Below the pieces are notes generated by a model. That model had not been told where the DNA came from and made no database searches. It saw only the letters and a list, made by a program, of their open reading frames with translations. 64,000 bases of DNA from NCBI GenBank assembly GCA_000091205.1, contig AP006491.2; one strand, 5' to 3'. The translations under genes and the position numbers were made by a program. How positions within the stretch are numbered: the first letter of the stretch is position 1; each line of letters starts with the position of its first letter. The stretch comes from Cyanidioschyzon merolae. Its lineage: Eukaryota. This document shows positions 1-64,000 of this stretch, piece by piece.

Positions 1-702
1 TGAGCGAGGTGACGAGCCGCGGAGCCGACATTGAAGCTTTTCGGGAGTCCATGGAAGGTCCGCGTTGCTCATTGGGATACGCTGTGGGAAGAGTACACCA
101 AGCGCCGGTGGGCTCGTCTGCGTAAGAATCTGTATTGTGGTAAGCAACGTGCATTTGCCAACTTTTTCAATGCGTTGAGCGCCCTCAAGGAGAATGAAAG
201 TCAGAGGCTCGTCGTAGCGTACGGAGCAGAGCGCTGGGCGTCCAAAAAAGGGACTACACCAGCTCCGTCGACAAGAACGTACAAGGAGTGCGCACGGCGT
301 TTCGCTACGATACCTGTAGACGAGTTCCGAACATCGTATACACACCACGAACTGGGGTGTACGCATCACAGAGTGGAGATGGAAACGTGCCAGAGGAGTC
401 CTGAGGATATAAAAAAATACGGAGCGCTGATGGAGGGGCAAATGGAAAGGAGGGCGAAATTTAGCGGATTGCTTGCATTAGTAAGTACACTCAATGATGG
501 CAAGAAACGGATGGAATTCGTGAACAGAGACTTTCACGCAGTGATCAATGTAAGATGTGCGGTAATGGAGAAAAGGCCTCGATACTGGACACGAGAGAAC
601 TTTGTTGGACAACCTCTCAAAGTGGAACTATATAAGAAAAAGCTGGAAGCAGTAATGGGTGGCCGGTCCAAAAAAACTGGGAGGCGTCAGCACATCAGTT
701 AG
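1..702 (+). CDS. TnpB-like (Fanzor-type) RuvC nuclease, copy A, 5'-truncated by window edge. It reads in frame 3 to nt 121, has a 58-nt intron at 122-179, then frame 1 from 180 to 702 (stop).
   Basis: C-terminal half has TnpB hallmarks: '[20 protein letters not shown]' (TSQ.C..CG-like zinc finger region) and '[20 protein letters not shown]' (RuvC-III D.NAA.NI-like motif). It is ~97% identical to the 54355-55347(-) ORF. The upstream frame ([20 protein letters not shown]...) matches the C-terminus of the 55253-56173(-) ORF. Confidence 0.6.
122..179 (+). other. Candidate spliceosomal intron (58 nt) in Fanzor-like gene copy A.
   Basis: Donor G|GTAAGA at 122, polypyrimidine stretch CTTTTTC, acceptor TTGAG| at 179. 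Phase-2 junction GC|C joins the upstream frame to the downstream RuvC-II/Zn/RuvC-III frame exactly. The upstream frame stops at 123-125 if unspliced. Confidence 0.5.
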
Positions 703-752
703 AGACGATTTGTCTAGGGCGCGTTCGCCGCCACTGCTGAACACCGTCGGCG
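600..752 (+). ncRNA. Candidate omega-RNA (reRNA) scaffold region of Fanzor copy A (ORF 3' end to element terminus).
   Basis: In TnpB/Fanzor systems the guide RNA is encoded at the element's 3' end. This segment is conserved even in the otherwise degenerate copy C. Confidence 0.25.
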
Positions 753-878
753 TCGTTCGACTTTTGCAAAGTGTTCGGTATCGGTGTCGGTGACGGTGTC
801 GGTGCGGTGTGCGTTTCAGTTGCTGCCCTGCGCTTTCGAGCATCAGCTTATATAACTCTGTGCACACGTGAACTGCCA

Positions 879-1820
879 ATGGCTGAGACTTGCTCATTTC
901 GCGGATACTTGAAGGGCCATGGAAACTGGGTAACGGCACTCGCCACGCCTCCGGACTCCGTAGACACACTGGTTTCGGTTTCTCGCGATAAGACCCTGAT
1001 CTGGTGGGAACTCACCGGCGAGGAGGGCGACTACGGGCGCCCGCGGAAGGCCCTACACGGCCATAACCACTTCATAAGCGATGTGTGTCTCAGCTCAGAT
1101 GGCCAGTTTGCGTTGACGTCTTCTTGGGACAAGGAGTTGCGGCTCTGGGATCTGCAGCTTGGTGAGTCGGTCCGACGTTTCGTCGGGCACCGCAAAGATG
1201 TGCTCTCTGTGGCGTTCAGCCCGGACAACCGCCAAATAGTTTCGGCTTCACGTGATCGCACGATAAAGATGTGGAACATTTTGGGCCAGTGCAAGTATGA
1301 GATCGTGGAAGACTCGCATACCGCATGGATTAGTTGCGTGCGGCTATCGCCGTCTCCGGCGGTTCCGTGTTTTGTTTCGTGCGGCTGGGATAAGCTGGTG
1401 AAGGTCTGGGATCTGGCCACCTGCCAGTTAAAGTTTAATCTGGTCGGTCATACTGGCTACCTCAACTGCGTCACCATCTCACCAGACGGAAGTTTGTGCG
1501 CCAGCGGCGGACGTGACGGCTCGGTGATGCTCTGGGACCTACAGCAGGGGCAGCACCTGCACACACTCGAGGGAACCGAGGAGATCTATGCGCTCTGCTT
1601 CTCTCCGAGCCGCTACTGGCTATGTGCTGCAACTAGCAGCTCCGTGAAGATCTGGGATCTCGAAACCAAGTCCGTGGTGGAGAACCTGCGTGATGAATCG
1701 TTCTTCGGCCCAAAGACGGCCCAAGCGCCACCGTGTATCTGCATGGCGTGGTCTTCGGATGGTGCAACGCTGTTCTGTGGACACACCGATAATCTCATTC
1801 GCGTTTGGGCTGTCATCTAG
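879..1820 (+). CDS. RACK1: RACK1 (guanine nucleotide-binding protein beta-subunit-like, WD40). Start taken at internal Met 'MAETCSF' within ORF 771-1820.
   Basis: Seven WD40 repeats with characteristic RACK1 strings: '[32 protein letters not shown]', '[34 protein letters not shown]', '[18 protein letters not shown]'. ~313 aa. Confidence 0.9.
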
Positions 1821-2917
1821 AGGAATGCGTATCGACGGATGGGTGTACCGTGCACGAGAGGCGGCGCTGATGGCATTCACACGACCGCGGGTGCGAGCAT
1901 AGCAGCCGTTCTGACGACGACATGCGAGGGCTGACGCCCAGCATGGCAGCCTGCTCAAGCACGGGCCGCTAGGAGCCATGGAGCATTCGCCGGCCGGCCT
2001 TGTAACTTAGAGGCACCGGACAAGCCGATGCTTAGCGACGACTGCGGTCGAAAAGCGTGAAACCGCGTGAGTTCTGTGCCATGAGTGCGTGACGCTTTGA
2101 TGGAGTAGCTTCGAGTAGCGACTCGTCACTATGAGAAAGAGGTGATCATCACATCATGGCGCGTTGGTGTTCCCTGGTTGTACGGAATGTGGATACTGTC
2201 TGGGGTCCGGCGCAGCGAGTTGCCACTTGAGCGTCTCGATATTGCTCCTTTGGAGCGCGCACGCAAGCAGCCTACGAGAACGTTCGTTTGACGTATTTGT
2301 CTTCCGTATCAGCGCTGCTGCTTCACTGGAAAGCGATCGGTTCGCTTTGGTGTAACGAAGCGAGTGATGCACGAGCTCTGAACGCCCGACGGAACGAGGC
2401 TGTTGTGCGAACGCTGGCGGCGCCTGTGCGTCGCATGTCGGCTAACCAGGAGAACACCCATCGTGGAGCGCTTCTTCTTCTTCTTTTGCGCATGCGTTTC
2501 ATTCATGTATGTCAAGGTACGCTGTGTCTGTTCAAGTGCACGGATTGTGCTTGTCGTGGAGGATGGCGTACCCGGGTCTTCAGCGTCCGCAGCACGACGC
2601 ACGAGTATTAGATTTTTGTTTTGTTATCAGCTTGCGGGGAAGGTGATGAATAGCACGGCACCCTTACAGGAAGCATCATCCTGAGCAAGCACTGGTGCCA
2701 AGGAATGCAAGTCTTCAGTTCCACGTAAACGGAAATGTTTTACTGGTTCCGCGGACGGAGCGCGAGTCACCCGAGAGATCTGACTGTATCTAGCGCGGAG
2801 CATAACACTCAAGTGGCGCCTGCCCACTGGTCGTTGCTGAAGCTTCCTCTCAATTCGTGACTTGTTCTTCGCTGCAACCGCCACCGCCGCGGCATAGCGC
2901 ACGCAGCGATCCCGCAC

Positions 2918-3080
2918 CATAGGTAATGTAACTTGGAAGTCGGGGATTTGATGGATACCTCACCGTGCACTGAAAAAAAACACACAAAAAAAGTCAGAAA
3001 AGAAAAAGCGCACCATCGGAGAACGCCGGCCTAAGCAAACGTCTCGTCCGTGGAAGCGAAATCGATCCCGCACCAGCGTC
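2918..3080 (+). repeat. Interspersed repeat family R1, copy A (partial, 3' portion).
   Basis: 'GGTAATGTAACTTGGAAGTCGGGGATTTGATGGATACCTCACCGTGCACTGAAAAAAAACACACAAAAAAAGTCAGAAAAGAAAAAGCGCACCATCGGAGAACGCCGGC' matches 9017-9125, 57905-58075 and the reverse complement of 39560-39700. Confidence 0.5.
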
Positions 3081-3133
3081 CATCTGCTGCGAGATTGAGA
3101 TGTCCGTTATAGCCAGATTCGTGTCCTAGCCCA

Positions 3134-3182
3134 GTGCGTCGTTTCGCGCCTAAATCGCCACCAGAGGCGCGAAACGACGCAC
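3134..3182. repeat. Perfect 17-bp inverted repeat (GTGCGTCGTTTCGCGCC / GGCGCGAAACGACGCAC) with a 15-nt spacer; strong hairpin/cruciform ~300 bp upstream of the 3484 gene.
   Basis: Read directly from sequence. The arms are exact reverse complements. Confidence 0.6.
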
Positions 3183-3483
3183 TGCATCCGGATGCCGCAC
3201 TGCGGCCTGTACGGCTGACGGTGCGTTGCGCACGTTGCGCGCGTTGCAGCTACAAAACGTTGGCAGTGTCCGTTTGGAAACAGCGTTCCTGGACGTACGT
3301 AGCTCGCTAGCTCGCTAGCAAGCAAGGTATATTTTCTCAAGCGGTTGAATACACTCCCTGAATCCAGGGAGTCGCACGCTTCAAGCGACAGGTCGCTGCT
3401 ACAGGTGCGGACACTACTGAGCTGCGCACCGTGGACACGTCTGCGTTGCGCTAGCGTGGCCTCTACTCGTCAAAGAAACCCCC

Positions 3484-5034
3484 ATGGGTGCCTCGTCGGA
3501 TATGGTTACGGATAGGAGCACAGTCACTGCTACGGAAGCGGAGGTTGGTCGTCAGGGTCGGGCGGGGCGGGCGCTCTTCGTTGCTGGGTCACCTCCGGTG
3601 TACAGCACGTTTCACCACAACGGTGGTGCGGTGTCCATTGTAAGCGCACCGACCGGGAGTCGCGGCCTTTCGACAACGATAGCGGCCTCGTCGAGCGGCG
3701 CTTACCCCACAGCGAGTCCGTTTACGCCAACAGCGTCGCCGAGTGCGGGCACAGAGGGGCTTGGGCGCCCGTCGTCGGCGCCTGCGGGCGCCAGCGTCCT
3801 GAATGGAAGTTTTTTCGGGCGCTCTGTGGGCTTTAAGCTGCCTACGAATAAACAGAGCGCGATTTCGTCGGCGCGGGGAGGCAGCGGTGCCATCAGCGAT
3901 AGCAATGCCGTCAACGGTATGCTGGCGCTGGACGTCAAGGAGGGAAGCCGAGTCTCACCGCCGCGACGCGGCTCGACGACAGACGCCAGAAGTTGCCTGG
4001 AGTGTCCGTCAGACTGGACTGTAAGCGAGCTCGCCGCGCGGCTTGTCTCGGAACCTGATGGATGCAAAGCGACGGAGTGTGCCTGGAGTCCGCAGGTATC
4101 GGGTAGCATACCGCCGCGCTCGCCAGCGGCCTATCGGCATACGCAGACAGGCGCTGTTCCAGAACGAGGCCGAGACCATCCAGCAGGCACGAACCTGCTG
4201 GACTCGCATCGGATGTCGAGTCCTGGTATCGACCCGTCGCAGGAGTTGATATCCGTCGACAGCGACTGGATACCTGCTTCTGCTTCCTATTCAGCTGTTA
4301 GCGTGATGTCATTCTCGCCGAGCGGCAACGAGGTGGCCCGAATGGATCTGGGCCGCTCGTCCCCGTTCCGAGGGCTCTCGTTCGATGATCTGAGTATTAT
4401 TGAGCGTTCACCGCGCAAAGAACGTTTAGCGCAAATGCTGCTGTCCACACGTGGCAACAACGTGCGACGTTTCTCGCGTTCACCGCTCGGCGCGACGCCC
4501 CTGTTTAGCACCAATCCCGGGTCTCTAGCCGATGCCTCGGCGAGCGAAGACACGCGTTCGTGTCGCGTCTGTGGTGGACGACGCATACGGCCTTGTTTCG
4601 ACTGCAACGGACGTGGTCAATTTCAGCGCATTGAAGTCCAAAACCATGTTGTAGGCGGTGAAACGTGTCGCGCATGCCGCGGCACAGGTATGATCGACTG
4701 CCCCGCCTGTGCTCGAGAGTTGTATAGAAAAGCGCGTGCAGCAGCCGAAATCAAGCTTGAAACCGCCACCCGTGATCAAGCGGCACCAGTCTCGCTGCCC
4801 GCTGCATTGACATCACGACAACATGAACCAGCGGCTGCCACGCCTCATGCCATGGGAACGGAAACCGCGTCGGCGCACAGCGTGCAGGATTCGCTTGCCG
4901 CTGCCGCGACAGAGCATGTGGTATCCAGCGTCTCTGCGAATGCTGAATGGGAACCCCAAACCTCAAACGTTGCGGTTGGAAAGCTGACAACATGTACAAC
5001 AGACGGCCATGGTCTGATTCCGCTCTCCTCGTGA
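3484..5034 (+). CDS. Ser/Ala-rich protein with a C-terminal DnaJ-type zinc-finger domain (four CxxCxGxG-like repeats).
   Basis: 'CRVCGGRRIRPCFDCNGRGQFQRIEVQNHVVGGETCRACRGTGMIDCPAC' has the CxxCxGxG spacing of DnaJ/BSD2-type zinc fingers. The rest is low complexity, so gene extent is less certain. Confidence 0.55.
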   Translation: MGASSDMVTDRSTVTATEAEVGRQGRAGRALFVAGSPPVYSTFHHNGGAVSIVSAPTGSRGLSTTIAASSSGAYPTASPFTPTASPSAGTEGLGRPSSAPAGASVLNGSFFGRSVGFKLPTNKQSAISSARGGSGAISDSNAVNGMLALDVKEGSRVSPPRRGSTTDARSCLECPSDWTVSELAARLVSEPDGCKATECAWSPQVSGSIPPRSPAAYRHTQTGAVPERGRDHPAGTNLLDSHRMSSPGIDPSQELISVDSDWIPASASYSAVSVMSFSPSGNEVARMDLGRSSPFRGLSFDDLSIIERSPRKERLAQMLLSTRGNNVRRFSRSPLGATPLFSTNPGSLADASASEDTRSCRVCGGRRIRPCFDCNGRGQFQRIEVQNHVVGGETCRACRGTGMIDCPACARELYRKARAAAEIKLETATRDQAAPVSLPAALTSRQHEPAAATPHAMGTETASAHSVQDSLAAAATEHVVSSVSANAEWEPQTSNVAVGKLTTCTTDGHGLIPLSS

Positions 5035-5571
5035 CTCGCTGGCCAGGCGTTGAGACATCTCCGCATGCTCAATGCGTATCATACGGACCGGTGATACAGT
5101 GCAAGCACGCTGGCGCTACATACCTTTCACAGGGCAGCAGGCTGAAATGGACAACGTATCCTACGCAAGACAATCGAGTTTACAGTGGTTCCTCTGGGTG
5201 GCTCGTAGTACGAGAAGCCTCCGCTCGCCATGAGCTATGAGCGCGCGTTCACGCGGCGAGCACGTCCTCCTCCTCCTCCTCCATGCACACAGGTCCGCCG
5301 CAGCCCTGTGCTCAATCATCCCCATATCCATGAGCGCTGGCGACGAGGCACCTCCTATCTCATTGGAAATCGCTACGAGTCGCTTTGCAGACAGTTTGCA
5401 TCACGAGCTGCACAGGAGCGATCGCGTGCGTCGGTCGCACGACGCATCTCATCTACCGACCGTATGGATAATTGTGTGTCGATACAGTCCCACGAATGTA
5501 TCGTTGTGTTCTAGTCATGTAAAGATTACGCGAAACATCGTGAGCGCACTGATCAGTGGCGTTGCCGGTGC

Positions 5572-8499
5572 TTATTCCAACCAGAGCATCGGCTCTAGCG
5601 TGACATTCGGCGTCGCCTGTTCCAGCAGCGCCTGTGAGGCAGATCCCGGGATACCGCTTCGATCGCAGGCGAGCAGCGTCGCCAGGACTTCGACATGATC
5701 CGAGGCGCTCGGCTGCGATGGTGTTGTCGAGCGCTGCGTCAGCAGTTGCAGACGCAATCCCTCGAGGCGGGCAGCCGCGGTTTCCCGCCAGCCTGCGCGC
5801 AAGCCCGCCGCTAGAAACTCGGACGTGCGCAAAAACTGCAACAGACGCCCGACGCAAATCACCGGGATGGAAGGCATCGCTTGTTCCGATGCCGATTGCG
5901 CTGACGCGTTTCCGTTGCCAGCGGCTGGAGTGTGGACAGGGAGCTCCAGCGGTGCCTGGGAAAACGCGGCCGCCAGATGGCGACCGAGCGCGTGCCCGGC
6001 GCGATACAGCGCTCGCTGGGCGATGCGGTTCCCGGTTGGCGCCCGCATGTTCGTGCCAGCCTGCTCGGCAACTAGGTAGCCGAACTCTACCATCCGGCAG
6101 CGAGGCAGTGGTCCGCGATACAGGCAATGCAGCAGCGTTTCCAGATCTGCGCACGCAAAATGTGTCAAGGCGAGCGCGAGCAGTTCATCGGCAGCTGCCT
6201 TGCAGGCCGCACGATCCCACGGCTCACTCGAGCACTCAAAGCGCATGCCGTCGAGGGCACACAGCGCATACCGCAGCGCATCCAGACCGAGTACAAAGGG
6301 GGAACCCTCGTCTCCAAGTAGTGGACCATAGCCTCCGATTCGAATATCTAGGCCACCGGCGATGTCAGCGGAGACACGAAGATCCTTGCGCATGCGCGGA
6401 TCGGCGACCAAGCGACACAGACAGCCGCGCTCGCTGGAAAGCAGCAGTAGCGCGATACCTTGGCGCGATGCGACTGGGTCAGCGGGCGCACTGTGGCCGC
6501 GGATGGTGCCTCCGCTGCCTGCGAGCATGCTCAGCGGTGACGGCCGCAGCACGCTGATAAGCGGGAGGTTCACTTCATCCCAGCAGACGACCGTTACAGG
6601 GCAATGAAAGCGCCACTCGAGACGCTCGGCTACTGCACGTTGATCCGCGCTTGATCGTAGACTATCGATGACGAGGCCAATCCCAGCGAGGCGATAGTCC
6701 GCAGCGATCGCTCGTCGTCGTCGTGATTTGCGTCCACAACGCTGAGCGATTTGGCAGAGCACACTGCCCAGGTTGAACGCGTCGAAGGTGTCGTGCCAGT
6801 CGCCATCCAAGCTCGCATCATTAGCGGGCCCGAGATGCGAGCCCTCTCTATCGCTTGCCTGCAGACAGCAACGAATCCAGTCCGAAAGACGGCGCTGATA
6901 GGCTTGCATCGTACCATCCCGGTGGTGCAGCGGTGCCTGCCCGGAGCCAGTGCGACTGCAACAGCACGCCCGCGGCTCCATGCCGCCGTCGCCGTCGCCG
7001 CTGCTGTTTGTTGTCACCGTGCAGCTGCGACTCGGGGAAACGCGACGGCACCGTGTGCGATAAATGTTTGCTAACGCATACGCTTCTAGCAAAAGTATTT
7101 CCACTGCCTGGAGCAGGCGTTCCATCGGCGTTGCGTCCTGTTGTCGCTTTTGTTCTGAACTGAACGACAAAGCTTTTTCAGTGAACTGGGCCAAGAAGCG
7201 ACATGCTGGCATATGCAGCCTCGGCGTGCTCGCGTGCGCCGGCGCTTCGGATATCTCAGCCACACCTGGGCGCGTAGGGTATTCCTCATTCGCACTAGAC
7301 TCGGCGACTGCACCCAGCTGGGGTTCGCCAGCCTCGTCGCCGCCTAAAAGGTCATCGTGTGCGTCCGCACCAAACGAAGATGACGTAACTGCAGTTAATG
7401 GATTCGCGAGTAGCGCCGACGATGCCGTCATGTACGGTACTACGAGCAGGTCGACGTCGTCGACGTCGAAATTCGCGTCCACCGGCTCCAGGAAATCCGT
7501 TCCCTCGCCAGCAACCGATTCAAACCAATGCGGTTCGGTGTCCTGCACACGACTTGCAATGGCATCGTTCCCGCGTTTCCGGCGCTGGCCAGTCCCGGTT
7601 GTCGCCAGAAATCCATCCGATTGCGTTGGCGCTTGTGTTCGGCGTTGGTTCGCTGATTCACTAGATGGGCGCTCCTCGAGCGGCCCTGTACTTGGCGAGG
7701 ACGGAATCGTGCACGTCGACGAAGACGAGGCCTTGGTCGGCCTCCCGCAGCAATCGAGACCACGAGCGACCCTAGCAGGCTCCGATGCCGGTGGCGGTGT
7801 TGCGTAACTGCAGAAGCTGCGCACGCCATCCTGAGGTAGCGTGCTCGACAACCCTGTCGCAACGTTGCCAAGCTCTTCGTATGCCTCGTACTGGTCCAGC
7901 TCCCGCGGTAGCGATACTTGCTCATAGAACCAGGGATGCGTCACGCTATCCGGGTTTTGAAGCTGCACATAAAACGAGTCACCCCGGGATTGCATCGCGC
8001 ACGACGGGTATCTCGAGCTGCTGTTACGACCTACAGTCCGACCGGAACGCTGACTCGCGCAGGCGCCAGCGACTGCAGCGCCGATCCCTGGTCCAGTGCT
8101 GCAGGAACAACGCGCGTGCTGCTCCCGCAGTGCGAGCGTTCCCTTCGTGCTTTTCCCCCCGGAACCAGGGTCCACACCAGTTTCGCGGCTATGTGCACAG
8201 TTACAACGCAGCGCGTCTGTAACGTCTACGAGCGCCACATGACACTCGCGGCCGCGTATCGCCAAGCCCAGCACCACGACGCACGTGTCAGTTTTCCCTC
8301 CTAATTCGTCATCATCCCTGCCCACTTGATTTCGCAGCCCCGGTGCTTTCTTCGTCATAATAAGCACAAGCAACCTAGAAATAACGAATAACGGCTCTCT
8401 TACAGGCACCGTCACGAGTTGTATGGCACCACTTGTCGAGGCGGTACCTGCGCAGCGCGCCCGCCATACCACTCCCACTCGACGACCGTACCAGCGCAC
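5572..8499 (-). CDS. Protein with a C-terminal BadF/BadG/BcrA/BcrD-type ATPase (N-acetylglucosamine kinase-like) domain and a long low-complexity N-terminal region.
   Basis: C-terminal ~330 aa match the NAGK family: 'GIALLLLSSERGCLCRL...GGLDIRIGGYGPLLGDEGSPFVLGLDALRYAL' and 'LYRGPLPRCRMVEFGYLVAEQAGTNMRAPTGNRIAQRALYRAGHALGRHL' (cf. 'GSGGWGHMMGDEGSAYW', 'LYRDF..CRF..FC..IAEGA..GD..S..IF..AG..LGRH'). The N-terminal 600 aa are unrecognised and may be over-extended in GC-rich DNA. Confidence 0.45.
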   Translation of the reverse strand: MRWYGRRVGVVWRARCAGTASTSGAIQLVTVPVREPLFVISRLLVLIMTKKAPGLRNQVGRDDDELGGKTDTCVVVLGLAIRGRECHVALVDVTDALRCNCAHSRETGVDPGSGGKSTKGTLALREQHARCSCSTGPGIGAAVAGACASQRSGRTVGRNSSSRYPSCAMQSRGDSFYVQLQNPDSVTHPWFYEQVSLPRELDQYEAYEELGNVATGLSSTLPQDGVRSFCSYATPPPASEPARVARGLDCCGRPTKASSSSTCTIPSSPSTGPLEERPSSESANQRRTQAPTQSDGFLATTGTGQRRKRGNDAIASRVQDTEPHWFESVAGEGTDFLEPVDANFDVDDVDLLVVPYMTASSALLANPLTAVTSSSFGADAHDDLLGGDEAGEPQLGAVAESSANEEYPTRPGVAEISEAPAHASTPRLHMPACRFLAQFTEKALSFSSEQKRQQDATPMERLLQAVEILLLEAYALANIYRTRCRRVSPSRSCTVTTNSSGDGDGGMEPRACCCSRTGSGQAPLHHRDGTMQAYQRRLSDWIRCCLQASDREGSHLGPANDASLDGDWHDTFDAFNLGSVLCQIAQRCGRKSRRRRAIAADYRLAGIGLVIDSLRSSADQRAVAERLEWRFHCPVTVVCWDEVNLPLISVLRPSPLSMLAGSGGTIRGHSAPADPVASRQGIALLLLSSERGCLCRLVADPRMRKDLRVSADIAGGLDIRIGGYGPLLGDEGSPFVLGLDALRYALCALDGMRFECSSEPWDRAACKAAADELLALALTHFACADLETLLHCLYRGPLPRCRMVEFGYLVAEQAGTNMRAPTGNRIAQRALYRAGHALGRHLAAAFSQAPLELPVHTPAAGNGNASAQSASEQAMPSIPVICVGRLLQFLRTSEFLAAGLRAGWRETAAARLEGLRLQLLTQRSTTPSQPSASDHVEVLATLLACDRSGIPGSASQALLEQATPNVTLEPMLWLE

Positions 8500-8829
8500 G
8501 ACGGTGCCATCGGTCAGCCCGTACCGTTCACCGTATCGAAGCTATTCATATCCATTCAAACCGGCGGCTTACCTTCCTATGCATCCCAGCGCTTCATATC
8601 TCTGCAAGTGTCAGTTTTAGCGACCGGTTGTCACATGCAGAAATTTTGCAAAGCACCTTTGGCGTCATGTAGATGCAGCGGCGGCGGCGGCGGCGGTGGT
8701 AATGCATGCACGCATCTGCGTGTCCGCTACGTGTGCAGCGCATCGCGATGCGTGCGATCGGAGACGCAGGCGCGCGCGCCCCGTGCGGATCGGTGCGAAG
8801 GGTCGCGATCTGGCGACGCACAGCATCGC

Positions 8830-9165
8830 CGCTGCGCTGCGCGTTTGCATCGGGTGCTGATCCTCGAGCCGACGCCCTCTGTGGTATAGAAAAGCTGTTC
8901 TTGCTCAATGAAGTATCTGCTCCAGCGGCTAAGTTCCCAAGGCGGATGATTAGGTTAGGTACTAGGCACACACGACAGGACGTACGAAACGACCAGAATA
9001 TCCGAGAAGAAGTATAGGTAATGGAACTTGGAGGTAGGGCGTTTGATAGATACTCCACCTCGCACTGAAAAAATAACACAAAAAAGTTTGAAAAGAAAAA
9101 TGCGCATCATCGGAGAACGCTGGCACAAGTAAACGTTTTGTCCATGAAAAACATCCGGTGCTGAT
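8830..9165 (+). repeat. Interspersed repeat family R1, copy B.
   Basis: 'CCTCGAGCCGACGCCCTCTGTGGTAT...GTACGAAACGACCAGAATATCCGAGAAGAAGTATAGGTAATGGAACTTGGAGG...CACTGAAAAAATAACACAAAAAAGTTTGAAAAGAAAAATGCGCATCATCGGAGAACGC' aligns to the copies at 2918, 16030, 39520(-) and 57590. Confidence 0.55.
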
Positions 9166-11605
9166 GCGCGTCGCCACGTGCGCCAATGCATGCATGCGGG
9201 CGCCGCGGGAGGCTCTCGCCAGGCTCGGGAGCGCGCCCCCATGTGTCAGGTGTTGGCGCTGATCGGATCGAGTCACCGGCGTATGCGTGGGTGCGTGCGT
9301 GTGCGTGTCTGTATGTGGATGAGTATGGAGGTTGCAGATGGTGCCGCTTGCTGCCGATGAAGCATTCGCTGGAATATCCTTGTGGCGTCGTTGCAGCTGA
9401 CGTGTTATTTTCGCTACTTATCAGTTAGCGCACGGCAGCGTAGAACGTGGTCATTTTGGCGTTCGAGAGCCCGCTCGAAGCGGTGTACAGGAAGCGCAGT
9501 TGAGCTTGTGAGACGGGAACGTCTATGTTAGTCCAATGTTGCTGACCTGGTTGTCGTTCTGGATGCGGTTGTGCTGTGCGGGAAGCGCTTCGTGCCATTG
9601 CCGGCTCATCCCGAATTCGGCTGGGACCGGTGCGTGGTACGTGGATGTATGCTTTGCATGCCATCAAGACTGAAGGATTTCGCACTTGCCATCTCCTGTC
9701 GAGGCTTTTTTAGGTCGTCTGCAACCAGCTGAACGTTGACTGTGTGTAGGCGTCTCAGCGCGGATGGTTTTTTTTGATCCGTTATGCGCAATCTCATGGC
9801 CAAGTTGTTCGGGCGCTGGGCAGGCGCCGACACATCAGCGTGTCCAGCATGGGGACAGGCGCCTGGAGCAGGTTCGCCATCCGATTGGTCACCCGTTGGA
9901 CTGCTGCACCCTATGGTTTCTACAGGAAGATGAATCCAGGGCTGAATGAACGTAGAGTCCATCGAAGCTGACCAGCGGTCTCTCGCCCGACTTCAGACTC
10001 CAATCCTGTATCCGAAGATAATATCTGGATCGATGGAGCGATCTTGCAGCCTCGGAAAACTCAGCGCAGACCGTGAACACTCGCGGTATACCTGCATTGC
10101 CCCGCAGCAGCATGCGCATCCCGCGCTCGGGCAGTGCAAATGAAGTAGACTCGGTATTCAGTGGGAACATGGTTGTCGCCAGACATTTGTGCAACGCCGC
10201 CCGTATGCATACCTGGACGGTAGGATTGCCCGAGCAGTTTCCGTCGCAGGAAGCGTGCGAGGCATACGTGCAGCGTGGCTGGACAGGGTCCCGGGCGGGC
10301 GGCCTCTGCTGCAGGGTGAGTCTGGAACGACGCTTCTCGTAACGCTCAAGCGCATCGTGCTGTCGATTCGCGTCAGGGATCAGACGATCGCATGAAGCAT
10401 ATGAACAGTGGGAGTCTTGGAAGCGTTTGTGGGCGCACGACCTCCGAATTGAGCCCTGCTGCTGCTATCCTTTGTATTGAACGCTGTACTGTCCGGGATT
10501 TCAGGCCTTTTTCGTGCGCCGCGTCATGTGCTGGGTGTAGCCGTGCGCGACGCGTACGCGGCGGTCCTGACGCGCTGCAGCACTACGAGGTTAGAGGCGC
10601 TCGACTTTATTGTGTTTCACTTTCGCTGCGTCGATGCGAATGGTACTGCGCATTGCGTAGGAGGAGATCGAATTCACGATGCAGTGTACCGTATAGATTG
10701 TGGACGCATCGCCTATAGGATATATATACTTGTCTGAGCAATGCACGGAGGACCGCATTCTTCATTTAGGTCAGTCATACCATACTAGTCAGATTGATGA
10801 GGAACACTGAAAGAAACAAGTAGATGCGCTCTGTGTCAGAAATTGGTATTCTTAAAGATCGCTTGAAGTCGATAGTAGAAAACGACCTGTTCAGCAAGTC
10901 ATGAAGAGCAAAAGCGACAATAATAGCCATCATGGGCGTCTCTGTTTCTCAACTGCTCTTTCGTGTCGTCCTGTAAACACTGGGATACAGTCGCAAAAAG
11001 CGAGTCCAGTTACATGTACGACCATCTTCCACCGAAATCGCAACTAGCACAGAGTCTCTGGAACTCAGCGATCGGTACGAGGCACCGCATCGTCTGTTTG
11101 TTTCTCCAGTGGATGAGACTTGTTTCGGAAGGCACGGTCGGAGTGTATAACGATATTCCCGGAGAAGGGAGCCCGTTGTACGTACGATCCAAGTCGAAGA
11201 GAACGACCACATCATCATTTGTTCTGGATGGAGTGGATTCATGTGTTGGCATCCGTTTCACTCGAACAGGAGGCGCATACAACAGCATCAATCGCTTTGC
11301 TGAATGATTGAAGACGTTTCCCTGACACCTGGCGAGGTCCTTCTATTCGACAACGTGGCACTTCACCATTCCCTTTGCGGTCGAGCTTTTTTCTCTTCTA
11401 TCTGGTAGAACTGCTTTTCATTCCTCCGTACGCTGCATGATTCAATCCCATCGAATAAGTGTTTTTCTATCGTGAAACGTAGTGATCGCTCCAGTGGGCG
11501 AATCCCTGAAGAGTGTTTACCACGGTGACAAAATGAGGAACGTTTCGTCTTTCTTCCGCAAGCCCTTCTCGCTCAGGGAAGGTCCTCACCTAATGCCATA
11601 AACAA

Positions 11606-12010
11606 GTGCGTTCGTTTTTGAAGGACAAAAACCCAAGGGAAAGGCATGCACATGTTAGTCAGGGATCCTGGCGGGTCGATGTCGCGGGCTACCAGGAAAA
11701 ACGACAAAATTCTCTTCTCGCCTACCATCGAGCGAAGATGCGCAAGTATCCGAGAAGAATAGGGGATATAGGCAATGAAACGTACTTGCCCGAAAGTATG
11801 ACGACGAGACTGCAGTGGCACAGAGGGCACGAATTCGAGGACTCCTTTCATCGGTGAGTTCCACCAGCGGCAATAAACGCATGGAGTTCGTGAACCGAGA
11901 CTTTAACACCGCCATCAATATCAGACGATGTGTGGTGCTGAAAATTAGGACCGACCGGCTGACGAGAGCGAATCTCCTGGGCTAGCCCCTCAGATTCGAA
12001 GTGCACACGG
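11606..12010 (+). pseudogene. Degenerate remnant of a Fanzor/TnpB-like gene (RuvC-II to RuvC-III region only, stop-interrupted).
   Basis: Translation gives 'RVDVAGYQEKR' (cf. '[11 protein letters not shown]') and '[49 protein letters not shown]' (cf. copy A '[49 protein letters not shown]'). It lies in a low-GC island at 10.7-12.1 kb. Confidence 0.5.
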
Positions 12011-12374
12011 CGAAGCTGCAGCCGAGAGCAGGCGACCGGTTCGAAAAGGCTGGTGACGCGTCTGCGTATCGGTGGATACATGCGCATTCAATATTTGTAC
12101 AGCTTTGTGCTTTTTTAGGACGATCTGAACAATTAGATATCCTAAATGGGCCGCAAAGCATCCATTGCGAGTGATGGAAACAGCATCAGCGACAAAACTA
12201 CATCTAATGATTTCTAAATAGATCTTATCAAACTAAACGAACAAAACGATCCTTGGCCTCATCAGGTTCCTAGATGCATCATGGACGCCCCCCGCCACGC
12301 GCAATCTTTCCCGCGTTTTTCCGCTTCGCATTGGAGCTGCAGAGACGGCACCGAGTACTTGCACAGAGGAAGCC

Positions 12375-14294
12375 ATGTCACTCTCCGTGCAGCGCATCCA
12401 CGAGCTATGGTTAGAGGAGTTGCAGGGATTGGGCGCCGCCCCGGACCATCCTACAGAACCGGTAAAATTCTTGCACAGCATCCAACTCCCTAATCGAGCG
12501 ACGATTCCGCGCCTGGTCTGCCGCAACGGGCGCTGGCTGCTGCTTAGTCAGGAGAGGCAGCGTCTGCAGCTATTGGCCGGAACTCTTGTTCGCATTCGTG
12601 GTATGGTGCAGCACCACGGTGAAGAACAATACTGCCCTTGGGGCACCGTCAACGAGTACACCGCGACGTTTTCCTGTGGTTTCGCCCCAGAACTGGGGCC
12701 ACTCGAAACCGTGACGCATGACCAGCTCGCGTCCGAGACGCCTGAAACGAACTGCTGGGTGGCGCGACGCCCGCTTTTTCTCGAGCCCGTGCCGGGCGAT
12801 CGCTTCTATTCGTTCGACGAGTTTCTGGTCAGTTCGTCAAAGGGCGTCGGCGACGAGGCGGCACTCATCGACATTCTCGCAGATGATACTGCTAACAGCA
12901 ACGAAAGCGGTAATGAAAGCGTTGAGCGCACCGAATGTCGTCAGTGCCCAAATGCGACACACGGAGGCCAAGTGCAGTTCAGCAGCAACGGCTGCAGTCG
13001 CGCTAGCGGCATGCCGAGTGAGGCGACGACCTTGGCGGCCCAGAGTAGGCAGGCCGCGTCCGTTGTCGTGTACACATATGGCAACATGTCTGAGCACTCC
13101 AAGCTGAATGAGATCGTGGAGGCCATTGGTTTCTTGGAACTCCGCGACGGTTCCCAGCTTTCCGGATGCCTGGATGATCGTCGCGATACTGCAGACTCGG
13201 ACATTTGCACTGACATAGAGCAGCAGCTCGTTGTTCACGCGCTTCGAGTCGAATCCGCGGCTCGAGTACGTGTCGAAACGGGTGACGGATCCACGATGAA
13301 CCAGATAGCTGTGTCCCGTGTTGACGAAGGAAAACTCGCAGATCCGTACTGGCGCCTGCAGTCCTTCTTGAACAAGTTCCTCTTCCGTGACCGTGATCAT
13401 CTCGCGGCGTCGTATCTTGTCTATACCTTGATCGGATCGCGAGGACCCCGACCAGCCACACGAATTGTGCTCCAACTGAGCTTGCCGCGAGACACGGACT
13501 CCATAGCGGCAAAGCGCTTCGCTCGGCGCCTGTATCGCGTGCTGGCGATGCTGAACGTATGCTGCCAACGTCTACGCGTCTCGGTGGCGGCACTCAATGG
13601 GAGCTCCTGGACGCCGCACCAGCGTGCCGGGGAAGACCGACTGGAGCCTACGGTGTTGCAATTGCCCCGCGAAGCTGCCTTGGTCGTTGATGAAACCTAT
13701 CTCGAGTCCAGCGGTGGAAGCTTGAACCAAACAGGTGTACAGAATATGCGAACACTCGCTGATGTACTCGGTAGCGGGACCATTCGGTATCCCTACGCTT
13801 ACACGGAGGGGCTGCTTTTCGAGGTTGACTGGTCCATAGTCCTGCTTACGATTGGACGCGGCCTGGTTCCTCAGGCTATGCTGCACGCTGCGCACACCAT
13901 CAAGCGTGTGCAGCTGGATGCATCCGTCTTGGATGCAGACGACGCCGGGCTCGAGAGCAATGCGCATTCGCTGCGCGACCTGCTCCCAGTGTCGGATATT
14001 GTTGCGTCCCGCGAGGCGCTGGCGTGCATACGGCATCGTGCATGGCCGACTATTCCCGATGATGTGGCTTCTTTCATCGAGAGCGATTTCGTCCGTTTGC
14101 GCCAAGAAGCGAGAACCCGATGCCTGCAAAACATTGATGGTCCGGCAGCACCAGACGCCGAAGCCCTCGACACCATGCTGCGCCTGGCTATCTTGGAGTC
14201 TCGAGCCCGCGGGGAGCACCAAGTCTCTAGGGAGCGTTGGGAACAGATCAGGGCTATTGAGCAGGAGCGACACCAACGTGTTTCTGGCTCATAA
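12375..14294 (+). CDS. MCMBP: MCM-binding protein (MCMBP).
   Basis: Collinear similarity to MCMBP: 'SYLVYTLIGSRG' (cf. EYLILHLISTVY), 'LQLPREAALVVDETYLESSGGSLNQTGVQNMRTLADVL' (cf. [36 protein letters not shown]), 'YAYTEGLLFEVDWSIVLLTIGRGLVP', and C-terminal 'SRERWEQIRAIEQERHQR' (cf. SRERWLRAKQLESLRRTR). Confidence 0.8.
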   Translation: MSLSVQRIHELWLEELQGLGAAPDHPTEPVKFLHSIQLPNRATIPRLVCRNGRWLLLSQERQRLQLLAGTLVRIRGMVQHHGEEQYCPWGTVNEYTATFSCGFAPELGPLETVTHDQLASETPETNCWVARRPLFLEPVPGDRFYSFDEFLVSSSKGVGDEAALIDILADDTANSNESGNESVERTECRQCPNATHGGQVQFSSNGCSRASGMPSEATTLAAQSRQAASVVVYTYGNMSEHSKLNEIVEAIGFLELRDGSQLSGCLDDRRDTADSDICTDIEQQLVVHALRVESAARVRVETGDGSTMNQIAVSRVDEGKLADPYWRLQSFLNKFLFRDRDHLAASYLVYTLIGSRGPRPATRIVLQLSLPRDTDSIAAKRFARRLYRVLAMLNVCCQRLRVSVAALNGSSWTPHQRAGEDRLEPTVLQLPREAALVVDETYLESSGGSLNQTGVQNMRTLADVLGSGTIRYPYAYTEGLLFEVDWSIVLLTIGRGLVPQAMLHAAHTIKRVQLDASVLDADDAGLESNAHSLRDLLPVSDIVASREALACIRHRAWPTIPDDVASFIESDFVRLRQEARTRCLQNIDGPAAPDAEALDTMLRLAILESRARGEHQVSRERWEQIRAIEQERHQRVSGS

Positions 14295-16029
14295 GTCTGG
14301 ACCTCGGCAGGTCTTTGCTGGGTAGCACGTGGTGCAAGGCGTCCGCTGTCAGGCCTGCGGCGGAATGGAGCGCGGACCCAGTCCGTAGCATACCAGAGGA
14401 CTTTTGAACGGCTGGCCGTAAGCAGCACATGATGCGCATCCCTTCATTCCCTGCAAGGTCAAGGTTTTCATCGTTCAGAATCAGGGACGCCAACCAGATT
14501 CCGCCCGAGCAGGCACAGCATCCATGATGGAGGCAGATGCGAGTGGCGGCGAGACGTCGAGAGCAATGCGCTACCATGCGTTGGTGCTTGGACAGCCACG
14601 TGGTGCGTTCCTCTCAAGACACTGGATGCGCCTTGCATACGGGTATCCCTGGAGCAGCTACCTAATCCCCAGATGTGGTCGACCGGCGATCAGTCGTTTT
14701 CATAGAGCCTTCGGGTCGATGCCGCGCTTCTCAGAGACAGAAATGGGCGAAGGGCACCAGAACGCGTCCGGATGCCGGCACCTCGCTTGCCGCTGCCAGG
14801 TCTTGGATGCTGCTCACAGCATAGCGCATGCTCGGGTCTTTTCAGACGATACAGCGTCGAGACTCCCACTTCCATATCCGTTTACTGAAGCACATAGCCG
14901 GCCTTGATGACCAAAGTTCGATTCTCTGCACACCGCGGCGTCCTTGGGGAACCTTTCGCACAAGTGCCGCTGATGGCGTCTGCGATTCTCGCAGACGCCA
15001 ATCCCGGTGTGCACAAGTCTGCACCAGCCACGACGCCTAGTCGTTCGATAGAGAACTGTGTTCGATTCAAGAGCCGCACTGAACTGCTTGCTCTGTTCCT
15101 GAATTTCAATATTTTTCCGGACTTGAGATATCCAGCCTCGAGCATCGATGTGCAGCGATAACGGATGACGGATTCATACATGGGTTAAGGATCCTCGGTC
15201 GTTTTTTTCTCAAGTGGCTGCTTCGACGCTCTGCCGCCGGCATTCCTTCCATCATCGGTATCGAGATGATTCGCCAAGGCCTCGAGCAAGCCTTCATAAA
15301 GTAACCGATATCGTGAACCAAATGAGGTATACAAGCCTCCACGCTTCTCCTTTGCTTACTTTTGGCGTGTTCAAAGCACACAAGCTTCAAGATTCGGACC
15401 TCTCTATTCCAGTACAATGCATGGGCATAACAACTCGCAAGGATGGATTGACGAGCGAACATACTCGATGCCGCCGCCTGACTTCCTGGTCACAAGCTCA
15501 GGCCGGCGCCTCGTCGATCTTGCCCAGCCAACGAATCGATTCTGTCCGATACATACATGCACCTCTCTATATGGCCATTTACGAAACGGTATCCAACATG
15601 GCGTGATCCCTCCTCGGGAATCTGCTCCAAGAGGCTTCAGTCTGTCATGGTTGCAGGGTAAGGAGTCATGTACTCGAACTTCTATCATTGCAGCGATCGC
15701 TTCCACCGGAGCTTGCATCATCGTTTTACGCAAAGAGAGCGTGTACGGACCCAGGTTTCTCGACTTGATCTTCAGGCCGGAATTCGCTTTCAATAGTTGT
15801 TCTATCATGGAAAAATTCGCGTTCCACAAATCCTCCGTCGAATGGGAGGGCGCGCTTCTGCGCATCCAGCCGATAGAGTACTCGCTAACGAGTTCACCTA
15901 GAAAGAGCCCGAGATCGTAGGGTACGACACTGGGCGCGAAAACGGAGGAAGGCGTCGTGCAGCGCCTTTCGTATGACACGGAAACGAGACCCAAACTTTG
16001 CCTCGTAAATTCGTGTTAGCTAGGCGGGA

Positions 16030-16345
16030 TCCGTCCCATTAAAGTCAGACTTGGATGTTTGAAGAAACGAGTAGGTGAGCGTGTGAGCGCTGGTCCAATA
16101 GCATGCGTTCGCTTCGCGCTCCCGCAGGCAGTAGGTCTGTCTGCGCAACTCGCAGGCTCCCAGAATGACAATGAATCCCGACCCTGTGCCGAATAAGGCA
16201 CGCCTCCAGCCGACACCCTCTATGGTATGAGAGAGCCGCTCTGCTGCCGTGCCACACCTGCACCAGCGATAAAAGCGCTCTGGTGGATACTAGCGACAGG
16301 CACTCGGCCTCAGAACAGCACCTATAAAACGACCAGTACACCCGC
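16030..16345 (+). repeat. Interspersed repeat family R1, copy C (5' portion).
   Basis: 'TTCGCGCTCCCGCAGGCAGTAGGTCTGTCTGCGCA...CCCAGAATGACAA...GAAACGACCAGTACA' matches 57660-57900 (copy E). Confidence 0.5.
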
Positions 16346-16734
16346 AAGCAGGTCCAAGTCAACGCTCTTTAAAATAGAGCGAAGCATGATGGGCGCGCTC
16401 AGTGCTTTCGATGTCCATCCCGCACAATCTGGGATCTATGGTTCATAGGAACGTTGAATCAAAATAGAACAAAAAGACTAAAACTGCCCACGATGAACGC
16501 TCCGATCTCGTCGGAGGCACGGCCGGGTGTCGTGCCGCGAGGTGCGTGCTCGCGGCGCCGCGCCGTGCGCTCGCGGCTCGACGCGGCCTGGATCTGCAGC
16601 CGCTGGATTCGCGGAAGACTTTGCACTGTAGGCGTGTGCAGCCGCAGGGAGTTGTGTGTGTGTGCTTGTGTCTGCGCGTGCGAACACCTTCTTGTTCAGA
16701 CTTTGACACTTACTTAGCTTGAGCGTTTTCCAGC

Positions 16735-17724
16735 ATGCTAGGCTTTGTATCCGGAACTGCTTCCTTGACGAAGAAACGAGGCGGCCGCTCGGCGCAAGCC
16801 TGCGGGTCGGCGGTGACGCGTCTGCGGCTGCAAGCGGGTGAGCCGCAGCCAGTTTTGGCGAAGGGCCGTCTACCCAGTGTGACAGCGTTTGCTGCTGCGG
16901 TGCTGCTGGCGGCAGCGACTCACAGCGCAGTTCTAGAGCCGGTGCAAGCGCTCACTGCTCAGGACGTGCGGCAGCTCTCGTACGAGCAGGTGAAAGGAAC
17001 GGGCCTTGCCAATCGCTGCCCCGAGGTGGTTTCATCGAAGGGCAAGATATCCCTTGACAAGACTAAGAAGTACAAGGTTGTGGATTTGTGCCTGGAACCG
17101 AAGCAGTTTCTAGTGGAGGAGGAGGTCGGCCGGCGACGTGGCGAGAGCAAGCGCGAGTTTGTGGACACCAAGCTGATGACGCGAGCAACCTACACGCTTG
17201 CGAATATCGAAGGGGAACTGGTCAATGAGAACGGAACCTGGAAGTTTATCGAGAAGGACGGCATGGATTACGCTGCAACAACAGTCCAGATTCCGGGTGG
17301 TGAGCGTGTGCCCTTCCTCTTCTCCATCAAGAAACTTGTTGCTTCTCTCAACAACGCGGACGATGGCATCTCAACGAGTACTGAGCTTGGTGGCGAGTTC
17401 AAGGTTCCCAGCTACCGCACCGGTATGTTTCTGGATCCCAAGGGCCGAGGCATGGCCAATGGCTACGACATGGCTGTTGCGCTTCCGGCACTCGAGGCTG
17501 ACGGCGCCGTGGGCCAAGAAGTCTTGCGCAAGGAGAATGACAAGGTGTTCCAGGAAACCTCGGGGCGCATCGAGCTTGCTGTGAACAAGGTTGACCCCAC
17601 GAGTAACGAGATTGGAGGCGTGTTCGTGAGCGAGCAGCTCTCGGACACGGACATGGGGGCCAAGGAGCCGAAGAAGCTCCTTCTCAAGGGCGTTTTCTAT
17701 GCCCGTATCCTGCCGTCAGACTAG
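16735..17724 (+). CDS. psbO: Photosystem II oxygen-evolving enhancer protein 1 (PsbO, 33-kDa Mn-stabilising protein) precursor with N-terminal transit/lumen-targeting peptide.
   Basis: 'LTAQDVRQLSYEQVKGTGLANRCPEV' matches the PsbO N-terminal signature (LT[FY]DEIQ..TYL[EQ]VKG[ST]G.AN.CP). The N-terminus carries a basic transit segment followed by an Ala-rich hydrophobic stretch ending 'AVLEPVQA'. Confidence 0.9.
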   Translation: MLGFVSGTASLTKKRGGRSAQACGSAVTRLRLQAGEPQPVLAKGRLPSVTAFAAAVLLAAATHSAVLEPVQALTAQDVRQLSYEQVKGTGLANRCPEVVSSKGKISLDKTKKYKVVDLCLEPKQFLVEEEVGRRRGESKREFVDTKLMTRATYTLANIEGELVNENGTWKFIEKDGMDYAATTVQIPGGERVPFLFSIKKLVASLNNADDGISTSTELGGEFKVPSYRTGMFLDPKGRGMANGYDMAVALPALEADGAVGQEVLRKENDKVFQETSGRIELAVNKVDPTSNEIGGVFVSEQLSDTDMGAKEPKKLLLKGVFYARILPSD

Positions 17725-20700
17725 TTTCCAGGATCTCTTGCGCAAGTATTCTAAGGATAAGGTGTGACCTGGCACGAATCCGTGCCCGCTCAGGGTCGCG
17801 GTTGCATCGGCGGGGACTTGGCGTCTTGTAGTAGTTACAACGTAAAGCAGTGAATTCTGGAATACCCGTACCAGCACGCCCTAACTGCTTTCAGGTAGGT
17901 ATTCATCAAAACAAATGTTTCCTGTAGATACGAGACAGGTCGCCGGACGACTGAATAATGACCATGCTGGCTGGCGAAAAGCGCCATGCTTGAAAAATGC
18001 AGTCATTCTACGGTCAGCGGATGGATAAGCCACGTCTCTCCTGCTCCTCATTCTTAACGTCGTGCACCTGAAACGGTTTTTGTCAAACTCTATTGCAGGA
18101 CGCTCTCCTCGTCAATCGATGCGTTGTTTAGGAAATACCACGAGAAGAGCCACAAGCAGTGCATTCTCCATTCCGTTGGTACGAGCGTTGATCAAGAGAC
18201 CCGAATGGATGCAGAAAACAGCGCGCGTCTATGGGAGCGAATCCCGTGTTGATCAACGCACTGTCGACTCGAGACTGTTACGCGAACGTGCACGACATGA
18301 GGACAGACATTCGTCTCACTCGACGAAACCTCGTTCGGGGGAAACGTCAGACCTTTGTATGGGCACTCAGAGAGGAGCAATTCGGTGTTCTTTAGAAAGA
18401 GAAAAGGGATAAGACGAGAATGTCAGCCCTGGTGACGATTCGTTCGTATGGTAGGCCCCACAAAAAGCCCACTGGACAAGAGCTTCGAAAATCCATTTTT
18501 CGTTGAAACGCTCCGAGCATATACCTATTGATATTCTTTCGCCCTGCTCGTGGATTACGTCATTTCGTATCATTCAAAAGTGGTCAAGTGGTAAGCGACT
18601 GAGATTCATGTTGAGCTGCTCTTCGCGCCAGTCAGTTCTCCCAGGTTTCATGGAGTCCTGGACGTCTTTCCCTTTTGTCCAACGCGACTTGGACGCTCAC
18701 ATATCTGTAGACGGGTCACTTGCATCCGTGACACTGTTCTTCAGCACGTTACTCTCTAGTTTCAACAATTCTGGAACACACTGCTCCTCCTCTGCTCATG
18801 CTGGGCAAGGTGCTGTTCGTTTCGTGGGCGCGCTCGCGACCGAGAACATGACAAAAAAGTACCCGAAAGATAGTAGATATCCACATGCATGGGAAAGGCG
18901 AGCCTCTGTGCTACCGTTCACCCAGTACACCTGAATCCCCTGGAAGAAAAAGATATGATGTAGAGTGACCACATCCATGGCATCCTGCCGATTAAAGAGA
19001 ACGAAGAAGGCTATTGAGAAGGAACCACGAGACAATGAATTGAAAGATCCTTCCGTAAATGGAACCTGGAAGCTCAGGAAGGAGAAACTGTTGAAGCGGA
19101 AACATTGGACCAAAAAACCTGTCGAATCCTCTGCCTTGAAAATCATCAACAGGAAGCATCTGTCGTTAGGATCTGGGACGTCGTTAGAGATCGTGTAGCC
19201 TCTCACTCGAGGAAGGAGTCGCGCATAGTTTCCCTCGTCATGAAACACCGCGTCAAGCAGTTGTTCGAGGGAGTTCCGCATGCATAGCTGCCGTCTGCCC
19301 ACAATTCTACCGGAATTTCTCGATCAGATCTCTGTACGATATTCAAACCATTGCTCGTGACAGATCATCCAACAAGGCCTGATCATTGGATCAGAGATTT
19401 CCGCAGAGAAACACATACATACATACATCCACAAACGCTTCCCAGAAAAACTTGACGTGTTGCCGCGCTTCAAAAACGTCGGCAGGGCAAGTACCAAAAA
19501 AGAATCAAACTATCCAACTTCAAAACCCACATGTAGGTCCAGCGCTTCGCAATCTGCACTCGGTAAGCCTTGTATACTGAACTCTGTGGTCAACGAGAGT
19601 GGAGACCGATGGAAGGAATTTTTGAGGTGCCGCGGGAGGCGGATGACAAGCCCCTGGCCGAGGAGATTGAAAAGGTCGTGCGTTCGGAGCTTATGTCGCA
19701 AGGAGAGCAAGACTAAACCCAGATTGTCCCAGCTCGTTGTATTGCCATTGGCGTCGGACTAGTCGACGTCGAATCCGAAAGATGGCCGGGGACACCAGGC
19801 TGCATTCCTTGCATCTTGCGCGAAGACGATTCCCTGAACAGCACCCTCAGGAACAGAGCAGACGTTCTCTCCGAATCGGGCGCCCTGGCCTCCTCAAAAA
19901 AGCGTATGCGATGCAGTCTCCATAGGTGACATTCTGGCCTATCCCATCAGGGTCGTGAGTCATGCGCTGTCCTGTATGGTGTCTCTAGTGAGCTACGGCT
20001 GCTCTCCGCACGCAAGTGTGAAGTATTCGAACCAGCGCACGAAGCGCACTGGCGTTGTTCGTACATGTTCTCCCGTTTTATTCATCGACAAACTGGAAAG
20101 AATATTTCGGGGACTCTACAGACAGACGGAATACCGAGGTGCAGGTACACCACGAAACCTACGCCGCACTCGAGTAACGAGACACATTTTCAACCGGCCC
20201 AAGTGGATACAGATAAAAACGGTAGAATATTCGTGGATTCCGCTTTGCAGGGCGTTGTCGTCATCGCTGTATCTCTGAATGAAGAGCACAGAGCCAAAGT
20301 CGTGGACAGGAAGCGGTTGAACCTGATCAGTTTTTTGAAGGCTCAGTATCATCGGAATTCGGGCATGCTAGGTGCCAGGACACCAACGAACAAGTGGAAT
20401 GGAGTGACGGGGTCAGGACCGAAATCGACGCACTAAGCACCGTATTGAGCAGAAGGGGATGCTTTCGAAGCGTCGTTCAGAGACTATTGGAGCGTCCAAA
20501 TGACTCATATGGATGACGTTTGGCAGAGGTACACGAAAGTCACGCTGATGACGCCAACTGTTCCGGTTGTTTGGAGCTCCGCGACGTGCTTTCAGCAACT
20601 GGGTCAGTACGTTGGAAATAGAAACGGCGTACAAGTCGGGTATTTGGATTTATTCCATGGCGATAAATACGCAGTTCAGCGCATAGCTGCGCTTATACTC

Positions 20701-21523
20701 CTTCAACGTGAGCGCACAACGAGTAACCGATTCCATTCTATACAATTCCCATCGAAGCAATCAGGAAGACATCCACACGTCACGAGCACGGGTGCCTGCT
20801 GAAACTGGTAGACAAGTCGCGCATGAAACAGAGCAGAACGTACGATATGGAGTCCGACCAGTTGACCAAACATCAGATGACGGTACAATCGAAAGTGAGA
20901 GGTTCGCTATGGTATGGTTCCAACGGCGAAAAGGCGCGCAAACTCTTTCCCCACCCGGTCTTGAAGGTCTCGATCGACATCCGCAAATCTGGACTACACC
21001 CGAAGGTTCCAGCGGTAAAGTTCCGCGCGAACCTGCAAGCGAATCATCTTGTACTCCATATGGACATCGTGCTGAAACGCTGAAGAATTCCACTGAGATA
21101 AAGCGTTGACCTGGGGGCTGCGGGCACTGGATTCCCATCTGGAGCAACGCACTCATATGGTACAGTTCAGCAATTCATCAAGGTAAGTGCGCCGAATGGA
21201 TCTGCTTCTGGGACGGTTTCCACGGGCAACTGGTGATCCATCATTGTGTTCCAGTATTCAGTATGATTGAGAATACGACGTAAACACTGTTGGAGCACAA
21301 CGCTTGAGGGCGCTCGCTGCTCCACGTGCCCAAACGCCACCAAGGAGTAGCGAGCAGCAGCAAGCATCATGCCCGTACGAGTGTGGTGTGCAGGGCACTC
21401 CTTTTGTCTGCGGATATAGCGCTTTTCATGGTTGTGGACAGGAAAATCTCACTAGATTTGTACGCCGGAGCAATGACCGGGGAAGAGAACTCAGCTTCTC
21501 CGAAGATGGGGTCCCGTTCCAAT

Positions 21524-21546
21524 ACCACCACCACCACCACCACCAG
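21524..21546. repeat. (CAC)n microsatellite.
   Basis: ACCACCACCACCACCACCACCAG read directly. Confidence 0.8.
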
Positions 21547-23063
21547 TACGGAAGGCATGCTGCCGAGGCGTCCAGTCTTGATCCAGCGACCCTGCAGCTA
21601 CTGATCCTCCCACAGACGTTTGCTGATGTGTCGCATACGCTGTGATCAACGCGCGCTACTACTACCACTGGCAAAGCTGCGAGCTCCACCCAAAAGCAGC
21701 ATGGCGTTGCAATGTCTCTGAAACGAGTGTCAGCTCGCGGCAATGTATGCAGCGTACCAAGGTGCAACTCGAGGCGTTGCTCGTCAATGCGTATCGGGCG
21801 CGCGCTCTCTCTTTCTCTCTTTCGCTTCAAATCAGCAGCCCTTGCACTTGGTCCACGAACGCATACACTCAGGAATATTCCGCACAAAAATAGCGTGGCC
21901 CTTAGAGTGGTGGATCACGTAGATATTGACTTGCCGACACGAGCAGGGCATGAGCTGTGACTGCTCGTTGCAGACACGAGCGCCTACTCTGTAGCAGCAC
22001 GTCCAACCGACAGTGCAGATGCGTGGAAACGAACTGAGGCCATCCAGTTCGTCACTCGCGTGACCCATGGCGTAGCGCATCCTCCTTGATTCCCCAGTCA
22101 TTTGGTTTTGATATTGCACAGTGTGCGACATCGCCGTGTGCACGGATATTGTTCGACGTCAGCGAAGCCTCGACTTGTCTGCACCGCCTCAAATGAGGAA
22201 GAACGTTCGTATAAACGTAAGCACAAGCACACGCACTGATGCACAGAGACCATGTGGTGACCTGTTTGGGGAATCGTAGCTCCGTTACATAGCATCGATG
22301 CTTCATCACGCTCGTCCACGAGTGATGTGACCTGAGTTCCGATCAAGCCCTGGCCGCCGTGTTCGTTATGAATGTCGTCACTGGAGTTGCTCCTTCGTTT
22401 GCCGTTGCTCATAATAACACTCGTGTACAGCAAGGAACGAAATGATGCTCCAAAGTACACAATTGAACAAGACCGCGGCATGCGCTGCCCGCGTCAGCAC
22501 CCGCAGTCCACCGAGCACGACATGTTAGGGTGTTGCAGGTGCGCCCCAAGGATGCGTTGGTCATTTGAGACATTCGCTGGAGACAGGATTGCATCTGCAT
22601 TGCCAACAGGACGGTCACTTGCGCATGCTCTCAGTTAAACGAACCATTTACCGTGCTCCTTGGAGGCTACACGCGTTTTGCCACGATGGTCGCCTGTCGT
22701 GGCGGCCGCTTTGGCAAGCAATTGTCCCATGCACGCTGTCGCACAGAGCCCGGCGCGTCGTCGCCCTCATCATGGCATCAAACGGGTTGCTGAGCGTACC
22801 GCGGCTCCTGTCCAGCTCGACAGGAATCGTTCAGTCGTACAGGCCAGCATCAACGCTGCGCAGACAATCACAGAAAAAGCGCTACCACTTCCCGATGATG
22901 AAATCTACAGAACTGCGACCTGTGCGAGGTTGTACGGGAGCTGCAGGATAGAATCTCCATGTAGGCGTCCATGATGTGACGTTTCGGGATTCGCTGCACT
23001 GCACGGACTGCTTCATTCTCTAAAACAGAGGTGAAACGCAGCGCAGGCGCCAAATGCTGCCTT

Positions 23064-23984
23064 TCATGAGCTTGACGCTCGAAACGTATCATCGTCCAGT
23101 GTGCAATAGATATGGCCCTCGTTCTGGAGCGCGTCGCAAATACCGCGCACTTTCGTCGTGCTGAGCGCTATCCTTTGCGCAATGTCCGTCAGCATCGCGT
23201 CGCGATTCCGTGCGGTCTCCTCTCGAATGCATTTGAGAACTTTGAAATGTTCAGGAGGAAACGCTGCTGGGATTTCCAGACCAGGAGCTTGCTGGGCCAT
23301 CTCCTTGGGTGCCCCAGATCCCAGCGAACTGCGATGCACCGCTTTGCTGGGTCCCGCCTTTGGTGATGCCGGCGACGATGACGCGCCTGCGAGGGCGTTC
23401 CCCGCGGTTGGATACCCTCGAATGAGTTGCAGTTTCGACAGCTGACACAAATTTTCGTGATATCTGAGTTCAACCTCACCGTCCGCTTTGCGTATGGCGC
23501 GCACGTTGAGGACTCGCCTGCCGTCCACTTCGAGCAACTGTCCGAAAACCCGTACAAGAATCCCGCTCTGCTCGAGCGCTGCAAGCGAGCTACTACTCGT
23601 GCTAGCCATACGGGCCCAAATCATTTCACCACTCCTGTCGTCGAGAAGCCATAAAAGATCAAGAGGTTGCTCCCTCAGTTCTTCCACGTAAGCTACTACC
23701 TTCACAATCGAGCCCTCTGATATGGTGATGCTCTGGTGTTCATTCTCATCACGCAGAACAAACGTATTCGTCACTGGATCATGGACTGCATGCACCAGAT
23801 CAGCGACACGGACTGGGAGTAAACTTCTACGCTGGTCACGTAACGAGGACCCCGAGCCGACTCCAAACCGTGTTGAAGCGTTTCCGCCGGTACGCGCCGG
23901 TGACTCGGGGAGAAAACCGCCGCCTCCGTAGGCGCCGTACGTGTTTGAATAGTCCATAAGAACGTCAGCTTGCGTCAGTTGCAA
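23064..23984 (-). CDS. RPA2: Replication protein A 32-kDa subunit (RPA2). Alternative start at Met10 (23957).
   Basis: Gly-rich N-terminus 'YGAYGGGGF', a central OB-fold region, and C-terminal winged-helix 'FKVLKCIREETARNRDAMLTDIAQRIALSTTKVRGICDALQNEGHIYCTLDDDTFR' (cf. human '...[23 protein letters not shown]'). Confidence 0.8.
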   Translation of the reverse strand: MQLTQADVLMDYSNTYGAYGGGGFLPESPARTGGNASTRFGVGSGSSLRDQRRSLLPVRVADLVHAVHDPVTNTFVLRDENEHQSITISEGSIVKVVAYVEELREQPLDLLWLLDDRSGEMIWARMASTSSSSLAALEQSGILVRVFGQLLEVDGRRVLNVRAIRKADGEVELRYHENLCQLSKLQLIRGYPTAGNALAGASSSPASPKAGPSKAVHRSSLGSGAPKEMAQQAPGLEIPAAFPPEHFKVLKCIREETARNRDAMLTDIAQRIALSTTKVRGICDALQNEGHIYCTLDDDTFRASSS

Positions 23985-25483
23985 GTCGTTGAAAGCAGCA
24001 GCCCCAACTTACGGCAACCAGTTGATCACTTCACGCTGATTCCAGGGAACAAAGAGCGACGGCGAGTTTCGTGCGCTTCGCTTCAGACGTAAGCGTCGCT
24101 CACACTTTTCCTCGAAGAAAAGAAAAGTGCGCGCGCGCGCTCGACGCTGCCGTCGGTACCCGCCAAATCTACAGGCTGCGGTCTAGGCGTCGCTGTGAGC
24201 GTTTCGCGAAGCGTCTAGGCACGTTCACTGGTGGACGCTCTTACAGGTGTCGCAGAGAAAAGCACAACCGGAGGACGTCTGACTCGTTTAAGGGACCAAA
24301 AATCGCCAGAAAGTTTGGATAGCAACGTCGATGCCATTGCATTCTGCGGCTGAAGACGCAGGGTGGAACTTCACCGCTGAAGTTCGGTGATGCGTCGACA
24401 GCTTCCTCGATATGCGCTCGAGCACGCCTCCTCTGGCGCACTACGGATTCTGCTCGTGAAAACCTAAAATCGTCATGTTTCCCGAACTCTCTTCTTCTAT
24501 TCCATTGGTCATGAAAAGGACGTTTGCGTCTATTGCTAGCGCTCTCGACGCGACCTGGAAGCAACCGAGTCATCGGAATAGCGTACGACTGGGGCCGTGG
24601 CGCGCTGCGGCACCTGCCAGCCAGTGCCGACAGGTCACTCGGTGAACACGCACCGGTGGACACGCTAGGCGAGCATCCAGATGGGATTCCATGTTTTACG
24701 GGGTCGAAACGAAGGCTCTATTCAGAGAACCCTGAACGCACGACTCGTATCGGCAACCAGGGAAGCGGCTACCATGTCACTCCAGCCAATTTGAGTCTCC
24801 ATATTCACAGTCAGATTTTTCTTCGGGGATCACCGTTCATTCGAGCGATCCTTCGAGTGTCGCATTTGTTGTGCGCGTCTGTTGCAGCGCGAAACGCGCT
24901 GTTGCTGATGCCCCTCTACAGACAGAATCGCAGTGCCTTACGCCTATGGGTATCGTCAAAAGGGATGGAAGCACCTGTGCGTACCAGCGGGTTGCGCTCG
25001 ACATTCGCACTGGATGCAAGTGTCAGAGTGTTTCGTTCATATTCGGACTAGGTGGAAGCACGTGCGGGCGCTTCGCTCCGAGGTTGTGACGTTGCACGAC
25101 GAGGCGCCTCCGCCGGTGGCATGGCTGGCGTTCGGCATTTTTCGCGCGGATGCCGCTGTTGCTATCGCAGAACCCGCGCCTCGACGCATGCTCAAGTCGA
25201 GACCTCGTGAAAGCTTGTTACAGAATCCGTACGTTTAGCGCTATCACGGACGAATACGTCGCAGTGCAGGCAGTCGGCTGGCTGTGTGCTGTGCACCAGC
25301 TTTGAACGTGGATCATCGGGCAGCGATGCAGTCGAAGGCGCGAATCACGAGCACGCTCCACTGCGGCAGGTGCTTCATTCACAACCCGAGGGCGCGACAG
25401 GAAGCTTGTCACGAGAGCCGTAAAAGCTCAAGAGCGAGCGCTCATGGATCTGTGCTGTCACCAGCGACACCGCAGATGATCGC

Positions 25484-26461
25484 TTAAGAATCGCCCTGGA
25501 CCGACGCAGATCGAGGCCTCTTGCGAGCGTCTCGCATGACGCTCTGGTTCGAGTTCGCTTGGGGACTGGCTTCGGCTTCGGACTCGAGAATCCGCTTTTC
25601 TGTGGAGATGTTGGACGTGGGCGACGTTTTGCCAAGCTGGTCGAAATTCAGGGCGGGCACTCCAGACGGATCATGAGCGGATGCGTCGCCAGATCGATGC
25701 GTTGCGTCGGCTTCGACGCTAACACCAACTTCCTGCAAAAACGACTCCATTTCCTGCTCAAGCGAATCTACTTGCGGTTCTGTTTCGTGCCGGTGTGCAA
25801 CAGCAGCTCGAACAGCTCGCTCGGCAGCGAGACGCGCGATCCGAGCGTCCTCCCGCAGGGTGCCATTCATCGCAGCGAGTTCCCGCAGCTGTGCTATCTT
25901 GAGCGCATTCTCCTCGTCGCGCCGGGGCACAAGGATCTCTTCTTTCAGGTATTTGGCACAGGCAGCGACTCGCTGTCGAGCGTCCGCACCAACAGCCTCG
26001 ATACGTGCATGCAAGGCGTCGTCGCCTGCGTCGCGCGAACGTGCGCCTCGTCCGCGAATCAGGAGTCGACACCGAAATCGCTCCTCAATTCGTTTCTGCG
26101 TGACACCTCGCGGTCCAAGCACCAAACCTGCAAAGTTCATATGCGGGTATTTGTCGACCGGAAAGTATACTTTCGACTCTGCTCGCGGCGGCGGGCAACC
26201 CGGCGGCAACCGAAACTTGGGGTCCAAGGCAAACGCCTCAAAGAGTAGGTCATCGCGTTCGGCGGCAAGTATGGCGCAAGCTCTTTGGAACGCTGTATTG
26301 ACTCGACGTCCCGCACGATCATAGACTGGAGCGATAATACTGTCCTTCTCAACGGGCTCTAGAACTGCTCGAAAGTTGATTCGCTCCTCGCCTCGCAGCA
26401 GGCGTCCTATTTGTTCAACACGCTCTCGGATTTGCTGCAGTCGCTCACTGTTCCGCGGCAT
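25484..26461 (-). CDS. SF1: Splicing factor 1 / branchpoint-binding protein-like (KH-QUA2, STAR family). Start placed at 'MPRNSERL' within ORF 25484-26614.
   Basis: KH domain 'PVDKYPHMNFAGLVLGPRGVTQKRIEERFRCRLLIRGRG' and QUA2 'EENALKIAQLRELAAMNGTLRED' (SF1 pattern K..QLRELA.LNGT). No CCHC zinc knuckle is seen. Confidence 0.7.
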   Translation of the reverse strand: MPRNSERLQQIRERVEQIGRLLRGEERINFRAVLEPVEKDSIIAPVYDRAGRRVNTAFQRACAILAAERDDLLFEAFALDPKFRLPPGCPPPRAESKVYFPVDKYPHMNFAGLVLGPRGVTQKRIEERFRCRLLIRGRGARSRDAGDDALHARIEAVGADARQRVAACAKYLKEEILVPRRDEENALKIAQLRELAAMNGTLREDARIARLAAERAVRAAVAHRHETEPQVDSLEQEMESFLQEVGVSVEADATHRSGDASAHDPSGVPALNFDQLGKTSPTSNISTEKRILESEAEASPQANSNQSVMRDARKRPRSASVQGDS

Positions 26462-28078
26462 TCCCCTAGAGTCTAAAGCTCGCCTCCAGTTCAACCAGTT
26501 CCAGGTAGTCTGTGCGTACTGACAACTCCAGACTGGATTTTCGGTGACAAACGCGGCAGCGACAGCACCAGAACTGCAGGTGCTTGCTGCCAAGAGCGCC
26601 CCGACCGCTGCCACCGCTCAGTCCGCAAAACGACTCGAGTCGCGCTCTTGTCCCCGCCGTATATCCTACGAGAGCACGTCTCGTCTCGGGGTGACGCACC
26701 AGCGCCCGTCACGCGGATACCTGTTGCTCGCCGGGTCAAGTGTGGAAAACCTGTCGCAGCAACGCCGAAGCCTTGTAACCCTTCGGAGCGCACGCCTCCG
26801 CAGTGCGTCATGAGTCACCGGGGCATGGCGAGTGTGCGCGGAGACGCCCCTGGACCTGGGTTGGGTTCCTGTCGCCGCCGTCGCACTGCAGCGCGTGCCT
26901 GGAGTGTACTGTGGTGATTGCTGTCGTAACTGTGCCGAGGGTGTCACTGCTTCCTCAAGAGATGGGTTATCGGTAAACATGCATGTATTCGCAAAACGCC
27001 CTGGTATCCGCTGTGCAACGCATCCAGCAGCAGGCTCTAGATGCGATACTAACCTGACGCGCTCATCTGAAAAGCACAGGCATCGCCATAGGTGCAGCAG
27101 TCAGCAGCCGGTACTCACCAGACGTCGCACGCACTGCTGGCGTTGTCACCGACACTGGACGGCGCCAAGCGCTGCAGCTTTGCAACCCCTGGTTGTTATC
27201 TCCCATCTCATTCAGGATAGGTATCCTCGCTGGGGACGTCATTCAGCATCGAGTGCCTCGAAGACACGCGGCGCACTGCTCGCCGTGCGTCCACGTTCCT
27301 CGAAACGGCAACTTCCTTGACTCCGGATGCAACCGAATCGCTTCCTGTACCTCACACATGAATACCAAATAAAAACTGCGTACTGCGACTGCAGCAGTCC
27401 AGGGAAATGATGACGTTGCCCGAGACACGCCACGCATGCGTTCTCGCTCACCGCTGTGCCATGAGCAGGCGCATTGAGAGGCCCCACACTGCATCCATGC
27501 CCGCATCGTGCATGGAATGGCATGCGTGAGGGCATCACACCGCACCAGTGCCCTCAGCGGATCGAGTCTTTCACTGCGTTGCCTTGAATATCGTCGAAAA
27601 CTAGTATGCATACATGTACGCACACACACACCCACACGCATATGTACACAGCATCTTCGAAGTGTCCTCCTGGAAACCTTGTATTAGGAGCATCCTCTTG
27701 ATTTGGTGTGCGTGTATCCGTGGCCAGCGCGGCACGCATCTGCATGCCGACGACGTGTCCAACAGCACGCAGATGCGTGCGATGTGACGGCGCGCCGCGC
27801 GCACTCCAGCTGCAGCCTCAGACGCCAGCTTCGACTCGGAGCGCTGGTGCGCAACGCTTTGGAGTTTCGCGTTCATAGGGGGCGCTCTCTGGGGGCACCA
27901 TCAAGCACGTTTTTGCCCTAGGCTGCTCGTTGAGCACTTCTCCGTGCTACCCAAGCAAAGGCTGGTCACAGCTGTGGTGTAAAGGACAAGATTCCAGGCC
28001 GACAACGGCCTTCACCTTGTCTCGAGCACAGAAGCAGCGCAAGCAACCCCTGGTGGTTGGTTACGTTCCTCGCGCACC

Positions 28079-31000
28079 ATGTTTAAGCACCAGAACGTTA
28101 CGCCGGATGCAGGGGCGGTGTCGCCCCACCGGACTCGGGTCACGTTTCTGGTTCGTTGCCGACAAGTTGTGGACGCGGCCGGCGAGCAGTTGGTGCTGGT
28201 CGGAGATCATCCAGCGCTGGGCAGTTGGGAGCCAGCGCGTGGCGTGCCGATGACCCGTCAGGAGCGCTCATCTACCCCGGAGCCGGTATCGACTAGTGCG
28301 ATAGGTCAGCAGGCGCACGCAACGTTGAGCAGCTCGCAGCAGAGCTCCCGCGCAGCTTCCTGGTCGTGCGAAGTGGTGCTCGATAACGGCTCGCAACTAA
28401 ACTACAAGTACTGCATCGTTGCTCGCGACCCAGATTCAGGTGTCATCGACCAGAGTCACGAGCCGCGGTTTGAGAGCTTTGAAGGGAACCGCAGGCTGAA
28501 AGTGATGGGCATCGCGATGCGCGTTGATGATCACAACTTTGGTGAGCGCTACGACGCTACCGACGAGTCCCGCATTCGGGTGGACTACGGCAGAGTGTTT
28601 GGCGGTTTCGAAGCTCCTCGCCAGTTAGAGGTTCCAAGTCTGGAAGGTGGCAGTGTAGGCGAGCAGCTGCCGTACAGCGGTGCAAGCTCCCTACTGGGCA
28701 CGCTGCCACCGTTGACGAATCCGCCCACGCTCATTATCGTGATTTACCGTCTCCCGGTTATTGCAAAGAGATCGGAGCGGGGCTGGTCGTTTTCCTGGGA
28801 CGATGATGCACTGTATCTGACTTCGCTGGGACTTCGGCGAGGTCTCGATGGAAAAATTCGAATCCTCTGGGTCGGCGTGCTGAACTGCGACGACGAAGTT
28901 CCGATCCACGAGCAGTCACACGTTAGTAACACGCTGTATCAGCGCTTCGGCTGTATACCGGTGTTCCTGCCCACGGAAACCCGAATGAAATTCTACCAGG
29001 GCTTTTGCAAGGGCGTCCTGTGGCCGCTCTTTCATATGATCACTGAGATTATGGACGAGGAAAAAATGGAAACAAAGAAATTCGATCGAAGCTTGTGGCA
29101 TGTGTACTGCACCGTGAACCGCAAATTCGCGGATACCGTGGTCGCCGTGTACCACGAGCACGACCTCATCTGGATCCACGACTACCACCTGATGGTGTTG
29201 CCATCGCAGCTGCGACGGAAATTATCCGGAGCCAAAATCGGTTTCTTCCTACATACGCCCTGGCCGTCAAGCGAAATCTATCGAATGTTGCCGGTGCGCG
29301 ATGAGCTTCTCCGTGGACTCCTATCATCATCACTCATTGGATTTCATCTCTTTGACTATGCGCGTCACTTCCTCTCCGCCTGTGTCCGCTTGCTCAACCT
29401 GGAGCACGAGTCATCGCGCGGTGCGCTTGCAGTGGAATACTCGGGACGACATGTTATGATTCGAGTATCGCACATCGGGGTGGATCCCGACCGCTTTCGT
29501 GAACGCCTCGAACATCCCAACGTGCGACAGGCTGCGGAGACCTTGGCCGGAGATATCCACGATCGCATCGTTCTCTGCGGTATTGATGATCTGGACATTG
29601 TTAAGGGTATTGCGCTCAAACTGCAGGCTTTTGAAACGCTCCTCCAAACGTACCCAGGCTACCATCGCCGCCTCGTCTTGATGCAAGCAGCGATCCCGAA
29701 GGCTGCGCGCGTCAAGCCCTACGTTCGCGACGAGATTCGATCGCTTGTGGAGCGCATCAACGGCCGCTACGGCAGCGCAGAGTACCGCCCAGTAGTGTAC
29801 ATCGAGCGAGACATCACCTTCGACGAGCGTGTGGCCATGTACAGTCTCGCGGATGCTATCTTCCTCACGCCGATCCGCGATGGTCTGAATCTGGTTCCCT
29901 ATGAGTACGTCGTATCGGCGTCCAAGAGCAAGGGTCAGCTGATCCTCAGCGAGTTCACCGGCTGCTCACGAGCACTTTCTGGAGCAGTTCGCATCAATCC
30001 GTGGAATCGAGAAGAGGTTGCCGCTGCGATCGACTCAGTCCTGCAAAACAACGACGAAGTGAAACAGCGAAAACACGCCGCTGATTACAGCTATGTGTGT
30101 GAACACACAACAGCCACCTGGGCGTACTCCTTTCTGTCGGATTTGGAGCGGGCCTCGGAGCCCGTTCGGCGACTGACCAGGCTGGGTCTGGGGTATGGTG
30201 TAGGTGCCCGCCTGGTCGAGTTCGAAGGCTTCCAGCATGTCTCGCCAGAGACGCTCTCGAAAGCGATGCGCGAGTCGTCGCATCGCCTCATCCTGCTGGA
30301 TTACGACGGAACGCTGACCCGCGCCGACCAGCGCCATGCGCGCATGGCGCACGCCTGGGCGAAACCCTCGGAGACCGTCATGCAATACCTGGAGGCGATT
30401 GCGGATAATCCCCAGAATTTCGTAGTCATCATGAGTGGAAGAACCAAAGAGGTCCTAGAGCAAGCCTTCAAAGACCTTGACAAAGTCGGTCTGGCAGCTG
30501 AGCACGGGTTCTACTATCGCTGGAACGGCTCTTGTCCGTGGCAAGAGAGCAAACCGAATGCGGATTTGTCGTGGATTGAGGTTGCACACGAAATCATGTT
30601 ATCCTACATGGAGCGTACCGATGGAAGCTATATTGAGCGCAAGACCGCGGGTCTCGTCTGGCACTACAAGGATGCAGATCCGGAGTTTGGCAGTTGGCAG
30701 GCAAGCGAGATGCACGACCATCTGGAGTCGGTGCTCAGCTCACTGGGTGTCCAGGTAATCTCTGGTAATCGTTGGGTGCAGGTACGACTCCGCGACGTGA
30801 ACAAGGGCATCATGGTGGAGACCATTCTTCGACACTACACGCATCCGACTGACGAGGATCATGCGACGAACGAGGGGTCTGCTATGACAGCAACAACGAG
30901 TACGACGACACCTGGTAGTGCTACAGCTGCTGCTACAGCTGCTGGTCAAGAACCTGGCCAATTGCCGGACTTTGTGCTCTGCTGTGGTGACGATCGCACT

Positions 31001-31366
31001 GACGAAGACATGTTTACGCGCATTGATCGCGCGTATGAACGATGTCCACCGGCAGTGCGCTCGCGCGTCTTCACCTGTGTCATCGGTGTCAAGCCCAGCA
31101 ACGCCCACTTCTACATTCGGGATTACGAAGAGATGATGGAGATTTTGGCGGCACTGGCTACTGCCTCCATGGCGGTGCGCCCGCCACGTTCAGCCACCCT
31201 GGAGGATTTTCGTCTTTCGATGGCAGCGGGTTCACCACTGCGTTCGGATTTGAGAACCAGCCTGGATAACGATCGCATCGCGCATAGTCTCGACACCAGC
31301 GACGATGCGAATACTACTGGAGCAGGTCTTCAGCGACGCTGGGGTCCAGGACGGCTCGGAGCCTAG
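28079..31366 (+). CDS. Bifunctional trehalose-6-phosphate synthase/phosphatase (GT20 + TPP) with an N-terminal CBM20 starch-binding domain.
   Basis: CBM20: 'TRVTFLVRCRQVVDAAGEQLVLVGDHPALGSWEPARGVPM...WSCEVVLDNGSQLNYKYCIV'. GT20: 'LIIVIYRLPV...WVGVL', 'FFLHTPWPSSEIYR', 'LIGFHLFDYARHFL', 'FLTPIRDGLNLVPYEYV'. TPP: 'LILLDYDGTLT', 'VIMSGRT', 'GDDRTDEDMF'. Confidence 0.9.
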   Translation: MFKHQNVTPDAGAVSPHRTRVTFLVRCRQVVDAAGEQLVLVGDHPALGSWEPARGVPMTRQERSSTPEPVSTSAIGQQAHATLSSSQQSSRAASWSCEVVLDNGSQLNYKYCIVARDPDSGVIDQSHEPRFESFEGNRRLKVMGIAMRVDDHNFGERYDATDESRIRVDYGRVFGGFEAPRQLEVPSLEGGSVGEQLPYSGASSLLGTLPPLTNPPTLIIVIYRLPVIAKRSERGWSFSWDDDALYLTSLGLRRGLDGKIRILWVGVLNCDDEVPIHEQSHVSNTLYQRFGCIPVFLPTETRMKFYQGFCKGVLWPLFHMITEIMDEEKMETKKFDRSLWHVYCTVNRKFADTVVAVYHEHDLIWIHDYHLMVLPSQLRRKLSGAKIGFFLHTPWPSSEIYRMLPVRDELLRGLLSSSLIGFHLFDYARHFLSACVRLLNLEHESSRGALAVEYSGRHVMIRVSHIGVDPDRFRERLEHPNVRQAAETLAGDIHDRIVLCGIDDLDIVKGIALKLQAFETLLQTYPGYHRRLVLMQAAIPKAARVKPYVRDEIRSLVERINGRYGSAEYRPVVYIERDITFDERVAMYSLADAIFLTPIRDGLNLVPYEYVVSASKSKGQLILSEFTGCSRALSGAVRINPWNREEVAAAIDSVLQNNDEVKQRKHAADYSYVCEHTTATWAYSFLSDLERASEPVRRLTRLGLGYGVGARLVEFEGFQHVSPETLSKAMRESSHRLILLDYDGTLTRADQRHARMAHAWAKPSETVMQYLEAIADNPQNFVVIMSGRTKEVLEQAFKDLDKVGLAAEHGFYYRWNGSCPWQESKPNADLSWIEVAHEIMLSYMERTDGSYIERKTAGLVWHYKDADPEFGSWQASEMHDHLESVLSSLGVQVISGNRWVQVRLRDVNKGIMVETILRHYTHPTDEDHATNEGSAMTATTSTTTPGSATAAATAAGQEPGQLPDFVLCCGDDRTDEDMFTRIDRAYERCPPAVRSRVFTCVIGVKPSNAHFYIRDYEEMMEILAALATASMAVRPPRSATLEDFRLSMAAGSPLRSDLRTSLDNDRIAHSLDTSDDANTTGAGLQRRWGPGRLGA

Positions 31367-31856
31367 TGCACATCTGGAAGCATCGCTACAGCCGTGGCGT
31401 CTTATGCGCCACATCAGCGTCGCTGGTGCTAGTGGTACATGGTAAAAGGCTGTTGCGCCGTTTGGCGCGAACTCACCTGGGCCGATCTGGTACCCTGCTT
31501 GGCCCGCGAACGCTCCAAAGCGGCAGTATCCAGAACGCGACACCCGGCCTCTACAAGCTGGTGGATTCGTGCCGGACTGGTTGTGCACGGGTATCCAGAG
31601 GCGCAACACGAGCGTGAGGTGCAGCGGCATCACCCGCGTGGTACGATTTGAGCAAGTTCTGTCCTTTAAATGTGCCATACGAGAAATAGAGAGACCTTTT
31701 TTGCTGTCTTCTAGCATCCAAATGCAGGGGTTTCGTCATTAATGTCCGGCGTGCTTTCACAAAAGTTCCGTCATGCACCGGCCTTGCGCGCAGTCGTTGC
31801 ATGTTCAGGGAAAACTGGGGTCCGCTGTCTAGTGACGCATTCCAGCCGCGGATATC

Positions 31857-34800
31857 TTAGGGTGCCTGTTCGCCAGGGGGCATATCCTGCTGGGGCTCTA
31901 TAGCCATATCGGTATCTGCAGCGGTATCACCGGGATCAACATCAGCAGCGGCTGTATCAGGAGCAGCATCAGCGGTATCACCGGTTTCAGTAGCAGGTGT
32001 ATCAGGAGCAGCATCAGCCGTCTCAACATCAGCAGCAGTGGTATCAGTAGCAGCTGTATCAGGAGCAGCATCAGTATCGGCGGTATCAGGAGCAGTATCG
32101 GGAGACGTTTCCTCTGGACCTGAACCGCTCGCTGACACTTCCAGTGGATCCGGAGCAGATTCCATGGCTGGTGCTTCCGCGTCCACACCAGCAGCATTTG
32201 AATCACCAGCAGGCTCTGGGGCAGCTTCTGAAACATCTTGTGGTGCACTGGCCTCCGTCCGAGCATCTGCTGCGGGCGTTCCTGGTGCTGATGCCTCACT
32301 AGTCTCCGGCTCGAGCGCAGGAGGCGCGTCCGTAGGCGTCTGCTCCGGTGCCTGCGCTGACTCCTGCGTGCGCTCATTCTCCACTGATCCAAAAGAGGCA
32401 CAGTGCTGAACCATTAGGACAGCCGAATACGGTTCCATGTGGAAAGGCATCGATACGCAGGTCATCGAGGTTTCGACGTCCTCGGGGAAACCGCTCGCTC
32501 CAGCCAGCGCGAAACAGTCCATCGGTGCAGGTGCCGCTGTATTGAAGAGCACCGCCCAGCCTGACTTGCCGTCGGCAAAACGGGGGGCAGTGATATCGCA
32601 CGCTTCGTGTGAGGCGTTAAAAGCGATGTAAAGGTGGCGACCTTGCAGTGCTGGTGCCCGTGCACCACGTATTACAAACGCCAAAAAGTTGTTCGGATTT
32701 TCCCAGTTCAGGGGACAAGCGGAGGTGTCCGCCAATGGCTCCTCTGAGCTCGTGTCATCATCACGCTCGCCTACGGAGCCAAGGGCATTGCAGAGTACCG
32801 CTGCCGAGGCGTCCGTGCCACACCAAACAAAGTCGCCGCGAGACTCGGAGAGAAAGCGGCGCCAAATGGGGGCAGTCAGCTTGCGAAAGTGCACCAGCGT
32901 ACTCACAAAGCGGAAAAGGGAACGAGCTTCACCGGACTCGGATGCCAACGCATTCCAGTGGAGATAATTGAGCTCATTATCCTGACACCACACGTTGGAG
33001 TTGCCACGCTGGGTGTGGCCGATTTCATCCCCGCTGCGGATCATAGGGACTCGGGCACTGCACAGCAGTATGAGGAAAAAGTTGCGCTCCTGACGACGTC
33101 GCAGACGCAGCACGTTCTCATCGTCGGTCTCGCCCTCGACACCACAGTTCCAGCTGAGATTGTGTTTCTCGCCGTCGCGGTTGTCTTCGCCGTTTGCCCA
33201 GTTTTGGGCATCGTTATAGGACACAAGATCGCGGAGGCTCATCCCGTCATGGCAGGTGATAAAGTTGATCCCGTACGCGTGGCCGTTCTCCTGGAGACCC
33301 CGCCGAATCTCCGCCGGAACATTCCCTCCGTAGATGTCCTCGGAGCCGCAAATCCGGGTGGCCATCTCTTGGATCATGCCGGTGTCGCCCTTGATGAACT
33401 TTCGTACGCAATCGCGGTACTTGCCATTCCAGTCGGACCAGCTGGGTCCAAATTGTGCGAAATGCCCCACGACGTAAGCGCTGAGGTCCCATGGTTCTGC
33501 AATGAAGAGCACGTCTGAGAGGGCGCTATCGTTCTTCAACGCTTGAATGACTGCTGGGAATTCCATGAGATCGAAAGGAGGCACCGTGGAGCGGAGAAGG
33601 CATGCTGCCAAGTCAAAGCGAAACCCATCGACTTGCATATCGTTTGCCCAGAAACGCACGCAATCATGAATGACCTCAATGCCTGCCAAAGAGTTGCAAG
33701 CGAACGTGTGGCCGCACCCAGAAAAGTTCACATCGTTACCATGATCGTGCAGATAGTACTCTCGATTCGCGAGTGCCCTAAAGTGGTAGGTCTTCCACGT
33801 CTCGGCGGTGTGATTGAAAACAATGTCGAGAATGACGGCGATGCCAGCACGGTGCAGTTCGCGTACCATGGTGCGAAACTCATCCAGAACATGGCGGTAG
33901 CGGTACGCTCTTGCCCACTTTCGGCGCGCAGCTTCCGAGGTGGCCGCCCCAATCACCGAGAAACGGTTCATAGGTGCGAAGAATGCAACCGTCGAGTAGC
34001 CCCAGTACTGGCAGAGATCTTCCCCAGTGGAAGGGTTCTTCTTCTGCCACTCCAGCTCATTGAACTCGAAGATAGGCAAAAACTCGACGCAGTTGATGCC
34101 AAGCGCTTTCAAGTACGGAATTTTTTCGATCACCGCGGTAAAGGTTCCTCGGGGGCTGCGGATATCCTTCGCCATTGCCGTAAACGAGCGCACATGGACC
34201 TCGTAGATAACCATGTCGCTGGCTGGTATGTTGGGCTTTCGCACGCCTTGCCAATCGAATCCGCTCAGGTAGTCGAGTGGAGGTATCACCGCAAAAGGAG
34301 TGTACTTATTTTTGCGCTTCTCTCTGGCATGAAAATCATAATACAGCGGTGAGTCAATGATGCGTGCGAAAGGATCGAGCACTATCTGCGCACCCTTGCC
34401 GCGACCTACGCGCCATGCGTACCGGTACCCAGCCAGAAGCGGTTGCACCGCCACGTGCCAGACTTTACCCATTCGGTTTTTCCGAGGATCAAGGCGCAGC
34501 TCGACGCAAGAGTCCAGTGCAAGCACTGCAAACCCACTGCTGTCGTCGTTAGGCGGCTCGAGGTTCTTGTCGTCGCCGGCTTCAGCGTCTTCGGGAATAG
34601 CTTCGAGCGCACCGCTGCCTGCAGCGAGCGCACTTCCCTCGGGATGATATATGATCAGAGACATGTGCCGCTGCTCAGTGCTGTAGATCGCAAAGTTGAC
34701 AGTGTTTGCATCGAGCGGGTGACACCCGTACGGACTCGGTTTGCCTCGGAGGACGCGGCTAAGCCAGGGCGCTCCAGTGAGCGACTTGCGCGACTCAAGA

Positions 34801-34892
34801 AGAATCGACGCTGACGACGTCACCCGGCGAATGCGTCGCCCAGTTGATTGATCCAGCACTTCATATCCAACCTGTGAAGTCTGGTTCCCCAT
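31857..34892 (-). CDS. Isoamylase-type starch/glycogen debranching enzyme (GH13, GlgX/ISA family) with a C-terminal acidic D/T/A/P-rich repetitive tail.
   Basis: 'YEVHVRSFT...GTFTAVIEKIPYLKALGINCVEFLPIFEF', 'WGYSTVAFFAPMNRFS', 'HRAGIAVILDIVFNHTAE', 'DGFRFDLAACLLR', 'IAEPWD'. The C-terminal 170 aa are (DTAAP/DTAD)n-like repeats encoded by imperfect tandem DNA repeats at 31860-32200. Confidence 0.9.
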   Translation of the reverse strand: MGNQTSQVGYEVLDQSTGRRIRRVTSSASILLESRKSLTGAPWLSRVLRGKPSPYGCHPLDANTVNFAIYSTEQRHMSLIIYHPEGSALAAGSGALEAIPEDAEAGDDKNLEPPNDDSSGFAVLALDSCVELRLDPRKNRMGKVWHVAVQPLLAGYRYAWRVGRGKGAQIVLDPFARIIDSPLYYDFHAREKRKNKYTPFAVIPPLDYLSGFDWQGVRKPNIPASDMVIYEVHVRSFTAMAKDIRSPRGTFTAVIEKIPYLKALGINCVEFLPIFEFNELEWQKKNPSTGEDLCQYWGYSTVAFFAPMNRFSVIGAATSEAARRKWARAYRYRHVLDEFRTMVRELHRAGIAVILDIVFNHTAETWKTYHFRALANREYYLHDHGNDVNFSGCGHTFACNSLAGIEVIHDCVRFWANDMQVDGFRFDLAACLLRSTVPPFDLMEFPAVIQALKNDSALSDVLFIAEPWDLSAYVVGHFAQFGPSWSDWNGKYRDCVRKFIKGDTGMIQEMATRICGSEDIYGGNVPAEIRRGLQENGHAYGINFITCHDGMSLRDLVSYNDAQNWANGEDNRDGEKHNLSWNCGVEGETDDENVLRLRRRQERNFFLILLCSARVPMIRSGDEIGHTQRGNSNVWCQDNELNYLHWNALASESGEARSLFRFVSTLVHFRKLTAPIWRRFLSESRGDFVWCGTDASAAVLCNALGSVGERDDDTSSEEPLADTSACPLNWENPNNFLAFVIRGARAPALQGRHLYIAFNASHEACDITAPRFADGKSGWAVLFNTAAPAPMDCFALAGASGFPEDVETSMTCVSMPFHMEPYSAVLMVQHCASFGSVENERTQESAQAPEQTPTDAPPALEPETSEASAPGTPAADARTEASAPQDVSEAAPEPAGDSNAAGVDAEAPAMESAPDPLEVSASGSGPEETSPDTAPDTADTDAAPDTAATDTTAADVETADAAPDTPATETGDTADAAPDTAAADVDPGDTAADTDMAIEPQQDMPPGEQAP

Positions 34893-35139
34893 GAATCTAC
34901 CACGTGGTCCAAAAGTGTTCCGAAGAGCGTTTGTAGCGACACCCGCTGTGCTACGGGAACGGTTAGCTAATGCCCCCCAACCGATAGGCTACGGCAGTGA
35001 GGATCGCGGCACCACCAGCAGCAGCAGCCGTTACGCCAAAAAACGCTTAGCAGATGCTTTACTCGGCGGTCGGCTGTGCGTACGGCGCAGCGCACGTGCA
35101 CGTGCGGTGCCCGTGAGGCCGTCGAATGCGTCGATTGCG

Positions 35140-35468
35140 CTGATGCTGCTGCTGCTGCTGCTGCTGATGCTGCTGCTGATGCTGATGATGCTTTCGGAGG
35201 TGGCGCTCATTGCCGCCTCCGCTTTGCGATTTAGCCGATCTCCCGTGCAAGGTGGCGCTGCTGCTGCTGATGATGCTGCTGCTGCTGATGATGATGCTGA
35301 AGATGCTTTCGGAGGTGGCGCTCATTGCAGCCTCCGCTTTGCGATTTAGCCGATCTCCCGTGCAAGGTGGCGCTGCTGCAGCAGCTGCTGCTGATGATGA
35401 TGCTTTCGGAGGTGGCGCTCATTGCCGCCTCCGCTTTGCGATTTAGCCGATCTCCCGTGCAAGGTGGC

Positions 35469-35499
<31 letters not shown>

Positions 35500-35568
35500 A
35501 TGCTTTCGGAGGTGGCGCTCATTGCCGCCTCCGCTTTGCGATTTAGCCGATCTCCCGTGCAAGGTGGC

Positions 35569-35599
<31 letters not shown>

Positions 35600-35610
35600 A
35601 TGCTACGTTC
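35140..35610. repeat. Tandem array (4 units of ~96-116 bp) containing (GCT)n/(GAT)n tracts and a conserved 9-bp-stem hairpin; ~250 bp upstream of the isoamylase start.
   Basis: Unit 'GATGCTTTCGGAGGTGGCGCTCATTGCCGCCTCCGCTTTGCGATTTAGCCGATCTCCCGTGCAAGGTGGCGCTGCTGCTG...' starts at ~35187, 35303, 35399 and 35499. Confidence 0.75.
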
Positions 35611-36825
35611 GATGTTCGTTCTAATTCTAATATGTCGCTGCAGGGTAGGCGTACGTTCATGGAGCGAAGCGATGCAGGCTAGTAATAAGGATCGTGTACT
35701 GGATATCTTGGAGTTTGTACGCTGGTGTTGAAACTTGTACGTGACTTTCATTGTTGTTCTCTATGAGAGTAACTGCGAGGCGATCTGATGGCATTCGATA
35801 CGGCAATGCAGCTGTTCCTGGATGAAAAGCAGTTCCGCTGGTATCTCGCTCGATAGCACTGGCGGATCAGATGCGTCCTCGTAAGCGCGTCACGGGATAC
35901 GTCCACGCGCTGCTTCTTTCATTGGTACGGGGAAACGCCTGGGTTCTCTCACGCCTTGGTTTCTTCTATGATAAAACGAGCGCTTTCGTTTCTACGACGC
36001 TTTGCACGCACTTATCACTGGACTGCACGGCCCGTACCCTCTGCGCGTCCAAGCTCGACACTGTAACGTATCCAAGACGCAGTACGGATGGTGCACACTG
36101 CCCGTGCTAGTGCGTCCCTATTGCAAAGCGTCGGGGCAGATGGCTGCCCAGCGGCCTGGCAGCGGGCCGCAAGCGTACGCTTTCCTCCTGGAAGACTCGG
36201 GGATGTTGTATCACGAACGAGCGCCCCAGAGCTGCCTCCATTCCCAGACACCGACTAGTGTGGTATCGAAAACGTTCTCTTCCAGTGGTTTTCTTCGCCG
36301 CTGTCGTGCGGATTGCCAACACAGTGGTTCACGAGAAGGAGCACGCCTTCTGCCGGGTGCCGAACCCCGAGCACGCTGCCGTGCGCAGCATCGTTCCGTG
36401 TGGATGCAACCATACCGGAGACTGCTAGCACGCATCGACTACTGTTCATGAGGCGCTGTCTAGGAAGATGCCATTGATAAGGCGCACAAAACAGGAATTC
36501 GCATGGCGCTCGCGACACTCTCCTGTGTTCTGCAGACTTGAGCCCAGCGCATGTCCAGTACGTTTCCGCTGCATATGGAGCGCACTGCAGCCATCAGGCG
36601 TCAGTTGCGATGCCGTGCAGGACGCTTGTACAGGATAAATGCAATTGAGGCTCAACCATGGCGTGTATTTGAAAACATAATCAGGAGGCAACGACGTTGA
36701 CATCTGTGTGCAAGAGCCCCCAGGGTAAGGCTCAGTTCCGGCATTGGCGGCCCCGGGGCACGGCGGACAATGGCCGTACGCATTCGGTTTGGAGTGTTTT
36801 ACTGGTAAAGGTGCTGGGGTGACTG

Positions 36826-37027
36826 CTTTAGACTTGCTGGACACCCGGTACAGAGCCTATTGGAAAAGCCGTGCTTTCTAACGTTTGTCAGCTTGATCAA
36901 TCGTTGGGAAGCGCTGCTTCACCTGCCTTAGACTTGCTGGACATCCGGTACGGAGTCCTTTGGGAAGCCGTGCTTTCTACCGTTTGTCAGCTTGATCACT
37001 TGTCGGCAAGCGCTGGTTCAACTCCCT
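36826..37027. repeat. Two tandem ~101-bp direct repeats ~100 bp upstream of the PheRS-alpha start.
   Basis: 'CTTAGACTTGCTGGACACCCGGTACAGAGCC...GCCGTGCTTTCTAACGTTTGTCAGCTTGATCAATCGTTGGGAAGCGCTG' is repeated with ~88% identity. Confidence 0.55.
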
Positions 37028-37124
37028 GAGACTCACTCCGCAACGGAACAGGCCTTTGTGCACAACCCAGACTTCCAGGATTCCGCAGTGTGAACAAGCA
37101 ACGTCGGGTTCAGCAGCGCTCAAA

Positions 37125-38747
37125 ATGGAGCAGGTCGAGCTTGAGCACGCCATTGTCGAGGAGATCAGATCAGCTGGGAAGGTTGCAAACTCGAGAGCGT
37201 TCGCCGAAAGACTCAAGGTGAACCATGAGGAGCTGGTCGCCGCGCTAAACTCCATGTATCGTCGCGATCTGGTTACACTGACGCAGCTGGAGCCTGAGGT
37301 AGTGCTCAGACTCACTGCGGAAGGTGCGCTCTACGCCCAGCACGGCACACCAGAGTGGTGTCTTCGCGAAGCGCTCGAGCGCCGAGGTCCAACGCCAGTG
37401 TCCGAACTCGACACCTTGCTGGAAGAGTTCTGGAGACAAACTAGTCCGAATAATGCCTTGGATAGCTCCAAGCTGGCCAAGATCGGAATGCAACAGGGTC
37501 TCAAGCTGGGTCTCTTTGAGCTTGACAAGCGCGTCCGACCTCCGTGCGTGGCCTGTGTGGGCTCCTCCGATTCCGAGGCTGTACACAAGCTGCAAATGCT
37601 CCAGAAAAGCCTACGGGCGCTCCATAGCGGCGCACTGACCGCGCTTTCCGGGGATCATGCGCTGGATGCTGCTCTGGTGGATGAGATCTTGCGAAGGAAC
37701 CTGGCGACCCGAAACAAGCTGAAGGTGTTCGCGGCATCCGCGGGACCCCGCTTCGAACATGCCCTTGTAGAGCAGTTGGCGGATCTGACTCGCGAGATGC
37801 TCCTATCAGAGTCGTGGAGAAATGCGACGTTCAAGGAGTTCAACTTCGAGGCGGCGGGCGTGGCGCCCGTGGACGGCGGCCGACTTCACCCTCTGCTCAA
37901 AGTGCGCGAGGAGTTCCGCCTTATCTTCTTGGAAATGGGCTTTACGGAAATGCCGAGCAATCAGTATGTGGAATCTTCGTTCTGGAATTTTGATGCCTTG
38001 TTTCAGCCGCAACAGCATCCCGCACGCGACGCCCACGACACGTTCTTCCTGAATGAGCCGGCGCTCTGCAAGCGCATCGGCGATGCGTCCCCTGCGACAG
38101 AAGCCTACGTGGAACGCGTTCGAGGCGTGCACGACCAGGGTGGCTACGGGTCCCGCGGCTACGGCTATGCCTGGGATCATACCGAAGCGATGCGTAATGT
38201 TCTGCGGACGCACACGACTGCAATATCAGCCCGGATGCTGTACCGAATGGCCCGGGAGTTGCAGGATGGGAGGACAGATGCGTCGAACTTTGCACGGCGA
38301 ATGTTCTCCATCGATCGGGTTTTCAGAAATGAAACCCTGGATGCCACCCACCTGTGTGAGTTCCATCAGGTCGAGGGTTGGGTCGCGGGGCCAGACCTCT
38401 CTCTTGCGGATTTGAAAGGAATAATCTCTCAATTTTTCCGACGAATCGGCATGCACCGACTGCGCTTCAAGCCGACGTACAATCCCTACACCGAGCCTTC
38501 TATGGAGATCTACGCGTATCATGAAGCTCTGGGACGTTGGGTTGAGATCGGAAACAGCGGAATTTTCCGACCGGAGATGCTTCAGCCGATGGGATTACCC
38601 CCGAATATTCAGGTCATTGCCTGGGGCCTGTCGCTCGAACGTCCAACCATGATCCTCTATGGACTCAGCAACATTCGCGACCTATTTGGTCACCGTGTAT
38701 CCCTGCAGACCATTCGCGACAACCCCATCTGTCGCCTCGGGTGGTGA
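37125..38747 (+). CDS. FARSA: Phenylalanine-tRNA ligase alpha subunit, cytoplasmic type (start at 'MEQVELEHA'; ORF opens at 37056).
   Basis: Collinear with human FARSA: 'HPLLKVREEFRLIFLEMGFTEMP', 'SSFWNFDALFQPQQHPARDAHDTFFL', 'SQGGYGSRGYGY', 'FSIDRVFRNETLDATHLCEFHQVEG', 'FKPTYNPYTEPSMEIYAYH', 'IAWGLSLERPTMILYG'. Confidence 0.9.
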   Translation: MEQVELEHAIVEEIRSAGKVANSRAFAERLKVNHEELVAALNSMYRRDLVTLTQLEPEVVLRLTAEGALYAQHGTPEWCLREALERRGPTPVSELDTLLEEFWRQTSPNNALDSSKLAKIGMQQGLKLGLFELDKRVRPPCVACVGSSDSEAVHKLQMLQKSLRALHSGALTALSGDHALDAALVDEILRRNLATRNKLKVFAASAGPRFEHALVEQLADLTREMLLSESWRNATFKEFNFEAAGVAPVDGGRLHPLLKVREEFRLIFLEMGFTEMPSNQYVESSFWNFDALFQPQQHPARDAHDTFFLNEPALCKRIGDASPATEAYVERVRGVHDQGGYGSRGYGYAWDHTEAMRNVLRTHTTAISARMLYRMARELQDGRTDASNFARRMFSIDRVFRNETLDATHLCEFHQVEGWVAGPDLSLADLKGIISQFFRRIGMHRLRFKPTYNPYTEPSMEIYAYHEALGRWVEIGNSGIFRPEMLQPMGLPPNIQVIAWGLSLERPTMILYGLSNIRDLFGHRVSLQTIRDNPICRLGW

Positions 38748-39519
38748 CGCACTAGTGCACGCCCGAAAATCGTCTTTGCCGATCCTCTGTCTCGGCTGGC
38801 AGCGCAAGTGCTCGCTCTGAAGCTGTAGAGACAGCGCGGTGCGAACACTTGATATGGGAGCTCCAGATCGACTTCGCTTTTACCAGACGCATATGAAAAT
38901 GGAAACGATGTACGAGTGCTTCACTGCGTCAGACGATGATCTCCGGCATGCATGCTTCCTGATCCCATGCGCCCTGTCGAGAAGCTATCCAATGCTTCGA
39001 TCATCCAGCGATGCATCCGCCTGGGCTGCATAACGCGATATCCCAGACGATGTGGAGGCCGCGCGCGGGCGCTCGGCCAGCGTCAACACCGCACCTGTCG
39101 CGCAGCCCAGGATCGCCTGCGCGGGGCACCAGCAGCGCTGGTTACAAGTCTTGCGCACGGAAACCATGCGGTGCGCACTGGAACGTCCACGCACGCGTGA
39201 CGTTCGCTGGGTGCTCGCATCACACGCCCAGCGTATTCGGAAACCCTGCAGCGCTCTGCTCACGCGTCATGAAAATACCTCCCGTCGTTCCTGTATTTCA
39301 GACCCGAGAACCTTCTCGCGGAGCTGTTCCTGCGCTTGAACCTGCAGCAGCAATCGCCTCTTCGCCAGAGGCGCACGGTTCGTACTTCAACGACGCCAAC
39401 AAAAAACCAGTCGCTTGCTCCAACTCACGCCCGCCTAGCGTCCACGAAAAGTAACGCGCAAACGCTCCTGTACTTGCGTTCAGCGCCTCATAGAAAGCTG
39501 CATGCGTCGGCGCTGTCCG

Positions 39520-39900
39520 TTCGCGCACGCGTGATCGATTTTTTTTCATGGACAAAACGTTAACTTAGGGCAGCGTACTCCGATTATGCGCATTTTTCTT
39601 TTGTTACTTTTTTTTTTTGTGTTTTTTCAGTGCGAGGTGAGGTATTCATCAACCGCCTACCTTCATGTTACATTACCTATACTTCGTCTCGGATATTCTG
39701 GTCGTTTCATACGTCCTATCGTGTGCCTAGTGCCTGGCGAAAGCGACAGCAATAGCGCCTATAGCGCCGGTGCGGTCGCTGCACGGAGACAGAACGGCGT
39801 TGCCGTACCACAAAGGGCGTCGGCTCGAGGCGTGGTTCACTCGACGTAGAATCGGGTCTCGTCGTCAGTTTGTGCTCGGAGAGTCTGCGGATGCAGGCTT
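39520..39900 (-). repeat. Interspersed repeat family R1, copy D (inverted orientation).
   Basis: The reverse complement of 39560-39720 reads 'AGGACGTATGAAACGACCAGAATATCCGAGACGAAGTATAGGTAATGTAACATGAAGGTAGGCGGTTGATGAATACCTCACCTCGCACTGAAAAAA...', matching copies B and E. Confidence 0.55.
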
Positions 39901-41405
39901 GTCTTCGTTGCACGACACGCTGGAGAAACTTGGCTGTTAGGATGAATCCTGGGAGCCGCCTCTCTCCTTCGTGATCATGCATGGAATGCGTTGTTGTCGG
40001 TTGGCAAGGCGGATTTGTGCTTGACACCCACCAGTGGGTAGGCGCAGAAAGCAGTGGGCCCGTGTGCGCACCCGATTCGCTGGACCTTCCGCCTAGAAGG
40101 TAGCGTGTGAGTTTGTTCGCCACTAATGAGCGCTGAGGCTCGGTTAGCGGACCATCAGTTACCAGTGCTACACTCAGAGTGAGTGTCCGGCCTTCGGCTA
40201 CCACGCTGATGCCCAGCTGCTGCTGTCCTTCAAGGAGCTCGCTGCGCTCCTGCTTCCAGCGCGGGCACTGTAAGCCAAAAATATGTCAGCGTCTCGGGGA
40301 TCTCATCCCCACTCGCGTGATCGATGCAGGCGCACACCTTGCACGCATGCGCTGGAGACACGTGTACGCACGGAGGCGCTGTGCGGGGCGCTGCACGCCC
40401 AACGCCATCTGCGTGCGGGCGAGATCGCAGCTGCCACGTGGCATTTGCGCATCAGTGCTGCTGATGCCGATACCTGCTTCCGTGCGCCACCGGGGAACCT
40501 CGCCGAGCAGCGTGATCGGCCACACTGCCGCCGTGTGCGTATGAATGCGTGTGCGTGTGTGTGTGTGTTCATTTCGCAACCCGTTTGTTGCGTGTGCATT
40601 GTTGACGAACTGCGCATTTGCCTATCGCCTAGTGAAAGGGGCGTTTACGAGAGCACTGCAGGGTTTCGCGGGTGACACTCTTGTTGTTTTACGTAAAAGG
40701 CGTTATTTTCCAATGCTGTCGTTCGTTTCTGCGTTGTGGTGGCATGCGCGACACGGTGTGGATATGCCGGGGTTCTTGCCCGGAGTGCGCTGCGGCCTCT
40801 CGTCTGGGCTTGTTCGGAACCGAATGATATGGTCGGCTGCCACAGCGGCCAAGGGTGGGAAACCCAAAGAGGCTAGTCGCGAGCAGGCGAAGCGCCCCGA
40901 ACGCAAGGACGACGACAGGGGCTTTCAAAAGGGTGGCGGCGGTGGTGGCGGTGGTGGTAACGGCAGCGGCAAACCTACCAAGCGCGACAAGTAATGTGGA
41001 AATAGCGGCGTTTAGCGGTGGCAAGACGGCGTGCAAGCGTTCGGAGGAGCGTCATGGAAGCCTGTATGCGGGTGGCGTGCAGCTAGGTTTCCGGTCAGAG
41101 AGCGTTACGTAAACGAGAACTGGTCTTCGTGACATCGTTTGCTGCATCATTCGCCATTTGGACGTCCAGAACAGCGCTTTCGAGCTCGCATATGCCGTGT
41201 TTTTTCTCTCTCTCAGTCGCGTTGGTATGTCAGCAATGCGAAACGATTGCGAGAGCGGAACCGGAAAACGCGTATCCTCGCATACACGGCTGGACGTTGT
41301 GCAGCCACGAGGCGGCAAGTCGCCAGGCACCTCAGTTCCCTGCATCGCTGGCGCGATACTCCTTACCTAAAGGTAGCCGCGCTCGGGTTGTCCGCCGCAT
41401 TTTCC

Positions 41406-42476
41406 TCATACAGATTCGGTCTGGCATTGTCGGCTTTCTGGGATCCGCTCTAGCGCCAGAACCTCCTCTTCGTGCTCTTGGAGCCAATGCTCTGCATCCA
41501 TTGCAGCCATACAACCGCTACCCGCTGCAGTAACCGCTTGGCGGTACCGTTTGTCCTGCACATCGCCCGCTGCAAAAACGCCGTCCACGCTCGTTTGTGT
41601 CGTTCCTGGTTTCGTAATGATGTAGCCTTGATCGTCAAGAAGCAACTGCCCTTTCAGGAATGCAGTCGCCGGCACATGGCCAATGGCAAAAAATAGACCA
41701 CCAACCTCGAGTTCGTGCTTTTGATCATCCTTCGTGGACTGAAGCGTTATTCGACGCAACAGGGTGTCTCCATGCGCAGCCACAACGATCGAATTCCACA
41801 GGAACTCAATTTTCTGGTTCTCAAATGCTCGCTTCTGCATGATCTTCGACGCACGGAGCGTATCGCGGCGATGGATAACGTACACTCGACTCGCATAGCG
41901 CGTGAGAAAGAGCGCCTCTTCCAATGCAGTATCACCACCACCGACTACAGCGATCGGCTTACCTCGAAAGATAGGTGCGGCGCCGTCACAAACCGCACAA
42001 GCAGAGATACCGCGCTGCCAGAAGCCACCCTCACCACTGCCAGCACCAGGAAAGTCCATGCGTTTCGCCACCGCACCAGTGGCGATGATCACGCTTGCAG
42101 CTAGGACCACGTGCTGACTGCTGTATATTCGGAAGGGGCGGCTCTGGAGATCCACGCTTTCAACAGTTTCCGTCAGGATCTTCGTCCCATGCACCTGAGA
42201 CTGTTTTCGAAACCGATCCATCAGCTCGAAGCCGCTGATTCCCTCTGGGAAGCCCGGATAGTTTTCGACGTCAGTCGTTGTCGTAAGTTGCCCTCCGGCT
42301 GCGATCCCGTTTGCAAGCATGCCTTCGAACATGATTGGTCTCAGTTGCGCGCGAGCTGCATAAATTGCAGCAGTGTGCCCCGCGGGACCCGAACCGATGA
42401 CGCACAACGGCGTTACCAGCGGTACTGCGGAGCCGTTTGCAAGAGACCCGTTCCGCGCGCCTTGCTCGTCGCTCAT
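41406..42476 (-). CDS. NADPH-dependent thioredoxin reductase (low-Mr, CAVC type). ORF opens at 42815; the likely start is Met114 'MSDEQG'.
   Basis: FAD/NADPH motifs '[17 protein letters not shown]', redox centre 'ACAVCDG', '[16 protein letters not shown]', 'FAIGHVP', '[10 protein letters not shown]...[13 protein letters not shown]'. Confidence 0.85.
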
Positions 42477-44200
42477 GTGTGCGTTTGGTCGCCTGAAAAC
42501 ACGAATCCCCAAGTAACTGTTATTTCCAGGATGTATGCTTGTCCAAGTCAAGCTCCCAAAGCGCCTGAGCAGCAACGTTTCGGAATAGTGTACGGTTTCA
42601 CGCACTCCGCTCTGGATACACCAGTAAAGAAGCTGGTAACGCGGGAATCCCATGGGGTGATCAGTAAGCGCGCGACGGCGGACGGAGGCGCGCTCGATCG
42701 GCACCGCCACGTTCACGAACGAGTGGCTTGCAGCAGCGCCTCCACTACGGGGAGGTCGCGGAGCTTGTCGGCCCTTGAGCCCAGTCTTTACCAAGGACAG
42801 GTACCGATCGTTCACAGCTTAGATCCAGTGGGATGTTGCTTGGTGATGAACGTAGGGTTCTCTGGGATGGAAACGACAGCAGATAACCTCGCCGCAGCTG
42901 GGAGCGGGGTGCGCTGCGCTTCAGCTCTTCCACAGCTCCCGCTCATGAGCGTTTATTGCGTGGTGCATTCGGTTCTATCGTGAAGCGATCGTGACAGCTC
43001 AGTAGCGCGATCCTGTGCATGCTTTGTGTGAGTCTAAGTTTCCACGTCCTGAGCGTGCTCAGCGCGTTGATATCGACGTTTTGGCAGATGTCGGCATTCG
43101 ATAACGTCGGAATCTCCTCGCACGCCCAATTGTAGCGTGTTCTGCTGCCTGCACTGCATATATCGGCATTGGATGGACGTGGTGCGTTCATGATGCGGGA
43201 CATTCCATCTACCTAGTGACGGTGGTTGCGCTCAGGCAGCGCGGGTGTGTTGCTCCGACAGCTTTCAGAAACGGCACTAGTGTAACTCGGGTTGTAAAGC
43301 ATGCCGAGGAACCACAGGGCTCTGTAACGCCGAAGACTATGGAGTCAACCCTGAAAGTGCTCGCCTCCTCCCGCCAAAGAGCTCTGTCCACAGGTGTACC
43401 ACAACGGTTGCCACCAGCGCTGGCGAGCACGTCTCGACTCGAACACGAAGCTGCCCAGCACAGCGTACGGCCCAGTGTGTGCCGCACTCCCTCTCTGCCT
43501 GAACCGAAGTGTTCCGTACACCCTAGGCGAGACAAGATTAGGTGAAAAACCTTCCAGTTTGCGCATCCAGCGGAGGCAGCAGCTACTCAAGTCGTCCACA
43601 CCTCCGCTCCATGACGGCTCGCGGGCCCAACGGGCAAACAGTTGCTACGCGCTCTTCACACGTTGCAGCTGCAGGCCCTGCGCATTGAACCAGACTGCCC
43701 CAGTTACGCAAATACCCCTATTACCTAAACACCTACATCATCCAGGTTCGTTTCATGGTACATGATCAGTGTATCCAACGTAGCTATCGCAGCAGCATCA
43801 CGTTGGATTATCGATAGCAAAGGCGGCTTGCCAATGCGCTCCTGCCGCCTCCAGAAGCGGCGATATCGCGTGATGGCATCGCTGCTGGGCGCGCCGCCAA
43901 GGATGGCTGTTTCGTGATTCGCTACGCGTAGCGAACAGGGTTGCTCGGTGAAGTGATTCACTGCTAGGAGCGTTACTCGACGCTCTTCCCGTGCTAAAGA
44001 CGATAGCTGGCTGAGAAAGGGGCTCCACTGAGGCAGCATTCGACACTTGTGTTCTTGAGGGGCGCCGTTCCCGATCGAGCGGGAACGTTACCGCAGGTGC
44101 TGCTGGTTTCTTCAGTTGCTGTTCGAGGCCTGCACGGGGGTTCTGTTACTGCGCCTCTCGGACGCGGTTCAGAGCAAGCACATAGAGCGCTTGCAACGTC

Positions 44201-45439
44201 TTGTGCCTGTTTTTGATCATGTTTAGCTGCTTGACGTCTGTAGCTCAGGGGAACGGGCGGCTTCAGCGCACCTCTAAACAAGTGCCGCTGGTCGCGCGCC
44301 GGGAGAGGCGCCACCGACTGGCGGTTCGCACGCTCCGTCCTGCCTTGGAGAGCTCCCTCTCTCGTTTCACGGAGCAGGAGCAAGCGTTTCCCACACTAAA
44401 GGCGGACGCGAAACCCAAGACGGCTTCAAACTCACGGACAGCAGGCGTTCCAAACCGGTTGAAGGAGGAGGAAGGCGCTTGTTTCGTAGAGTTTCTCCGG
44501 AGAGCGGTTGAGGACTGCCGAAGGAACGTGCAGGCCGGAGGGCACGGCACCGAGGACCTCGTGTGGGAGCGCGTTCGCCTTGAGGCAGAAGCTGCGGCGC
44601 GCGAGGAGCAGCTCCTTGCATCCTTTCTTTACGCAACTGTCCTGAACCACGACACACTGGAGGCGTGTCTTGCCTTCCACCTGGCCAATAAGCTCGCGTC
44701 AACGACGCTGCCCAGTACCATGCTGAACGAAATCATTCGAGAAGCGCTGGAGAAAGCACCGGAGGCGCGTTACGCCATTCGACTGGACTTGTTGGCGGTG
44801 GCGGATCGAGATCCGGCGTGTACGCGAGTGATCGATGCGTTGCTTTTCTTTAAGGGCTTCCACGCCTTGCAAACGCATCGAGTTGCACATTGGCTGTGGA
44901 GCCAGAACCGCCAGGCCCTTGCAATGTACCTCCACAGCCAAGTCTGCAAGGTGCTACAAATCGACATCCACCCCGCAGCAAGAATCGGCTATGGTGTATT
45001 TATAGACCACGGAACCGGAGTGGTTATCGGCGAGACCGCGCGAGTCGGAAATAACGTCAGTCTGCTTCATCACGTGACTCTGGGTGGCACTGGTACCAAG
45101 CTCGGGGATCGACACCCAAGGATCGAGGATTGTGTTCTGATCGGGGCCGGTGCAACGATTCTGGGGAACATCACCGTCGGCTATGGCGCTATGGTCGGTG
45201 CGTGCACCGTGCTCACGAGCGACCTGCCGCCGCACTCGACGGCAGTAGGTGTTCCTGCGCGAGTTATTGGTGCTCCGCGCACGAAAGCGCCAGCTTTTGA
45301 CATGGACCAAGACCCGACACACTGTCGCAAGCGACGAACAGCAGTAGAGCACCCGGATGGCAGCAGCCATTCGCTGCCAGAGACGGGCACCGTAGATGTT
45401 ACTTCGACGTCGACGAATGGCCATGCGCTGGACAGCTAA
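44201..45439 (+). CDS. Serine O-acetyltransferase (CysE/SAT) with an ~130-aa N-terminal extension (possible organellar presequence).
   Basis: 'LLAVADRDPACTRVIDALLFFKGFHALQTHRVAHWLW', hexapeptide-repeat region 'DIHPAARIGYGVFIDHGTGVVIGETARVGNNVSLLHHVTLGGTG...DRHPRIEDCVLIGAGATILGNITVG'. Confidence 0.85.
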   Translation: MCLFLIMFSCLTSVAQGNGRLQRTSKQVPLVARRERRHRLAVRTLRPALESSLSRFTEQEQAFPTLKADAKPKTASNSRTAGVPNRLKEEEGACFVEFLRRAVEDCRRNVQAGGHGTEDLVWERVRLEAEAAAREEQLLASFLYATVLNHDTLEACLAFHLANKLASTTLPSTMLNEIIREALEKAPEARYAIRLDLLAVADRDPACTRVIDALLFFKGFHALQTHRVAHWLWSQNRQALAMYLHSQVCKVLQIDIHPAARIGYGVFIDHGTGVVIGETARVGNNVSLLHHVTLGGTGTKLGDRHPRIEDCVLIGAGATILGNITVGYGAMVGACTVLTSDLPPHSTAVGVPARVIGAPRTKAPAFDMDQDPTHCRKRRTAVEHPDGSSHSLPETGTVDVTSTSTNGHALDS

Positions 45440-46066
45440 GTAGCTTTCGGAGCTGGACGCCCTCGACCCGCGTTTTTGTACACTAAGCATGACGTGGATC
45501 ATTTCATGTACAGGTAAAGGATGCATGCAGGTTCGTCAGATAACGCGAGCACATACGTTGTCATGGAGTTAGAGGACACGATATGCGGTCGGCGTTTCAA
45601 CGAGCGCGCGAGCGGGACTCTTCGGGAAACGATTCGCACGCGAGCCTTTATCCTTGGTGCTCAGAGCATCTCAAAACGCCTCTGGAGCGCTGCGATACCC
45701 AGGTGGTGGTCATGTGAAGTGTATTTCCTGTTGATGACACGTTTCATCTGCTGGATGCGAGAGGTGCCGGCTCACAGCGGAGGCTTCTTGCCCTCTGACG
45801 ACCTTGCGGTAAACGGTTCGAATTTGGAGACCCGGTTTCATCGACCGCACCTCTGGCTAGTGGCGGAACTCGGAGTTCCGGTGCGGCAGCAAGATGGACG
45901 CTCAATCGAACGCGGATAACCACTGCACAATCGGAGATGCCCTGTTCGTGCGTAAACGATCCTACACCGCAGCAAAAATTCGATGACGTCTCGGGCGGTA
46001 GTGCTTGGATTCTGGATACCCAGGCTAACGCTTGTAAGCTCAGCGCGCAACAGCGGCAGCGGTACT

Positions 46067-47125
46067 CTAGCGGTCAGCGATAGCGTGCCAACGAATCGGT
46101 TCGAGGCCAAGTGACTGGAGGTACTCGTTCGCCTTGCGGAAGTGATTGCATCCAAACCAGCCTCCTCGAGCGGCAGCCATAGGGCTCGGATGTGCAGCCT
46201 GCAGAACCAGATGACGGTTTGCATTCACCCGCGAACACTTCTCCTTCGCGAAATTGCCCCAGAGCATAAAGACGAGTCCACGCGTGCCGGCGAGCTTCTG
46301 CTGATCGAGAACGCGGATGACTTCATCCGTGAACTTTTGCCAACCCCCATGCTTAGCATGGCTGCCCGGCTTGTGCGCTTCAACAGTGAGCACAGCGTTG
46401 AGTAGGAGCACACCCTGGTCTGCCCAGGCCTCGAGACAGCCGTGGTTTGGCGGTCGGAAGGGTTCCGGATCACTTTCAGGGAACTCACGTGCGAGTTCAC
46501 CGTAAATGTTGAGAAGAGACGGTGGCGGCACAACACCCCGAGGTACACTAAAGCACAGTCCGTGCGCCTGGCCTACGTTATGGTACGGGTCTTGGCCGAT
46601 GATCACCACTTTCACCTTCTCGAGGGGACACCGCTGAAACGCATGGAAAACCAAGTTCTGTGGAGGGAATATCCGTTTGCCCTGGGCAATCTCCTTCTGT
46701 AGGAATTCGTTGAGCGACGCCCACGACTTGCTTTGAAAGTGTGCAGCTAAAGCTTGTCGCCAGCACGACGGCAAACTCGGTTCGAGAGCCGTCGCGGTCG
46801 CAGCAAGCGCGTAGCCCGCAGGCCGCGGCACGGGAAGCACCTGTGCCGCTGCAGCACCTGAGGTCGCTCTCGCTTTCACGAAGCCGTCGAGGGTTCCGCG
46901 GGCAACGCTCGCCACAAACCCGGCCTTCATATCACTGGAACTCTTGGAAACGGTGACGGCAGGCGGCGAGAGGTCCGTTTCTGCACTGTGTAGCGCGAAG
47001 AGCAGGAGGTCGTCGGGGGCCTCCCCAGCCCCGTGTGCGCTCGTCTGTTCCGAGAGTTCACTGAGTGCCCTTTTTCTTCCACTCGCAGGGGTGAGGCTTC
47101 TCTGTTCGTTCTCCACGACGAGCAT
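46067..47125 (-). CDS. UNG: Uracil-DNA glycosylase (family 1 UNG) with a disordered N-terminal region.
   Basis: 'VKVVIIGQDPYHNVGQAHGLCFSV' (water-activating GQDPYH motif), 'GVLLLNAVLTV', 'LVFMLWGNFA', 'LQAAHPSP' (HPSPL leucine-loop region). Confidence 0.85.
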   Translation of the reverse strand: MLVVENEQRSLTPASGRKRALSELSEQTSAHGAGEAPDDLLLFALHSAETDLSPPAVTVSKSSSDMKAGFVASVARGTLDGFVKARATSGAAAAQVLPVPRPAGYALAATATALEPSLPSCWRQALAAHFQSKSWASLNEFLQKEIAQGKRIFPPQNLVFHAFQRCPLEKVKVVIIGQDPYHNVGQAHGLCFSVPRGVVPPPSLLNIYGELAREFPESDPEPFRPPNHGCLEAWADQGVLLLNAVLTVEAHKPGSHAKHGGWQKFTDEVIRVLDQQKLAGTRGLVFMLWGNFAKEKCSRVNANRHLVLQAAHPSPMAAARGGWFGCNHFRKANEYLQSLGLEPIRWHAIADR

Positions 47126-48640
47126 GCACAGGCAGTTTCTTCAGTGGAAGCGTGCCAACTAGTGTCGATCAGCTCGAGCTGGCGAGAAGCGCGCGCTTAT
47201 GCTCGTTTACCCGCCACGGTGCGGCTGGGAATATGCGCGCGCGCGCGCGCGCAGGGGAAGCGCTTTCGAGGTTCGTACTCTCCGCAGCACTTGCATCCAC
47301 ATAAAGTGGAGCGGGTCCACTAACACAAGGATACACGCTAAAGTTTTGGTTTCTCCGCAGAGTCATGAAAACCAGCGTTTCCTGCATTCTTATTTGCGTA
47401 CTTTCCTCTCTGTTCTCTTATATCCGGGTTTAAGAAAGCGGTCGTCCTTGGATTTCCAGCTCCGAGCCTAGCAGTCGAAAGATATTGATCGCAGCTTTAG
47501 AGTTACGAGCTCAATGCTTGCTGTTGCTGTCGACGCATCTCATACAGAGCGAAAAGGTCCGTTCTACGCTTGGCTTGTCATTTTCAGCTTCGCAGTATAC
47601 ATCGTCGGTGCGCGCTTCCGAGTGGTGACCCTTGATGGTGGACATGCGTTCCCATGTATCGGTCATATCACCCTCTTCGGGCGCTGCCCATTTGGCACGC
47701 AAAGAGTTGATGCACCGCTCGGTACATGCAACTGACGTGTATAGAGGGCTTCGCTCGATACCCGCCGCTGTTTCTGGGCCAAGTGCTGTACTGAACGATC
47801 CAGGACATGTTGTGAGCGATCTCCGCAGCGAGAAGTCTACGTGCTAGACGAGCAAGTGCACGCTGTACCACTTGATTCAGAAGTTGCGAAGATCGACGTT
47901 CGCCATGATGCGACAGGTACCTCTGGAACATTAGGGATGCAGAAAAAGCCGGAGACTTTCTATGCGTCTATGCTCCGTCTGAGCAAAAGCGGCTGCGGAC
48001 GCCCCACCTAAAGTGATTACTGCAATGACTAGCGTCTGTATCCAACAGACTTATCCAGGCATACGAGAGAGCCGAACGCCTCTGAGAGCCTATCGCATGA
48101 GATGTATCAAGCAGCTGTGGAATACTTCTTCGTCGATTGCCTCAAACAGAATAGGATTTGGTATTCGAACGAGATTGATCATTAGCTCACGTGAGTATTC
48201 CAATGTATGGTTAGCATGAACGAATGAGCAAGTCGTCGAGGAACGACGACATGGTTTGTCCCTCGTCCATCAAATGCGCACAATGACACGCCATTGAGCG
48301 GCCTCGAAACAGAAAGATCGAAAACTTGAAGAATTCGTGATTTGAGCATGCAACACGAACGTAAAACAAAGGAATAGATGCTTTCACATATGATTTGGAT
48401 AATGATATCGGTTACTTTACGAGGGCTTGTTCGAGGGCATCGCGAATTATCGTGATTTCAGTGACGTTGCGATTTCCAGCTGTAAAGTATCGAAAGCGTC
48501 ACTCCGAATAAACAATCGAGAATCGTTAAACTAGCTATGATTCCGTAACCACTTTTGCTCCACACTGAGTTTAAAGACTGTACATCCAACCAAAAAATTC
48601 GCAACAGAAATCGAAAGCCACCTGCAGCGCGGGCACCTCA

Positions 48641-50320
48641 GTGTTCTACGTTCGTCGGACACTGGCGTATACACCGGCTCCCGCCGTTGTTCCCATGGTC
48701 GTTGGCAGCGTTGTTGCCCTAGCGCTGGTTGGGCTGCTGTGGCTAGCGCTTTGTCGTCAGCTGGTAGAGTCGGAACCGAGGCAGGTGGCCGCCTCCGACA
48801 GTTCCCGGGCATCGTTCGGCTTCCTACACCCGTCCTGTGCCGGTGGCGGCGGCGGGGAACGCGTCCTCTGGTGCGCAGTTCGAGCACTGTGCAGCGAAAC
48901 CCGTCGACTAGCGAGCGACAGACCACAGAACGGCTCGACACCGCATAGCACGATCGTCGCTCCCCGCGTTTGGCTTTATACTGCTCGCTATCGTTCCAGT
49001 GTCGCCGAGATTCGTGCTTTTCTGGACGTGCGGCTCGCCGAGCAGTTCGGTGCAGAGGCTTTCACGAATGCTGTCCAGCAAGTGAGACTGGTGCCTCTGT
49101 ACACTGCTGTATTGCTGGAGCCTCGTTGGTATCCTTATTTTACCATGCTCTTTCAGTTGCTTGCCGGGATGCCGGTTGCTGTGGAGATCATGCTGCGGCA
49201 CGCGTCTTTCCTGGTCACGCACCTGTTGAGCAAGTGCGTCAGCTGGTTTCGGAAACGCTACCGAACGCCCTTAGAGGATTACAGGCTGCCGTCGATCTTC
49301 CTAGATACAGTGGGCGTCCCGCTTGCTCTGCTGTGTCTCAAGTGGTGGACTTGTGGGCGTATCCGCACCGGCGCCTATGTTCATTATCCATTCGTGTCGA
49401 ACGAGATGATGTCTCATGAGCCGAGGAGCACCGGCTCCGGCTCGCGCAAGCTACGCTCTGTATGTCGTCGCGGGTACTATCGCGCTGTTGTGCTACCGCT
49501 TTATGCGGCGTGCGGGGCGGCCACGGATCTCGTGATGGCGAACTCATCGTGGACACTGCAGCGAATGGAGCAGTTATGGTGCGGGAGCGGTGCTAGTAGT
49601 TCGCGTGCGTCCTGTACAGGGCATCATCGTCGAAATATCTTCCTCGTGTACCCGCCGTGCGGTGCAAGGCGGACGCACTCGTCATTTCCTGCGCTAGAGA
49701 GGGACGCAGTGCGCCAGCGCGTCGTCTCCATTGCTCAGTTTCGCCCCGAAAAGCGCCATGAGACTCAGCTGGATTGCTTTGTGGAGTTATTGCAGCGGTA
49801 TCCCCGGGAGACCTCACAAGCGCGTTTGCTCATGATTGGTGGTGCTCGCAACCATGCCGATCGAATGCGGGCCGAGCGTTTGCTCCAGCGAGCTGTAGCG
49901 CTCACAGGATCCGCCTCTAGCGGCGGCCGTATCGAGGTTCACGTGAATGCAAGTCGCATCGAGATCGAAGAGGTACTAGCTGGAGAATTTGGATGCTTTT
50001 TACATACCATGGAGGAGGAGCATTTTGGAATCAGCATTGTGGAGGCGATGTCGCATGGGCTACTCGTGATTGCTCACGGATCCGGCGGTGCAGCACTGGA
50101 TATTCTGCGTCCCGTTTCGCCCGACTCGCCTCTGGGGCTTGTGTATCGCACTCGACATGAGCTCACTGAATGCCTGGCAGACGCTCTATTTCGGTTGCCG
50201 GTGGCGACGCTTCAATCAATGCAGAGGCGGGCCTACGCACGAGCTCAGCGCGAATTCTCAGATGAGGCATTCTCTGAGCGATTTCTTACGGCGGTCGCTT
50301 CCCTTTGTACGAAGGGGTGA
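48641..50320 (+). CDS. ALG11: ALG11 GDP-Man:Man3GlcNAc2-PP-dolichol alpha-1,2-mannosyltransferase (GT4).
   Basis: N-terminal TM helix, then 'FGFLHPSCAGGGGGERVLW' (ALG11 signature), and C-terminal GT4 'EEHFGISIVEAMSHGLLVIAHGSGG'. Confidence 0.85.
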   Translation: MFYVRRTLAYTPAPAVVPMVVGSVVALALVGLLWLALCRQLVESEPRQVAASDSSRASFGFLHPSCAGGGGGERVLWCAVRALCSETRRLASDRPQNGSTPHSTIVAPRVWLYTARYRSSVAEIRAFLDVRLAEQFGAEAFTNAVQQVRLVPLYTAVLLEPRWYPYFTMLFQLLAGMPVAVEIMLRHASFLVTHLLSKCVSWFRKRYRTPLEDYRLPSIFLDTVGVPLALLCLKWWTCGRIRTGAYVHYPFVSNEMMSHEPRSTGSGSRKLRSVCRRGYYRAVVLPLYAACGAATDLVMANSSWTLQRMEQLWCGSGASSSRASCTGHHRRNIFLVYPPCGARRTHSSFPALERDAVRQRVVSIAQFRPEKRHETQLDCFVELLQRYPRETSQARLLMIGGARNHADRMRAERLLQRAVALTGSASSGGRIEVHVNASRIEIEEVLAGEFGCFLHTMEEEHFGISIVEAMSHGLLVIAHGSGGAALDILRPVSPDSPLGLVYRTRHELTECLADALFRLPVATLQSMQRRAYARAQREFSDEAFSERFLTAVASLCTKG

Positions 50321-50323
50321 TCC

Positions 50324-50359
<36 letters not shown>

Positions 50360-50362
50360 CAA
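50321..50362. repeat. (GCT)n microsatellite immediately 3' of the ALG11 stop.
   Basis: GCTGCTGCTGCTGCTGCTGCTGCTGCTGCC read directly. Confidence 0.8.
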
Positions 50363-50673
50363 CAACAACAGCCCTTGCACCACCATGAATGCATGATCAA
50401 AAGATGTCATGGTACGTTTTGTCGGATAAACAACAGTTTTCTTGCCGAGCAAGGCGACAACATCCACCAACACGAGCGACTGGGTTTGAGTGCGGCGCAT
50501 GCCGCTGTGCTCGCTCGGAAACCTGGACGCTGACCCTTCACGGGCTAGATCACGATCTTTGTACGCACCAGGACGCGAGTCTTCAGGACGACGGCACGGT
50601 GCACGTTCCGTTGTCGCGCGTGGGCGCCACCACAGTCGCAAGCACAGGCCTGCTACCCCGTGGCGTTTCGATC

Positions 50674-51123
50674 TCATACCGGGAGTTTCGGTTCGAAACC
50701 GATGCCACCGTTCGTTTCCAGGTATCCAGAGGCTGCCGATAGGCGGCGCAGTATCCGCCGAACAATGCTGGTGTCGACAAGCTGACCCAGAACCGGAACC
50801 TGTCGAAGAAACGTCATCGCGATCGGAATGAAGCTCAGGAATAGCCAGAGCGCACCGACCGCTTGGACCAGAGTCCCCAGCACTGGCCAGCGCAACAGCA
50901 CCAGGCCAAAGCCGCCGAAGAAGAGCGCACTCGCGCGAAGTTTTCTTCTTGAGAAGAAGAAACGGGCGGCTCTCTTGAAGCCCAGGATGAAAAAGAGCGA
51001 CGAGGTGAAAAGAACACTTGCTATGGAGATCAGCCCCGTATCAAAAAAGAGTACAACACCGAGCCCATAAAATAAAACGGAAATTGCGCTCAAAGTAACC
51101 CCAATCTTTTGGTAGTCGTTCAT
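50674..51123 (-). CDS. GOT1: Vesicle transport protein Got1/GOLT1 (start at Met70 'MNDYQKIG' of ORF 50674-51330).
   Basis: Four-TM profile collinear with Got1: 'QKIGVTLSAISVLFYGLGVVLFFD', 'RFFFSRRKLRASALFFGGFGLVLLRWPVLG', 'FLRQVPVLGQLV' (cf. 'RFFFQKHK..TGFFLGGV..VL.GWP..G', 'F.RR.PVLGSL'). Confidence 0.7.
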   Translation of the reverse strand: MNDYQKIGVTLSAISVLFYGLGVVLFFDTGLISIASVLFTSSLFFILGFKRAARFFFSRRKLRASALFFGGFGLVLLRWPVLGTLVQAVGALWLFLSFIPIAMTFLRQVPVLGQLVDTSIVRRILRRLSAASGYLETNGGIGFEPKLPV

Positions 51124-53188
51124 GAGGCGCTCTCCTCGAAGCAACCTCACAAGCGCAAAGGCAAACGTGTCGATGTATAATAGAGTGTCCGCGTTCGACC
51201 GGGCGTCCTCGGTCGCTGACGCGCATAGACCGCGAGGCTGCCGACCTCGACAGGTCCGGTGCCTACAAGACGAACGAACAGGTGCAGTGCTCAGCAGACG
51301 TTGGCAACCTTGTTGCAAGATCTTCGGCAAATATCACGGAGAGGTGCGTCTGGAGCCGGTTTCTGACAGGGAGTCTACGCGGCGTACAGCGAGGGGTCCA
51401 GTTGCTGGGCTACTGGAAGTTTACAATCGACGGAGGAAGGAGGTTTTAGGCTAGAGGGACGGGAGCCTCGGGCAGAGTTTGGGCGGGCATGCGGCGGCCA
51501 GACGTTCCCGCTCCAGCGAGTGCGGAGCCGAGGCAGGGTGCACAAGGCTGCTGCTGAGACTCGTGTCTGCTCGAGTCCCGGAGAAGGGCTGGCGCTTGGA
51601 CGCAGAACCCTAGACCCTTGTACGTGCTAGATTATTGTGACTTTTGGGCGGACTTGAAAGCACCGGCAGCGTAACCTGCAGATGCGCAGTCTCTGTTTCA
51701 ATAACGGTCGTACCCGACTGCTCGGGTTTGCGGAGAGCGCGAAGTCTCTTTCCGTTGTGAAGCGGTGGCCTGTGGCAGCATTGTGCAGGCGTGCTCTCTC
51801 CGAATGACCACTGCAGCGGCAGTGGCGGCGCAACCGAGTCCAACCGAAGCTTCTACGGCAGACTCGATATCCGCAGGGTAGATAGCTGGGTCGTGCCCCA
51901 TGCTGAGGGACCACTGTTCTGAGGCTTTTAGAACGCGGAAGCTGCATCGGAAAGAATGACGATCCGTTCCCTGTTCACTGGCAAGGATTGCGCATCTCAG
52001 AGGCTCTGTTTAGACTCATCGATGGTACGAAATTGAATGACGTTGGCCTCTGTCTGTTCACGAATCCTCCATCATCAAGTATTTGATACTGTGAGCTGGT
52101 ACATGCTTCTGAGATCGTTCGTTCATCGAATGCCGCACGGGGGTGCATCGAGTGTCGATGCGTCGACATTATGAACGTTATTATATATCTTTCTGATTCA
52201 CGCTCGTGACCTTGTGTGCCAGTCAGGGCGTGCTTGCCGCTTTTGCGAATATTCGAAAGCGAGACGCACGCAACAACGCGCGAAGGTTGATGTTGCATTG
52301 AAAGTGCGACTCCTGCCGCGACAGCATGCCCACTGAATGGCATGGGTTCCATCGTTGCCCCATAAGCGACCAGCCACGAGGCATTTGCGCACAGGTTCAA
52401 TCACGGTGGGCGAGGCGCAACCGGAGGACGCGCCCAGTGCTCCTCGCTGTAGCGTATAGCCGCAACGTAGCGCTCTCTGCTACTTTCCAGGTTTTCTGAT
52501 GCGCCATGCCAATCGCGACGCTTCTGGACCAGAGATGCCGGATGAAGTGTTATCGAACCCATCTCTGAGCGATAATCCATCTGCGGCGGTTAGATGAGGC
52601 GTCTGTGCTTCCACGATCCAAAATACTACCGACGCCGAAGCTCTTCCACGGATAGCATCCTTTCGGCACTGGTGATATTTTGCGGGAGATACATCGCGAC
52701 GCGCTCTGGTTATCCCGCGTGGCTCATGCCGTTCCTCGGCTGGGTCTTTGCTGAGCCATTTTCACTGGGATTCTGTGACCAGCAGGTGCGCTCGCCCGCC
52801 AAGCAACCATCGATCGCTTCCATCGCTGAAAAACTTAAAGAAAGAAACGAACTTGCAAGTTTACCTCAACGAGAACGATGCTTCGCGCAGACCACAAGCG
52901 CCATGCCCCCAGCGTGCACCATCGATCGCAAGACCCGATCAGAGGCCCGGCACTTGAGCTGACGCAGTCAGCAGGGCAGGGTCACCGATGTTGCGTAGGC
53001 GTCCTTCCGATGCATCACGAGAATGTACTCCCACGTCGATACGTTCTCGTGGAAGCGTCCTCAGTGCGGATGCGGATGCGGATCCGGATGGTGTCCGAAG
53101 AACCATTCGACGGTTATCAGCGAAACCTAGCGGGTCCCTCAGTACGATTGTGCTTGTGTTGTATACAACTCCCCCAAGCGATGCACGA

Positions 53189-54304
53189 TCACTCTGTTTC
53201 CTCCGTGCCGTGCTCGTTGCTGACCGGCTCGGCGTCTCGCACGCGAATGCGCTTAGCTCGATCGTTAATCTCGCAGATTTGCGCGGTGAACTTGTCTCCT
53301 GGTTTGATCGATTGCAGGGTGCGCTGCTTGTTCTGCCCCCAAAGATCGGAAACATGCACAAAGGCATCCACTTCTGAGCCGATGTCTACGAAAGCGCCAA
53401 AGTTCGTGACTCTGCGCACAGTGCCCTCGACGGTTTCGTCGAGCTGATAAGAACCCACACGGCGCCGGTTCTCAGAGTCGGCGTAAACGAGAATGCGACG
53501 TCCATCAGCTGTCTCAGTGGGGGTATACAGATTTCGTGCGCTGGAGGTGTTCCTGCCCTGCGAGCGCTGCTGCCCCGGTGGAAGGAACGAAAGGGAAAGT
53601 CTCCGCTTTTCCAGATCTATGAACTTCACGTAGACGGTAACCTCATCGCCGCGAGTCACAAAGCTCTCGGGATTCTCAACGTACTCCCGCGAGAAATCAC
53701 GAATATGAACAAGGCCATCGAAGGGTATGAACTTTTTGCGCTCGCCCCAGGTGTTTGGTAATGCACCGGCCGTGTCAGCGGATGCCGCCTCCTGCTCCAT
53801 CGCATTCAGTTCAGATGCACCCTGTGCACTCGTTTCCGCAAGGCCATCGCTGGAGGCGTAAAATGAGGAGCTGGAATCCTCAGCGTTGTCTACCTCGTAG
53901 AAAACACCGCAGTCCACGAAAGCTCCGTAGCTTACAACGCCACACACCGTACCGCGAAGTTCTTGACCCGGCTGCAAATCTGTAAGCTTGTAGGTTAGCG
54001 GGCGCCGACGCATCGTTGAGGCAGTGCGGCGACTTGCAGACGGGGTGCGACGGGGGCCGCTACCCTCGCGCCGCGTGCGGCGGCGATAGCTATCTGGACC
54101 AAAACGCATTTCCTGCGAGAACATTCCCTCCTGCGCGTCAGCGCTCATAGGCTCTGCGGTCGTGAAGGGCGTTGATTCAGCAGCCACACCGGCGTCGAGC
54201 TTCGAAACACCTTCCGACCCACCCGCAGGTGTTGAATCACTGTTCACAGTTGGTTCCATCTTCTCTTCTGGGAGCTCCGCCGAGGCCATCGTCCAAGTGT
54301 CCAT
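53189..54304 (-). CDS. Protein with two S1 RNA-binding domains (start at 'MDTWTMASAEL'; the upstream part of ORF 53189-54529 runs into the transposon flank).
   Basis: S1 motifs 'GQELRGTVCGVVSYGAFVDCG' and 'VEGTVRRVTNFGAFVDIGSEVDAFVHVSDLW...IKPGDKFTAQICEIN'. Confidence 0.6.
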   Translation of the reverse strand: MDTWTMASAELPEEKMEPTVNSDSTPAGGSEGVSKLDAGVAAESTPFTTAEPMSADAQEGMFSQEMRFGPDSYRRRTRREGSGPRRTPSASRRTASTMRRRPLTYKLTDLQPGQELRGTVCGVVSYGAFVDCGVFYEVDNAEDSSSSFYASSDGLAETSAQGASELNAMEQEAASADTAGALPNTWGERKKFIPFDGLVHIRDFSREYVENPESFVTRGDEVTVYVKFIDLEKRRLSLSFLPPGQQRSQGRNTSSARNLYTPTETADGRRILVYADSENRRRVGSYQLDETVEGTVRRVTNFGAFVDIGSEVDAFVHVSDLWGQNKQRTLQSIKPGDKFTAQICEINDRAKRIRVRDAEPVSNEHGTEETE

Positions 54305-54354
54305 ACGGAGCACAGCGCGTCCGGGAAGGGAAGCCCTCCTCAGTCCGAAGCGAT

Positions 54355-56173
54355 TCAGGGGCGCTCCCCAGAACACATCACAACGAGTGCGCACGCTGCT
54401 AATGCGAGAACGCGCACAAACCCCAGCCACCCGACACGCTGTGTATATAATAGGGACAAACATTTTGTCCGCAGCGTAAGCACTATATACTGAACTGAAA
54501 GAAAGAGTTGGTAAACTTCGTTCACGCACCGCGCAGTGTCGTAGTCACCGGCCGAAATGAAGCTCGTAAGAAACGAATGAATGGAGGGCTGTAGCTCGCA
54601 CGGCCGGCGGCGGTGGCTCGCACGGCCGCCGACGGTGTTCAGCAGTGGCGGCGAACGCGCCTTAGACAAATCGTCTCCACCTGATGTGCAGACGCCTCCC
54701 AGTTTTTTGGACCGGCCACCCACTACTGCTTCCAGCTTTTTCTTATATAGTTCCACTTTGGTAGGTTGTCCAACAAAGTTCTCTCGTGTCCAGTCTGGAG
54801 GCCTTTTCTCCATTACCGCACATCTTACATTGATCACTGCGTGAAAGTCTCTGTTCACGAATTCCATCCGTTTCTTGCCATCATTGAGTGTACTTACTAA
54901 TGCAAGCAATCCTCTAAATTTCGCCCTCCTTTCCATTTGCCCCTCCATCAGCGCTCCGTATTTTTTTATATCCTCAGGACTCCTCTGGCACTTTTCCATC
55001 CCCACTCTGTGATGCGTACACCCCAGTTCGTGGTGTGTATACGATGTTCGGAACTCGTCTACAGGTATCGTAGCGAAACGCCGTGCGCACTCCTTGTACG
55101 TTCTTGTCGACGGAGCTGGTGTAGTCCCTTTTTTGGACGCCCAGCGCTCTGCTCCGTACGCTACGACGAGCCTCTGACTTTCATTCTCCTTGAGGGCGCT
55201 CAACGCATTGAAAAAGTTGGCAAATGCACGCAGCTTACCACAATACAGATTCTTACGCAGACGAGCCCACCGGCGCTTGGTGTACTCTTCCCACAGCGTA
55301 TCCCAATGAGCAACGCGGACCTTCCATGGACTCCCGAAAAGCTTCAAAGTCCGCTCCTTGACTCGTCACCTCGCTCAAAGCTTCTAGGTGATCCTTCATT
55401 CCTGAATTCCAGCTCTCGATTTTCTTCCCCGCATTCATGATTCCCGATTCTCGATAGTATCTAGCTCTCGAGAACCTCAATAGACGCATGTCTTTCTGAC
55501 GTAAACTACCGTCAGTACCATCTTCCGCACACTTCGGTGCTGCGATGGTGATGATATTTGTGTTTCCGGGGTCCGCGCCAACGACAAAGTCGATATCTTG
55601 CACTTTCTGCGTCGCAGGAGCCGCCTTGTTGTTATCTTCATGCTTCGTCGCGTCAACGACCAGGTCGTTATCCTCCACCTCCTGCATCGCAGGATTCGCC
55701 TTCTTCTTCTCTTCATGCTTCCCCGCGTCAACGACAAGGTCGTTATCCCCCACTTCCTGCGTCATAAGACCCGCCTCCTTCTCATTTCCTTCCTTCGCCG
55801 CGTCAACGAGAAAGTCATTATCCTCCAACTCGTGCGTCTCTGGATCCTCCTCTTTGTTTTCTTCGTTCTTGGTCACGGGCGTAGCCGAGGGCGGACCAGG
55901 ACGATCTGTCTTCAAGCGCCGATAGTGTACACACATGGCTACTCCATCGGTTTCGATCATCCCAGTGAATATCTTTTGTTTGCTCACTCTCAGGCGTTTG
56001 AAATTGAAGATGTTCTTTAAGTACGTCTCCCGGTTTTCACCGGAGAATTCTTCCCTGCTGACACTGAATTCGGGACTGATCTCCTTCATGATGCCGTAAA
56101 GGACTCTGGAGTCGATGGTCACAAAATGTGACTTGATATTGGACATCGGAATCACGTTAAAGCGCTTCCCCAT
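54355..56173 (-). CDS. TnpB-like (Fanzor-type) RuvC nuclease, copy B. Exon 1 is 56173-55257, the intron 55256-55199 and exon 2 55198-54355.
   Basis: RuvC-I '[18 protein letters not shown]', RuvC-II-region '[11 protein letters not shown]', zinc-finger region '[28 protein letters not shown]', RuvC-III '[20 protein letters not shown]'. The same GTAAGA/TTGAG intron as copy A joins the two ORFs. A 1-bp change in an A-run relative to copy A moves the stop from the 54676-equivalent to 54355. Confidence 0.6.
54628..54800 (-). ncRNA. Candidate omega-RNA scaffold region at the 3' end of Fanzor copy B.
   Basis: Same conserved 3' terminal block as copies A and C. The adjacent flank (54600-54627) would supply the guide if the element works like TnpB/Fanzor. 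Confidence 0.25.
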
Positions 56174-56199
56174 TAGGAAAGCCTTCCGTCTCTCCTACT

Positions 56200-57104
56200 C
56201 TTCATTTGTCTTTTCGCTCAGCTTCATCTCCGCTTCGCGTTCGAGCTCCGGGTCCAAGAACACAAAATACCGTACGACGATGCGATAGTATCTCCCCTGA
56301 TCCTTTTTCAACTCTGATATCTTTTCTGTTGGATTCACCAGCCCCAAGATTGCACGGCGCTCTTGTATAACCGAACGGATGAGGGAATTCTCATTTGTGC
56401 TCCTGCGTGACGTCTTCTTGTCGACAAATTCGACCTCATCTCCATTCTTACGATCTTTCGTAAAGCCATTGGTAATCGCCTATATTCATTTGAGAGAGCT
56501 GCCTGGGTAGAGTGCAAAAACGGCGCGTACCATGAAACGTTCGAGTTTCACGATCACGTGATTCTCCAGTTTCGTGATGTACTTCGTCGCCCCTTATATG
56601 TAAACATTCGAATCACCCCTGTATGGAGTACTGTTGAAGCTGTAGAGGGGATGTTTTTCGTAAAGGCCATGCACTAGCACATTTTCCCTCCGCGTTTCCG
56701 CTGTGCCAAGCATCAGGTGTCGAATAAATGTCTTACCGAAAAAATCGTCCGGAATCTCGACCGTTTCCAAGTGCGCCACGTTTTCGTACATCTCTCTCGC
56801 CAAATGCATCAGTCTTGACGACGCCTTGAAAATACTCATGGAGTACGAATCGAAACGTTTTTCGATAGCGTCTCACAAATTTTCCCTGTAAGGATGGTTG
56901 ATATGTTTAAGAAGACGGGCTTTCACCAGCATCTCGTCGAACAGTCGTCTTTCTTGCCGCCTTCGACTTAGGGCCTCCCCTTTTGCTTCTTCTTCTTTTC
57001 CTGTTCTTCTGGACTCGGCTCTGTTTTTTGTTTTTATTTCTGGCAGCAGGCGACCCTGGACCTACAGAATCGTCGACTTGCTTTTTCATAGCTTTTCTTT
57101 TCAT
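56200..57104 (-). pseudogene. N-terminal region of the copy B Fanzor gene (K/R-rich NLS-like segment plus putative WED-like domain), interrupted by in-frame stops.
   Basis: 'MKRKAMKKQ...RNKNKKQSRVQKNRKRRRSKRGGPKSK' (56907-57104). Downstream, '...FMVRAVFALYPGSSLK*I*AITNG...' is homologous to the continuous 164-aa ORF of copy C (62119-62613, 'FMIRVAFVLYPGIFREAMLAIIDG'). Confidence 0.4.
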
Positions 57105-57589
57105 TTTTTTTGTGTGAAAAAGAACGCTCTTTGAACCCTTCTATTATATACTGCGAGAAATCAATTGAATATGTTTACTTGAGGGTAGAGACACAATCGA
57201 ACTGGAAACTATGATTTGTTACGACTTCCACGCAAATACAGCTTGCCCGTTAGAACATCAAGAAAACGTGTCGTCACGGTCGCGTTTCTCTTCGAAGGCG
57301 ACAGATGCGTCGTGTCTCGTAAGTGCCATACTTGGAGATGCACGTATCGAGCGCGCCATACAGGAAAAAGGACAGTGACCTACGATTTACAAGAAACGAT
57401 ATAAAATTTTTTCCCGCTCTACGATAAGCGTTTAAGGGGAAATAGATCGCCGTACTATCGGAAGCTTATGTTCGAGGCGGAAGGTCCCGCGAGCCGGTCG
57501 AGTCTACCGGGCTAGAGCTCGGTATGCCTCTAAAGTGGCCGCTGCCGCTGCTGCCGCTGCTGCTGCAAGACCTGCGTAGCTCGTTCGCA

Positions 57590-58095
57590 ACGCATTTTAT
57601 CCTGAGACTATGCACAGGACGCTGCGTTGGGCCTCGCCCTGGTCGCAGTGGAATCCTAGTACAGCACTTCGCGCTGTCGCAGGTAGTAGGTCTGTCTGCG
57701 CATTTTGCATGTTCCCAGAATGACAAATAGCCCTGATTCCGGTTCAGGTGAATCATTCCTCGAGCGGACGCCCTTAGTGGTATGGCAAAGCCGTTCTGTC
57801 TCTGTACAGCACCTGCTTGAGCGGTATAAGCGCTACAGCGGGTGCTCACAACAGGCTCGGCGCTCGATAGAACATACGAAACGACCAGTATATCAGAGAG
57901 GTAGTATGGATAATGGGACTTGAGGACAGGTGCACTATGATCGAGATATCCCCGGAAGCCATCGTGCGTTCCGAATTCTGGGATGCATGGGCAATGCAAA
58001 CGTTCTTTCATCGAAAAGAAAAAAACGCTCCGGAGGCGGACTCGTCATCGAGACGCGCATCGCTCTGGATCGAATCTCCGGAAGGCGCTTCTGGG
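57590..58095 (+). repeat. Interspersed repeat family R1, copy E (longest, ~0.5 kb), abutting the 5' side of Fanzor element copy B.
   Basis: Aligns to copy C over its 5' half ('GCAGGTAGTAGGTCTGTCTGCGCA...CCCAGAATGACAA') and to copies A, B and D over its 3' half ('...ACGAAACGACCAGTATATCAGAGAGGTAGTATGGATAATGGGACTTGAGG...GAAAAGAAAAAAACGCTCCGGAGGCGGAC'). Confidence 0.55.
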
Positions 58096-58402
58096 CGATC
58101 GCGAAAGCCCTCAAGTGCATCTTTGTGTCCTCAACGGATAGCATGCTTTATTCGGGGCGCTCAGTCTCGGGCGTTCCCTCTGACTTAAAGCAATAGCTTC
58201 GTGGATCCTACAGCTGTGTTGTCAAAGAGCACTGTACCTAGTTTTGGCGAGGCCTATAGTGCTGGAGAACAAAACGATCACGGGTTTGTAGCGATCTCGG
58301 CACCAGTGCTGGAAACAACCCTGCACTGCAGCTCGGGCGATCTGAAACCTGTAGTCGGACTTTTTCGAAGATCTGTCTGGCAAGGAAGCAAATCGTGGAA
58401 CT

Positions 58403-59479
58403 GTGCTCTTTGGAATGACGTCAGGGATCGACGAGGCAGCAGCTGAGCTTCAGGGAAGTCTCTTTGGGGACGTCTCGCCTGCGATCGACACGCCGGGTGC
58501 GGCGCTTGCACGTTCGTACCCCGTCCGCATCACCGTTGTCGGAGCTGGTGACGTTGGCGTTGCTTGCGCCTATAATATTTTGACCCGAGATATTTGTAGT
58601 GAGCTGGTACTGGTGGACGTTCTCAAGGACAAACTCAAGGGTCAAGTTATGGACTTGCAGCATGGAGGTGCGTTCTACAGCACCCGCATCCGGGCTGCCG
58701 AGTCCTACGAGGATACAGCACATTCGGCAGTATGTATTATAACGGCAGGTGTGCGTCAGCGGCCCGGAGAAAGTCGTCTTGAGCTCATGGATCGCAATGC
58801 CGCATTGTTCAAAGGCATTATTCCGCCCCTGGTGCAGTATTCGCCGAACACAATCCTGTTGGTTGTGAGTAACCCCGTTGATCTATTGACACATCTAGCG
58901 TGGCAGATGAGTGGCTTGCCTCGCGAACGTGTGATTGGCTCAGGGACATATTTGGACTCTTCGCGTTTCCGCACACTTCTGGCGCAGCGGCTGGGCATCG
59001 ATACCGCTTCTGTCCAGGCCATGGTACTGGGCGAGCACGGAGACTCCTCGTTTGTGTACCGGAGTGGTATTACGGTTGGTGGCGTGCCGTTGCGAACATG
59101 CTTCGAGCGCATGACCGACGCTGCGAGCGCGTCCACAGCATTCTATGATCTGGTGAAAGGTGTCCATCAGCAAGTTGTAGCCGCGGCTTACGAGGTCATT
59201 AAGCTGAAAGGCTACACCAACTGGGCCATTGGCAGCGCTGTTGGAAGCATCGTTACAACGATTGTGCATGATCGGCGCAAAGTGCTGCCAATAACGACGC
59301 ATGCGGGCTCGTTGCGAGGCCTCGAGTCGGCGGATGTATTCTTGTCGTTGCCTTGTGTGCTAGGTCGGAATGGTGTCGTTGAAGTACTACAAATACTGCC
59401 GTTCATGGAAAGTGACGAGAAAGAAGACCTCCAATCCAGTATAGAGGCACTCCAGAGCACGCCGAAGAAAGCATCTTGA
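58403..59479 (+). CDS. L-lactate dehydrogenase (LDH/MDH superfamily, LDH-type motifs).
   Basis: 'ITVVGAGDVGVACAY' (GxGxxG), 'DVLKDKLKGQVMDLQHG', 'IITAGVRQRPGESRLELMDRN', 'LLVVSNPVD', 'GSGTYLDSSRFR', and 'LGEHGDSS' (the LDH-type GEHGDS rather than MDH GGHGDT). Confidence 0.85.
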   Translation: MLFGMTSGIDEAAAELQGSLFGDVSPAIDTPGAALARSYPVRITVVGAGDVGVACAYNILTRDICSELVLVDVLKDKLKGQVMDLQHGGAFYSTRIRAAESYEDTAHSAVCIITAGVRQRPGESRLELMDRNAALFKGIIPPLVQYSPNTILLVVSNPVDLLTHLAWQMSGLPRERVIGSGTYLDSSRFRTLLAQRLGIDTASVQAMVLGEHGDSSFVYRSGITVGGVPLRTCFERMTDAASASTAFYDLVKGVHQQVVAAAYEVIKLKGYTNWAIGSAVGSIVTTIVHDRRKVLPITTHAGSLRGLESADVFLSLPCVLGRNGVVEVLQILPFMESDEKEDLQSSIEALQSTPKKAS

Positions 59480-60644
59480 GCATGTTGCCTGTGCGTGGTA
59501 ACGCGTTGGATGCGGATCGTTTACAGGGACGTTAATCAAATGCCTCGTCGAAGTGCGGGCTCTGCACAAGCGTGCTCGGTCTGTACTCAAAATAAGCGGA
59601 TGGACAAGGAGGACTGAGATATGCTGGATACCTATGCCAAACTGGTAGGTCTTGGCAACGTACAAAAGGTGTGGAGGGGAGCGTCCGTAACCATCTCGGC
59701 GAGCTTGTTCCAAATGGACAGCATTGCTGAAGGACAAGGTGGCACCAGAATTGCAGCTGCAGAGTAGCGTTCGCCTACTATCATCATTGAAACCTGCTAG
59801 TCGTGTCATGGATACCGGACGTGATGGAGTTCGCATCCGCCACAGCGAACAAGGATCAAATCAACTGACTCAAAATTCTCCAAAGCGATGCGTGGATGAA
59901 AGCTGGCGAAAGTTGCGGGTCTGGTACGGCATAACGTACGCTTACCCGGATGCCGATATGCATCGCGCCTGGCCCGAGATACCCTGGTTCAGGTCAACCA
60001 TTCTAAACCGCAGGATAAAAGTATGCCATGATTTAACGTTCACTGATGTTGGCTGGACGGCATCGCAACGCTCCACGAACCTGGGCGCGGCGCCGAAGGC
60101 TTAGTTTCCGAGTATGACCGTGACAGACTTTGCTCTATGCGTACGGATCTGGAAAACACGAGCCGGAAGTGTGCACCAGCACGCATGGGCGACGAATAAA
60201 ACCCTTAAAGCGACGTACGAACAGTGACCTAACGATGCAAGTGGAACGAACCGAATACCCTGAGGAAGGTATGATGGCACAGCTTCTGCCTTGAGAGCGG
60301 GTGCACAAGCGCTTCAGTGCGGTAGAGGCGAAATCGTGCCGAAACGCCCGATTCGCGTCAGCGCTTCCAGTGACCAGGAATGTGCCTCCAGCTTCTCTGA
60401 CGTTCCTCTCGCGTCCCAGCAATTCTGGTACAAAGTTTCGCTCTATGCAGCACAGGCGCTGATGCAGCGCTCCTTCGGAAGCCCTGCCTTCCGCAAACTT
60501 GCACCGAAACGTTCCGTACGCAGCTATTGTGGTTATGCTTCAAAAGCAGAACGGTATTGCAGTGTCTTGGAAGCGTCGGCTCGAGCTTCTGAGGCCGAAA
60601 CGTCTCGGACGACCGCCGCACCCGACGACAACAAACATCTTTCA

Positions 60645-62831
60645 AAACAAAAACGTTGCTGCCGGCAGTGTACAGTAGTGGCGGCAACCGTGCCCTAGAC
60701 AAGAAGTCGCCAACTGACGTGCAGACGCCTTCCCGTCTTTTCCGACCTGCCACCTACTGTGGGTACCATTTGTTCTCATATAGTTGCAGTTCAAGAGGTT
60801 GTCCAACAATGGACTCTCGTGTCACCGCTGGGAGTCTTTTGTCCATTCCCGCACATCTCCGTAGATTGATTGCAGCGTTAAGGACTCGGTTCACGAACTC
60901 CATACGTTTCTTGCGGTTGATAGTCGTACTTACTAGTGCAAATAGTCCACGAGCTTTCCCCCTCCTTTCCATTTGCTCTCCGGTCAGCTGTCCCTTACTT
61001 TTTTATATCATGACGACTCCGCTGGCACTTTTTCCCTCTCCACCCTCTGAAGAGTATATCCCAACTCGTCGTGTGTAACGATGTTCGGAACTCACCCACA
61101 GGTAACGTAGCGAGACCCAGTGCGCACTCCTTGCCCATTCCTGCCGTTGGAGCTGGTGTAGTCCTTTTTTTTTCGGAGCCCAGCTCCCTACACCATATGA
61201 ATCAACGAGCCTCTGACTTGATTCTCTTTCAAGGCGTTCAATCGATTGAAAAAGCTCGCGAATGCGTGATGCTTACCACGGCACAGATTCATACGCAAAC
61301 GAGGCCACCGGGGCTTTGTATACTCGCCCTACAGCGCCACGGAATGAGCAACACGAACTTCCATGAATTTCAGAAAAGCTTGAATGTCCGCTCGTCAGCT
61401 CGTCACCACGCTCAAAGCCTCCAGGTGATCCTTCATTCCTACATTCCACGTAACCATCTTCTTCCTTGCATTCATTATACCGGATTCTCGATAGTATCTC
61501 TCTCTCTCGAAAACCTCAGCAGAAGCATATGTTTGTGGCGTAAGGTGCCGTCAGTGCAATCTTCCCTTCGCTTGTGAACAGCGATGGTTATGATATTCGT
61601 GCACCAGGGACTAAGGCCGACGCCAAAGTGGTTTTCATGGGGCTTATACGTTCCATAGCCCGTCAACCTGTGTTCGTTCTTCGGCAACGCCCGTAAAGAA
61701 GACGGGATAGGACGAGCTGCCTTCAACCGCTGATGGTGTACACATATGTGCGCCACATCGAGATCGATTGTTCCAGTGAATAACCTTTTTTTGGCCGGTT
61801 CGGGACGCTTGAAATCGAAGATATTCTTCTAGTAGGCGTCCCGATCTTCACCGGAGACCTATTTGTTGATTACATCGAGCTATGGATAGATCTCTATCCT
61901 GAAGATGCAAAAGGACTATGGGGTCGATATTCACAAAATGTGACTTGAACGCGCATAACCGACCGACATTGAAGCGCATCTGGAGAAGACTTCAATGTCG
62001 TTTCTCGCACTCGTCTTTTTTTCCACACTCAGCTCCATGCCGACCCTGCGGTCGAGGTCTCGGACCGAAAACATGGAGCAGGGCAGGATGAGAGAGTAAC
62101 AACTCTCTCCGTCGTTTCTCATATCCGAGAGTTTTCTCTTGGGCTGACATGACCCAAGACCGAACGATGTTTTAGAATAGTGGCGCGAATTACAGGAGCA
62201 TCATTCATTATCCTGCGTGATGTCCTCTTGTCGACGAGTCTGATCTCCTGTTCATGCTGGCGATCGTTCTTCATACCATCGATGATTGCAAGCATCGCTT
62301 CGCGAAATATGCCCGGGTACAGCACAAAGGCGACGCGTATCATGAAACAATCGAGGTTTGCCATTTTATGGTTCCTCATATTCGTGAGGCACCTCTTTGC
62401 CCTGTAGTCGTAAATGTCTGCGTCACCCTTGTGTCCAGCACCGAAGACGAGGAATTTGGCGTAATTCTTGAGGAAGGCATGCCCTCGCTCACTTATCCCC
62501 GATGTTTTCCCATTAAAAACAATCAGGTAGTTGATAAAAGTCTTTTGGAAAAATTTTTCCGGAAACATCACTTTCGCGATAAGCGTTACGTCCCGATGCA
62601 GGTCGCTGTCCAAATGCCAACGTCCTAAAGAAAAGCTCCAAACATACCCGGCCTACGATCCGCCACGGTTTCTGATAGCGTCTCGCAACAATCAGTCGTA
62701 CGGATCATTGATATGTTGGAGAAGATAAGATTCCACCACCATCTTGTCGTACAGAAGTCACAATTTCGGCCTTCGATGTAAGGCCCCCCATGTTGCTTCT
62801 TCTTCTTTTCCTGACCCTCTTCGCTAGGCAA
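60645..62831 (-). pseudogene. Fanzor/TnpB-like gene of copy C, pseudogenised. It lacks the 3 extra tandem repeats seen upstream of RuvC-I in copy B.
   Basis: Homologous segments lie in different frames and carry stops. The RuvC-I aspartate context is degraded to 'GLSPW'. Confidence 0.5.
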
Positions 62832-63310
62832 TATGTCTCATTTCATTCTGACATCCGGCAGCACCGGCCACCCCAAACCCACTACATCATACTACATAAG
62901 TGTCAGATTTTTTGGGAGAACATCTCATTGGACGCTTCTGCTTTGAACGGCGAGAATCTGGTGAATAGAGTTACTTTAAGATTGGAACGCCACTGAAGCC
63001 AAAACTATACTTTGCTACGATTCGATCGCAAATACAAGTGGCCCCGATAGAGCAGTCGCTCCAGAAGAGGTCATTACCGCGTTTTTCTTGATCGGAGAGG
63101 CGCACGTTGGGTGACGTGACGGCCAGATTTCGCGATGCGTTACCAGGACGCACGACAGAGAAAATGCAAAAAAATTAACCAATATGCACAAACAGGATAG
63201 CAAGTACTATTGCAACCTAGTGTAAACGTAAAGAAGATGATTTCGCGTATGGTCAAAGTGTTACATTTAATCGGGAGGTCTGCGTGCCGCGAGACTACCG
63301 GCCTGCCCTC
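60645..63310 (-). mobile_element. Fanzor/TnpB-carrying mobile element, copy C (degenerate, multiple frame disruptions).
   Basis: Fragments 'RMEFVNRVLNAAINLRRC' (60754-60972), 'GLSPWCTNIITIA' (RuvC-I remnant, 61475-61756), 'RFNVGRLCAFKSHFVNIDP', an intact 164-aa N-terminal-domain ORF (62119-62613) and the K-rich 'GQEKKKKQHGGPY' segment (62625-62831). The 3' terminal ~100 nt are conserved with copies A and B. Confidence 0.55.
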
Positions 63311-64000
63311 CGTGTGACTTTCAGTGGAGAGTGATATGAGACACTTGGGCAACTCATCCAAAACGCAATTAATTTCGGGACTAGGAGCAGGCATGCTGCG
63401 TCTGAGCACTAACACCGTCGCGGTGAACAGATAGTACGCCGTTTTACGCTACCGCATGCAAATCGTCTGCAAGATCCGCTTGGAGGCTCCAAAGAAAATA
63501 AATCTCCCTGATACCATGTAGCATGAACCAAGCCCCTTCCAACGCGCCCAGTGGTATGTCTGAGCTGCCCTGCTTCCGGAGTGCACCCACAGCGGCGATA
63601 GAGAGGCTACAACGGGTGCTCAAGGTAGGTAAACGGCGCACGATAGAAAGTCAGATACAATCAGTACAGCCGAGATCAGGTAAATGCGACGAAAAGTACC
63701 GAAACTGTTCAGCGTGACGAAATATTTTCCGAAACAAATATCGATCCGGCAATCTCGGCGTCTGGTCAGTAAAAAAGGTTCTGCCGAAACAAACAAAAGC
63801 AAAGCGCTGGAAGGAGATCCATAAGGGCACTGGTGTGCTGGATGTAGATAAGACAGATGCGTATTTGCTCAGATCGTACCGCCGGAAAAAAACCCAAACA
63901 AACCTGGAATCGTAGACATCGCTCTGACAGATGCTTTTGCTCTGAGAACACTGCAGTAATGGGGCATTGCGTCGAATGGGGGAGTGGGGGAAATGGGGGG

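Follow-up and report, generated by a model that had tools for sequence, protein, structure and literature searches.

Decayed CMe-1A Fanzor1 copies of Cyanidioschyzon merolae with a RuvC-II strand lacking the canonical glutamate

In a stretch of 64,000 nucleotides of Cyanidioschyzon merolae DNA (the window), the segment at positions 205-237 is, with a probability that we place at about 93%, the RuvC β4 strand of the Fanzor1 element CMe-1A, a protein whose catalytic triad is completed by a relocated glutamate (Ealt) further downstream, whereas the Glu found at the end of the segment is a private change in dead copies. The original prediction had described the segment as a RuvC-II strand in which the expected Glu is missing and is replaced by another one located two residues downstream. 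Our analysis bears out the first part of this description and assigns the missing catalytic residue to a different position. Both the CMe-1A element and the relocation of the Glu away from the RuvC-II strand are already known (2013 and papers of 2023-2024, respectively).

Results

The flagged segment and its element

The segment consists of 11 codons, AGG CTC GTC GTA GCG TAC GGA GCA GAG CGC TGG (window 205-237, plus strand), whose translation ends in GAERW. It is contained in an ORF spanning 31-702, the 5' part of which is cut off by the start of the window, and the translation of this copy, termed copy A, shows the TnpB/Fanzor '[TS][TS]' and 'RD' motifs further downstream. Its features are:

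205-228 (+), RLVVAYGA, the β4 strand of RuvC ('RuvC-II'), which lacks the canonical Glu (AF2 strand, conservation, SpuFz1 alignment)
229-231 (+), GAG codon of the flagged Glu, a private Gly-to-Glu substitution (CMe-1 consensus, homologue counts, hhalign)
55141-55173 (-), the identical 11-mer in copy B (translation)

The element to which the segment belongs has been described as a Fanzor1 of C. merolae with a consensus of 3,169 bp, no TIRs, about 150 copies in the genome of ~80% identity to the consensus and a consensus protein, CMe-1, of 734 amino acids; it is the only Fanzor1 family listed for this organism (Bao & Jurka 2013, Mobile DNA 4:12; PMC3627910). In the window, copy B matches positions 1-630 of the published CMe-1A 5' consensus at 58013-57373 (78% over 630 nt in blastn), and copy A is 84% identical to the CMe-1 consensus protein over its C-terminal 221 amino acids. 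A Pfam scan of the repaired window protein, the window ORF and P0004, an intact relative, did not return a match. Elsewhere in the family, the distant member P0118 matches PF07282 (Cas12f1-like TNB) below the cut-off and PF26935 is found as precomputed annotation on many homologues.

Copies in the window and their decay

Sequences related to CMe-1A recur across the window, in different stages of decay:

1-752 (+), copy A, 3' part of CMe-1A with the C-terminal RuvC half, in frame 0 from 58 and with a stop at 700-702 (blastn, consensus, hhalign)
54627-58013 (-), copy B, full-length decayed CMe-1A (5' consensus blastn, tblastn across three frames)
60658-63758 (-), copy C, an older, full-length and heavily decayed CMe-1A copy (~76% nucleotide identity, 5' consensus)
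11785-12054 (+), 5'-truncated CMe-1A relic containing the RuvC-III end only (homology to the RuvC-III part)
19177-21080 (+), relic from a divergent Fanzor1 lineage, the second in the window, with decayed catalytic motifs (closest to P0101 and P0102)
57 (+), extra G causing a +1 frameshift in copies A and B (frames compared to intact homologues and the consensus)

At the nucleotide level, copy A (1-752) is 97% identical to 55377-54627 (-) and 76% identical to 61414-60661 (-). None of these alignments extends beyond 751-752, which marks the 3' end of the element. The relic at 19177-21080 (+) shares 26-40% of its amino acids with P0101 and P0102 and ~24-29% with the CMe-1 consensus. Three further fragments, located at 16109-16455 (-), 39656-40102 (+) and 8861-9038 (-), match only the 5' ~630 bp of CMe-1A and probably represent TE-N2_CMe, a short element with the same 5' 635 bp as CMe-1A (PMC3627910).

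The copies have lost their coding capacity in several ways. Copies A and B both read EAFRESME[g]VRVAHW at a place where intact relatives and the consensus contain FMEVRVAHW, and the N-terminal half of copy B is in addition interrupted by five in-frame stops, with one nucleotide deleted close to the 3' end of this copy. Copy A is altered in its RuvC-III region, where NRDFNAAINIRRC has undergone changes of N to H and of A to V and lost one Arg, and in copy C the RuvC-I Asp has turned into Ser, VDEF into VGEF and NRD into NRV. Between copies A and B, 11 nonsynonymous differences in the coding part are accompanied by a single synonymous one, and the two have thus diverged without constraint at the protein level. 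The copies in the window are pseudogenes, none of which can encode a Fanzor. The similarity between copies A and B ends precisely at the 3' terminus of the element. As the frameshift is common to both, they probably descend from a copy that was itself defective and had been mobilised in trans, which fits the published view of a 'non-autonomous family'.

Catalytic triad and the relocated glutamate

In Fanzors, the canonical RuvC-II Glu is known to be replaced by Pro or Gly, with an alternative conserved Glu located ~45-50 residues downstream, six residues ahead of the zinc finger, and this Ealt together with a DPG motif constitutes a hallmark of these proteins. The rearrangement of catalytic residues invoked in the original prediction has thus been published for Fanzors. 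Ealt is placed in the β5/TNB loop in solved Fanzor1 structures, it is part of the set of SpuFz1 metal ligands (D383, N385, E541 and D606) and its mutation to Ala inactivates ApmFz2 (E467A, in a triad formed by D324, E467 and D501). In copy A, equivalent motifs are found downstream of the flagged segment:

316-336 (+), VDEFRTS motif with the Ealt codon at 322-324 (conservation, SpuFz1/PpFz1 alignment, model)
523-540 (+), RuvC-III motif NRDFHA with the catalytic Asp at 529-531 (alignment to SpuFz1 D606, model)

The Ealt codon follows 31 residues after the flagged Glu. The RuvC-III consensus of the family is NRDFNAAINI, with the version of copy A located at 523-552. Copy B contains the complete set, with the RuvC-I motif GADPGNTN at 55579-55556 (-) and its Asp at 55573-55571, Ealt at 55056-55054 and the RuvC-III Asp at 54849-54847 (-). 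The proposed retention of the RuvC aspartates therefore stands for the RuvC-III residue of both copies and for the RuvC-I residue of copy B, whereas the RuvC-I region of copy A is located outside the window.

The relationship to proteins of known structure was established with family profiles, which were needed since phmmer with a single query sequence yielded no match in the PDB. With the family profile A2 (97 sequences), the PDB sequence matches consist of Fanzor1 proteins only, namely PpFz1 (1.1e-21), SpuFz1 (5.4e-15) and GtFz1 (1.6e-10). The triad was mapped by HMMER alignment to chain 8gkh_P, using an offset of 394 for the MBP-fusion that was checked on three published residues:

8gkh_P D777, SpuFz1 D383, motif VVIDPN, family residue D484 (DPG)
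8gkh_P N779, SpuFz1 N385, motif VVIDPN, no family residue mapped
8gkh_P E935, SpuFz1 E541, motif LDEYKTS, family residue E656 (vdEFRTt)
8gkh_P D1000, SpuFz1 D606, motif WNRD, family residue D725 (nRD)

In the same alignments, the counterpart of VDEFRTS in PpFz1 is IDEFRTS. The residue proposed as substitute in the original prediction is thus not the one used by the family, whose Glu is that of VDEFRTS (322-324), aligned with E541 of SpuFz1.

The conservation of these positions is close to complete. E656 is found in all 122 diverse representatives, and so is G623 on the preceding strand (window 223-225), which is also invariant in A2, where the invariant columns include D484, G486, G623 and E656. 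D484 of RuvC-I is present in 122 of 124 sequences, with the Pro of DPG in 114 and the Gly in 123 representatives; R724 is found in 118 representatives and D725 accounts for 117 of 118 residues at its position. In contrast, a Glu on the strand 617-624 occurs in none of the 122 representatives, and the canonical TnpB/Cas12 pattern [IV][IV]E[DN]L is absent. The absence of the canonical RuvC-II Glu from the hydrophobic strand at 205-237, as originally proposed, is thus a property of the entire family. On β4, a Gly appears to take the place of the canonical Glu, although the column that exactly corresponds to the TnpB residue would presumably be one of A621, Y622 and G623.

Conservation at the flagged position

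The flagged Glu, equivalent to residue 625, shows a different pattern. Among the 54 close homologues that cover the strand, the position is occupied by Gly in 49, Glu in two, Ala in two and Val in one, and the two Glu-bearing sequences are P0055 and P0045, of which the latter shares 97% identity with the locus of the window itself. On a larger scale, an exhaustive profile search with a threshold of E ≤ 1e-3 identified 4,117 representative proteins, and the full-length sequences of 119 representatives and five earlier hits (124 in total), aligned with MAFFT, contain Ala in 104, Gly in 15, Ser in three and gaps in two sequences at this column and no Glu. The strand in this alignment follows the pattern h-h-h-A(102)-Y/F(121)-G(122)-[SA]-X-K/G/R-F, where X denotes the flagged position. 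The comparison with many family members that had been suggested as a check thus recovered no Glu at this column in 122 diverse representatives. In a profile alignment, SpuFz1 carries a Ser at the equivalent site, and when the window ORF is aligned to the family profile with hhalign (E 1.5e-39), the Glu falls on a small-residue column.

The description of this Glu as conserved also fails within the element itself. The published CMe-1 consensus contains a Gly (GAGRW) where the window copies contain a Glu (GAERW), in a segment that runs on into FVNRDFNAAINI, and copy C equally has Gly in its version RLVDSYGVGSW (61212-61180). A single transition from G to A at base 230 accounts for the change from Gly to Glu. 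As proposed, the segment is the same in copies A and B, where 205-237 (+) and 55173-55141 (-) match, yet these copies are 97%-identical duplicates and their agreement does not constitute independent evidence. A third instance had been seen in a presumed remnant with the sequence RVDVAGYQEKR. This string is indeed present at 11672-11704 but it is not homologous to the segment: it is located upstream of the sole piece of the relic for which blastn and tblastn detect homology, and in another frame. Its BLOSUM62 score of 8 against the query is reached by 848 of the 95,585 stop-free 11-mers in the window (0.9%), and it is a chance match. Because the flagged Glu arose in already dead copies, at a position reserved for small residues, it has no catalytic role. 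Placed in a live enzyme, at a column that tolerates only Ala, Gly and Ser, the bulky acidic Glu would be more likely to impair function than to compensate.

Structural model of an intact relative

The fold was investigated on the intact relative P0004 rather than on a broken window copy. Its AF2 model, obtained with the A2 alignment, has a mean pLDDT of 83.5 and a pTM of 0.81. In this model, β1 (478-485) includes D484, β4 (617-624) corresponds to RLVVAYGA and a helix (638-648) leads to β5 (650-655), with E656 being the first residue after this strand, whereas D725 is found at the start of a helix comprising 724-737. The positions of E656 and D725 agree with the published Fz1 site. From the alignment to solved structures and from their location with respect to secondary structure elements, D484, E656 and D725 would be expected to cluster at the metal site. 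A Foldseek search of the PDB with the P0004 model returned structures of SpuFz1, PpFz1 and GtFz1 as top seven matches, with E-values down to 1.5e-16 and TM-scores up to 0.72, followed by Cas12 variants (including Cas12f) and ApmFz2 among the lower matches.

The region preceding RuvC-I contains a 75-nt tandem repeat, which is present in 3.5 copies at 55573-55838 (-) of copy B and corresponds approximately to residues ~375-469 of P0004. It encodes an acidic unit of 25 amino acids in a disordered linker just N-terminal to RuvC-I (pLDDT < 50), and its copy number varies among family members.

Zinc knuckle and omega-RNA

In textbook Fanzors, a CxxC…CxxC zinc finger is found six residues after Ealt (regex of Yoon et al.; motif of Bao & Jurka, PMC3627910), and its loss has been reported for some TnpB branches. 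In CMe-1, Ealt is followed by THHELGC and the CxxC motif is absent; in copy A, this region comprises 325-400. Since Bao & Jurka (PMC3627910) list CMe-1 as Fanzor1, we take this absence as a peculiarity of the clade and not as grounds for its exclusion. A CxxC within 14 residues of Ealt is found in only 10 of the 122 diverse representatives, so that the TNB domain in this large Fanzor1 clade probably does not require zinc.

With respect to the guide RNA, no Rfam family was detected at gathering score over the whole 64 kb, and folding of the 3'-terminal 173 nt of copy A was not more stable than that of shuffled sequences (z = +0.26); these results do not point to an omega-RNA candidate.

Neighbouring genes

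Window ORFs encoding PsbO (BAM80144), RACK1 (BAM80140) and L-lactate dehydrogenase (LDH, BAM80156) are exact matches of C. merolae 10D proteins from one chromosome of 810,151 bp. The 3' end of copy A (~752) is located ~130 bp upstream of the start codon of RACK1 (880), and the same order of a Fanzor remnant followed by a WD40 gene is observed in the metagenome contig L001. Copies B and C, which share the same orientation, bracket the LDH gene (58403-59479, +). In C. merolae, LDH exists as several paralogues of identical length (BAM80156, BAM80408 and BAM79100), and CMe-1A repeats might have mediated its duplication.

Discussion

The properties of the family described in this study closely resemble those of structurally characterized Fanzor1 proteins. 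SpuFz1 from Spizellomyces punctatus (PDB 8GKH, 9CEU-9CEZ) shows the same fold (Foldseek E 1.5e-16, TM 0.72) and an equivalent layout of its triad, comprising DP(G/N), a Glu-less β4 with Gly (VVMGD), (L/V)DE(Y/F)(K/R)TS after β5 and NRD, despite a sequence identity to CMe-1 of ~15%. Both differ in the region directly following Ealt, which in SpuFz1 forms a zinc-binding TNB with the motif CxxC…C that has no equivalent in CMe-1, and in the 30-nt inverted repeats of SpuFz1 elements, which are not reported for CMe-1A. The same principle is found in the Fanzor2 ApmFz2 and in the prokaryotic TnpB2, pro-Fanzor and RIIr clades, where Gly or Pro occupies the position of the canonical Glu and an alternative Glu is located 35-50 residues downstream, immediately ahead of the TNB, although these proteins are much smaller, differ in their N-terminal architecture, contain an intact zinc finger and are associated with IS607/IS605. 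Canonical TnpB (ISDra2) and Cas12 proteins share with CMe-1 the RNase H-like RuvC fold and the Asp residues of RuvC-I and RuvC-III at homologous positions, but they carry their Glu on β4 ([IV][IV]E[DN]L), where CMe-1 contains a Gly and its Glu has moved. With respect to the published CMe-1A, the window copies are the same element in the same genome and equally old and decayed as the published copies, which show ~80% identity to the consensus. They are distinguished from the consensus by the frameshift, the stops and private changes that include Gly to Glu in GAGRW and the alteration of NRDFNAAINI.

By analogy to SpuFz1, an intact CMe-1 protein would be expected to act as an omega-RNA-guided RuvC DNA endonuclease that depends on Mg or another divalent metal. 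Its site would be composed of the Asp of D(PG) on β1, of Ealt after β5 and of the Asp of NRD on the subsequent helix, while the invariant Gly of β4 would leave the position of the canonical Glu vacant.

Among alternative interpretations, the proposal that the catalytic Glu has slipped by two residues (AYGAE) and that the flagged residue completes the DED triad draws on its location directly after β4 (617-624), which in sequence is near the canonical Glu of TnpB, and on its presence in both window copies A and B as well as in two database relatives, P0045 and P0055. We consider this proposal extremely improbable, as the residue is not conserved, being replaced by Gly in the consensus, in 49 of 54 close relatives and in copy C and absent from all 122 representatives, as copies A and B, which have a frameshift in common, arose by duplication and are nearly identical, as the support from the presumed remnant rests on a chance match and as the invariant Glu 31 residues downstream aligns with an experimentally defined catalytic Glu. 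The occurrence of the same Gly-to-Glu exchange in copies A and B, in P0045 and in the more distant P0055 could also reflect a once-active sub-lineage of CMe-1A in which an additional acidic residue was located next to the metal site. If true, this would amount to a 'reversion', in part, to a RuvC-II of the canonical type, but the chances of such a scenario are very slim. It appears more plausible that the entire CMe-1 Fanzor1 clade would work without a zinc knuckle than that such an acidic sub-lineage existed.

The original prediction had also considered a nuclease-dead TnpB/Fanzor derivative that was exapted for another, regulatory role. Inactivated and exapted TnpBs are known in prokaryotes, the zinc knuckle of the TNB is missing from the CMe-1 clade and a long-lasting coding capacity has been described for some CMe-1A copies (Bao & Jurka, PMC3627910). 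This option is nevertheless very unlikely in light of the near-invariance of all three catalytic residues (D, E and D) in the family, and of the dispersed, multi-copy nature of the repeat, of which the 64-kb window alone contains five or more copies or relics; this nature is not that of a single-copy domesticated gene. The window copies themselves are broken genes that encode no protein, with frameshifts, stops and an 11:1 ratio of nonsynonymous to synonymous differences. Still less should be expected of an expression of copies A and B at full length by programmed frameshifting (+1) or by splicing of a tiny intron at ~57, a scenario to which we assign next to no chance. The offset of 1 nt is identical in both copies and a GT...AG pair can be drawn around 57-100, yet the reading frame of intact relatives continues across this site without interruption (FMEVRVAHWDALWEEY) and the putative intron, which would remove conserved residues, was rejected on these grounds. 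Moreover, copy B contains five more in-frame stops and another indel, and the divergence between both copies is unconstrained. We thus favour the assignment of the segment to β4 of a decayed CMe-1A Fanzor1 whose triad is completed by Ealt.

Collectively, the importance of these observations beyond a correct annotation is slight. The loci are pseudogenes. The absence of a zinc knuckle from most members of a large Fanzor1 clade might be of modest interest for the engineering of Fanzors. For the annotation of CMe-1A, no catalytic function should be assigned to the flagged Glu, and the positions of the triad in the window copy are fixed with Ealt at 322-324 and the RuvC-III Asp at 529-531.

Follow-up and report, generated by a model that had tools for sequence, protein, structure and literature searches.

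Copies of the Fanzor1 transposon family CMe-1A are preferentially placed with their 3′ ends close to host start codons in Cyanidioschyzon merolae

The DNA analysed here (the window) is a 64,000-nucleotide stretch of chromosome 9 of Cyanidioschyzon merolae 10D, whose host proteins match those of 10D exactly. Judged by sequence comparison, the repeats in this window belong to a known C. merolae Fanzor1 transposon family, CMe-1A; the copies are ancient and for the most part dead, and all CMe-1A copies present are pseudogenes. The first of these, copy A (1-786, + strand), is the 3′ part of an element truncated by the window start. It carries a C-terminal open reading frame (ORF; 31-702, +) and is 97% identical to copy B over positions 1-752. 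The original prediction placed the end of copy A at ~752, but the family continues as a degenerate variant-1 terminal hairpin (753-778, +), and repeat depth over independent loci puts the last repeated base at ~778-786, which is ~26-34 nt farther. The host gene for RACK1 (879-1820, +; WD40 domains; exact match to BAM80140) begins precisely where it had been predicted to begin and on the same strand as copy A, leaving a gap to its ATG of ~92-100 nt rather than 127. In the sister genus Cyanidiococcus, the RACK1 locus is an empty site that reads PetC, 491 bp and RACK1, with no element.

Copy B (54621-58023, -) is a full-length CMe-1A pseudogene, disrupted by one frameshift as well as five in-frame stops. 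It has a 5′ module (57316-58023, -) that resembles TE-N2_CMe, its 3′ end at 54621-54627 has no terminal hairpin, and an orthologue is present on a metagenome contig (L047). The gene beyond this end encodes the mitochondrial ribosomal protein S1 precursor, mt-RPS1 (53189-54463, -; 424 aa; S1 domains; exact match to BAM80155). Element and gene are indeed co-oriented (-/-), as had been proposed, but the annotated ATG is at 54463; the start at 54304 that was initially assigned is not on record. The gap is thus ~157-163 nt. On its other side, copy B diverges from the gene for L-lactate dehydrogenase (LDH; 58415-59479, +; Pfam Ldh_1_N and Ldh_1_C; exact match to BAM80156), the ATG of which lies 391 nt from the 5′ end of the element. 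Copy C (60622-63700, -), a diverged pseudogene ~76% identical to copies A and B, retains an intact variant-2 terminal hairpin at ~60627-60660 (-19.1 kcal/mol, z -3.9). This copy does not conform to the arrangement seen for A and B, as its 3′ end at 60622 is convergent with LDH (+) and faces the stop codon of that gene at 59479, 1142 nt away.

Two further loci carry more distant relatives. What had been described as a remnant ending at ~12010 belongs instead to a distinct ~1.4 kb repeat family (copy at 10637-12069, +), recognized by tblastn, repeat depth and copies in other loci, and it includes a relic of a Fanzor C-terminus (11797-12021, +; motif NRDFNTAINI). Its end at 12069 precedes MCMBP (CMI288C; 12375-14294, +; Pfam MCM_bind; exact match to BAM80143) by ~305 nt on the same strand, with the MCMBP ATG at 12375 as predicted. 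Copies of this relative family are co-oriented in five cases and opposed in two, with large gaps, and are too few to form a replication set. The fifth locus, a strongly decayed Fanzor-like relic with fragmented ORFs (19021-21080, +), was detected by tblastn with the intact relatives P0155 and P0152 (25-40% amino acid identity). It is also non-conforming, since the next annotated gene 3′ of it, RPA30 (23064-23957, -; BAM80145), is on the opposite strand. With this overlooked relic included, 3/5 loci in the window, and not three of four, have a 3′ end upstream of a same-strand gene. The window alone does not go beyond chance (at least three heads in four, p=0.31); the pattern itself was confirmed elsewhere, as described below. 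The window also holds solo 5′ modules of the TE-N2_CMe-like type described by Bao & Jurka, observed as sequence repeats at 8861-9154 (-), 2919-3064 (-), 16109-16359 (-) and 39536-40101 (+).

CMe-1A and TE-N2_CMe were first described in C. merolae by Bao & Jurka (2013, PMC3627910), who reported CMe-1A as a mostly dead element of ~3 kb that lacks terminal inverted repeats and a transposase, with copies ~80% alike and a 5′ region of ~635-700 bp that also occurs as solo repeats. Target sites were not definable in that description, and position relative to genes is not mentioned there. The element analysed here is ~3.3 kb long, its copies show 81% identity to one another (pairwise median), and its 5′ module also stands alone; it is the same element as the published one in length, copy divergence, 5′ solo module, missing transposase and lack of terminal inverted repeats. 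New relative to PMC3627910 are a terminal 3′ hairpin of two variants, several alternative 5′ modules, and orientation-specific placement beside gene starts.

The family consensus keeps a RuvC-like catalytic triad (D...E...D), and alignments of copy B, metagenome homologues, P0155 and P0152 show no variation in the motifs GADPG, VDEFRT and NRDFNAAINI. Searches of Pfam, NCBIfam and PDB with single sequences and with an 8-sequence profile returned nothing significant for the element protein; the sole profile hint was PF07282 (Cas12f1-like TNB; E=0.23, 2/8 members). An AlphaFold2 model built on a shallow alignment has a mean pLDDT of 37, too low to be of use. Neither the elements nor their 5′ modules yielded a transposase of any type.

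The 3′ end of the element carries the conserved 10-bp terminal hairpin, in either of its two variants, followed by a GT-rich tail such that the terminus reads ...CGTTTG(K)TG. The flank directly 3′ of the hairpin is GT-rich and A-poor. No comparable hairpin was seen at the 5′ end, where the modules vary between element subfamilies. Because of this variation, boundaries derived from copy B alone were dropped and element boundaries were set by repeat depth across independent loci; some 5′ boundaries may nevertheless sit too far inside the element.

Where metagenome contigs include a stretch orthologous to the window, identity is 98-99.5%, which made a wider survey possible. We compiled 44 independent insertion sites outside the window on metagenome contigs, drawn from the best 80 of 279 candidate loci. 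Genes were called from ORFs with the first ATG taken as the start, a rule that shortens the measured gaps. The gene downstream of the 3′ end is co-oriented with the element at 31/44 sites and opposed at 13/44 (p=0.0096), the latter 30% facing the 3′ end of a gene. At three extra sites, where genes were called independently and backed by Pfam matches, all three genes are co-oriented, and two of the gaps are ~64-75 nt. Much of the excess of co-orientation arises because divergent intergenic regions (13) outnumber convergent ones (3) among the sites. The copies prefer promoter-containing intergenic DNA, mostly between divergent genes. Orientation relative to the neighbours is not absolute, given that elements in tandem intergenic regions are split between co-oriented (5) and opposed (5).

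Relative to a simulation of uniform insertion, the 3′ end lies within 50 nt upstream of a first ATG at 16/44 sites (2% expected, p=1e-16) and within 110 nt at 23/44 sites (4.3% expected, p=2.5e-20). The median gap from the 3′ end to the first ATG of a co-oriented gene is about 45-50 nt (49). Ends that face stop codons show no such enrichment (3/44, compared with 4.7% expected). When all 47 sites are considered, 25/33 3′ ends but only 2/20 5′ ends come within 110 nt of the ATG that they face (Fisher p=3e-6). Within divergent regions, the corresponding counts are 9/13 and 0/13. As for the 5′ end, a few hundred nucleotides separate it from the start of the neighbour that it faces.

These comparisons bear on the possibility that chance and genome geometry together produce the pattern, or that it is a methodological artefact, with short intergenic regions, ORF-based gene calls and misplaced boundaries bringing ends and ATGs together. 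The tally of just 3/5 in the window, the shortening of gaps by the first-ATG rule, and the uncertain 5′ boundaries of an element whose 5′ modules vary by subfamily would all be in keeping with this explanation. However, 52% was observed whereas simulation under the null predicts 4%, the identical first-ATG rule yields the low 5′ count given above, and among the well-defined TE-N2-type 5′ ends listed none of eight is within 110 nt of the facing ATG, the nearest being 171 nt away. Independent gene calls agree with ours. The downstream genes are unrelated to one another, and the ten that were scanned are housekeeping genes whose ORFs all contain Pfam domains, several of them starting at the N-terminus. 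The survey largely refutes chance or artefact, to which we assign very little probability. The adjacency of 3′ ends and start codons is confirmed in the survey as strong, orientation-specific and beyond chance, and it also amounts to a statistical excess of the ‘safe haven’ type. The original prediction had named a distribution with no enrichment upstream of co-oriented genes as the contrary outcome, and the opposite was found.

The short gaps could also have developed after insertion. Elements might land anywhere in the DNA 5′ of a gene, read-through might take over expression, and the native promoter between element and ATG might later be deleted. Several observations are compatible with such compaction: the copies are old, as their median identity of 81% attests; divergent intergenic regions that lack a TE are very short, their median length being 267 bp; and the terminal hairpin has been lost in 8/33 co-oriented copies, including copy B. 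Yet where the terminal hairpin is intact (25 co-oriented sites), the element is equally near the ATG, with a median gap of 41 nt, and thus deletions that cross the junction are not the source of the closeness. Gap and copy divergence are uncorrelated (rho 0.25, p=0.17), and deletions would need to have halted exactly at the element end many times. We consider compaction improbable.

Another explanation places the specificity at the insertion step, with a putative transposition machinery that integrates at gene 5′ ends with fixed polarity and with selection in a minor role. One possible variant is insertion into the single-stranded non-template DNA of transcription bubbles or R-loops; hairpin-ended HUH-type elements likewise use single-stranded DNA. 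The 41-nt median for intact termini and the lack of a trend with copy age would fit targeting of this kind, as would a conserved subterminal 3′ hairpin in an element without terminal inverted repeats or target-site duplications, and the A-poor, GT-rich flank just past the hairpin hints at a preferred target. Against these points stand the missing transposase in the elements and 5′ modules, the 30% of sites that face a gene 3′ end, the 5:5 split in tandem regions, and the fact that a sharp target motif was not found at the insertion sites. We regard targeting as an unlikely principal cause, albeit one that deserves serious consideration.

The explanation that we favour, with about an even chance of being correct, is that an orientation-specific, promoter-proximal position is tolerated because transcription exits the 3′ end of the element. 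The short nucleosome-free DNA 5′ of genes would be where insertions land, or the only place where they survive. So near a start codon, an insertion might be tolerated only if the gene-facing end sends transcription outward, in which case the element would supply the 5′ leader of the downstream gene and probably its core promoter as well. Copies in reverse orientation, or inserted at gene 3′ ends, would be purged by selection. Read-through from the element and a promoter-proximal insertion preference had both been proposed as drivers, an interpretation that is partly supported; both are viable, and the sequence data do not separate them.

Outward transcription of this type has a precedent. The omega RNA of TnpB and Fanzor systems is transcribed from the transposon 3′ end and its guide corresponds to flanking DNA (Saito et al. 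2023, PMC10432273). That the guide portion is copied from the flank implies transcription beyond the 3′ end, and TnpB/Fanzor elements are accordingly expected to send transcription outward there.

Two host genes have start codons at or inside the element. In KTI12 (L070), the ATG is 14 nt after the terminal hairpin and position 1 of the Pfam profile aligns to residue 1, and in a CNOT4-like gene (L051) the hairpin contains the sole in-frame ATG that precedes the RING domain. With ATGs in these places, transcripts of both genes must start in or cross the element, and their predicted start positions favour a contribution of outward transcription from it. For some host genes, the transposon probably provides the 5′ leader or promoter. 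Selection on the 3′ end as an exapted promoter is not apparent, as the last 200 nt are no better conserved beside genes than elsewhere, and this segment is less conserved than the element body. According to PMC12770821 (2025), no endogenous C. merolae promoter has a known transcription start site (TSS). Five contigs that carry RACK1 with foreign upstream sequence (L086-L090) were considered as TSS evidence and set aside, since they also break or switch at the next downstream repeat; the simplest reading is that they are assembly chimeras formed at a GT-rich hexamer repeat.

A putative guide RNA of CMe-1A is proposed here by analogy with TnpB and Fanzor systems (PMC10432273). Rfam searches at gathering thresholds and a tRNA scan of the 64,000-nt window returned nothing. 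RNAalifold run on 38 copies (275 nt from the 3′ end) returned a weak consensus (-1.8 kcal/mol) and no convincing omega-RNA fold, the terminal hairpin being the only robust RNA fold at this end. Covariation is uninformative because the copies decay neutrally. Given that the true 3′ end is ~30 nt farther than first thought, the putative guide would start later. Such a guide would often overlap the host 5′ leader or first codons, and not the promoter.

A more ambitious proposal, which we advance only tentatively and hold to be rather doubtful, is that dozens of unrelated housekeeping genes, in a genome among the most compact of eukaryotes, use the final ~100-200 bp of CMe-1A as a portable promoter or 5′ leader, since the element would have to transcribe outward past its 3′ end to produce its guide RNA. 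If so, the host would have taken over, or would at least depend on, Fanzor guide-RNA transcription to express its genes, and any copies still alive would carry guides corresponding to host gene 5′ ends. The placement of 3′ ends against start codons predicts that named genes of a transformable model alga have promoters or 5′ leaders of transposon origin. As genome editors, Fanzor and TnpB nucleases are being studied intensely, and to our knowledge the life of their host elements within eukaryotic genomes is largely unknown. The placement of a putative guide-encoding end against start codons would link outward (guide) transcription to the tolerance of an element in a compact genome. Moreover, any active copy would carry a guide that matches a host gene 5′ end, which bears on the evolution of RNA-guided regulators from transposon nucleases.

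Insertions concentrated just upstream of genes are familiar from Dictyostelium TRE5-A, yeast Ty3 and Tf1, and Drosophila P elements. TRE5-A does so at a characteristic short distance and in fixed orientation, and gene-proximal insertion is often interpreted as the use of a ‘safe haven’. All are either retroelements or cut-and-paste elements, their tethering factors are known, and several target Pol III genes. CMe-1A likewise resides just upstream of genes in a preferred orientation. However, it is found beside unrelated Pol II protein-coding genes, it is a Fanzor carrier without a known transposase, and its gap can be zero. The TldR proteins are reportedly TnpB-derived RNA-guided transcription regulators that are nuclease-dead and domesticated, with guides that do not derive from the flank. 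The likeness to CMe-1A is a TnpB-family protein whose putative guide would match a host promoter or gene 5′ end, whereas CMe-1A keeps the catalytic triad in its consensus and is multicopy and mostly pseudogenes, unlike TldR.

The RuvC D/E/D motifs are common to CMe-1A and the TnpB/Fanzor OMEGA systems of the IS200/IS605 type, but here the copies are pseudogenes, the end is formed by a hairpin plus GT-rich tail, and the omega RNA is putative. No TnpA partner was found: an ORF for the Y1 (TnpA) transposase that characterizes IS200/IS605 did not turn up in the elements or 5′ modules, and a hairpin of this kind was seen at the 3′ end only, both of which set CMe-1A apart from that group. A positional bias toward host gene starts is not described in PMC3627910 or PMC10432273, nor was one found by full-text literature searches. 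CMe-1A also resembles Helitron and IS91 elements in having no terminal inverted repeats or target-site duplications, in its subterminal 3′ hairpin, and in variability beside one conserved end. It differs from them in having no RepHel or HUH gene, in ending in ...CGTTTG(K)TG and not CTRR, and in that the 5′ side varies rather than the 3′ side.

The terminal hairpin was also considered as a host promoter motif targeted by the element. This idea was rejected because 23/23 variant-2 and 26/33 variant-1 copies of the hairpin are at Fanzor 3′ ends; the remaining variant-1 hairpins are mostly located at the 5′ edge of other elements.

The position of CMe-1A, a known and mostly dead family of Fanzor1 elements, beside host gene starts is orientation-specific. 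The protein encoded by the repeat is TnpB/Fanzor-like and shows RuvC-type motifs (GADPG, VDEFRT and NRDF(N/H)A(A/V)IN), and the element corresponds to the family described by Bao & Jurka, which comprises ~150 copies that are ~3 kb long with ~80% identity to their consensus, lacks terminal inverted repeats and was described with target-site duplications undetermined (PMC3627910). Searches of the element protein against Pfam, NCBIfam and PDB yielded no significant match (best hint PF07282, E=0.23). Profile searches thus gave no independent confirmation, and Fanzor1 membership is based on the motifs and on agreement with the published family; an AlphaFold2 model from a shallow alignment was too poor to use. 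The 5′ 635 bp of CMe-1A are common to a second repeat, TE-N2_CMe (PMC3627910), and this common part explains the solo short repeats at 2919-3064, 8861-9154, 16109-16359 and 39536-40101. The element itself is already known; its terminal hairpin, alternative 5′ modules and positional bias are absent from the 2013 description (PMC3627910). A full-text literature search, partly loose in its terms, retrieved no report of Fanzor elements placed relative to host gene starts.

Five host proteins match Cyanidioschyzon merolae 10D exactly (locus tags CMI284C-CMI288C, chromosome 9), including RACK1 (BAM80140), MCMBP (CMI288C) and PsbO, and further look-ups identified mt-RPS1 (BAM80155), LDH (BAM80156) and RPA30 (BAM80145). 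The original prediction was that element 3′ ends sit just upstream of co-oriented genes at three of four loci. Copy A, which is truncated at the start of the window, is indeed co-oriented with RACK1 (ATG 879, +), but its end at ~752 merely marks where the tip of copy B is missing, and the true gap is 92-100 nt. Copy B (54621-58023, -), which is full length and disabled by a frameshift and five in-frame stop codons, is likewise co-oriented with the S1-domain gene, whose annotated start as mt-RPS1 is ATG 54463 rather than 54304 (gap 157-163 nt). The presumed remnant co-oriented with MCMBP (ATG 12375) ends at 12069 rather than ~12010, leaving a gap of 305 nt, and is a copy of a separate ~1.4 kb repeat family (10637-12069, +) bearing only a relic of the Fanzor C-terminus. 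Copy C (60622 to ~63700, -), with ~76% identity to copies A and B and decay equal to that of copy B, faces the LDH stop codon across 1142 nt. A fifth, Fanzor-like relic (19021-21080, +) is far more decayed (25-40% amino acid identity to P0155 and P0152, which are intact relatives) and probably represents a much older or different Fanzor1 lineage; it sits in a gene-free stretch between PsbO and RPA30, the latter ~2 kb away on the opposite strand. The tally therefore becomes 3/5, which taken alone is no evidence. Members of the ~1.4 kb family also occur in six metagenome loci (L022, L052, L057, L074, L076 and L077) and keep only the Fanzor C-terminal (RuvC-III) segment. Genes downstream of their 3′ ends are co-oriented in five cases and opposed in two, with gaps larger than for CMe-1A.

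Copies A and B cease to match at 752 solely because the tip of copy B has been lost. Alignment of 50 independent copies shows that the family extends ~26-42 nt further as a 10-bp terminal hairpin with two variants, variant 1 being CGTCGTTCGA-CTT-TCGAACGGCG (-16.4 kcal/mol, z -4.2) and variant 2 AACGTTTTTC-TTTT-GAAAGACGTT (-13.7 kcal/mol, z -4.4), after which the consensus fades into A-poor, GT-rich TG(K)TGTYGG. This hairpin is nearly confined to Fanzor 3′ ends and is therefore part of the element. In the window, variant 1 is present in degenerate form in copy A and variant 2 in intact form in copy C; copy B has no hairpin. Within each of two pairs of copies, ~700 nt are 97% identical and the last 30-50 nt differ: of window 1-786 and 54621-55377 only one carries the hairpin, and L068 and L071 end in different variants, one in variant 1 and one in variant 2. 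Such near-identical pairs with unlike tips suggest gene conversion between copies or exchange of terminal modules. Extra variant-1 hairpins near the 5′ edge of some elements (L007:4510, L025:4343, L031:4433, L035:494 and L023:443) look like the result of an insertion directly behind the 3′ tip of a pre-existing copy, giving tandem or nested elements. The C-terminal Fanzor ORF of copy B (54355-55347, -) runs past the element end into the region upstream of mt-RPS1 because a 1-nt difference from copy A abolishes the stop codon, and L094 has a similar read-through ORF.

Further insertion sites came from a scan of a metagenome collection with a protein alignment; of its 279 candidate loci the best 80 were taken, each with up to 10 kb of flanking sequence. 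These loci are 98-99.5% identical to the window where they overlap it, and the set thus represents further positions in the genome of the same species. By clustering of the 3′ flanks, 50 insertion sites were distinguished that are not homologous to one another, and the window accounts for three of these. Gene calls were ORF-based, with scores from a codon model for which long ORFs served as the training set, and recovered every window gene checked by exact look-up. Element boundaries were derived from repeat depth over independent ortholog groups, and some 5′ boundaries may be underestimated; boundaries drawn from copy B alone were rejected because 5′ modules differ between subfamilies and 5′ ends were consequently misplaced.

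At the 44 sites outside the window for which a downstream gene was called among these best 80 loci, that gene is co-oriented in 31 cases and opposed in 13 (p=0.0096), and the median distance between the last repeated base and its first ATG is 49 nt. Uniform, randomly oriented insertion into 150,617 bp of repeat-free intergenic DNA (126 regions) would give 41-47% co-orientation, with a co-oriented ATG within 50 nt in 2% of cases and within 110 nt in 4.3%. The observed gaps are ≤50 nt at 16/44 sites (binomial p=1e-16) and ≤110 nt at 23/44 (p=2.5e-20), so that the lack of enrichment expected had the pattern in the window been fortuitous was not seen; we regard chance or artefact as very improbable. 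No enrichment is seen for ends that face a stop codon (3/44 versus 4.7% expected). Three extra sites, reached through protein look-ups and assessed with Pfam and the gene calls supplied by the collection, are all co-oriented (polyprenyl synthase, PALP enzyme and Spt5), and at two of them the gap after the hairpin is ~64-75 nt.

Compactness of the genome cannot account for this pattern, since the element's 5′ and 3′ ends do not behave alike. The 3′ end lies within 110 nt of a faced ATG in 25 of 33 cases, versus 2 of 20 for the 5′ end (Fisher p=3e-6), and at the 13 sites between divergent genes the corresponding counts are 9/13 and 0/13. The TE-N2-type 5′ end, a sharp terminus common to solo copies, lies within 110 nt of a faced ATG in none of the eight listed copies, the nearest being 171 nt away. 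Of the sites with both neighbours called, 13 are divergent and 3 convergent, and the tandem ones split into 5 co-oriented and 5 opposed, which indicates that much of the co-oriented excess reflects residence in promoter-bearing regions and that orientation relative to neighbours is not absolute. Promoter-near insertion preference is well known in other transposon classes, and orientation-specific targeting at integration is a possible, if doubtful, explanation here.

The ORFs downstream of elements are mutually unrelated, and ten that were scanned with Pfam are ordinary genes, including KTI12, glutaredoxin, Tim17, SUMO, an aldehyde-dehydrogenase-family enzyme, a DnaJ/zuotin protein, a CNOT4-like RING protein and a phycobilisome protein. 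At L070, 14 nt separate the hairpin from the KTI12 start codon (4590-4592), and residue 1 corresponds to Pfam profile position 1. The sole in-frame ATG upstream of the RING domain of the CNOT4-like gene at L051 (3046-3048) is located within the hairpin's 3′ arm and originated by a change of GAACGG to GAATGG. Judging from these sequences, genes of this type would need to have their 5′ leader, and very probably their core promoter too, inside the element.

In the reading we prefer, to which we give an even chance, insertions would arise or survive in the short DNA 5′ of genes, and near a start codon they would be tolerated only if the gene-facing end transcribes outward. The 3′ end would be the expected source of such transcription because the TnpB/Fanzor guide is copied from the flank (PMC10432273). 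No Rfam match and no convincing fold were found for the putative guide RNA, and, according to PMC12770821, none of the endogenous C. merolae promoters yet has a known TSS. Loss of the native promoter after insertion is an improbable alternative: at the 25 co-oriented sites with an intact hairpin, the median gap is 41 nt and is independent of copy age, and junction-crossing deletions therefore do not account for the closeness. The RACK1 locus of the sister genus Cyanidiococcus is free of the element, with PetC, 491 bp and then RACK1, and downstream synteny is kept. The last 200 nt of the element are no better conserved in gene-adjacent copies, which is evidence against an exapted promoter under selection.

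On four contigs (L086, L087, L088 and L090), the RACK1 coding sequence equals that of the window and is joined at window ~779-789 to unrelated upstream sequence that includes a TMA7 gene, a divergent gene and a ubiquitin-like fragment. The junction falls exactly at a GT-rich hexamer repeat, (GGTGNC)n, directly after copy A, and the following repeat (~3050-3150) is again a point where the contigs end or switch. Chimeric assembly is the probable cause, although such junctions might also mark the 5′ end of a transcript or a hotspot of recombination. LDH (58415-59479) has near-identical paralogues on other chromosomes (BAM80408 and BAM79100), and protein accessions suggest that chromosome 9 has its last gene near here. 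In its right part the window is probably subtelomeric, and this may account for the local element density.

Another dispersed repeat family (15133-15354, 15673-15956 and 48300-48558), with matches in 8-13 other loci, has two window copies that are inverted and 66% identical, and bears no relation to the Fanzor coding part. The regions 35110-35620 and 36823-37033 hold tandem ~100-nt CTG/GAT-rich repeats (four copies, 89-95% identical) and a 100-nt tandem duplication directly upstream of the PheRS alpha gene (ATG 37125). Finally, long elements at L030, L016 and L036 share one alternative 5′ module with an ORF fragment resembling a membrane steroid-reductase-like protein (PFGLLFEFVSYPNCIFEVLAWVG...), which may be a captured piece of a host gene.

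Follow-up and report, generated by a model that had tools for sequence, protein, structure and literature searches.

Decayed copies of the Fanzor1-coding element CMe-1A, as identified by comparison with its consensus, in a nuclear contig of Cyanidioschyzon merolae

The repeats found in a 64,000-nucleotide stretch of contig AP006491.2 of Cyanidioschyzon merolae, hereafter the window, are very probably (we put the probability at about 0.93) decayed copies of CMe-1A, a ~3.2-kb single-gene mobile element that lacks terminal inverted repeats (TIRs) and codes for the Fanzor1 protein CMe-1. This reading was obtained by sequence comparison. The protein family of the repeats is Fanzor1, as judged from profiles and from predicted structures of relatives. 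Every copy in the window, as read from its frames, is a pseudogene, and no active nuclease could be encoded here. CMe-1A was first described in Cyanidioschyzon merolae by Bao and Jurka in 2013 (Mob DNA 4:12; PMC3627910), so the family, correctly recognised in an initial annotation of the window, is a known one and not new. That paper used CMe-1, among other proteins, to define Fanzor1, and gives CMe-1A ~150 copies of ~3 kb, each ~80% identical to the consensus and without TIRs. It also equates the 5′ 635 bp of CMe-1A with TE-N2_CMe and leaves the element type of CMe-1A as ‘unknown’.

The reference sequences were the 3169-bp CMe-1A consensus, with a coding sequence at 906-3110, and the 734-aa CMe-1 protein, both from the supplement of PMC3627910. 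Element copies were aligned to the consensus by blastn and MAFFT. The consensus CMe-1 ORF is continuous and has no introns. Identities of the copies to the consensus, which are 73-88%, fall within the published range for CMe-1A. The 5′ ~635 bp shared with TE-N2_CMe is present in copies B and C, and TE-N2-like pieces are also found solo.

The window contains genes for PsbO, isoamylase, a CBM20-TPS protein and LDH, has long intron-free ORFs and a GC content of ~55%. Its PsbO is identical over 329 of 329 residues to chain O of PDB entry 4YUU, which belongs to a red-algal PSII. By this gene content, and by its compactness, which suits Cyanidiales, the setting is identified as the nuclear genome of a photosynthetic, intron-poor cyanidialean red alga, in agreement with the algal nuclear origin given in the initial annotation. 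A giant-virus origin and a bacterial origin are both ruled out by the gene context.

Copy B is a full-length, decayed CMe-1A located on the minus strand at 54603-58013 (consensus 1-3169, 83.6% identity). The locus had been placed at 54.6-57.5 kb; it is real, but the element is larger, running from 58013 to 54603. It can be described as composed of two parts. The 5′ part, 57356-58013 (minus strand, consensus 1-647), is a TE-N2_CMe-like segment, and the Fanzor-bearing core begins at ~57355, at the onset of a hairpin-forming sequence. The Fanzor1 coding remnant, which corresponds to the consensus CDS, occupies 54662-57089 on the minus strand. Clear homology stops at 54625-54627 (consensus ~3145), and the terminal 3′ hairpin is therefore absent; segment 54355-54602 is flanking DNA that is read through, outside the element. 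Compared with the consensus ORF, copy B has four frameshifts, near 57037 (+2), 56979 (-1), 55321 (+1) and 54703 (-1), and five in-frame stops, which have arisen by point mutation. The catalytic codons of RuvC-I (D, 55573), RuvC-II (E, 55056) and RuvC-III (D, 54849) are intact, and the frame-corrected protein is ~78% identical to CMe-1. Just upstream of RuvC-I, a 75-bp coding tandem repeat (55573-55877, minus strand) has 4 units in B versus 1 in the consensus; this region is disordered in the predicted model of the relative P0004. An orthologue of copy B, 94.6% identical, is found in metagenome contig L022.

The ORF at 56907-57104 follows the homologous frame from its second Met (57089) and leaves it after the 2-bp insertion at ~57037, so that the greater part of the K/R-rich sequence is read in a wrong frame. 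The consensus CMe-1 N-terminus is likewise K/R-rich, with GKKRKT and KKQKREARRQR within the first 45 residues, and frameshifts interrupt the same stretch in B.

Copy C is also a full-length CMe-1A on the minus strand, at 60636-63789 (consensus 1-3169, 72.7% identity), and it matches B at 64-76% across 60658-62813. Frameshifts and stops number 12 each, the D of RuvC-I is replaced by S and the D of RuvC-III by V, and it keeps the terminal hairpin, in variant I. The locus at 11.6 kb is an internally deleted CMe-1A remnant at 11604-12054 on the plus strand, which consists of consensus segments 869-969 and 2840-2960. At the DNA level its pieces are 11604-11708 and 11823-11940, while tblastn aligns 11806-12054 with aa 640-723 at 56% amino acid identity. 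Copy A, which is cut by the window edge, is the 3′ third of CMe-1A, at 1-773 on the plus strand (consensus 2392-3169, 87.6% identity), with its terminal hairpin retained in a degraded form. B and C are therefore full length but dead, and the locus at 11.6 kb is what a deletion has left.

The four loci of one protein family listed in the initial annotation are all found by DNA alignment and tblastn, and its description of C and of the 11.6-kb locus as decayed is accurate. Its statement that no copy is intact also holds, all being pseudogenes, but B is more broken than was implied. A fifth, much older Fanzor-like locus escaped its count. This locus, at 19021-21080 on the plus strand, is what remains, after very long decay, of a member of another Fanzor1 lineage. 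It matches P0104 and P0107, two intact proteins from metagenomes, over nearly their full length at 25-40% amino acid identity; its stops are numerous, and its RuvC-II and RuvC-III motifs are gone. Furthermore, three solo TE-N2_CMe-like fragments lie at 8861-9038 (minus strand, consensus 84-257), 16109-16464 (minus strand, consensus 1/10-350) and 39656-40102 (plus strand, consensus 84-282 and 457-534).

No relevant Pfam or PDB-sequence match was obtained with single ORFs of the window or with a frame-corrected 491/734-aa reconstruction, and a profile built from just 15 close relatives missed the PDB Fanzors. With single-sequence searches empty, the link to Fanzor is seen only through a profile, through comparison of folds or through the published sequence. 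A profile of 46 relatives matched the PDB sequences of PpFz1 (9cf0, E=5.8e-18), SpuFz1 (8gkh, E=4.3e-10) and GtFz1 (9cer, E=1.8e-3), solved Fanzor1 proteins from Parasitella, Spizellomyces and Guillardia, respectively, and in these matches the DPG, DEFRT and NRDxNAA motifs line up. AlphaFold models of two relatives, P0104 (pLDDT 88.5) and P0004 (75% identical to copy B, pLDDT 80.6), have predicted folds for which the best PDB match by Foldseek is SpuFz, with E=2e-18 and TM 0.70, and E=8e-16 and TM 0.71, respectively. For both models, the top seven PDB matches are all Fanzor1 (SpuFz, PpFz, GtFz), with E from 1e-14 to 1e-18, ahead of Cas12/TnpB. The Fanzor-type reading in the initial annotation is thus borne out by the identity to CMe-1, the profile matches and the fold matches, and the structural comparison with SpuFz1 that it had proposed gives the superposition of both models. 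The Pfam OrfB profile search that it had also proposed gave no match for the window proteins, but distant relatives do reach PF07282 (P0228, 29.0 bits, the cut-off being 26.3). Near-intact family members exist elsewhere (P0004/L055, 722-752 aa; L021, 747 aa). Many of the relatives in databases bear the Pfam tag PF26935.

The RuvC-I Asp is part of a DPG motif in copy B, is invariant in the family alignments, and is lost in C; a catalytic Asp in a DPG motif is the Fanzor-type RuvC-I criterion given in PMC10711439. In RuvC-II, the Glu is followed by [TS][TS], and the segment VDEFRTSY of A, B and C aligns with LLDEYKTS of SpuFz. RuvC-III is NRDFNAAINIR in the consensus and relatives. A and B keep its D in RDFHAVINV, while C has NRVLNAA, in which the D is lost. 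The motif strings that had been quoted from B, including RDFHAVINV, are all present there. The zinc finger proposed together with them is not canonical. The canonical CxxC...CxxC motif (C4, PF07282) between RuvC-II and RuvC-III is absent from CMe-1 and from 46 of the 46 relatives aligned. At the aligned zinc-ribbon positions CMe-1 has THHELGC...LLALVSTT, and within the string that had been read as a zinc finger, the second ‘HH’ is a change found in A and B alone, where the consensus has LQ. The 2013 family motif (PMC3627910) names a canonical CxxC...CxxC zinc ribbon, and PMC10711439 states that ‘many’, not all, Fanzors carry the C4 motif. CMe-1 belongs to a large Fanzor1 branch of 825 clusters at 50% identity (E<=1e-30), with the zinc-ribbon cysteines lost. 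It is conceivable, but doubtful, that an intact member of this branch in a thermoacidophile would be an RNA-guided nuclease that needs no zinc and is unusually robust.

Copies A (1-752, plus strand) and B (54627-55377, minus strand) have a DNA identity of 97.3%, and their proteins are 96% identical over 218 aa. This near-identity had been recognized from the letters alone, and the quoted differences, EMETCQ/GMEKCQ and RPRYWTR/RPPDWTR, are present. Both copies carry a +1 frameshift at consensus 2447, which is one extra G within GAA-G-GTC, and a 3-bp deletion at consensus 2943. The metagenome copy L001 has the same private frameshift and deletion. What the window shows of copy A is part of an element of the frameshifted subfamily to which B belongs. 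The multiplication of this subfamily (A, B, L001) is an observation additional to the accessible text of PMC3627910.

The recent mobility that the initial annotation drew from the A-B likeness is weakly supported, the insertion of B being shared with a ~5% diverged strain and the frameshift being common to A, B and L001. It is possible, though on balance unlikely, that the likeness is due to segmental duplication or gene conversion acting on a dead copy, and not to recent transposition. The private frameshift and deletion indicate that the copied source was already defective, the orthologous insertion in the strain of L022 indicates that B is not young, and the A-B divergence of 2.7% is of the same order as the strain divergence. 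However, the A-B similarity ends inside the element (consensus ~3145) and the flanks are unrelated, which fits separate insertions followed by truncation of B, the comparison of flanks being partial because the upstream side of A lies outside the window. Moreover, mobilisation of defective copies in trans fits equally well.

A hairpin-forming sequence in the 3′ UTR is common to 35 non-redundant copies. The terminal hairpin exists in three different sequence variants, each of which folds; these pair in different registers, and folding was therefore evaluated for each copy (mean z -1.6). In most copies, folding yields a hairpin both at the 5′ end of the core and at the 3′ terminus. The 5′ hairpin of the Fanzor core is GCGCTC-GGT-GAGCGC, and in another subfamily it is GCGCG-GTCGATA-CGCGC. 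In some copies, ~30 nt across the published 5′ end are similar, in direct orientation, to the hairpin at the 3′ terminus. Relative to the accessible text of PMC3627910, three further observations are the hairpins at both ends of CMe-1A, the varying copy number of the 75-bp coding repeat, and the many copies that begin at consensus ~648 with a variable upstream context. A covariation count over three proposed 3′ helices (H0-H2) gave 81.8% paired versus 81.4% in shuffles and hence no support, and RNAalifold on 29 aligned 3′ ends found just one 4-pair helix. Rfam, at gathering thresholds, and ARAGORN gave no match in the window. No target-site duplications were seen at B and C, the test at B being weakened by its 3′ truncation.

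The hairpins at both ends of the core (consensus ~648 to the end), which are kept across sequence variants, point to movement by a single-strand route or by homing, as do the resemblance of the 5′ end to the 3′ terminal hairpin in some copies and the multiplication of the frameshifted subfamily, which implies mobilisation in trans. It is conceivable, but doubtful, that CMe-1A/TE-N2 is a hairpin-ended TIR-less family whose transposition takes a single-strand route (HUH-type, IS200/IS605-like or rolling-circle) or proceeds as homing guided by omega-RNA. It is somewhat less probable still that CMe-1A is a non-autonomous, rolling-circle element of the Helitron2 type that captured Fanzor1, like CRe-1/2/3 of Chlamydomonas. 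Hairpins at both ends define Helitron2, and CMe-1A has hairpin sequence at the 5′ end of the Fanzor core and at the 3′ terminus and is without TIRs. [quoted passage not shown]

That the copies are functional, with B (or A) an active Fanzor whose breaks are removed by introns or programmed frameshifting or are sequencing errors, is very improbable, even though B keeps all three catalytic codons and near-intact members exist elsewhere. The consensus ORF is intronless, and B deviates from it at four sites with indels of 1-2 bp, besides the five stops due to point mutations. The +1 insertion is a single G, which leaves no space for an intron, and the terminal 3′ hairpin is missing from B. The same 306-aa truncated ORF recurs in an independent metagenome assembly (P0027), which excludes a sequencing error as the source of the frameshift. 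Introns as the cause of the breaks are ruled out by the single-G insertion together with the continuous consensus ORF. The functional eukaryotic OMEGA-type system that the initial annotation envisaged in this window does not stand, every copy being a pseudogene. Finally, that the loci are prokaryotic TnpB/IS605-family insertion sequences present by contamination or recent transfer is scarcely credible, since the RuvC D-E-D layout and the lack of TIRs that would suit them are outweighed by the position among red-algal nuclear genes, the lack of matches of the window proteins to Pfam OrfB families, the Fanzor-type DPG in RuvC-I, the lack of a TnpA nearby and of any transposase ORF in or adjoining the elements, and the preference of the profile and both models for Fanzor1 (E 1e-16 to 1e-18, versus 1e-4 at best for TnpB/Cas12f).

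By homology with characterised Fanzor1, an intact CMe-1 would be an NLS-bearing RuvC (D-E-D) endonuclease. It would bind an omega-RNA transcribed from the 3′ end of the element that encodes it, composed of the last part of the ORF and the hairpin-rich 3′ UTR. The guide would derive from the DNA immediately past the element end, and the complex would cut matching double-stranded DNA beside a short adjacent motif.

In this window the CMe-1A family survives only as fossils. The case illustrates that a reader of sequence alone can recognise Fanzor from its RuvC motifs, and its significance is otherwise small. Help in classifying the element and in choosing intact cyanidialean Fanzors for testing could come from its two end hairpins, its variable 5′ context, the lack of zinc-ribbon cysteines across a large branch and the second, much older lineage in this genome. 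None of these side observations alters the current understanding of the Fanzor mechanism.

The published CMe-1A (Bao and Jurka 2013) is the same element as the window copies, with no essential difference. SpuFz1 from Spizellomyces punctatus (8GKH, 9CEU-9CEZ; Saito et al. 2023) has a like fold, the TM of 0.70-0.71 being normalised to SpuFz, and shares the DPG, DE[FY][RK]TS and NRD motifs; both are single-ORF, eukaryotic and transposon-borne. The sequence identity, however, is just 14-16%, and SpuFz has the CxxC...CxxC zinc ribbon while CMe-1 has none. TIRs of 33 bp and TA duplications mark the SPu-1 elements, and neither is found in CMe-1A. RNA-guided cleavage has been demonstrated for SpuFz, whereas for CMe-1 it would follow by homology. 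CRe-1/2/3 of Chlamydomonas are, like CMe-1A, algal multi-copy carriers of Fanzor1 with end hairpins and no transposase of their own, but the CRe genes have 5-10 exons versus one in CMe-1, and the Helitron2 ATIRs were not found in CMe-1A. In comparison with the bacterial TnpB-only IS200/IS605 elements (IS1341 type), CMe-1A has no detectable Pfam OrfB/TnpB signature and no known TnpA partner, carries the DPG motif, and is eukaryotic and nuclear. Like them, it has a single RuvC-nuclease gene and subterminal hairpins, without TIRs or target duplications. These bacterial elements make their guide RNA from the 3′ end, and the same arrangement is proposed for CMe-1A.

The element in the window is the founding red-algal Fanzor1 family. 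Fanzor1 and Fanzor2 were defined by Bao & Jurka in 2013 (PMC3627910), and their paper lists one Fanzor1 family, CMe-1A, for Cyanidioschyzon merolae. It is described there as an element of ~3 kb without TIRs and of unknown class, with ~150 copies, each ~80% identical to the consensus and some still intact; its 5' 635 bp are common to TE-N2_CMe, a short element of 70 copies. The supplement of PMC3627910 gives the 3169-bp consensus and the 734-aa protein, CMe-1. Since this consensus aligns to the copies in the window, the multi-copy Fanzor-type family of the initial annotation is a correct rediscovery of an already known element. Red algae are among the Fanzor hosts in later surveys too.

The consensus aligns end to end with copy B (58013-54603, minus strand; 83.6% identity) and copy C (63789-60636, minus strand; 72.7%), from position 2392 to its end with copy A (1-773, plus strand; 87.6%), and in two pieces with a plus-strand remnant (11604-11708 and 11823-11940). 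Repeat searches of the window bore out the four loci initially annotated. They gave 97.3% DNA identity between A (1-752, plus) and B (54627-55377, minus), which are 96% identical at the protein level in their common part, and 64-76% between B (54625-57003) and C (60658-62813); a short piece at 11869-11925 is also similar to B. Solo pieces resembling TE-N2_CMe, like the first ~647 bp of B and C, are located at 8861-9038 (minus), 16109-16464 (minus) and 39656-40102 (plus), and they explain the inverted-repeat pairs I4, I6, I9 and I10 and the direct repeat D5 of the repeat scan. The nuclear genes of the window, which include PsbO, isoamylase, a CBM20-trehalose-phosphate synthase, LDH and PheRS at ~55% GC, are those of a photosynthetic, intron-poor eukaryote. 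The PsbO precursor (16735-17724, plus) is identical at 329/329 residues to chain O of PDB 4YUU, a red-algal photosystem II, which places the host in the Cyanidiales. Two features are separate from the Fanzor copies and unrelated to them: a CTG/GAT triplet-rich tandem array at 35110-35620, with 4 copies of ~100-115 nt that are 89-95% identical, and a pair of 69-nt direct repeats, 99 nt apart, at 36866-37033, directly upstream of the PheRS ORF.

Neither the ORFs of the window nor a reconstruction with corrected frame matched anything in Pfam or among PDB sequences. A large protein collection yielded 143 relatives, every one metagenomic; those that are intact have 676-731 aa and the textbook NRDFNAAINIRKC motif. 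After the family was enlarged by a second search with an alignment, some distant members matched Pfam PF07282 (Cas12f1-like TNB, previously OrfB_Zn_ribbon), as in the case of P0228, with 29.0 bits at a cut-off of 26.3. A profile of 46 sequences matched the solved Fanzor1 proteins PpFz of Parasitella (9cf0, E=5.8e-18), SpuFz of Spizellomyces (8gkh, E=4.3e-10) and GtFz of Guillardia (9cer, E=1.8e-3), and all three RuvC motifs align in these matches. AlphaFold models were made of P0104, an intact relative ~43% identical to B, and of P0004, which is 75% identical to B (pLDDT 88.5 and 80.6, respectively). The top seven PDB matches of both models are Fanzor1 structures, with E=2e-18 (P0104) and 8e-16 (P0004) for SpuFz and target-normalised TM scores of 0.70-0.71; Cas12 and TnpB rank far below. 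The fold is therefore Fanzor-like, and the outcome that would have refuted the initial annotation did not occur. Among 1.84 billion representatives, the wider branch, a large one, accounts for 825 clusters (50% identity level) at E<=1e-30; with E<=1e-10 the number rises to 3473.

The motif strings quoted in the initial annotation are present in the six-frame translation of B. The zinc finger proposed from one of them is not borne out: only A and B have its second HH, with LQ in the consensus, and the family is without CxxC...CxxC. At the cysteine positions of SpuFz, CMe-1 has H..L and L..S. The zinc ribbon of TnpB and Fanzor has two CxxC pairs, whereas both are absent from the CMe-1 branch in all 46 aligned relatives, which usually read DEFRTTKVHHEDGS...RGLLWCSST...FVNRD; the region corresponds to 54849-55056 in B. 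As for the proposed K/R-rich N-terminus, the real one is indeed basic (GKKRKT...KKQKREARRQR), but in the ORF at 56907-57104, on the minus strand, the homologous frame is confined to the stretch between the second Met (57089) and ~57037. Directly upstream of the RuvC-I motif, B has an in-frame tandem repeat of 75 bp (55573-55877), whose 4 units each re-encode an 'NDLVVDA'-like strand and account for 225 bases more than in the consensus. The consensus has 1 unit and some metagenome copies have at least 5, and the repeat also varies in L047, L048, L058 and other metagenome loci. In the P0004 model this region (residues 375-470) has a pLDDT of ~30 and is predicted as disordered.

Every copy was read against the frame of the consensus. 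The frame of B, interrupted several times in six-frame translation, has frameshifts at consensus positions 957 (+2), 1014 (-1), 2447 (+1) and 3068 (-1) and five in-frame stops; the catalytic D, E, D codons are kept. In C, frameshifts and stops number 12 each, and the RuvC-I and RuvC-III aspartates are gone. A deletion of 3 bp at 2943 and the +1 shift at 2447 are common to A and B. This shift is a single extra G (GAA-G-GTC) that splits the protein text. It is real, since an independent metagenome contig (P0027/L001) has the truncated 306-aa product of B with every residue the same, and it marks a subfamily. All copies in the window are dead. The metagenome locus L022 (Ga0078972_1003857) is orthologous to B, flank included, with 94.6% identity to window 55884-59436; B must therefore have been inserted before the L022 strain diverged, and the recent mobility initially proposed is only weakly indicated.

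A fifth locus (19021-21080, plus), missed by the initial annotation, was found by tblastn with CMe-1 and metagenomic relatives. It aligns over nearly the full length of intact P0104/P0107-type proteins, a sister lineage of CMe-1, with 25-40% amino acid identity. It is full of stops, its RuvC-II and RuvC-III motifs are destroyed, and from its sequence it can be read as an old relic of a second Fanzor1 lineage. Intact sister-lineage ORFs of the P0107 type, 699-702 aa long and starting MPPKKQKR..., are found on metagenome contigs of 4-5 kb (L002-L005); if an active enzyme is sought, they are more promising than any copy in the window.

By analogy with characterised Fanzor1 enzymes (PMC10432273, PMC10530073), a CMe-1-type protein would bind an RNA that derives from its own element's 3' end, the adjoining flank would serve as guide, and double-stranded DNA would be cut beside a short motif. 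The RNA part was sought in 80 related metagenome loci, ~75 of which are CMe-1A copies, most of the 80 being copies from the same few samples. In these loci the element closes with ~70 nt that follow the stop codon, show conservation and are rich in hairpins. Among 35 non-redundant loci, the terminal 3' hairpin occurs in three sequence versions, CGTCGTTCGA-CTT-TCGAACGGCG, ACGTTTTTC-TTTT-GAAAGGCGT and CGTCCT...AGGACG, each followed by GTT and then by unrelated flank. The predicted hairpin folds in most copies; in the window it is kept in C (60636-60700), degraded in A (715-790) and lost in B (54603-54664), where truncation occurs at consensus ~3145. RNAalifold on the 3' ends gave one short helix only, and the pair count for three inner 3' helices was no better than for shuffles. 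The terminal hairpin is consistent with a guide-adjacent stem but is not proof of one, and the argument is limited by the neutral decay of most copies.

Many CMe-1A copies start at consensus ~648-671 instead of 1 (L007, L024, L035, L047, L055, L066 and others; the corresponding positions are 57355 in B and 63152 in C), with four contexts upstream: TE-N2 direct, TE-N2 inverted, another repeat and unique DNA. These starts and contexts suggest that in the published consensus TE-N2 is joined to a Fanzor-bearing core. A hairpin marks the start of this core; its sequence is not the same in different subfamilies, but the hairpin is kept in both versions. At the published 5' end of B, a T-rich stretch of ~15 nt directly outside the element (58014-58030) and the first ~15 nt of the element (57990-58013) look like the 3' terminal hairpin of variant I, in direct orientation. 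The likeness is clear in B and L022 (L022:1400-1450) and less marked in the remaining copies; a terminal direct repeat, a long duplication, a tandem junction or mere chance may lie behind it. The class and termini of CMe-1A and TE-N2, together with the cysteine-less nuclease branch, are the sole openings left. The hairpins at both ends of CMe-1A are reminiscent of Helitron2, the carrier of Fanzor1 in Chlamydomonas, but the asymmetric inverted repeats that define Helitron2 were not found in CMe-1A.

Follow-up and report, generated by a model that had tools for sequence, protein, structure and literature searches.

Elements in the window

The DNA analyzed here (the window) is a 64,000-nucleotide stretch of Cyanidioschyzon merolae contig AP006491.2 (assembly GCA_000091205.1). 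It contains three copies of one element, designated A (plus strand), B (minus strand), and C (minus strand). The G+C content (~56%) and the long uninterrupted open reading frames (ORFs) are consistent with C. merolae, and the RACK1 ORF adjoining copy A (879-1817) is identical to the C. merolae 10D protein XP_005536426.1/BAM80140.1.

All three copies were assigned by BLASTN alignment of the window to the consensus of CMe-1A, taken from the supplement of Bao and Jurka (2013, Mob DNA 4:12; PMC3627910). CMe-1A is one Fanzor1 family described in C. merolae; it is old, with ~150 copies at roughly 80% identity to the consensus and no TIRs, and its 3169-bp consensus has a single long Fanzor1 ORF, coding for the 734-aa CMe-1 protein (PMC3627910). 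Copy B (54625-58013, minus strand), a pseudogene, matches consensus positions 1-3147 at 80.6 to 87.9% identity, and this full-length DNA similarity places it in the family; against the published CMe-1 protein it reaches 68 to 84% identity (tblastn). Copy C (60639-63758, minus strand) is full length and heavily decayed (consensus 32-3166 at 72.9%; 64 to 76% identical to copy B). Copy A (1-752, plus strand) is the 3' part of an element (consensus 2392-3145 at 87.7%; ~97% identical to copy B 54627-55377) that is truncated by the start of the window, and its repeat region lies outside. A 5' end of the element near 57250, first placed there from the homology of copy B with copy C and with metagenome contig L001, was dropped, as the consensus takes copy B to 58013.

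Copies A and B are inverted copies, 97 to 98% identical and ~54 kb apart, with a disabling +1 frameshift in common; their similarity ends near the 3' end of the element (A, 752; B, 54627). Since the similarity stops at the end of the element and the frameshift is common to both, it seems that an already-dead CMe-1A copy was duplicated as a single unit, presumably through mobilization in trans, and not as part of a larger segmental duplication.

Two metagenome contigs (L004 and L005) have an identical RACK1 gene, but just upstream of ~780-788, ~30 bp beyond where copy A ends, they part from both the window and one another; in L004, a TMA7 gene lies there. This break at the copy A junction could be a structural polymorphism or a chimeric assembly. 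The two contigs were tried as the empty site of copy A and rejected, as their upstream sequences match neither the window, each other, L001, nor the CMe-1A consensus, and no target site for copy A was definable from these RACK1-flanking contigs.

Smaller traces of the family also occur in the window. Short matches to the 5' 635-bp part of the CMe-1A consensus, a part also found in TE-N2_CMe (PMC3627910), lie at 8861-9038, 16109-16455, and 39656-40102, and 11604-11940 holds two small pieces of the coding part. A separate tandem array, unrelated to CMe-1A, occupies 35157-35602 and holds four copies of a 134-nt stretch (89 to 95% identical to the reference copy) that start ~97 to 115 nt apart and overlap. 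Rfam and tRNA scans of the window gave no matches, and neither the 306-aa ORF of copy B nor the LDH ORF had an exact match in the contig index.

Repeat array of copy B

Copy B contains four head-to-tail units of 75 bp (25 aa) at 55568-55867 on the minus strand, three of them extra and one native, encoded in a minus-strand ORF (55253-56173). Tandem Repeats Finder reported a 75-bp period with 3.5 copies at 55573-55838 (78% matches, score 301), and self-BLAST of the repeat region gave matches at offsets of 75 and 150 (E = 1e-41 and 1e-22); an 80-bp segment of the CMe-1A consensus (2117-2196) matches copy B four times. From the repeat calls and a comparison of units, extra unit 1 was placed at 55793-55867, extra unit 2 at 55718-55792, and extra unit 3 at 55643-55717 (all minus strand). 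The native unit (55568-55642, minus strand), which ends in VVGADP and is the sole unit in copy C and the CMe-1 consensus protein, runs into the RuvC-I motif GADPG; the codon for the aspartate of this motif, invariant in an alignment of 75 family sequences, is at 55571-55573 (minus strand). The first-pass annotation had described a tandem triplication of a 25-aa segment directly before the RuvC-I motif, with a single unit in copy C. Both repeat analyses and the ORF translation, which equals the peptide quoted there, confirm an in-frame tandem multiplication; the position, next to the RuvC-I aspartate in a protein of the TnpB/Fanzor type, was borne out as well, and so was the single unit in copy C, where 71 bp (61602-61672) are the counterpart of 299 bp in copy B (55563-55861).

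In the register used (13 aa of linker, then 12 aa of lead-in to the strand), each unit combines an acidic linker of ~13 aa with a lead-in of ~12 aa (Q-x-V-x-D-N-D-[FL]-V-V-x-A) to RuvC strand β1. The extra units end short of the catalytic DPG motif. Together they hold 25 D/E and 8 K/R in 75 residues, for a net charge of about -17.

The first-pass annotation further read the array as a recent expansion private to copy B that makes decoy RuvC-I-like β-strands in the nuclease. Copy B does have three units more than copy C in the same window, and every extra unit keeps the hydrophobic D-N-D-[LF]-V-V lead-in pattern to β1. Against a recent origin, however, the units of copy B are mutually only 68 to 76% identical at the DNA level, and against decoys, none of the extra units includes DPG.

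Copy B as a pseudogene

The decoy reading also supposes a protein, and copy B cannot encode one. Aligned with the CMe-1 protein, it has five in-frame stops, two frameshifts, and a one-residue deletion in the RuvC-III motif. One stop, in NEE*ERRKAF (minus strand, 56195-56197), stands where relatives have W and the consensus has S; the others are at 56873-56875, 56594-56596, 56486-56488, and 56480-56482 (minus strand). The +1 frameshift (55317-55321, minus strand), visible in the alignment of copies A, B, and C, is due to an extra G in CATGGAAGGTCC, for which the consensus reads CATGGAAGTTCG. A second frameshift lies near the C terminus at the approximate position 54697-54709 (minus strand), where the tblastn match passes from frame +3 to +2. 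Since the +1 frameshift is common to copy A and its out-of-frame tail also terminates the products of contigs L001 and L008, it is real and older than the split of A and B. With copy B dead, the array does nothing at this locus.

Identity of the protein family

Pfam scans of the window ORFs and their close homologues gave nothing significant (TNB, E = 0.23), and sequence and profile searches of close family members against the PDB gave no matches. Two distant relatives reached by profile search (P0150 and P0181) pass the Pfam gathering score with a Cas12f1-like TNB domain. A repeat-free relative, P0108, was modeled with AlphaFold2 (pLDDT 88.8, pTM 0.85); it aligns with 56% of the repaired copy B translation at 47% identity. 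The top seven Foldseek matches of this model in the PDB were the Fanzor1 proteins SpuFz, PpFz, and GtFz (E = 1e-17 to 1e-15), with TM-scores of 0.62/0.70 against SpuFz over ~680 aligned columns; Cas12f and other Cas12 proteins trailed the list at E = 1e-4 or weaker. The Fanzor1 fold (WED/REC/RuvC) was thus found for the model of this relative, not for the decayed copy B itself, and with the sequence searches silent, the link between the family and Fanzor comes from the fold comparison only.

Residues invariant or nearly so across the family are the D of (G/C)(A/C)DPG, the E of VDEFRT, and the D of NRDxNAAxNI. The Fanzor motif is given as D-X(125,275)-[TS]-[TS]-X-X-[zinc finger]-X(5,50)-RD (Bao and Jurka, 2013). 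The repaired copy B translation has D201 (GADPG), T376-S377 (EFRTSY), and R441-D442 (NRDF), with a gap of 174 residues from D to TS, and so agrees with the motif; the D-X174-TS...RD spacing is the same in the CMe-1 consensus. A C4 zinc finger (OrfB_Zn_ribbon/TNB) was not found between TS and RD: CMe-1-type sequences have HH...C...C between EFRTS and NRD, and relatives have 0 to 2 Cys there. The canonical C4 zinc finger is missing from the whole CMe-1-related clade, for which the precomputed Pfam annotations list only PF26935 (DUF8286, a domain of unknown function).

Distribution of unit number

A protein search recovered 144 relatives, nearly all from JGI metagenomes. Units were counted from the distance between the fixed anchors IETDGVA and NTNIIT, which falls into classes 25 aa apart. 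Among the 75 protein clusters that could be scored, 21 have no extra unit and 54 have at least one (one extra unit in 17 clusters, two in 11, three in 18, four in 6, and five in 2). At the DNA level, a scan of metagenome contigs found 256 related stretches; 80 loci were kept, and all 79 that could be scored carry one to six extra units, a count biased to repeat-bearing copies, since two of the six peptide patterns used in the search lie inside the repeats. More distant relatives (45 to 54% identity and below) have no extra unit.

The same four units as in copy B were found in L008, which is collinear with the copy B locus (97% identical over 6.8 kb), and in L009, which also matches this locus. 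Contig L001, closer to the 3' part of copy A than to copy B (97.6% versus 95%), has the same array with 95 to 100% identity unit by unit. Between subfamilies, unit-by-unit orthology is blurred. The array is therefore not specific to copy B, as the first-pass annotation had it: it recurs in the two copy B orthologues and in a copy-A-like contig, and arrays of one to six extra units are widespread in the family. The finding that was to speak against copy specificity, repeats in other family members, was thus largely made, although the number of units does vary among copies.

These contigs also bear on the quality of the assembly. Tandem repeats are error prone in assembly, and family contigs frequently end within the element (L001 and L002), so the array might be a mis-assembled or wrongly expanded repeat. 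An identical four-unit array is present, however, in three independent metagenome assemblies (L001, L008, and L009), and with units that are 24 to 32% diverged, collapse or mis-expansion is unlikely; we give an artefact almost no credence.

None of the relatives found is a fully intact gene with repeats. The longest open frame, in L011, has 778 codons and three extra units; it was examined as an intact master copy and rejected, as it is without the consensus ATG and the last 35 codons. L011 holds two CMe-1A copies head to head (17-1614 and 2936-5651), the second of which contains this frame.

Age and mutability of the array

The units of copy B resemble those of the paralogue L011 (up to 87% identity) more than they resemble each other, which indicates that the array was inherited and did not arise in place; the "recent" of the first-pass annotation therefore does not hold. 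The array predates the split of A and B, which are now ~2.7% divergent.

Unit number is polymorphic elsewhere in the family. L006 and L007, with the same neighboring genes and 99.1 to 99.5% identity over 11.6 kb, differ in array length (5.0 versus 3.0 copies), as do L058 and L073 (7.0 versus 3.0 copies; 98.8 to 99.1% identity over 11 kb). Copy number thus differs between alleles at two other loci, as in a variable number tandem repeat (VNTR). The polymorphism asked about in the first-pass annotation accordingly stands for copies and alleles elsewhere but not for the locus of copy B, where the two orthologues (L008 and L009) showed no difference in length. A second repeat was noted on the L007 contig, which also carries L040: downstream of a DEAD_2 helicase gene, a 119-bp tandem repeat at 11555-12031 (4.0 copies, 98% identity) was split by the gene caller into three 38-aa ORFs. 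The L006 contig ends inside this array.

In L058, an in-tract stop codon (GPVT*KVHDNDF) is present three times. Its duplication in a dead gene argues for a DNA-level process independent of protein function, and this weighs against a second reading, in which the acidic array is a selected functional module of the active CMe-1 Fanzor1 (a tunable spacer or an auto-inhibitory, DNA-mimicking linker) and copy B is a decayed descendant. Such a module would fit the strongly acidic charge of the extra units, the conservation of a D-N-D-L-V-V-D-A core across units and copies, and the presence of three extra units in the longest open frame (L011, close to the P0003 protein described below). Yet unit number ranges from 0 to 6 extra units with no preferred value, neither the published consensus protein nor any more distant relative has an extra unit, differences between the units of copy B are mostly non-synonymous (0 to 4 synonymous versus 11 to 16 non-synonymous codon differences per pair), and in L058 the array grew in a copy already carrying the stop. 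We regard selection for a functional module as unlikely.

Predicted structure of the repeat tract

A relative with three extra units, P0003 (~75% identical to copy B), was modeled with AlphaFold2. Residues 380-470 of the model have a pLDDT of 23 to 37 and no secondary structure, and RuvC strand β1 (residues 479-485) is formed from the native unit only. The repeat-free P0108 model has a short loop of low confidence at the corresponding site (401-407, flanked by strands 386-394 and 416-421); no other internal stretch near RuvC-I scores low in this model. The models thus predict that the extra units form a disordered acidic loop, not decoy strands. Considering also the distribution of the array, the divergence of its units, and the state of the gene, we judge a private expansion with decoy strands to be very improbable. 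Taken as a whole, the interpretation in the first-pass annotation is partly supported.

Interpretation

We consider it highly probable that the array of copy B is an old, inherited, length-variable coding minisatellite in the disordered linker of a decayed CMe-1A copy. Head-to-tail multiplication of a 75-bp unit, with replication slippage or unequal recombination as the likeliest mechanism, would have occurred at a site that appears to be a disordered loop between the last pre-linker strand (taken as part of the WED domain) and the RuvC core. Because the unit length is divisible by three and the site is in a disordered loop, extra units would just lengthen an acidic flexible linker. Unit number drifts between 0 and 6 extra units, probably neutrally, among paralogues and alleles, and goes on changing in copies that are already pseudogenes; copy B took its three extra units from its progenitor element. 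An active protein presumably tolerated the insert.

Copy B matters little in itself: its transposon family has been on record since 2013, the copy is decayed, and its repeat is an ordinary in-frame minisatellite in a disordered linker. The published consensus, however, hides an array of 0 to 6 extra units, which is relevant to reconstructing or synthesizing an active CMe-1 Fanzor. At the sequence level, the loop before RuvC-I appears to accept insertions of 25 to 150 residues, a hint for protein engineering. A stronger proposal, that the array marks an insertion-tolerant, length-tunable pre-RuvC-I linker modulating the active CMe-1 Fanzor1 (as an auto-inhibitory DNA mimic or a spacer), strikes us as quite unlikely; if the linker were indeed length tunable, it would also indicate a position at which domains can be inserted into Fanzor proteins for engineering.

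Comparison with known systems

The word "tandem" is absent from the main text of Bao and Jurka (2013; PMC3627910), and the length-variable array therefore appears to be undescribed there; literature searches on Fanzor with "tandem repeat", on PF26935, and on the JGI samples found nothing relevant. The element itself is already known; beyond what was published in 2013, the sole addition is the wide occurrence and polymorphism of arrays of 0 to 6 extra units across the family.

CMe-1A (PMC3627910) has the same host as copy B, and its consensus aligns with copy B end to end and with copies A and C too; the published consensus DNA and the 734-aa protein have a single unit, whereas copy B has four. 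Compared with the solved Fanzor1 structures, SpuFz (PDB 8GKH and 9CEU), PpFz, and GtFz, the P0108 model has a similar overall fold at a sequence identity of only ~15%, and the CMe-1 family shares with them the RuvC D...E...D residues and the NRDxNAAxNI motif. In contrast to these proteins and to the Fanzor1 definition, members of the CMe-1 clade lack the canonical C4 zinc finger, despite which its describers classed CMe-1 as Fanzor1 (Bao and Jurka, 2013). With coding minisatellites (VNTRs), the array has in common in-frame head-to-tail units of tens of base pairs and a copy number that differs between alleles with >98.8% identical flanks; unlike coding minisatellites in general, it lies inside a transposon-borne nuclease gene, directly before the first catalytic strand.

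Follow-up and report, generated by a model that had tools for sequence, protein, structure and literature searches.

Three copies of a repeated block, here called A, B and C, lie within a 64,000 nt stretch of Cyanidioschyzon merolae DNA (the window), and raise the question of whether their right ends specify the guide RNA of a transposon-borne nuclease. The initial annotation had taken a conserved block at 54600-54820 to be a non-coding candidate omega-RNA, the guide of which would come from the adjacent flank; its observation is confirmed in part, and its interpretation is in part supported. The reading we consider rather probable is that the three blocks are the right ends of decayed copies of a published transposon, CMe-1A, and that this right end is a plausible, albeit unproven, template for an omega-RNA in active members of the family. 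The features of the copies are the following.

1..702, plus strand: Fanzor1 ORF remnant of copy A, cut by the start of the window, 97-98% identical to copy B; a premature TAG occupies 700-702.
682..782, plus strand: right end of copy A, containing tail codons, a non-coding spacer, CCACTGCTGAACAC at 731-744 and, at 745-~779, a terminal hairpin of the v1 type that has decayed.
54594..54637, minus strand: aberrant 3' junction of copy B, a 22 nt tandem duplication (CACCGTCGGCGGCCGTGCGAGC at 54616-54637 and CACCGCCGCCGGCCGTGCGAGC at 54594-54615, 20/22 identical) in place of the canonical terminal hairpin.
54627..54697, minus strand: right-end block of copy B, a candidate remnant of an omega-RNA scaffold, running from the end of codon-level constraint (AGG CGT CTG...) to the point at which A and B diverge, and containing the family stop codon position (54662-54664), a GGCG/CGCC mini-hairpin and the CCACTGCTGAACAC motif.
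54662..56839, minus strand: Fanzor1 ORF remnant of copy B, with in-frame stops and a frameshift near 55340 that is also present in copy A.
55574-55873, minus strand: tandem repeats of copy B, four 75 nt in-frame units within the ORF remnant.
57420..58013, minus strand: 5' module of copy B, equal to TE-N2_CMe; at 58013 it aligns with the beginning of the published CMe-1A consensus.
60623..60730, minus strand: right end of copy C; its terminal hairpin, of the v2 type, is intact at 60623-60667 (-16.8 kcal/mol, z=-3.96).
60623..63789, minus strand: whole of copy C, ~3.15 kb and ~76% identical to copy B, with a heavily decayed ORF and a TE-N2-like 5' module near 63442-63789.

The 91 nt string quoted in the initial annotation is found exactly at 54628-54718 on the minus strand and, as it had reported, the block recurs in copy A at 662-752 (95%) and in copy C at 60658-60741 (79%). 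The 82 nt arms of A and B (671-752 and 54627-54708) are 95% complementary, and a 23 nt core of the block has two matches in the window, against an expectation of 0 from 100 shuffles. All three copies are dead relics: their ORFs are broken, the hairpin of A has decayed (fold z=0.01) and that of B has been replaced by the duplication, which is unique to this copy, missing from 80 related loci, and forms a junction without a significant fold (z=-1.35). Hence it is unlikely that a functional guide RNA is produced from any of them.

On the basis of sequence comparison, the likeness of the copies can be attributed to descent from a single transposon family. CMe-1A was described as an unclassified, TIR-less Fanzor1 transposon of C. 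merolae, 3169 bp long and present in ~150 copies that are ~80% identical to the consensus, the 5' 635 bp of which equal TE-N2_CMe (Bao & Jurka 2013, Mob DNA 4:12; Repbase; PMC3627910). When aligned with the published 3169 bp consensus (supplementary file 2 of PMC3627910), the 3' ends of A, B and C match at 111/128, 102/114 and 104/120 positions respectively, and the 5' ends of B and C at 50/65 and 46/62; by this alignment copy B extends over 54622-58013. The window displays the properties of the family, namely a length of ~3.2 kb, the absence of TIRs and TSDs, and a 5' ~635 bp common to TE-N2_CMe, and the 5' module recurs standing alone at 8861-9150, 16112-16370 and 39542-39872. The ~3.2 kb elements have a single intronless Fanzor1 ORF, and the architecture with a separate 5' repeat was found both in the window and at 80 metagenome loci. 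A comparison of the 5' and 3' flanks of 48 elements for TSDs gave the same lengths as mismatched pairs, the longest word common to both flanks being no longer than 8 (null mean 6.0, maximum 10), and no TAM was derivable from the left flanks of family copies. The heterogeneous 5' ends and GGTG-rich tails had suggested 5' truncation or retroposition, a route that is unsupported without TSDs. Look-ups of RACK1, which adjoins copy A, yielded only contigs that were broken at the element.

The initial annotation was right to regard these as elements of the TnpB/Fanzor type. A profile of the family and its distant relatives, gathered at E<=1e-30 from a search of 1.84 billion proteins, matches the solved Fanzor1 structures of PpFz1 (9cf0, 7.1e-19), SpuFz1 (8gkh, 2e-11) and GtFz1 (9cer, 0.039). 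The addition of the distant relatives was necessary, as single-sequence searches of Pfam, phmmer against the PDB and a family-only profile against the PDB all gave no match; PF07282 is found in five of the 25 distant relatives and not in the CMe-1A family itself. Candidate nuclease motifs of the family consensus include FVNRDFNAAINIR and, at RuvC-III, NRDFNAAINIR, a remnant of which persists in the copy B ORF amid stops and a frameshift. An AlphaFold2 model computed from an 11-sequence alignment had a pLDDT of 33.6 and was unusable for fold comparison. By these profile matches, the CMe-1A protein can be assigned to Fanzor1, a group of RNA-guided nucleases in the TnpB superfamily.

As to where the element ends, the abrupt divergence described previously is real, in that A and B cease to match immediately beyond ...GTCGGCG (A 752, B 54627), but this is not the terminus of the element: only copy B departs there, whilst A, C, ~60 metagenome copies and the consensus run 22-38 nt further. 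The segments A 753-~782 and C 60667-~60623 align with each other, with 60+ independent copies and with the CMe-1A consensus, the end of which reads ...CACCGCTGGCGGCAGCGTTTTTCTTTTGAAAGGCG; alignment to the consensus reaches A 771 and C 60639, and in B only 54622, this copy following it for 5 nt more before its private 22 nt duplication. Hence the three intervals that had been named as flanks, and as sources of guides, are not flanks: A 753-773 is the interior of the hairpin, C 60620-60644 is the hairpin's 3' arm, and B 54600-54627 lies inside the junction duplication. As the boundary between scaffold and guide was misplaced by ~22-38 nt, the guides proposed were element sequence. The original scheme of a scaffold ending ...GTCGGCG, with the adjacent 20-28 nt as flank-derived guides, draws on the exact parting of two copies that are 97-98% identical upstream; the sequence that A and C have in common with so many other copies refutes it for these two and, as the v1 and v2 versions of the hairpin are also always joined to a right end, we regard it as extremely improbable. 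Neither version was ever detached in 593 kb, which likewise rules out the hairpin being a repeated host target.

The true boundary is better located by the family as a whole. A set of 68 non-redundant ends is alignable to ~35 nt past the terminus first proposed, a 99%-identical pair of loci (L018 and L042) diverges 31-33 nt after GTACAC, and copies become unrelated only after the terminal hairpin, where the entropy is ~1.8 bits. The published consensus includes this hairpin, and the 68-copy alignment suggests that the element extends a few nt beyond the consensus end, to the 3' base of the hairpin (...GTTTG or ...GTTGGTG). This sets the boundary 22-38 nt beyond the earlier one, with the exact 3' nucleotide uncertain by about +/-5 nt, and any guide would begin correspondingly ~22-38 nt further out.

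Nor is the block non-coding, as had been supposed. About half of it is coding, with the family ORF stopping at the TAG in GTCTAGGGCG; intact family members and the published 734 aa protein end ...GGRSKKTGRRLHVSWRRFV* at this codon, which is equivalent to A 715-717 and B 54662-54664, such that no more than the final ~35 nt of that string lie beyond the stop, and the interval 54600-54820 additionally takes in ~100 nt of ordinary ORF. Upstream, the entropy at codon position 3 is 1.2-4.4 times that at positions 1-2, and this ratio drops to 1.0 at the equivalent of A 682 and beyond. Codon periodicity is therefore lost ~100 nt before the element end and ~35 nt before the stop codon, the position of which differs among copies. 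The block takes in the final ~13 codons and continues to the end of the element, the position expected of an omega-RNA, although this is positional evidence only. As to its conservation, the entropy of the right end (~0.63-0.70 bits) is equal to that of synonymous codon positions (0.5-0.84), hence the conservation reflects common descent rather than any extra constraint.

Support for a folded scaffold was sought through covariation, as the initial annotation had recommended, and was not obtained. RNAalifold applied to 66 copies returned no consensus scaffold, with only three invariant pairs, -2.95 kcal/mol and a covariation term of -0.04. Across a candidate SL1, a closing helix and the GGCG hairpin, 84% of cells pair, but none of the covariation measures departs from the mean of the shuffles, and one pair of SL1 is lost in 24 of 64 copies. 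A long-range helix showed 13 double changes against 4.7 expected (1/500), a weak signal of a kind that can come from relatedness alone, and the top-ranking pairs by mutual information over 401 columns fall in the spacer and hairpin, where they are confounded by register shifts and subfamily structure. For the published consensus, the 135 nt right end has a folding energy of -56.5 kcal/mol (z=-2.78); taken by itself, the 63 nt non-coding core shows no unusual stability (z=-0.16), and copies A and B have z of about -1. Rfam 15 gave 0 matches at gathering thresholds over the whole window and no genuine match to the intact right end at E<=10, the sole entry being a chance lncRNA (E=3.1). Among the papers searched, none links the C. 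merolae Fanzor to an RNA.

The terminal hairpin is the only part of the right end with structure-preserving change, and hence with evidence of selection on structure. Its mean MFE is -15.0 kcal/mol, compared with -9.4 in flanking windows (Mann-Whitney p=1.6e-15) and only -9.8 on the antisense strand (Wilcoxon p=3e-11), the weaker antisense fold being due to G.U pairs. The 68-copy alignment suggests that it exists in at least three versions; these are unrelated in sequence, with z=-6.1, -6.6 and -7.2. Covariation within the v1 hairpin is marginal (33-37/500).

A hairpin that folds on the sense strand only, 60-70 nt beyond the stop codon and with a U5 run in its v2 form, might also be expected of a messenger RNA, the block then being the C-terminal tail and 3' UTR of the Fanzor1 transcript and the hairpin acting in 3'-end formation or stability. 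The elements lie ~100 nt upstream of host genes on the same strand (the RACK1 ATG at 879 for A; an S1-domain ORF at 54529 for B), where halting read-through could matter. However, this leaves the loss of codon constraint ~35 nt before the stop codon unexplained, and we think it improbable as a full account. In TnpB systems the omega-RNA is processed from the 3' end of the mRNA, and a role in the transcript would be compatible with such processing here.

A function in mobility has a better, if still minority, chance of being the whole explanation: the block, and mainly its hairpin, would comprise only cis-acting DNA signals for a transposase, for instance a hairpin in top-strand ssDNA of the kind seen in IS200/IS605 or Helitron/Helitron2 elements, and no functional guide RNA would arise from the right end. 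The left end also bears a terminal hairpin (GCGCTCGGTGAGCGC in short-form copies; GCGC...GCGC, with another interior, in long-form copies), and the 5' end of TE-N2 is preceded by GCGTTTTTTTC..., which resembles the 5' arm of the right-end hairpin in the same orientation. The absence of TIRs (PMC3627910), of TSDs and of covariation in the scaffold would all accord with such signals, the strand asymmetry of the hairpin is as compatible with single-strand recognition as with RNA, and further algal carriers of Fanzor1, which bear a hairpin at each end, are Helitron2 elements (Bao & Jurka 2013, PMC3627910). All experimentally tested Fanzor1 nucleases, however, have an omega-RNA derived from the right end (PMC10432273; PMC11423790), and the purifying selection on intact Fanzor1 ORFs (codon periodicity; PMC3627910) is hard to explain if the nuclease is guideless. 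Moreover, an informal look noticed no HUH or RepHel gene next to any copy, nor was a Y1 HUH TnpA noticed among the called genes of the loci examined. A Helitron2-style asymmetric terminal inverted repeat was considered and set aside as too weak, only a 5 nt CGGTG/CACCG core being common to the two ends. The two roles are compatible with one another: in IS200/IS605 elements, the hairpin region of the right end sits within the sequence transcribed as omega-RNA.

The ends of CMe-1A are IS200/IS605-like in having subterminal hairpins at left and right on one strand, with neither TIR nor TSD. The possibly related, top-strand-specific hairpins in direct orientation at both termini may indicate an IS200/IS605-style element. 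It is a rather unlikely, though attractive, extension that CMe-1A is a eukaryotic transposon with ends of this style, in which the right-end hairpin is both transposition signal and guide-proximal stem-loop of the omega-RNA; were this so, it would explain why pairing has been kept through at least three replacements of the sequence. Such an element would represent a Fanzor1 transposon with an ancestral single-strand, 'peel-and-paste'-like architecture, or another route of mobilisation, in a eukaryotic nucleus, and the hairpins at both ends bear on how this unclassified Fanzor1 carrier moves.

To return to the right end as a candidate omega-RNA template, it comprises on the element strand, from 5' to 3', the ~13 terminal codons of Fanzor1, in which protein-level constraint has already gone; the stop codon and a ~30 nt spacer with the GGCG/CGCC mini-hairpin and the motif CCACUACUGUACAC, for which the GCAGUAGUGG codons ~90 nt upstream are a potential pairing partner; and a terminal hairpin of 10-16 bp, beyond which copies diverge. 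By analogy with SpuFz1, GtFz1 and PpFz1, active members most likely transcribe this ~100-135 nt right end as an omega-RNA scaffold, with the terminal hairpin as guide-proximal stem-loop and 15-20 nt of host DNA beyond it as guide; the same hairpin would probably also be a cis signal for transposition. The practical product is a ~100-135 nt candidate scaffold for an intronless ~734 aa Fanzor1 from a thermo-acidophilic alga. Given that CMe-1A has been in the literature, ends included, since 2013, and that omega-RNAs from the right end have been established for Fanzor1 since 2023, the proposal is an expected extrapolation rather than a discovery.

The omega-RNA of characterised Fanzor1 systems is encoded at the right end, where it either overlaps the ORF or follows it closely, and its guide of 14-15 nt is read from the flank (PMC10432273); the initial annotation had been correct about this position. 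The RNA comprises an SL1 and one to three further stem-loops, followed by the guide (PMC10432273; PMC11423790). The CMe-1A candidate is likewise at the transposon right end, overlaps the 3' end of the ORF as in GtFz1, and resembles the SpuFz1, GtFz1 and PpFz1 omega-RNAs (PMC10432273; PMC11423790) in having a stem-loop scaffold of about 75-150 nt, a conserved part followed by variable flank, and a protein related at the profile level. It differs in being known here from DNA alone, whereas theirs are observed RNAs, and in that its consensus only possibly forms a seven-base-pair SL1 (GGCGUCU/AGACGUU), which a third of copies break. SpuFz1 elements also have inverted repeats and a CA/CATA TAM, whereas CMe-1A has no TIR and no readable TAM.

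Like TnpB elements of the IS200/IS605 group (e.g. ISDra2), CMe-1A has hairpins near both ends on one strand and no TIR or TSD, although the likeness between its left and right hairpins is only suggestive. The right end of IS200/IS605 elements doubles as the template for a guide RNA, with the guide from the flank, the counterpart of which is only a candidate in CMe-1A; this element has a eukaryotic host, Fanzor1 instead of TnpB, and no noticed Y1 (HUH) TnpA. The non-autonomous Helitron2 carriers of Fanzor1 in Chlamydomonas (CRe-1/2/3; Bao & Jurka 2013) are similarly algal, bear a hairpin at each terminus and vary in their 5' regions, but in CMe-1A short asymmetric terminal inverted repeats are not evident, no variable-length TSDs were detected and no RepHel partner was noticed. 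The closest correspondence is with published CMe-1A itself, the copies of which are ~80% identical to one another and the 5' ~600 bp of which is also an independent repeat. The window copies are decayed, and copy B has a rearranged 3' junction; in length, in the single ORF ending ...GGRSKKTGRRLHVSWRRFV and in the absence of TIRs and TSDs they are the same, and nothing essential differs.

The sequence singled out in the initial annotation as a conserved 3' block was found at 54628-54718 on the minus strand, and its 23-nt core occurs twice in the window, against an expectation of zero from 100 shuffles. Repeat finding across the window identified a single element in three copies:

1-752, plus strand: copy A, truncated by the window start
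From 54627, minus strand: copy B, sharing 98% identity with A across 675 nt and 95% across the final 82 nt
From 60658, minus strand: copy C, approximately 76-79% identical to B

The block is, as proposed, a genuine repeat, with A and B diverging immediately 3' of ...GTCGGCG, and it belongs to a known transposon. The window copies are dead, having decayed through in-frame stops, a frameshift common to A and B, and mutation of the RuvC-III motif. The 675-nt match (1-675 in A, 54703-55377 in B) is ungapped and includes the same frameshift in both; hence an already dead copy has recently been duplicated or converted. Despite this identity, the 3' hairpins of the two are of different sequence versions (v1-like in A; in B, a start like that of v2), and this suggests that the element end has recombined. 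A lone fragment of around 60-70 nt at 11865-11935 has 79-81% identity to the ORF region around FVNRDF, and comparison of repeats in the window revealed no further element sequence near it.

The ORF bears TnpB/Fanzor motifs, including NRDF..INV, and 234 close relatives of it occur in protein sets from metagenomes. Over 470 related loci were found in JGI metagenome contigs, and the same metagenomes contain the RACK1 protein of the window with identical coding. Neither a single sequence nor a family-only profile gave any match in Pfam or the PDB. Searching 1.84 billion proteins with a profile recovered 1250 relatives, many of 600-700 aa, and a profile composed of the family and the distant relatives from this search matched the solved structures of the Parasitella (E=7e-19), Spizellomyces (E=2e-11) and Guillardia (E=0.039) Fanzor1 proteins; PF07282 was present in five of the 25 profile members. 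CMe-1A was described in C. merolae as a 3169-bp consensus with around 150 copies, approximately 80% identical to it, lacking TIRs and with TSDs that the authors could not determine; its product is a 734 aa, single exon Fanzor1, and its 5' 635 bp correspond to a separate repeat, TE-N2_CMe (Bao & Jurka 2013, PMC3627910). The supplementary consensus from that study aligns with the window copies at both ends, hence the element is, on the basis of sequence, the already published CMe-1A. Within the Fanzor1 ORF, a 75-nt unit occurs four times in tandem and in frame at 55574-55873 (73-79% identity). The encoded 25-aa units are acidic, and their number differs between family members (e.g. proteins P0023 and P0012). 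Other tandem arrays, GCT/CTG-rich or of around 100 nt, are unrelated to the element and are probably coding low-complexity repeats (35110-35620, 31911-32099, 36823-37033 and 50296-50369).

The published protein and its intact relatives have the C-terminus ...GGRSKKTGRRLHVSWRRFV, and the family stop codon is the TAG within GTCTAGGGCG. Hence about the first 55 nt of a block thought to be non-coding are in fact tail codons. Nor does the element end at ...GTCGGCG: similarity extends approximately 35 nt further when 68 non-redundant 3' ends are aligned, and a 99% identical pair of related loci (L018 and L042) split 31-33 nt after the GTACAC motif. The published consensus terminates in ...CACCGCTGGCGGCAGCGTTTTTCTTTTGAAAGGCG; copy A (plus strand) matches this consensus through 771 and copy C (minus strand) through 60639, whereas copy B (minus strand) matches only to 54622, beyond which it carries a private 22-nt tandem duplication (54616-54637 and 54594-54615, identical at 20 of 22 positions). 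The supposed terminus is therefore merely the breakpoint of B, and the intervals taken to be flank-derived guides lie inside the terminal hairpin in A (753-773) and C (60620-60644), and inside the private duplication in B (54600-54627). This duplication is located exactly at the 3' junction, its first unit starting with the element's own CACCGTCGGCG, and has the look of either duplication at the junction or rearrangement through microhomology.

In 65 copies compared along the ORF, the variability of codon position 3 exceeds that of positions 1 and 2 by a factor of 1.2-4.4, and the nuclease ORF has been retained by the family under purifying selection. From the equivalent of position 682 in A (AGG CGT CTG...) this ratio falls to 1.0, so protein-level selection ends some 100 nt short of the element end and around 35 nt upstream of the nominal stop codon, whose position differs between copies. 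Columns can be aligned up to the end of the hairpin, after which entropy climbs to approximately 1.8 bits. The zone beyond the protein-level constraint is no better conserved than synonymous positions (0.63-0.70 bits versus 0.5-0.84 bits); the likeness among copies reflects descent, without demonstrable extra sequence constraint.

RNAalifold, applied to the 120-nt scaffold region of 66 copies, returned only invariant GGC/GCC pairs (-2.95 kcal/mol). Three helices were specified by hand for a test of pairing and covariation against shuffles:

Closing helix, CAGUAGU/ACUACUG, pairing E-A-V-V codons with a conserved non-coding motif
SL1 candidate, GGCGUCU/AGACGUU, of 7-8 bp
Mini-hairpin, GGCG/CGCC

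In these, 84% of cells were paired, compared with 35-63% when the partners were slid, and no covariation measure rose above the shuffles, such that the covariation analysis suggested at the outset lends the scaffold no support. For a long-range helix formed with GGUGGCCG codons the signal was weak, of a size attainable from relatedness alone, and Rfam had no match to the scaffold and right end or elsewhere in the window. Taken whole, the 135-nt right end in the published consensus has a folding energy of -56.5 kcal/mol (z=-2.78); z is -0.16 for the 63-nt core by itself and about -1 for window copies A and B.

The final 45 nt have a mean folding energy of -15.0 kcal/mol, compared with -9.4 kcal/mol for windows of flank nearby. 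Because several of the pairs are G.U, folding is weaker on the antisense strand (-9.8 kcal/mol). Sequences of at least three unrelated kinds are found here, all of them folding strongly (z from -6.1 to -7.2), and the terminal hairpin was not found away from right ends in 593 kb of sequence. One pair of the commonest version exhibits a G-C to U-A exchange, with marginal statistics. The sole good hairpin among the window copies is the well kept one of C (z=-3.96), that of A being decayed (z=0.01) and that of B replaced (z=-1.35).

A second repeat, matching the CMe-1A 5' module (TE-N2_CMe of Bao & Jurka), has at least six copies or fragments in the window:

2919-3055: TE-N2_CMe-type repeat
8861-9150: TE-N2_CMe-type repeat
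16112-16370, plus strand: TE-N2_CMe-type repeat
39542-39872, minus strand: TE-N2_CMe-type repeat
57420-58013: TE-N2_CMe-type repeat
63442-63789: TE-N2_CMe-type repeat

In related loci this repeat adjoins the left end of CMe-1A in both orientations, and several variants of the 5' region exist. Just upstream of the published consensus start (57995-58035, minus strand), GCGTTTTTTTC...GA(C)AAAACG forms a hairpin, as it does at the left ends of loci L021, L035, L031 and L048, which resembles the v2 right end hairpin, GCAGCGTTTTTCTTTTGAAAGGCG, in the same orientation. CMe-1A may start around 20 nt before the published position, with related hairpins at both ends.

Directly after the end of copy A, units resembling CGGTG(T/A) follow one another (TTCGGTATCGGTGTCGGTGACGGTGTCGGTGCGGTGTG, 774-820), and a GGTG-rich stretch of variable length is found 3' of the hairpin in many other copies; this may represent an element tail, a target preference or slippage. 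Copies A and B end around 100 nt 5' of a host gene on the same strand (752-879 and 54529-54627, respectively):

ATG at 879, same strand as A: RACK1-like ORF
54529-53189, same strand as B: S1-domain ORF

The same arrangement is seen in locus L001 and the read-through protein P0014. These positions may point to insertion favouring DNA close to the 5' ends of genes.

In the Fanzor1 systems tested, transcription of the right end yields the omega-RNA; that of SpuFz1 comprises a 75-nt scaffold followed by a 14-15-nt guide from the flank, whilst the GtFz1 RNA overlaps the ORF by 17 codons (PMC10432273). Ahead of the guide, Fanzor1 scaffolds have a 7-bp SL1 with between one and three more stem-loops (PMC11423790). 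The right end of CMe-1A is like these in position, size and general make-up, which renders the proposed 3' omega-RNA plausible, although its boundaries and guides had been wrongly placed. By this analogy it is most likely, with a probability somewhat above even, that active CMe-1A copies would transcribe the right end as an omega-RNA, the terminal hairpin forming its last stem-loop and the guide starting beyond it. A role as a DNA-level signal for transposition fits the hairpin equally well: the left end likewise begins with a hairpin, CMe-1A lacks TIRs, no TSDs were detected on comparing the 5' and 3' flanks of elements, and good folding is confined to one strand. The most unusual remaining feature is the apparent presence of hairpins at both ends of an unclassified eukaryotic Fanzor1 carrier. 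The omega-RNA and transposition roles may coincide, as guide-RNA and transposition roles do at the hairpin-bearing end of IS200/IS605 elements.

Follow-up and report, generated by a model that had tools for sequence, protein, structure and literature searches.

The interspersed repeat R1 of Cyanidioschyzon merolae is probably the 3' end of a LINE retrotransposon family, with a short derivative adjoining Fanzor1 units

The repeat family R1, which occurs as short intergenic copies in a 64-kb stretch of the Cyanidioschyzon merolae genome (the whole of that stretch is referred to here as the window), is best explained as the 3'-terminal part of a family of non-LTR (LINE) retrotransposons that belongs to red algae of the Cyanidioschyzon lineage. 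We place the probability of this reading at about 0.9. Copies A, B and D are then truncated copies of the LINE, and copies C, E and F represent a short derivative of it. The evidence consists of homology between the copies, a common 3' end, variable 5' ends, target-site duplications, continuity with a reverse transcriptase (RT) ORF in related loci, and the identity of the short form with part of the published element CMe-1A.

Results

Copies of R1 in the window

The window has a GC content of 55%, comes from an intron-poor cyanidiophycean red alga and carries long uninterrupted ORFs, including housekeeping ORFs for an MCM-binding protein, a trehalose-6-phosphate synthase/phosphatase with CBM20, an isoamylase, PheRS, ALG11 and LDH. 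The earlier note had described five copies of R1, and self-BLASTN analysis revealed that all five are present and mutually homologous well above chance. Copies A and B shared 82.6% identity over 132 bp (E 2e-25), A and D 79.9% over 154 bp, B and D 85.3% over 197 bp (E 6e-51), D and E 76.6% over 171 bp (E 1e-18), and C and E 86.7% over 60 bp; the links among A, B and D spanned 80-85% (E 1e-24 to 6e-51). A five-way alignment contained one common body. Two of the blocks quoted as shared, GTAGGTCTGTCTGCGCA and CCCAGAATGACAA, are exact in copies C and E, and a third, ACGAAACGACCAGAATATCCGAG, is found in B, D and E when up to two mismatches are allowed (shuffles predict zero occurrences); the internal A-rich stretch was recovered in copies A, B and D. 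Profile searches showed that the boundaries first proposed were too tight for C, D and E, and identified further copies, one clear (F) and one weak (G). The description of the copies as differently truncated holds for their 5' ends but not for the 3' end, which is common to all of them.

Copies A, B and D share a D-type 3' end and are each flanked by a target-site duplication. Copy A (2920-3062, plus strand) is a 143-bp, 5'-truncated LINE 3' end that matches positions 1354-1493 of the family profile (E 1e-29). The 13-bp direct repeat reported at this copy, CGATCCCGCACCA, is exact at 2907-2919 and 3063-3075, and an identical 13-bp duplication is carried by the orthologue of copy A in L009. Copy B (8862-9151, plus strand; 290 bp; profile 1188-1506, E 2e-90) is also a 5'-truncated D-type LINE 3' end, flanked at 8848-8861 and 9152-9165 by a 14-bp duplication, CATC[G/C]GGTGCTGAT, with one mismatch. 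Copy D (39540-40313, minus strand; profile 722-1502, E 3e-267) reaches 40313 and is thus 774 bp long; this 5'-truncated LINE comprises a remnant of the ORF2 C-terminus, a 3' UTR of ~400 bp and an A-run, and an exact 12-bp duplication, ATCGATCACGCG, lies at 40314-40325 and 39528-39539. Removal of the element and one duplicate gave predicted pre-insertion sites of GCACGCAG-CGATCCCGCACCA-GCGTCC for copy A, GCGTTTG-CATCGGGTGCTGAT-GCGCGTC for copy B and GCGCCTGC-ATCGATCACGCG-TGCGCGAAC for copy D. The 3' flank and tail of copy D are also present in L056, where 12660-13014 matches window 39480-39836 at 96% identity; upstream of profile position ~1198, L056 carries LINE 5' sequence in place of the window's sequence, which reflects either structural variation or chimeric assembly of the metagenome contig.

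The remaining copies are of a second, E-type form. Copy C (16109 to ~16478, plus strand) is an old 5'-truncated copy resembling TE-N2, with a degenerate A-rich tail (E 2e-55, composite profile 3034-3394). Copy E (57363-58025, plus strand) is a TE-N2_CMe-like module in which a ~105-nt head is followed by ~520 nt of LINE 3'-end homology and then by an A-rich tail. Copy F (63073-63797, plus strand; E 8e-57) is a degenerate module of the same kind on a second Fanzor copy. No recognisable target-site duplication was identified at copies C, E and F. Copy G (24730-24963, minus strand) is a weak candidate fragment of the E-type body, detected by profile search alone (E 1.9e-8, 26 bits).

Other repeats were also observed in the window. 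A tandem array with a period of ~100-115 bp and 90-95% identity occupies 35144-35604, shorter internal repeats lie at 36823-37033 and 31919-32095 (one of them within the isoamylase ORF region), and a related motif is found at 50324-50356.

A common A-rich 3' end, scattered 5' ends and target-site duplications across the family

We scanned metagenome data with a degenerate core motif, TAYRAAACGACCAGWAYAYC, and obtained 120 hot-spring contigs, in which BLAST defined 138 R1 intervals at ~95 distinct loci; as these loci were fished with an R1 motif and some may come from sister species, the counts apply to the family and not to a single genome. The same motif had no match in the viral contigs scanned. 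Alignment of the copies with their flanks revealed that homology extends far 5' of the boundaries first proposed and stops at a common A-rich end, ..GTCAATGAAAAAAATC, also written ..ACGTTTTGTC(A/C)ATGAAAAAAATC. A profile built from the last 1.5 kb of the element gave 140 hits. Among these, contig-internal 3' ends clustered at profile positions 1496-1508, and 5' starts were scattered (722, 824, 930, 1020, 1079 and onwards to 1402).

Exact direct repeats of 9 bp or more flanked 21.5% of 65 non-redundant copies compared with 1.4% of re-paired controls, the former rate being depressed by the D-type profile, which defines many E-type 5' boundaries poorly. The duplications are 12-18 bp long, as in ATCGGATGTCGTG, TCAAACTGCATGAAGCGA and ATACAGCATGCAGTG, and mostly start with ATC(G).

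Longer relatives of R1 run into a reverse transcriptase ORF

The longest relatives of R1 (L071 and L100) extend colinearly upstream by up to 4 kb, and this extension contains ORFs, oriented like the 3' tail, with non-LTR RT motifs; the Pfam RVT_1 match has an E value of 2.6e-23 for L100 and of 4.9e-8 for L071. The best solved relatives of this RT are R2 and LINE-1 ORF2. As the longer relatives run upstream into the RT ORF, R1 corresponds to the LINE 3' UTR together with the C-terminal coding end: the LINE 3'-terminal region is made up of the final ~230 nt of the ORF, a 3' UTR of ~400 nt and an A-rich tail ending ..GAAAAAAATC, and a CCHC-like motif lies close to the C-terminal end of the ORF. 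Over 56 aa, the ORF remnant of copy D shares 73% identity with the C-terminal ORF of the L100 LINE, which carries RT, and the L100 RT is 85-89% identical to two C. merolae proteins annotated "retroelement, alive" (BAM80398 and BAM80536). A tblastn search identified no RT-coding copy within the 64-kb window, and the link to RT comes from metagenome contigs, possibly of related species.

The longest LINE ORF (L127 1286-2710, minus strand; L056 12894-14255, minus strand) starts MRYDSIGFVSWNICG..ELIQVED, a stretch similar to the N-terminal ~45 aa of an APE endonuclease; this APE-like start (..SWNICG..) is followed by a lysine-rich linker that leads directly into the RT. Pfam and PDB-sequence searches of the 474-aa pre-RT ORF of L127, of L056 and of the C-terminal ORFs revealed no endonuclease of APE or restriction-like type, in copies that may be degenerate. 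Either the LINE may lack an endonuclease or all of the examined copies may be degenerate.

The LDH encoded in the window is 99% identical to JGI metagenome proteins, 73% identical to its match in Cyanidiococcus yangmingshanensis and 72% identical to a second protein, present in NCBI, JGI and Logan. The elements thus look better conserved than this housekeeping protein, with the CMe-1A-type copies of the window at 76-88% nucleotide identity to the C. merolae consensus and the L100 RT at 85-89% amino acid identity to the C. merolae proteins, versus 72-73% between the LDH and its best cyanidiophyte matches; paralogy of LDH, slow-evolving master copies or horizontal transfer are possible explanations.

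The short E-type form corresponds to the 5' module of CMe-1A

Copies C and E depart from the D-type sequence within part of the 3' UTR. The E-type form is ~650 bp long and consists of a ~105-nt non-LINE head followed by ~520 nt with homology to the LINE 3' end, and many copies begin within a few nucleotides of GAAAGAACAG. The head shares with the LINE's own 5' end a short similarity alone, CAAAGAAC..CACTA. Short-form copies also occur on their own, and the one in L025 is flanked by a perfect 13-bp duplication, ATCACGAGCTGCG.

Two elements described previously in C. merolae match this form. CMe-1A is 3169 bp long, is present in ~150 copies and lacks terminal inverted repeats, and its class and duplications were left undetermined (Bao & Jurka 2013, PMC3627910); its first 635 bp are 95% identical to the whole of TE-N2_CMe, a separate element of ~70 copies (PMC3627910). 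We aligned the CMe-1A consensus (supplementary file 2 of Bao & Jurka 2013, PMC3627910) to the window and found that it matches 58013-54625 over its full length at 81-88%. Positions 1-2196 of the consensus correspond to window 58013-55798 (81%), which covers copy E and part of the adjoining Fanzor unit, positions 115-554 to 63675-63241 in copy F (70%), and positions 118-350 to copy C (77%). CMe-1A 1 to ~650 is the reverse complement of the E-type consensus. The published consensus begins right after the A-run, so the tail and the duplications were missed. Sequence comparison identifies both TE-N2_CMe and the CMe-1A 5' module as LINE 3' ends, read from the complementary strand.

Three Fanzor1 units were identified in the window. 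Unit 1 (54625-57350, minus strand; CMe-1A ~646-3147) is a frameshifted pseudogene with 88% identity to the consensus across 1027 bp. The unit ends upstream in ..CGAGCGCGCC at ~57350, and together with copy E it forms one CMe-1A-type composite. Unit 2 (60639-63072, minus strand) is degenerate (CMe-1A 758-3166, 76%) and forms a second composite with copy F, the composite profile matching window 60666-63797 over its positions 3-3394. Unit 3 (1-776, plus strand) is a 3' part cut by the window edge that matches CMe-1A 2392-3139 at 88% and window 54627-55377 at 97%. The Fanzor ORFs in the window agree with the CMe-1 Fanzor1 protein of Bao & Jurka at nearly every residue. Searches of Pfam and of PDB sequences with these ORFs returned nothing, a weak precomputed DUF8286 match being the only one on record, and the identification as Fanzor therefore rests on the published CMe-1 protein and CMe-1A DNA.

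Further traces of Fanzor units were observed. CMe-1A 2851-2960 matches window 11834-11940 at 84.5% within a broader weak match at 11725-12079, and a weak match lies at 20319-20801. An acidic repeat of the Fanzor ORF is encoded by tandem ~75-bp units at 55573-55864; their number varies between copies and is greater in L126 than in L125.

Alternatives to a LINE origin of R1

Copy E is antisense to the adjoining Fanzor unit, begins ~10 nt from the upstream terminus of the unit and runs into it unbroken. The same junction is repeated at five or more further loci, among them L016, L023, L026, L055 and L120, which are different loci since they do not carry the LDH flank seen in the window. As copy E matches the first ~650 bp of CMe-1A, it is part of the Fanzor element. 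The earlier statement that the family is distinct from the Fanzor element and that copy E abuts it is therefore borne out by A, B and D, which are independent of Fanzor, but not by copy E, which is colinear with CMe-1A 1 to ~650. This arrangement allows another reading, in which the E-type module, and R1 by extension, represents the terminal "left end" of a DNA transposon that carries Fanzor, and the solo short copies are deletion derivatives mobilised by a DNA mechanism. Such an origin would account for the colinearity of copy E with the CMe-1A consensus and for the recurrence of composites at paralogous loci, and CMe-1A was handled by Bao & Jurka as a single element with defined ends (PMC3627910). 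It is also in keeping with the absence of any convincing duplication around whole composites (window composites 1 and 2, L120, L016, L003, L026, L038, L121 and L125/L126). However, the E-type module shares homology with the 3' terminus of a LINE that encodes RT, and it has the same terminal A-run; a 13-bp duplication of the retroposition type flanks the solo short copy in L025; and copies A, B and D are present without any Fanzor sequence. Fanzor units are likewise found without the module and with a sharp end, ..GAGCGCG, and no terminal inverted repeats were detected in copies B, D and E. We consider the left-end origin improbable.

An origin of R1 as a pol III-type SINE or as a dispersed family of structured-RNA genes is less probable still, at only a few chances in a hundred. 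The 5' end of the short form is fairly fixed (composite profile 2727-2739, ~13 loci) and its head is unrelated to the LINE, as might be expected of such elements. In contrast, ARAGORN found no tRNA-like sequence, and no Rfam family reached its gathering score in the whole window; a search of copies D and E with E values up to 1 gave sub-threshold, chance-level matches, the best being snR75 at 23 bits versus a gathering score of 40. RNAalifold gave weak consensus folds of -14 and -1 kcal/mol on 29 D-type and 25 E-type 3' regions, respectively, and on account of this weakness no conserved structure is claimed. Moreover, copies A, B and D are truncated forms of a LINE that codes for protein, and the short-form head adjoins a TATA-like junction common to the Fanzor promoter region. 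Among the classes suggested for R1 when it was first noted, "SINE-like" came nearest, in that a short form with a LINE tail exists; no pol III head was found in this form, and the A, B and D copies are LINE truncations. A dispersed structured-RNA gene family is not supported by any of these searches.

The suggestion that the copies are MITEs or solo LTRs can be dismissed, as these short, interspersed, intergenic copies, of which copy A is flanked by direct repeats, have no terminal inverted repeats (in copies B, D and E) and no fixed short duplication (12-18 bp), combine variable 5' ends with a fixed A-rich 3' end, and continue upstream into a single RT ORF rather than a gag-pol region between two identical repeats, in an alga whose 26 retroelements were all reported to be non-LTR-like, with no LTR elements (Nozaki et al. 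2007, PMC1955436).

Fanzor1 units adjoin LINE-derived sequence

The upstream terminus of the Fanzor unit is sharp, ..CACCGAGCGCG, and almost always adjoins LINE-derived sequence. Three kinds of LINE-derived neighbour were observed: the 5' end of a divergently oriented E-type copy, the A-tail of a D-type LINE oriented as the Fanzor gene (L021, L031, L042, L071 and L095), and an E-type tail (L051). Unrelated DNA was found at this position in one kind of locus only (L046/L052). All sequences adjoining the terminus end ..AT within an A/T-rich stretch. A target duplication would have placed another copy of the Fanzor terminus 5' of the LINEs whose tails adjoin a Fanzor unit, but none was found there.

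Loci chosen by Fanzor protein rather than by R1 all carried LINE sequence head-to-head to the Fanzor gene. L125/L126 contain a complete CMe-1A composite; in L121 an intact 752-aa Fanzor lies beside a 1.3-kb LINE 3' fragment; and in L127/L128 and L129, which have different flanking genes, ~160 bp of nearly identical spacer sequence separates the Fanzor terminus from the extreme 5' end of a long RT-bearing LINE. An exact 15-bp tandem duplication (CGTATCGACCGCGAT, twice) was observed in L121 at ~5673-5702, where the Fanzor terminus meets the 5' end of the truncated LINE. The two ends of the L071 contig (1-194 and 4361-4553) are 99% identical inverted copies of the Fanzor upstream region; the LINE of this contig is thus flanked on both sides by Fanzor units in opposite orientations, unless a repeat was collapsed during assembly. 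In three unrelated assemblies (L122-L124, NCBI assemblies GCA_0135xxxxx), a DDE_3 transposase gene of the Tc1/mariner type is directly followed by a distant Fanzor homologue (P0196, 29% identity), a classical DNA-transposon context that is unlike that of the red-algal family.

These junctions raise the possibility, which we regard as doubtful, that the Fanzor1 gene is an antisense, head-to-head partner of the LINE rather than cargo of a DNA transposon. The full unit would then consist of a leftward Fanzor gene, a divergent spacer of ~160 bp and a rightward LINE running from RT to R1 and the A-tail, as arranged at the independent loci L127, L129 and L071, and CMe-1A and the form in L121 would be internal-deletion derivatives that kept Fanzor and the LINE tail. 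The LINE machinery might move the whole unit from an upstream start site, or LINE and Fanzor might be functionally coupled; the LINE ORFs seen have no recognisable endonuclease, whereas Fanzor is an RNA-guided nuclease. The lack of target-site duplications at whole composites and the presence of LINE-tail neighbours in the opposite orientation weigh against a partnership. The junctions are explained equally well by an independently moving Fanzor unit that, within a GC-rich genome, preferentially targets the A/T-rich termini of LINE copies, and this preference accounts just as well for the Fanzor units that adjoin LINE tails in the opposite orientation. The known TAMs of Fanzor1 are 4-5 nt long and AT-rich, and no retrotransposon is known to encode Fanzor (2026 review, PMC13565253).

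Discussion

The structure of the R1 copies suggests insertion by target-primed reverse transcription. A nicked target with a top strand of ATC(G).. would pair with the ..AUC 3' end of the RNA and so prime cDNA synthesis; premature arrest of synthesis would give rise to 5' truncation, and a second nick 12-18 bp away would produce the target-site duplication. Copies A, B and D would accordingly be truncated LINE insertions that were dead on arrival. The short derivative represented by C, E and F, a ~105-nt non-LINE head joined to a LINE tail, would be equivalent to TE-N2_CMe and was probably mobilised in trans through the shared tail. Copies E and F each lie head-to-head with a Fanzor1 unit, and each such pair makes up a CMe-1A-type composite. 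The family may still be active at present.

As a repeat, R1 is unremarkable, being LINE remains scattered between the genes of a compact algal genome, and it is kin to catalogued C. merolae elements. An interspersed element of 3.2 kb with a WSV486-like ORF, which is present in 253 copies and makes up ~5% of the genome (Nozaki et al., PMC1955436), is probably the same family as CMe-1A. White spot syndrome virus is listed among Fanzor hosts. What is new is a class for TE-N2_CMe and for the 5' module of CMe-1A, both of which were unclassified in Bao & Jurka 2013. In addition, a Fanzor1 family that is among the most abundant known is systematically joined to LINE sequence, including head-to-head RT-bearing LINEs, and the lineage therefore offers a concrete test system for how solo Fanzor1 elements spread without a transposase. 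Either form of LINE-Fanzor partnership, if true, would contradict the view that no retrotransposon carries Fanzor (PMC13565253).

The family can be compared with several known systems. It resembles the C. merolae "retroelement, alive" entries in belonging to the same algal lineage and to the non-LTR type, a comparison made on the RT protein. Partners that share a 3' tail are known among LINEs and SINEs, as in UnaL2 and UnaSINE1 of the eel and in L2 and MIR, and HAL1 is an internally deleted derivative of a LINE. Like the UnaL2/UnaSINE1-type pairs, the family described here combines a short non-autonomous element with the 3' end of a partner LINE, and the two have the same duplications and the same 3' terminus. 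Unlike those pairs, the R1 short form was found to have neither a pol III head nor a conserved 3' stem-loop, and its head adjoins the Fanzor promoter region. Copies C, E and F match CMe-1A 1 to ~650 at 70-81% and are of a length similar to that of TE-N2_CMe (~650 bp), the match to TE-N2_CMe being an indirect one through the CMe-1A consensus. The module described here differs from the published TE-N2_CMe in being derived from a LINE tail, in having an A-rich end that is absent from the published consensus, and in its duplications. Finally, the composites share with CMe-1A the order of TE-N2 module, Fanzor1 ORF and terminus ..GTTTTTCTTTTGAAAGGCG. They differ from it in that the window copies are pseudogenes and in that, in an arrangement absent from the published description, the Fanzor unit of related loci is instead linked with a LINE fragment of 1.3 kb (L121) or with a full-length LINE that carries RT (L127, L129 and L071).
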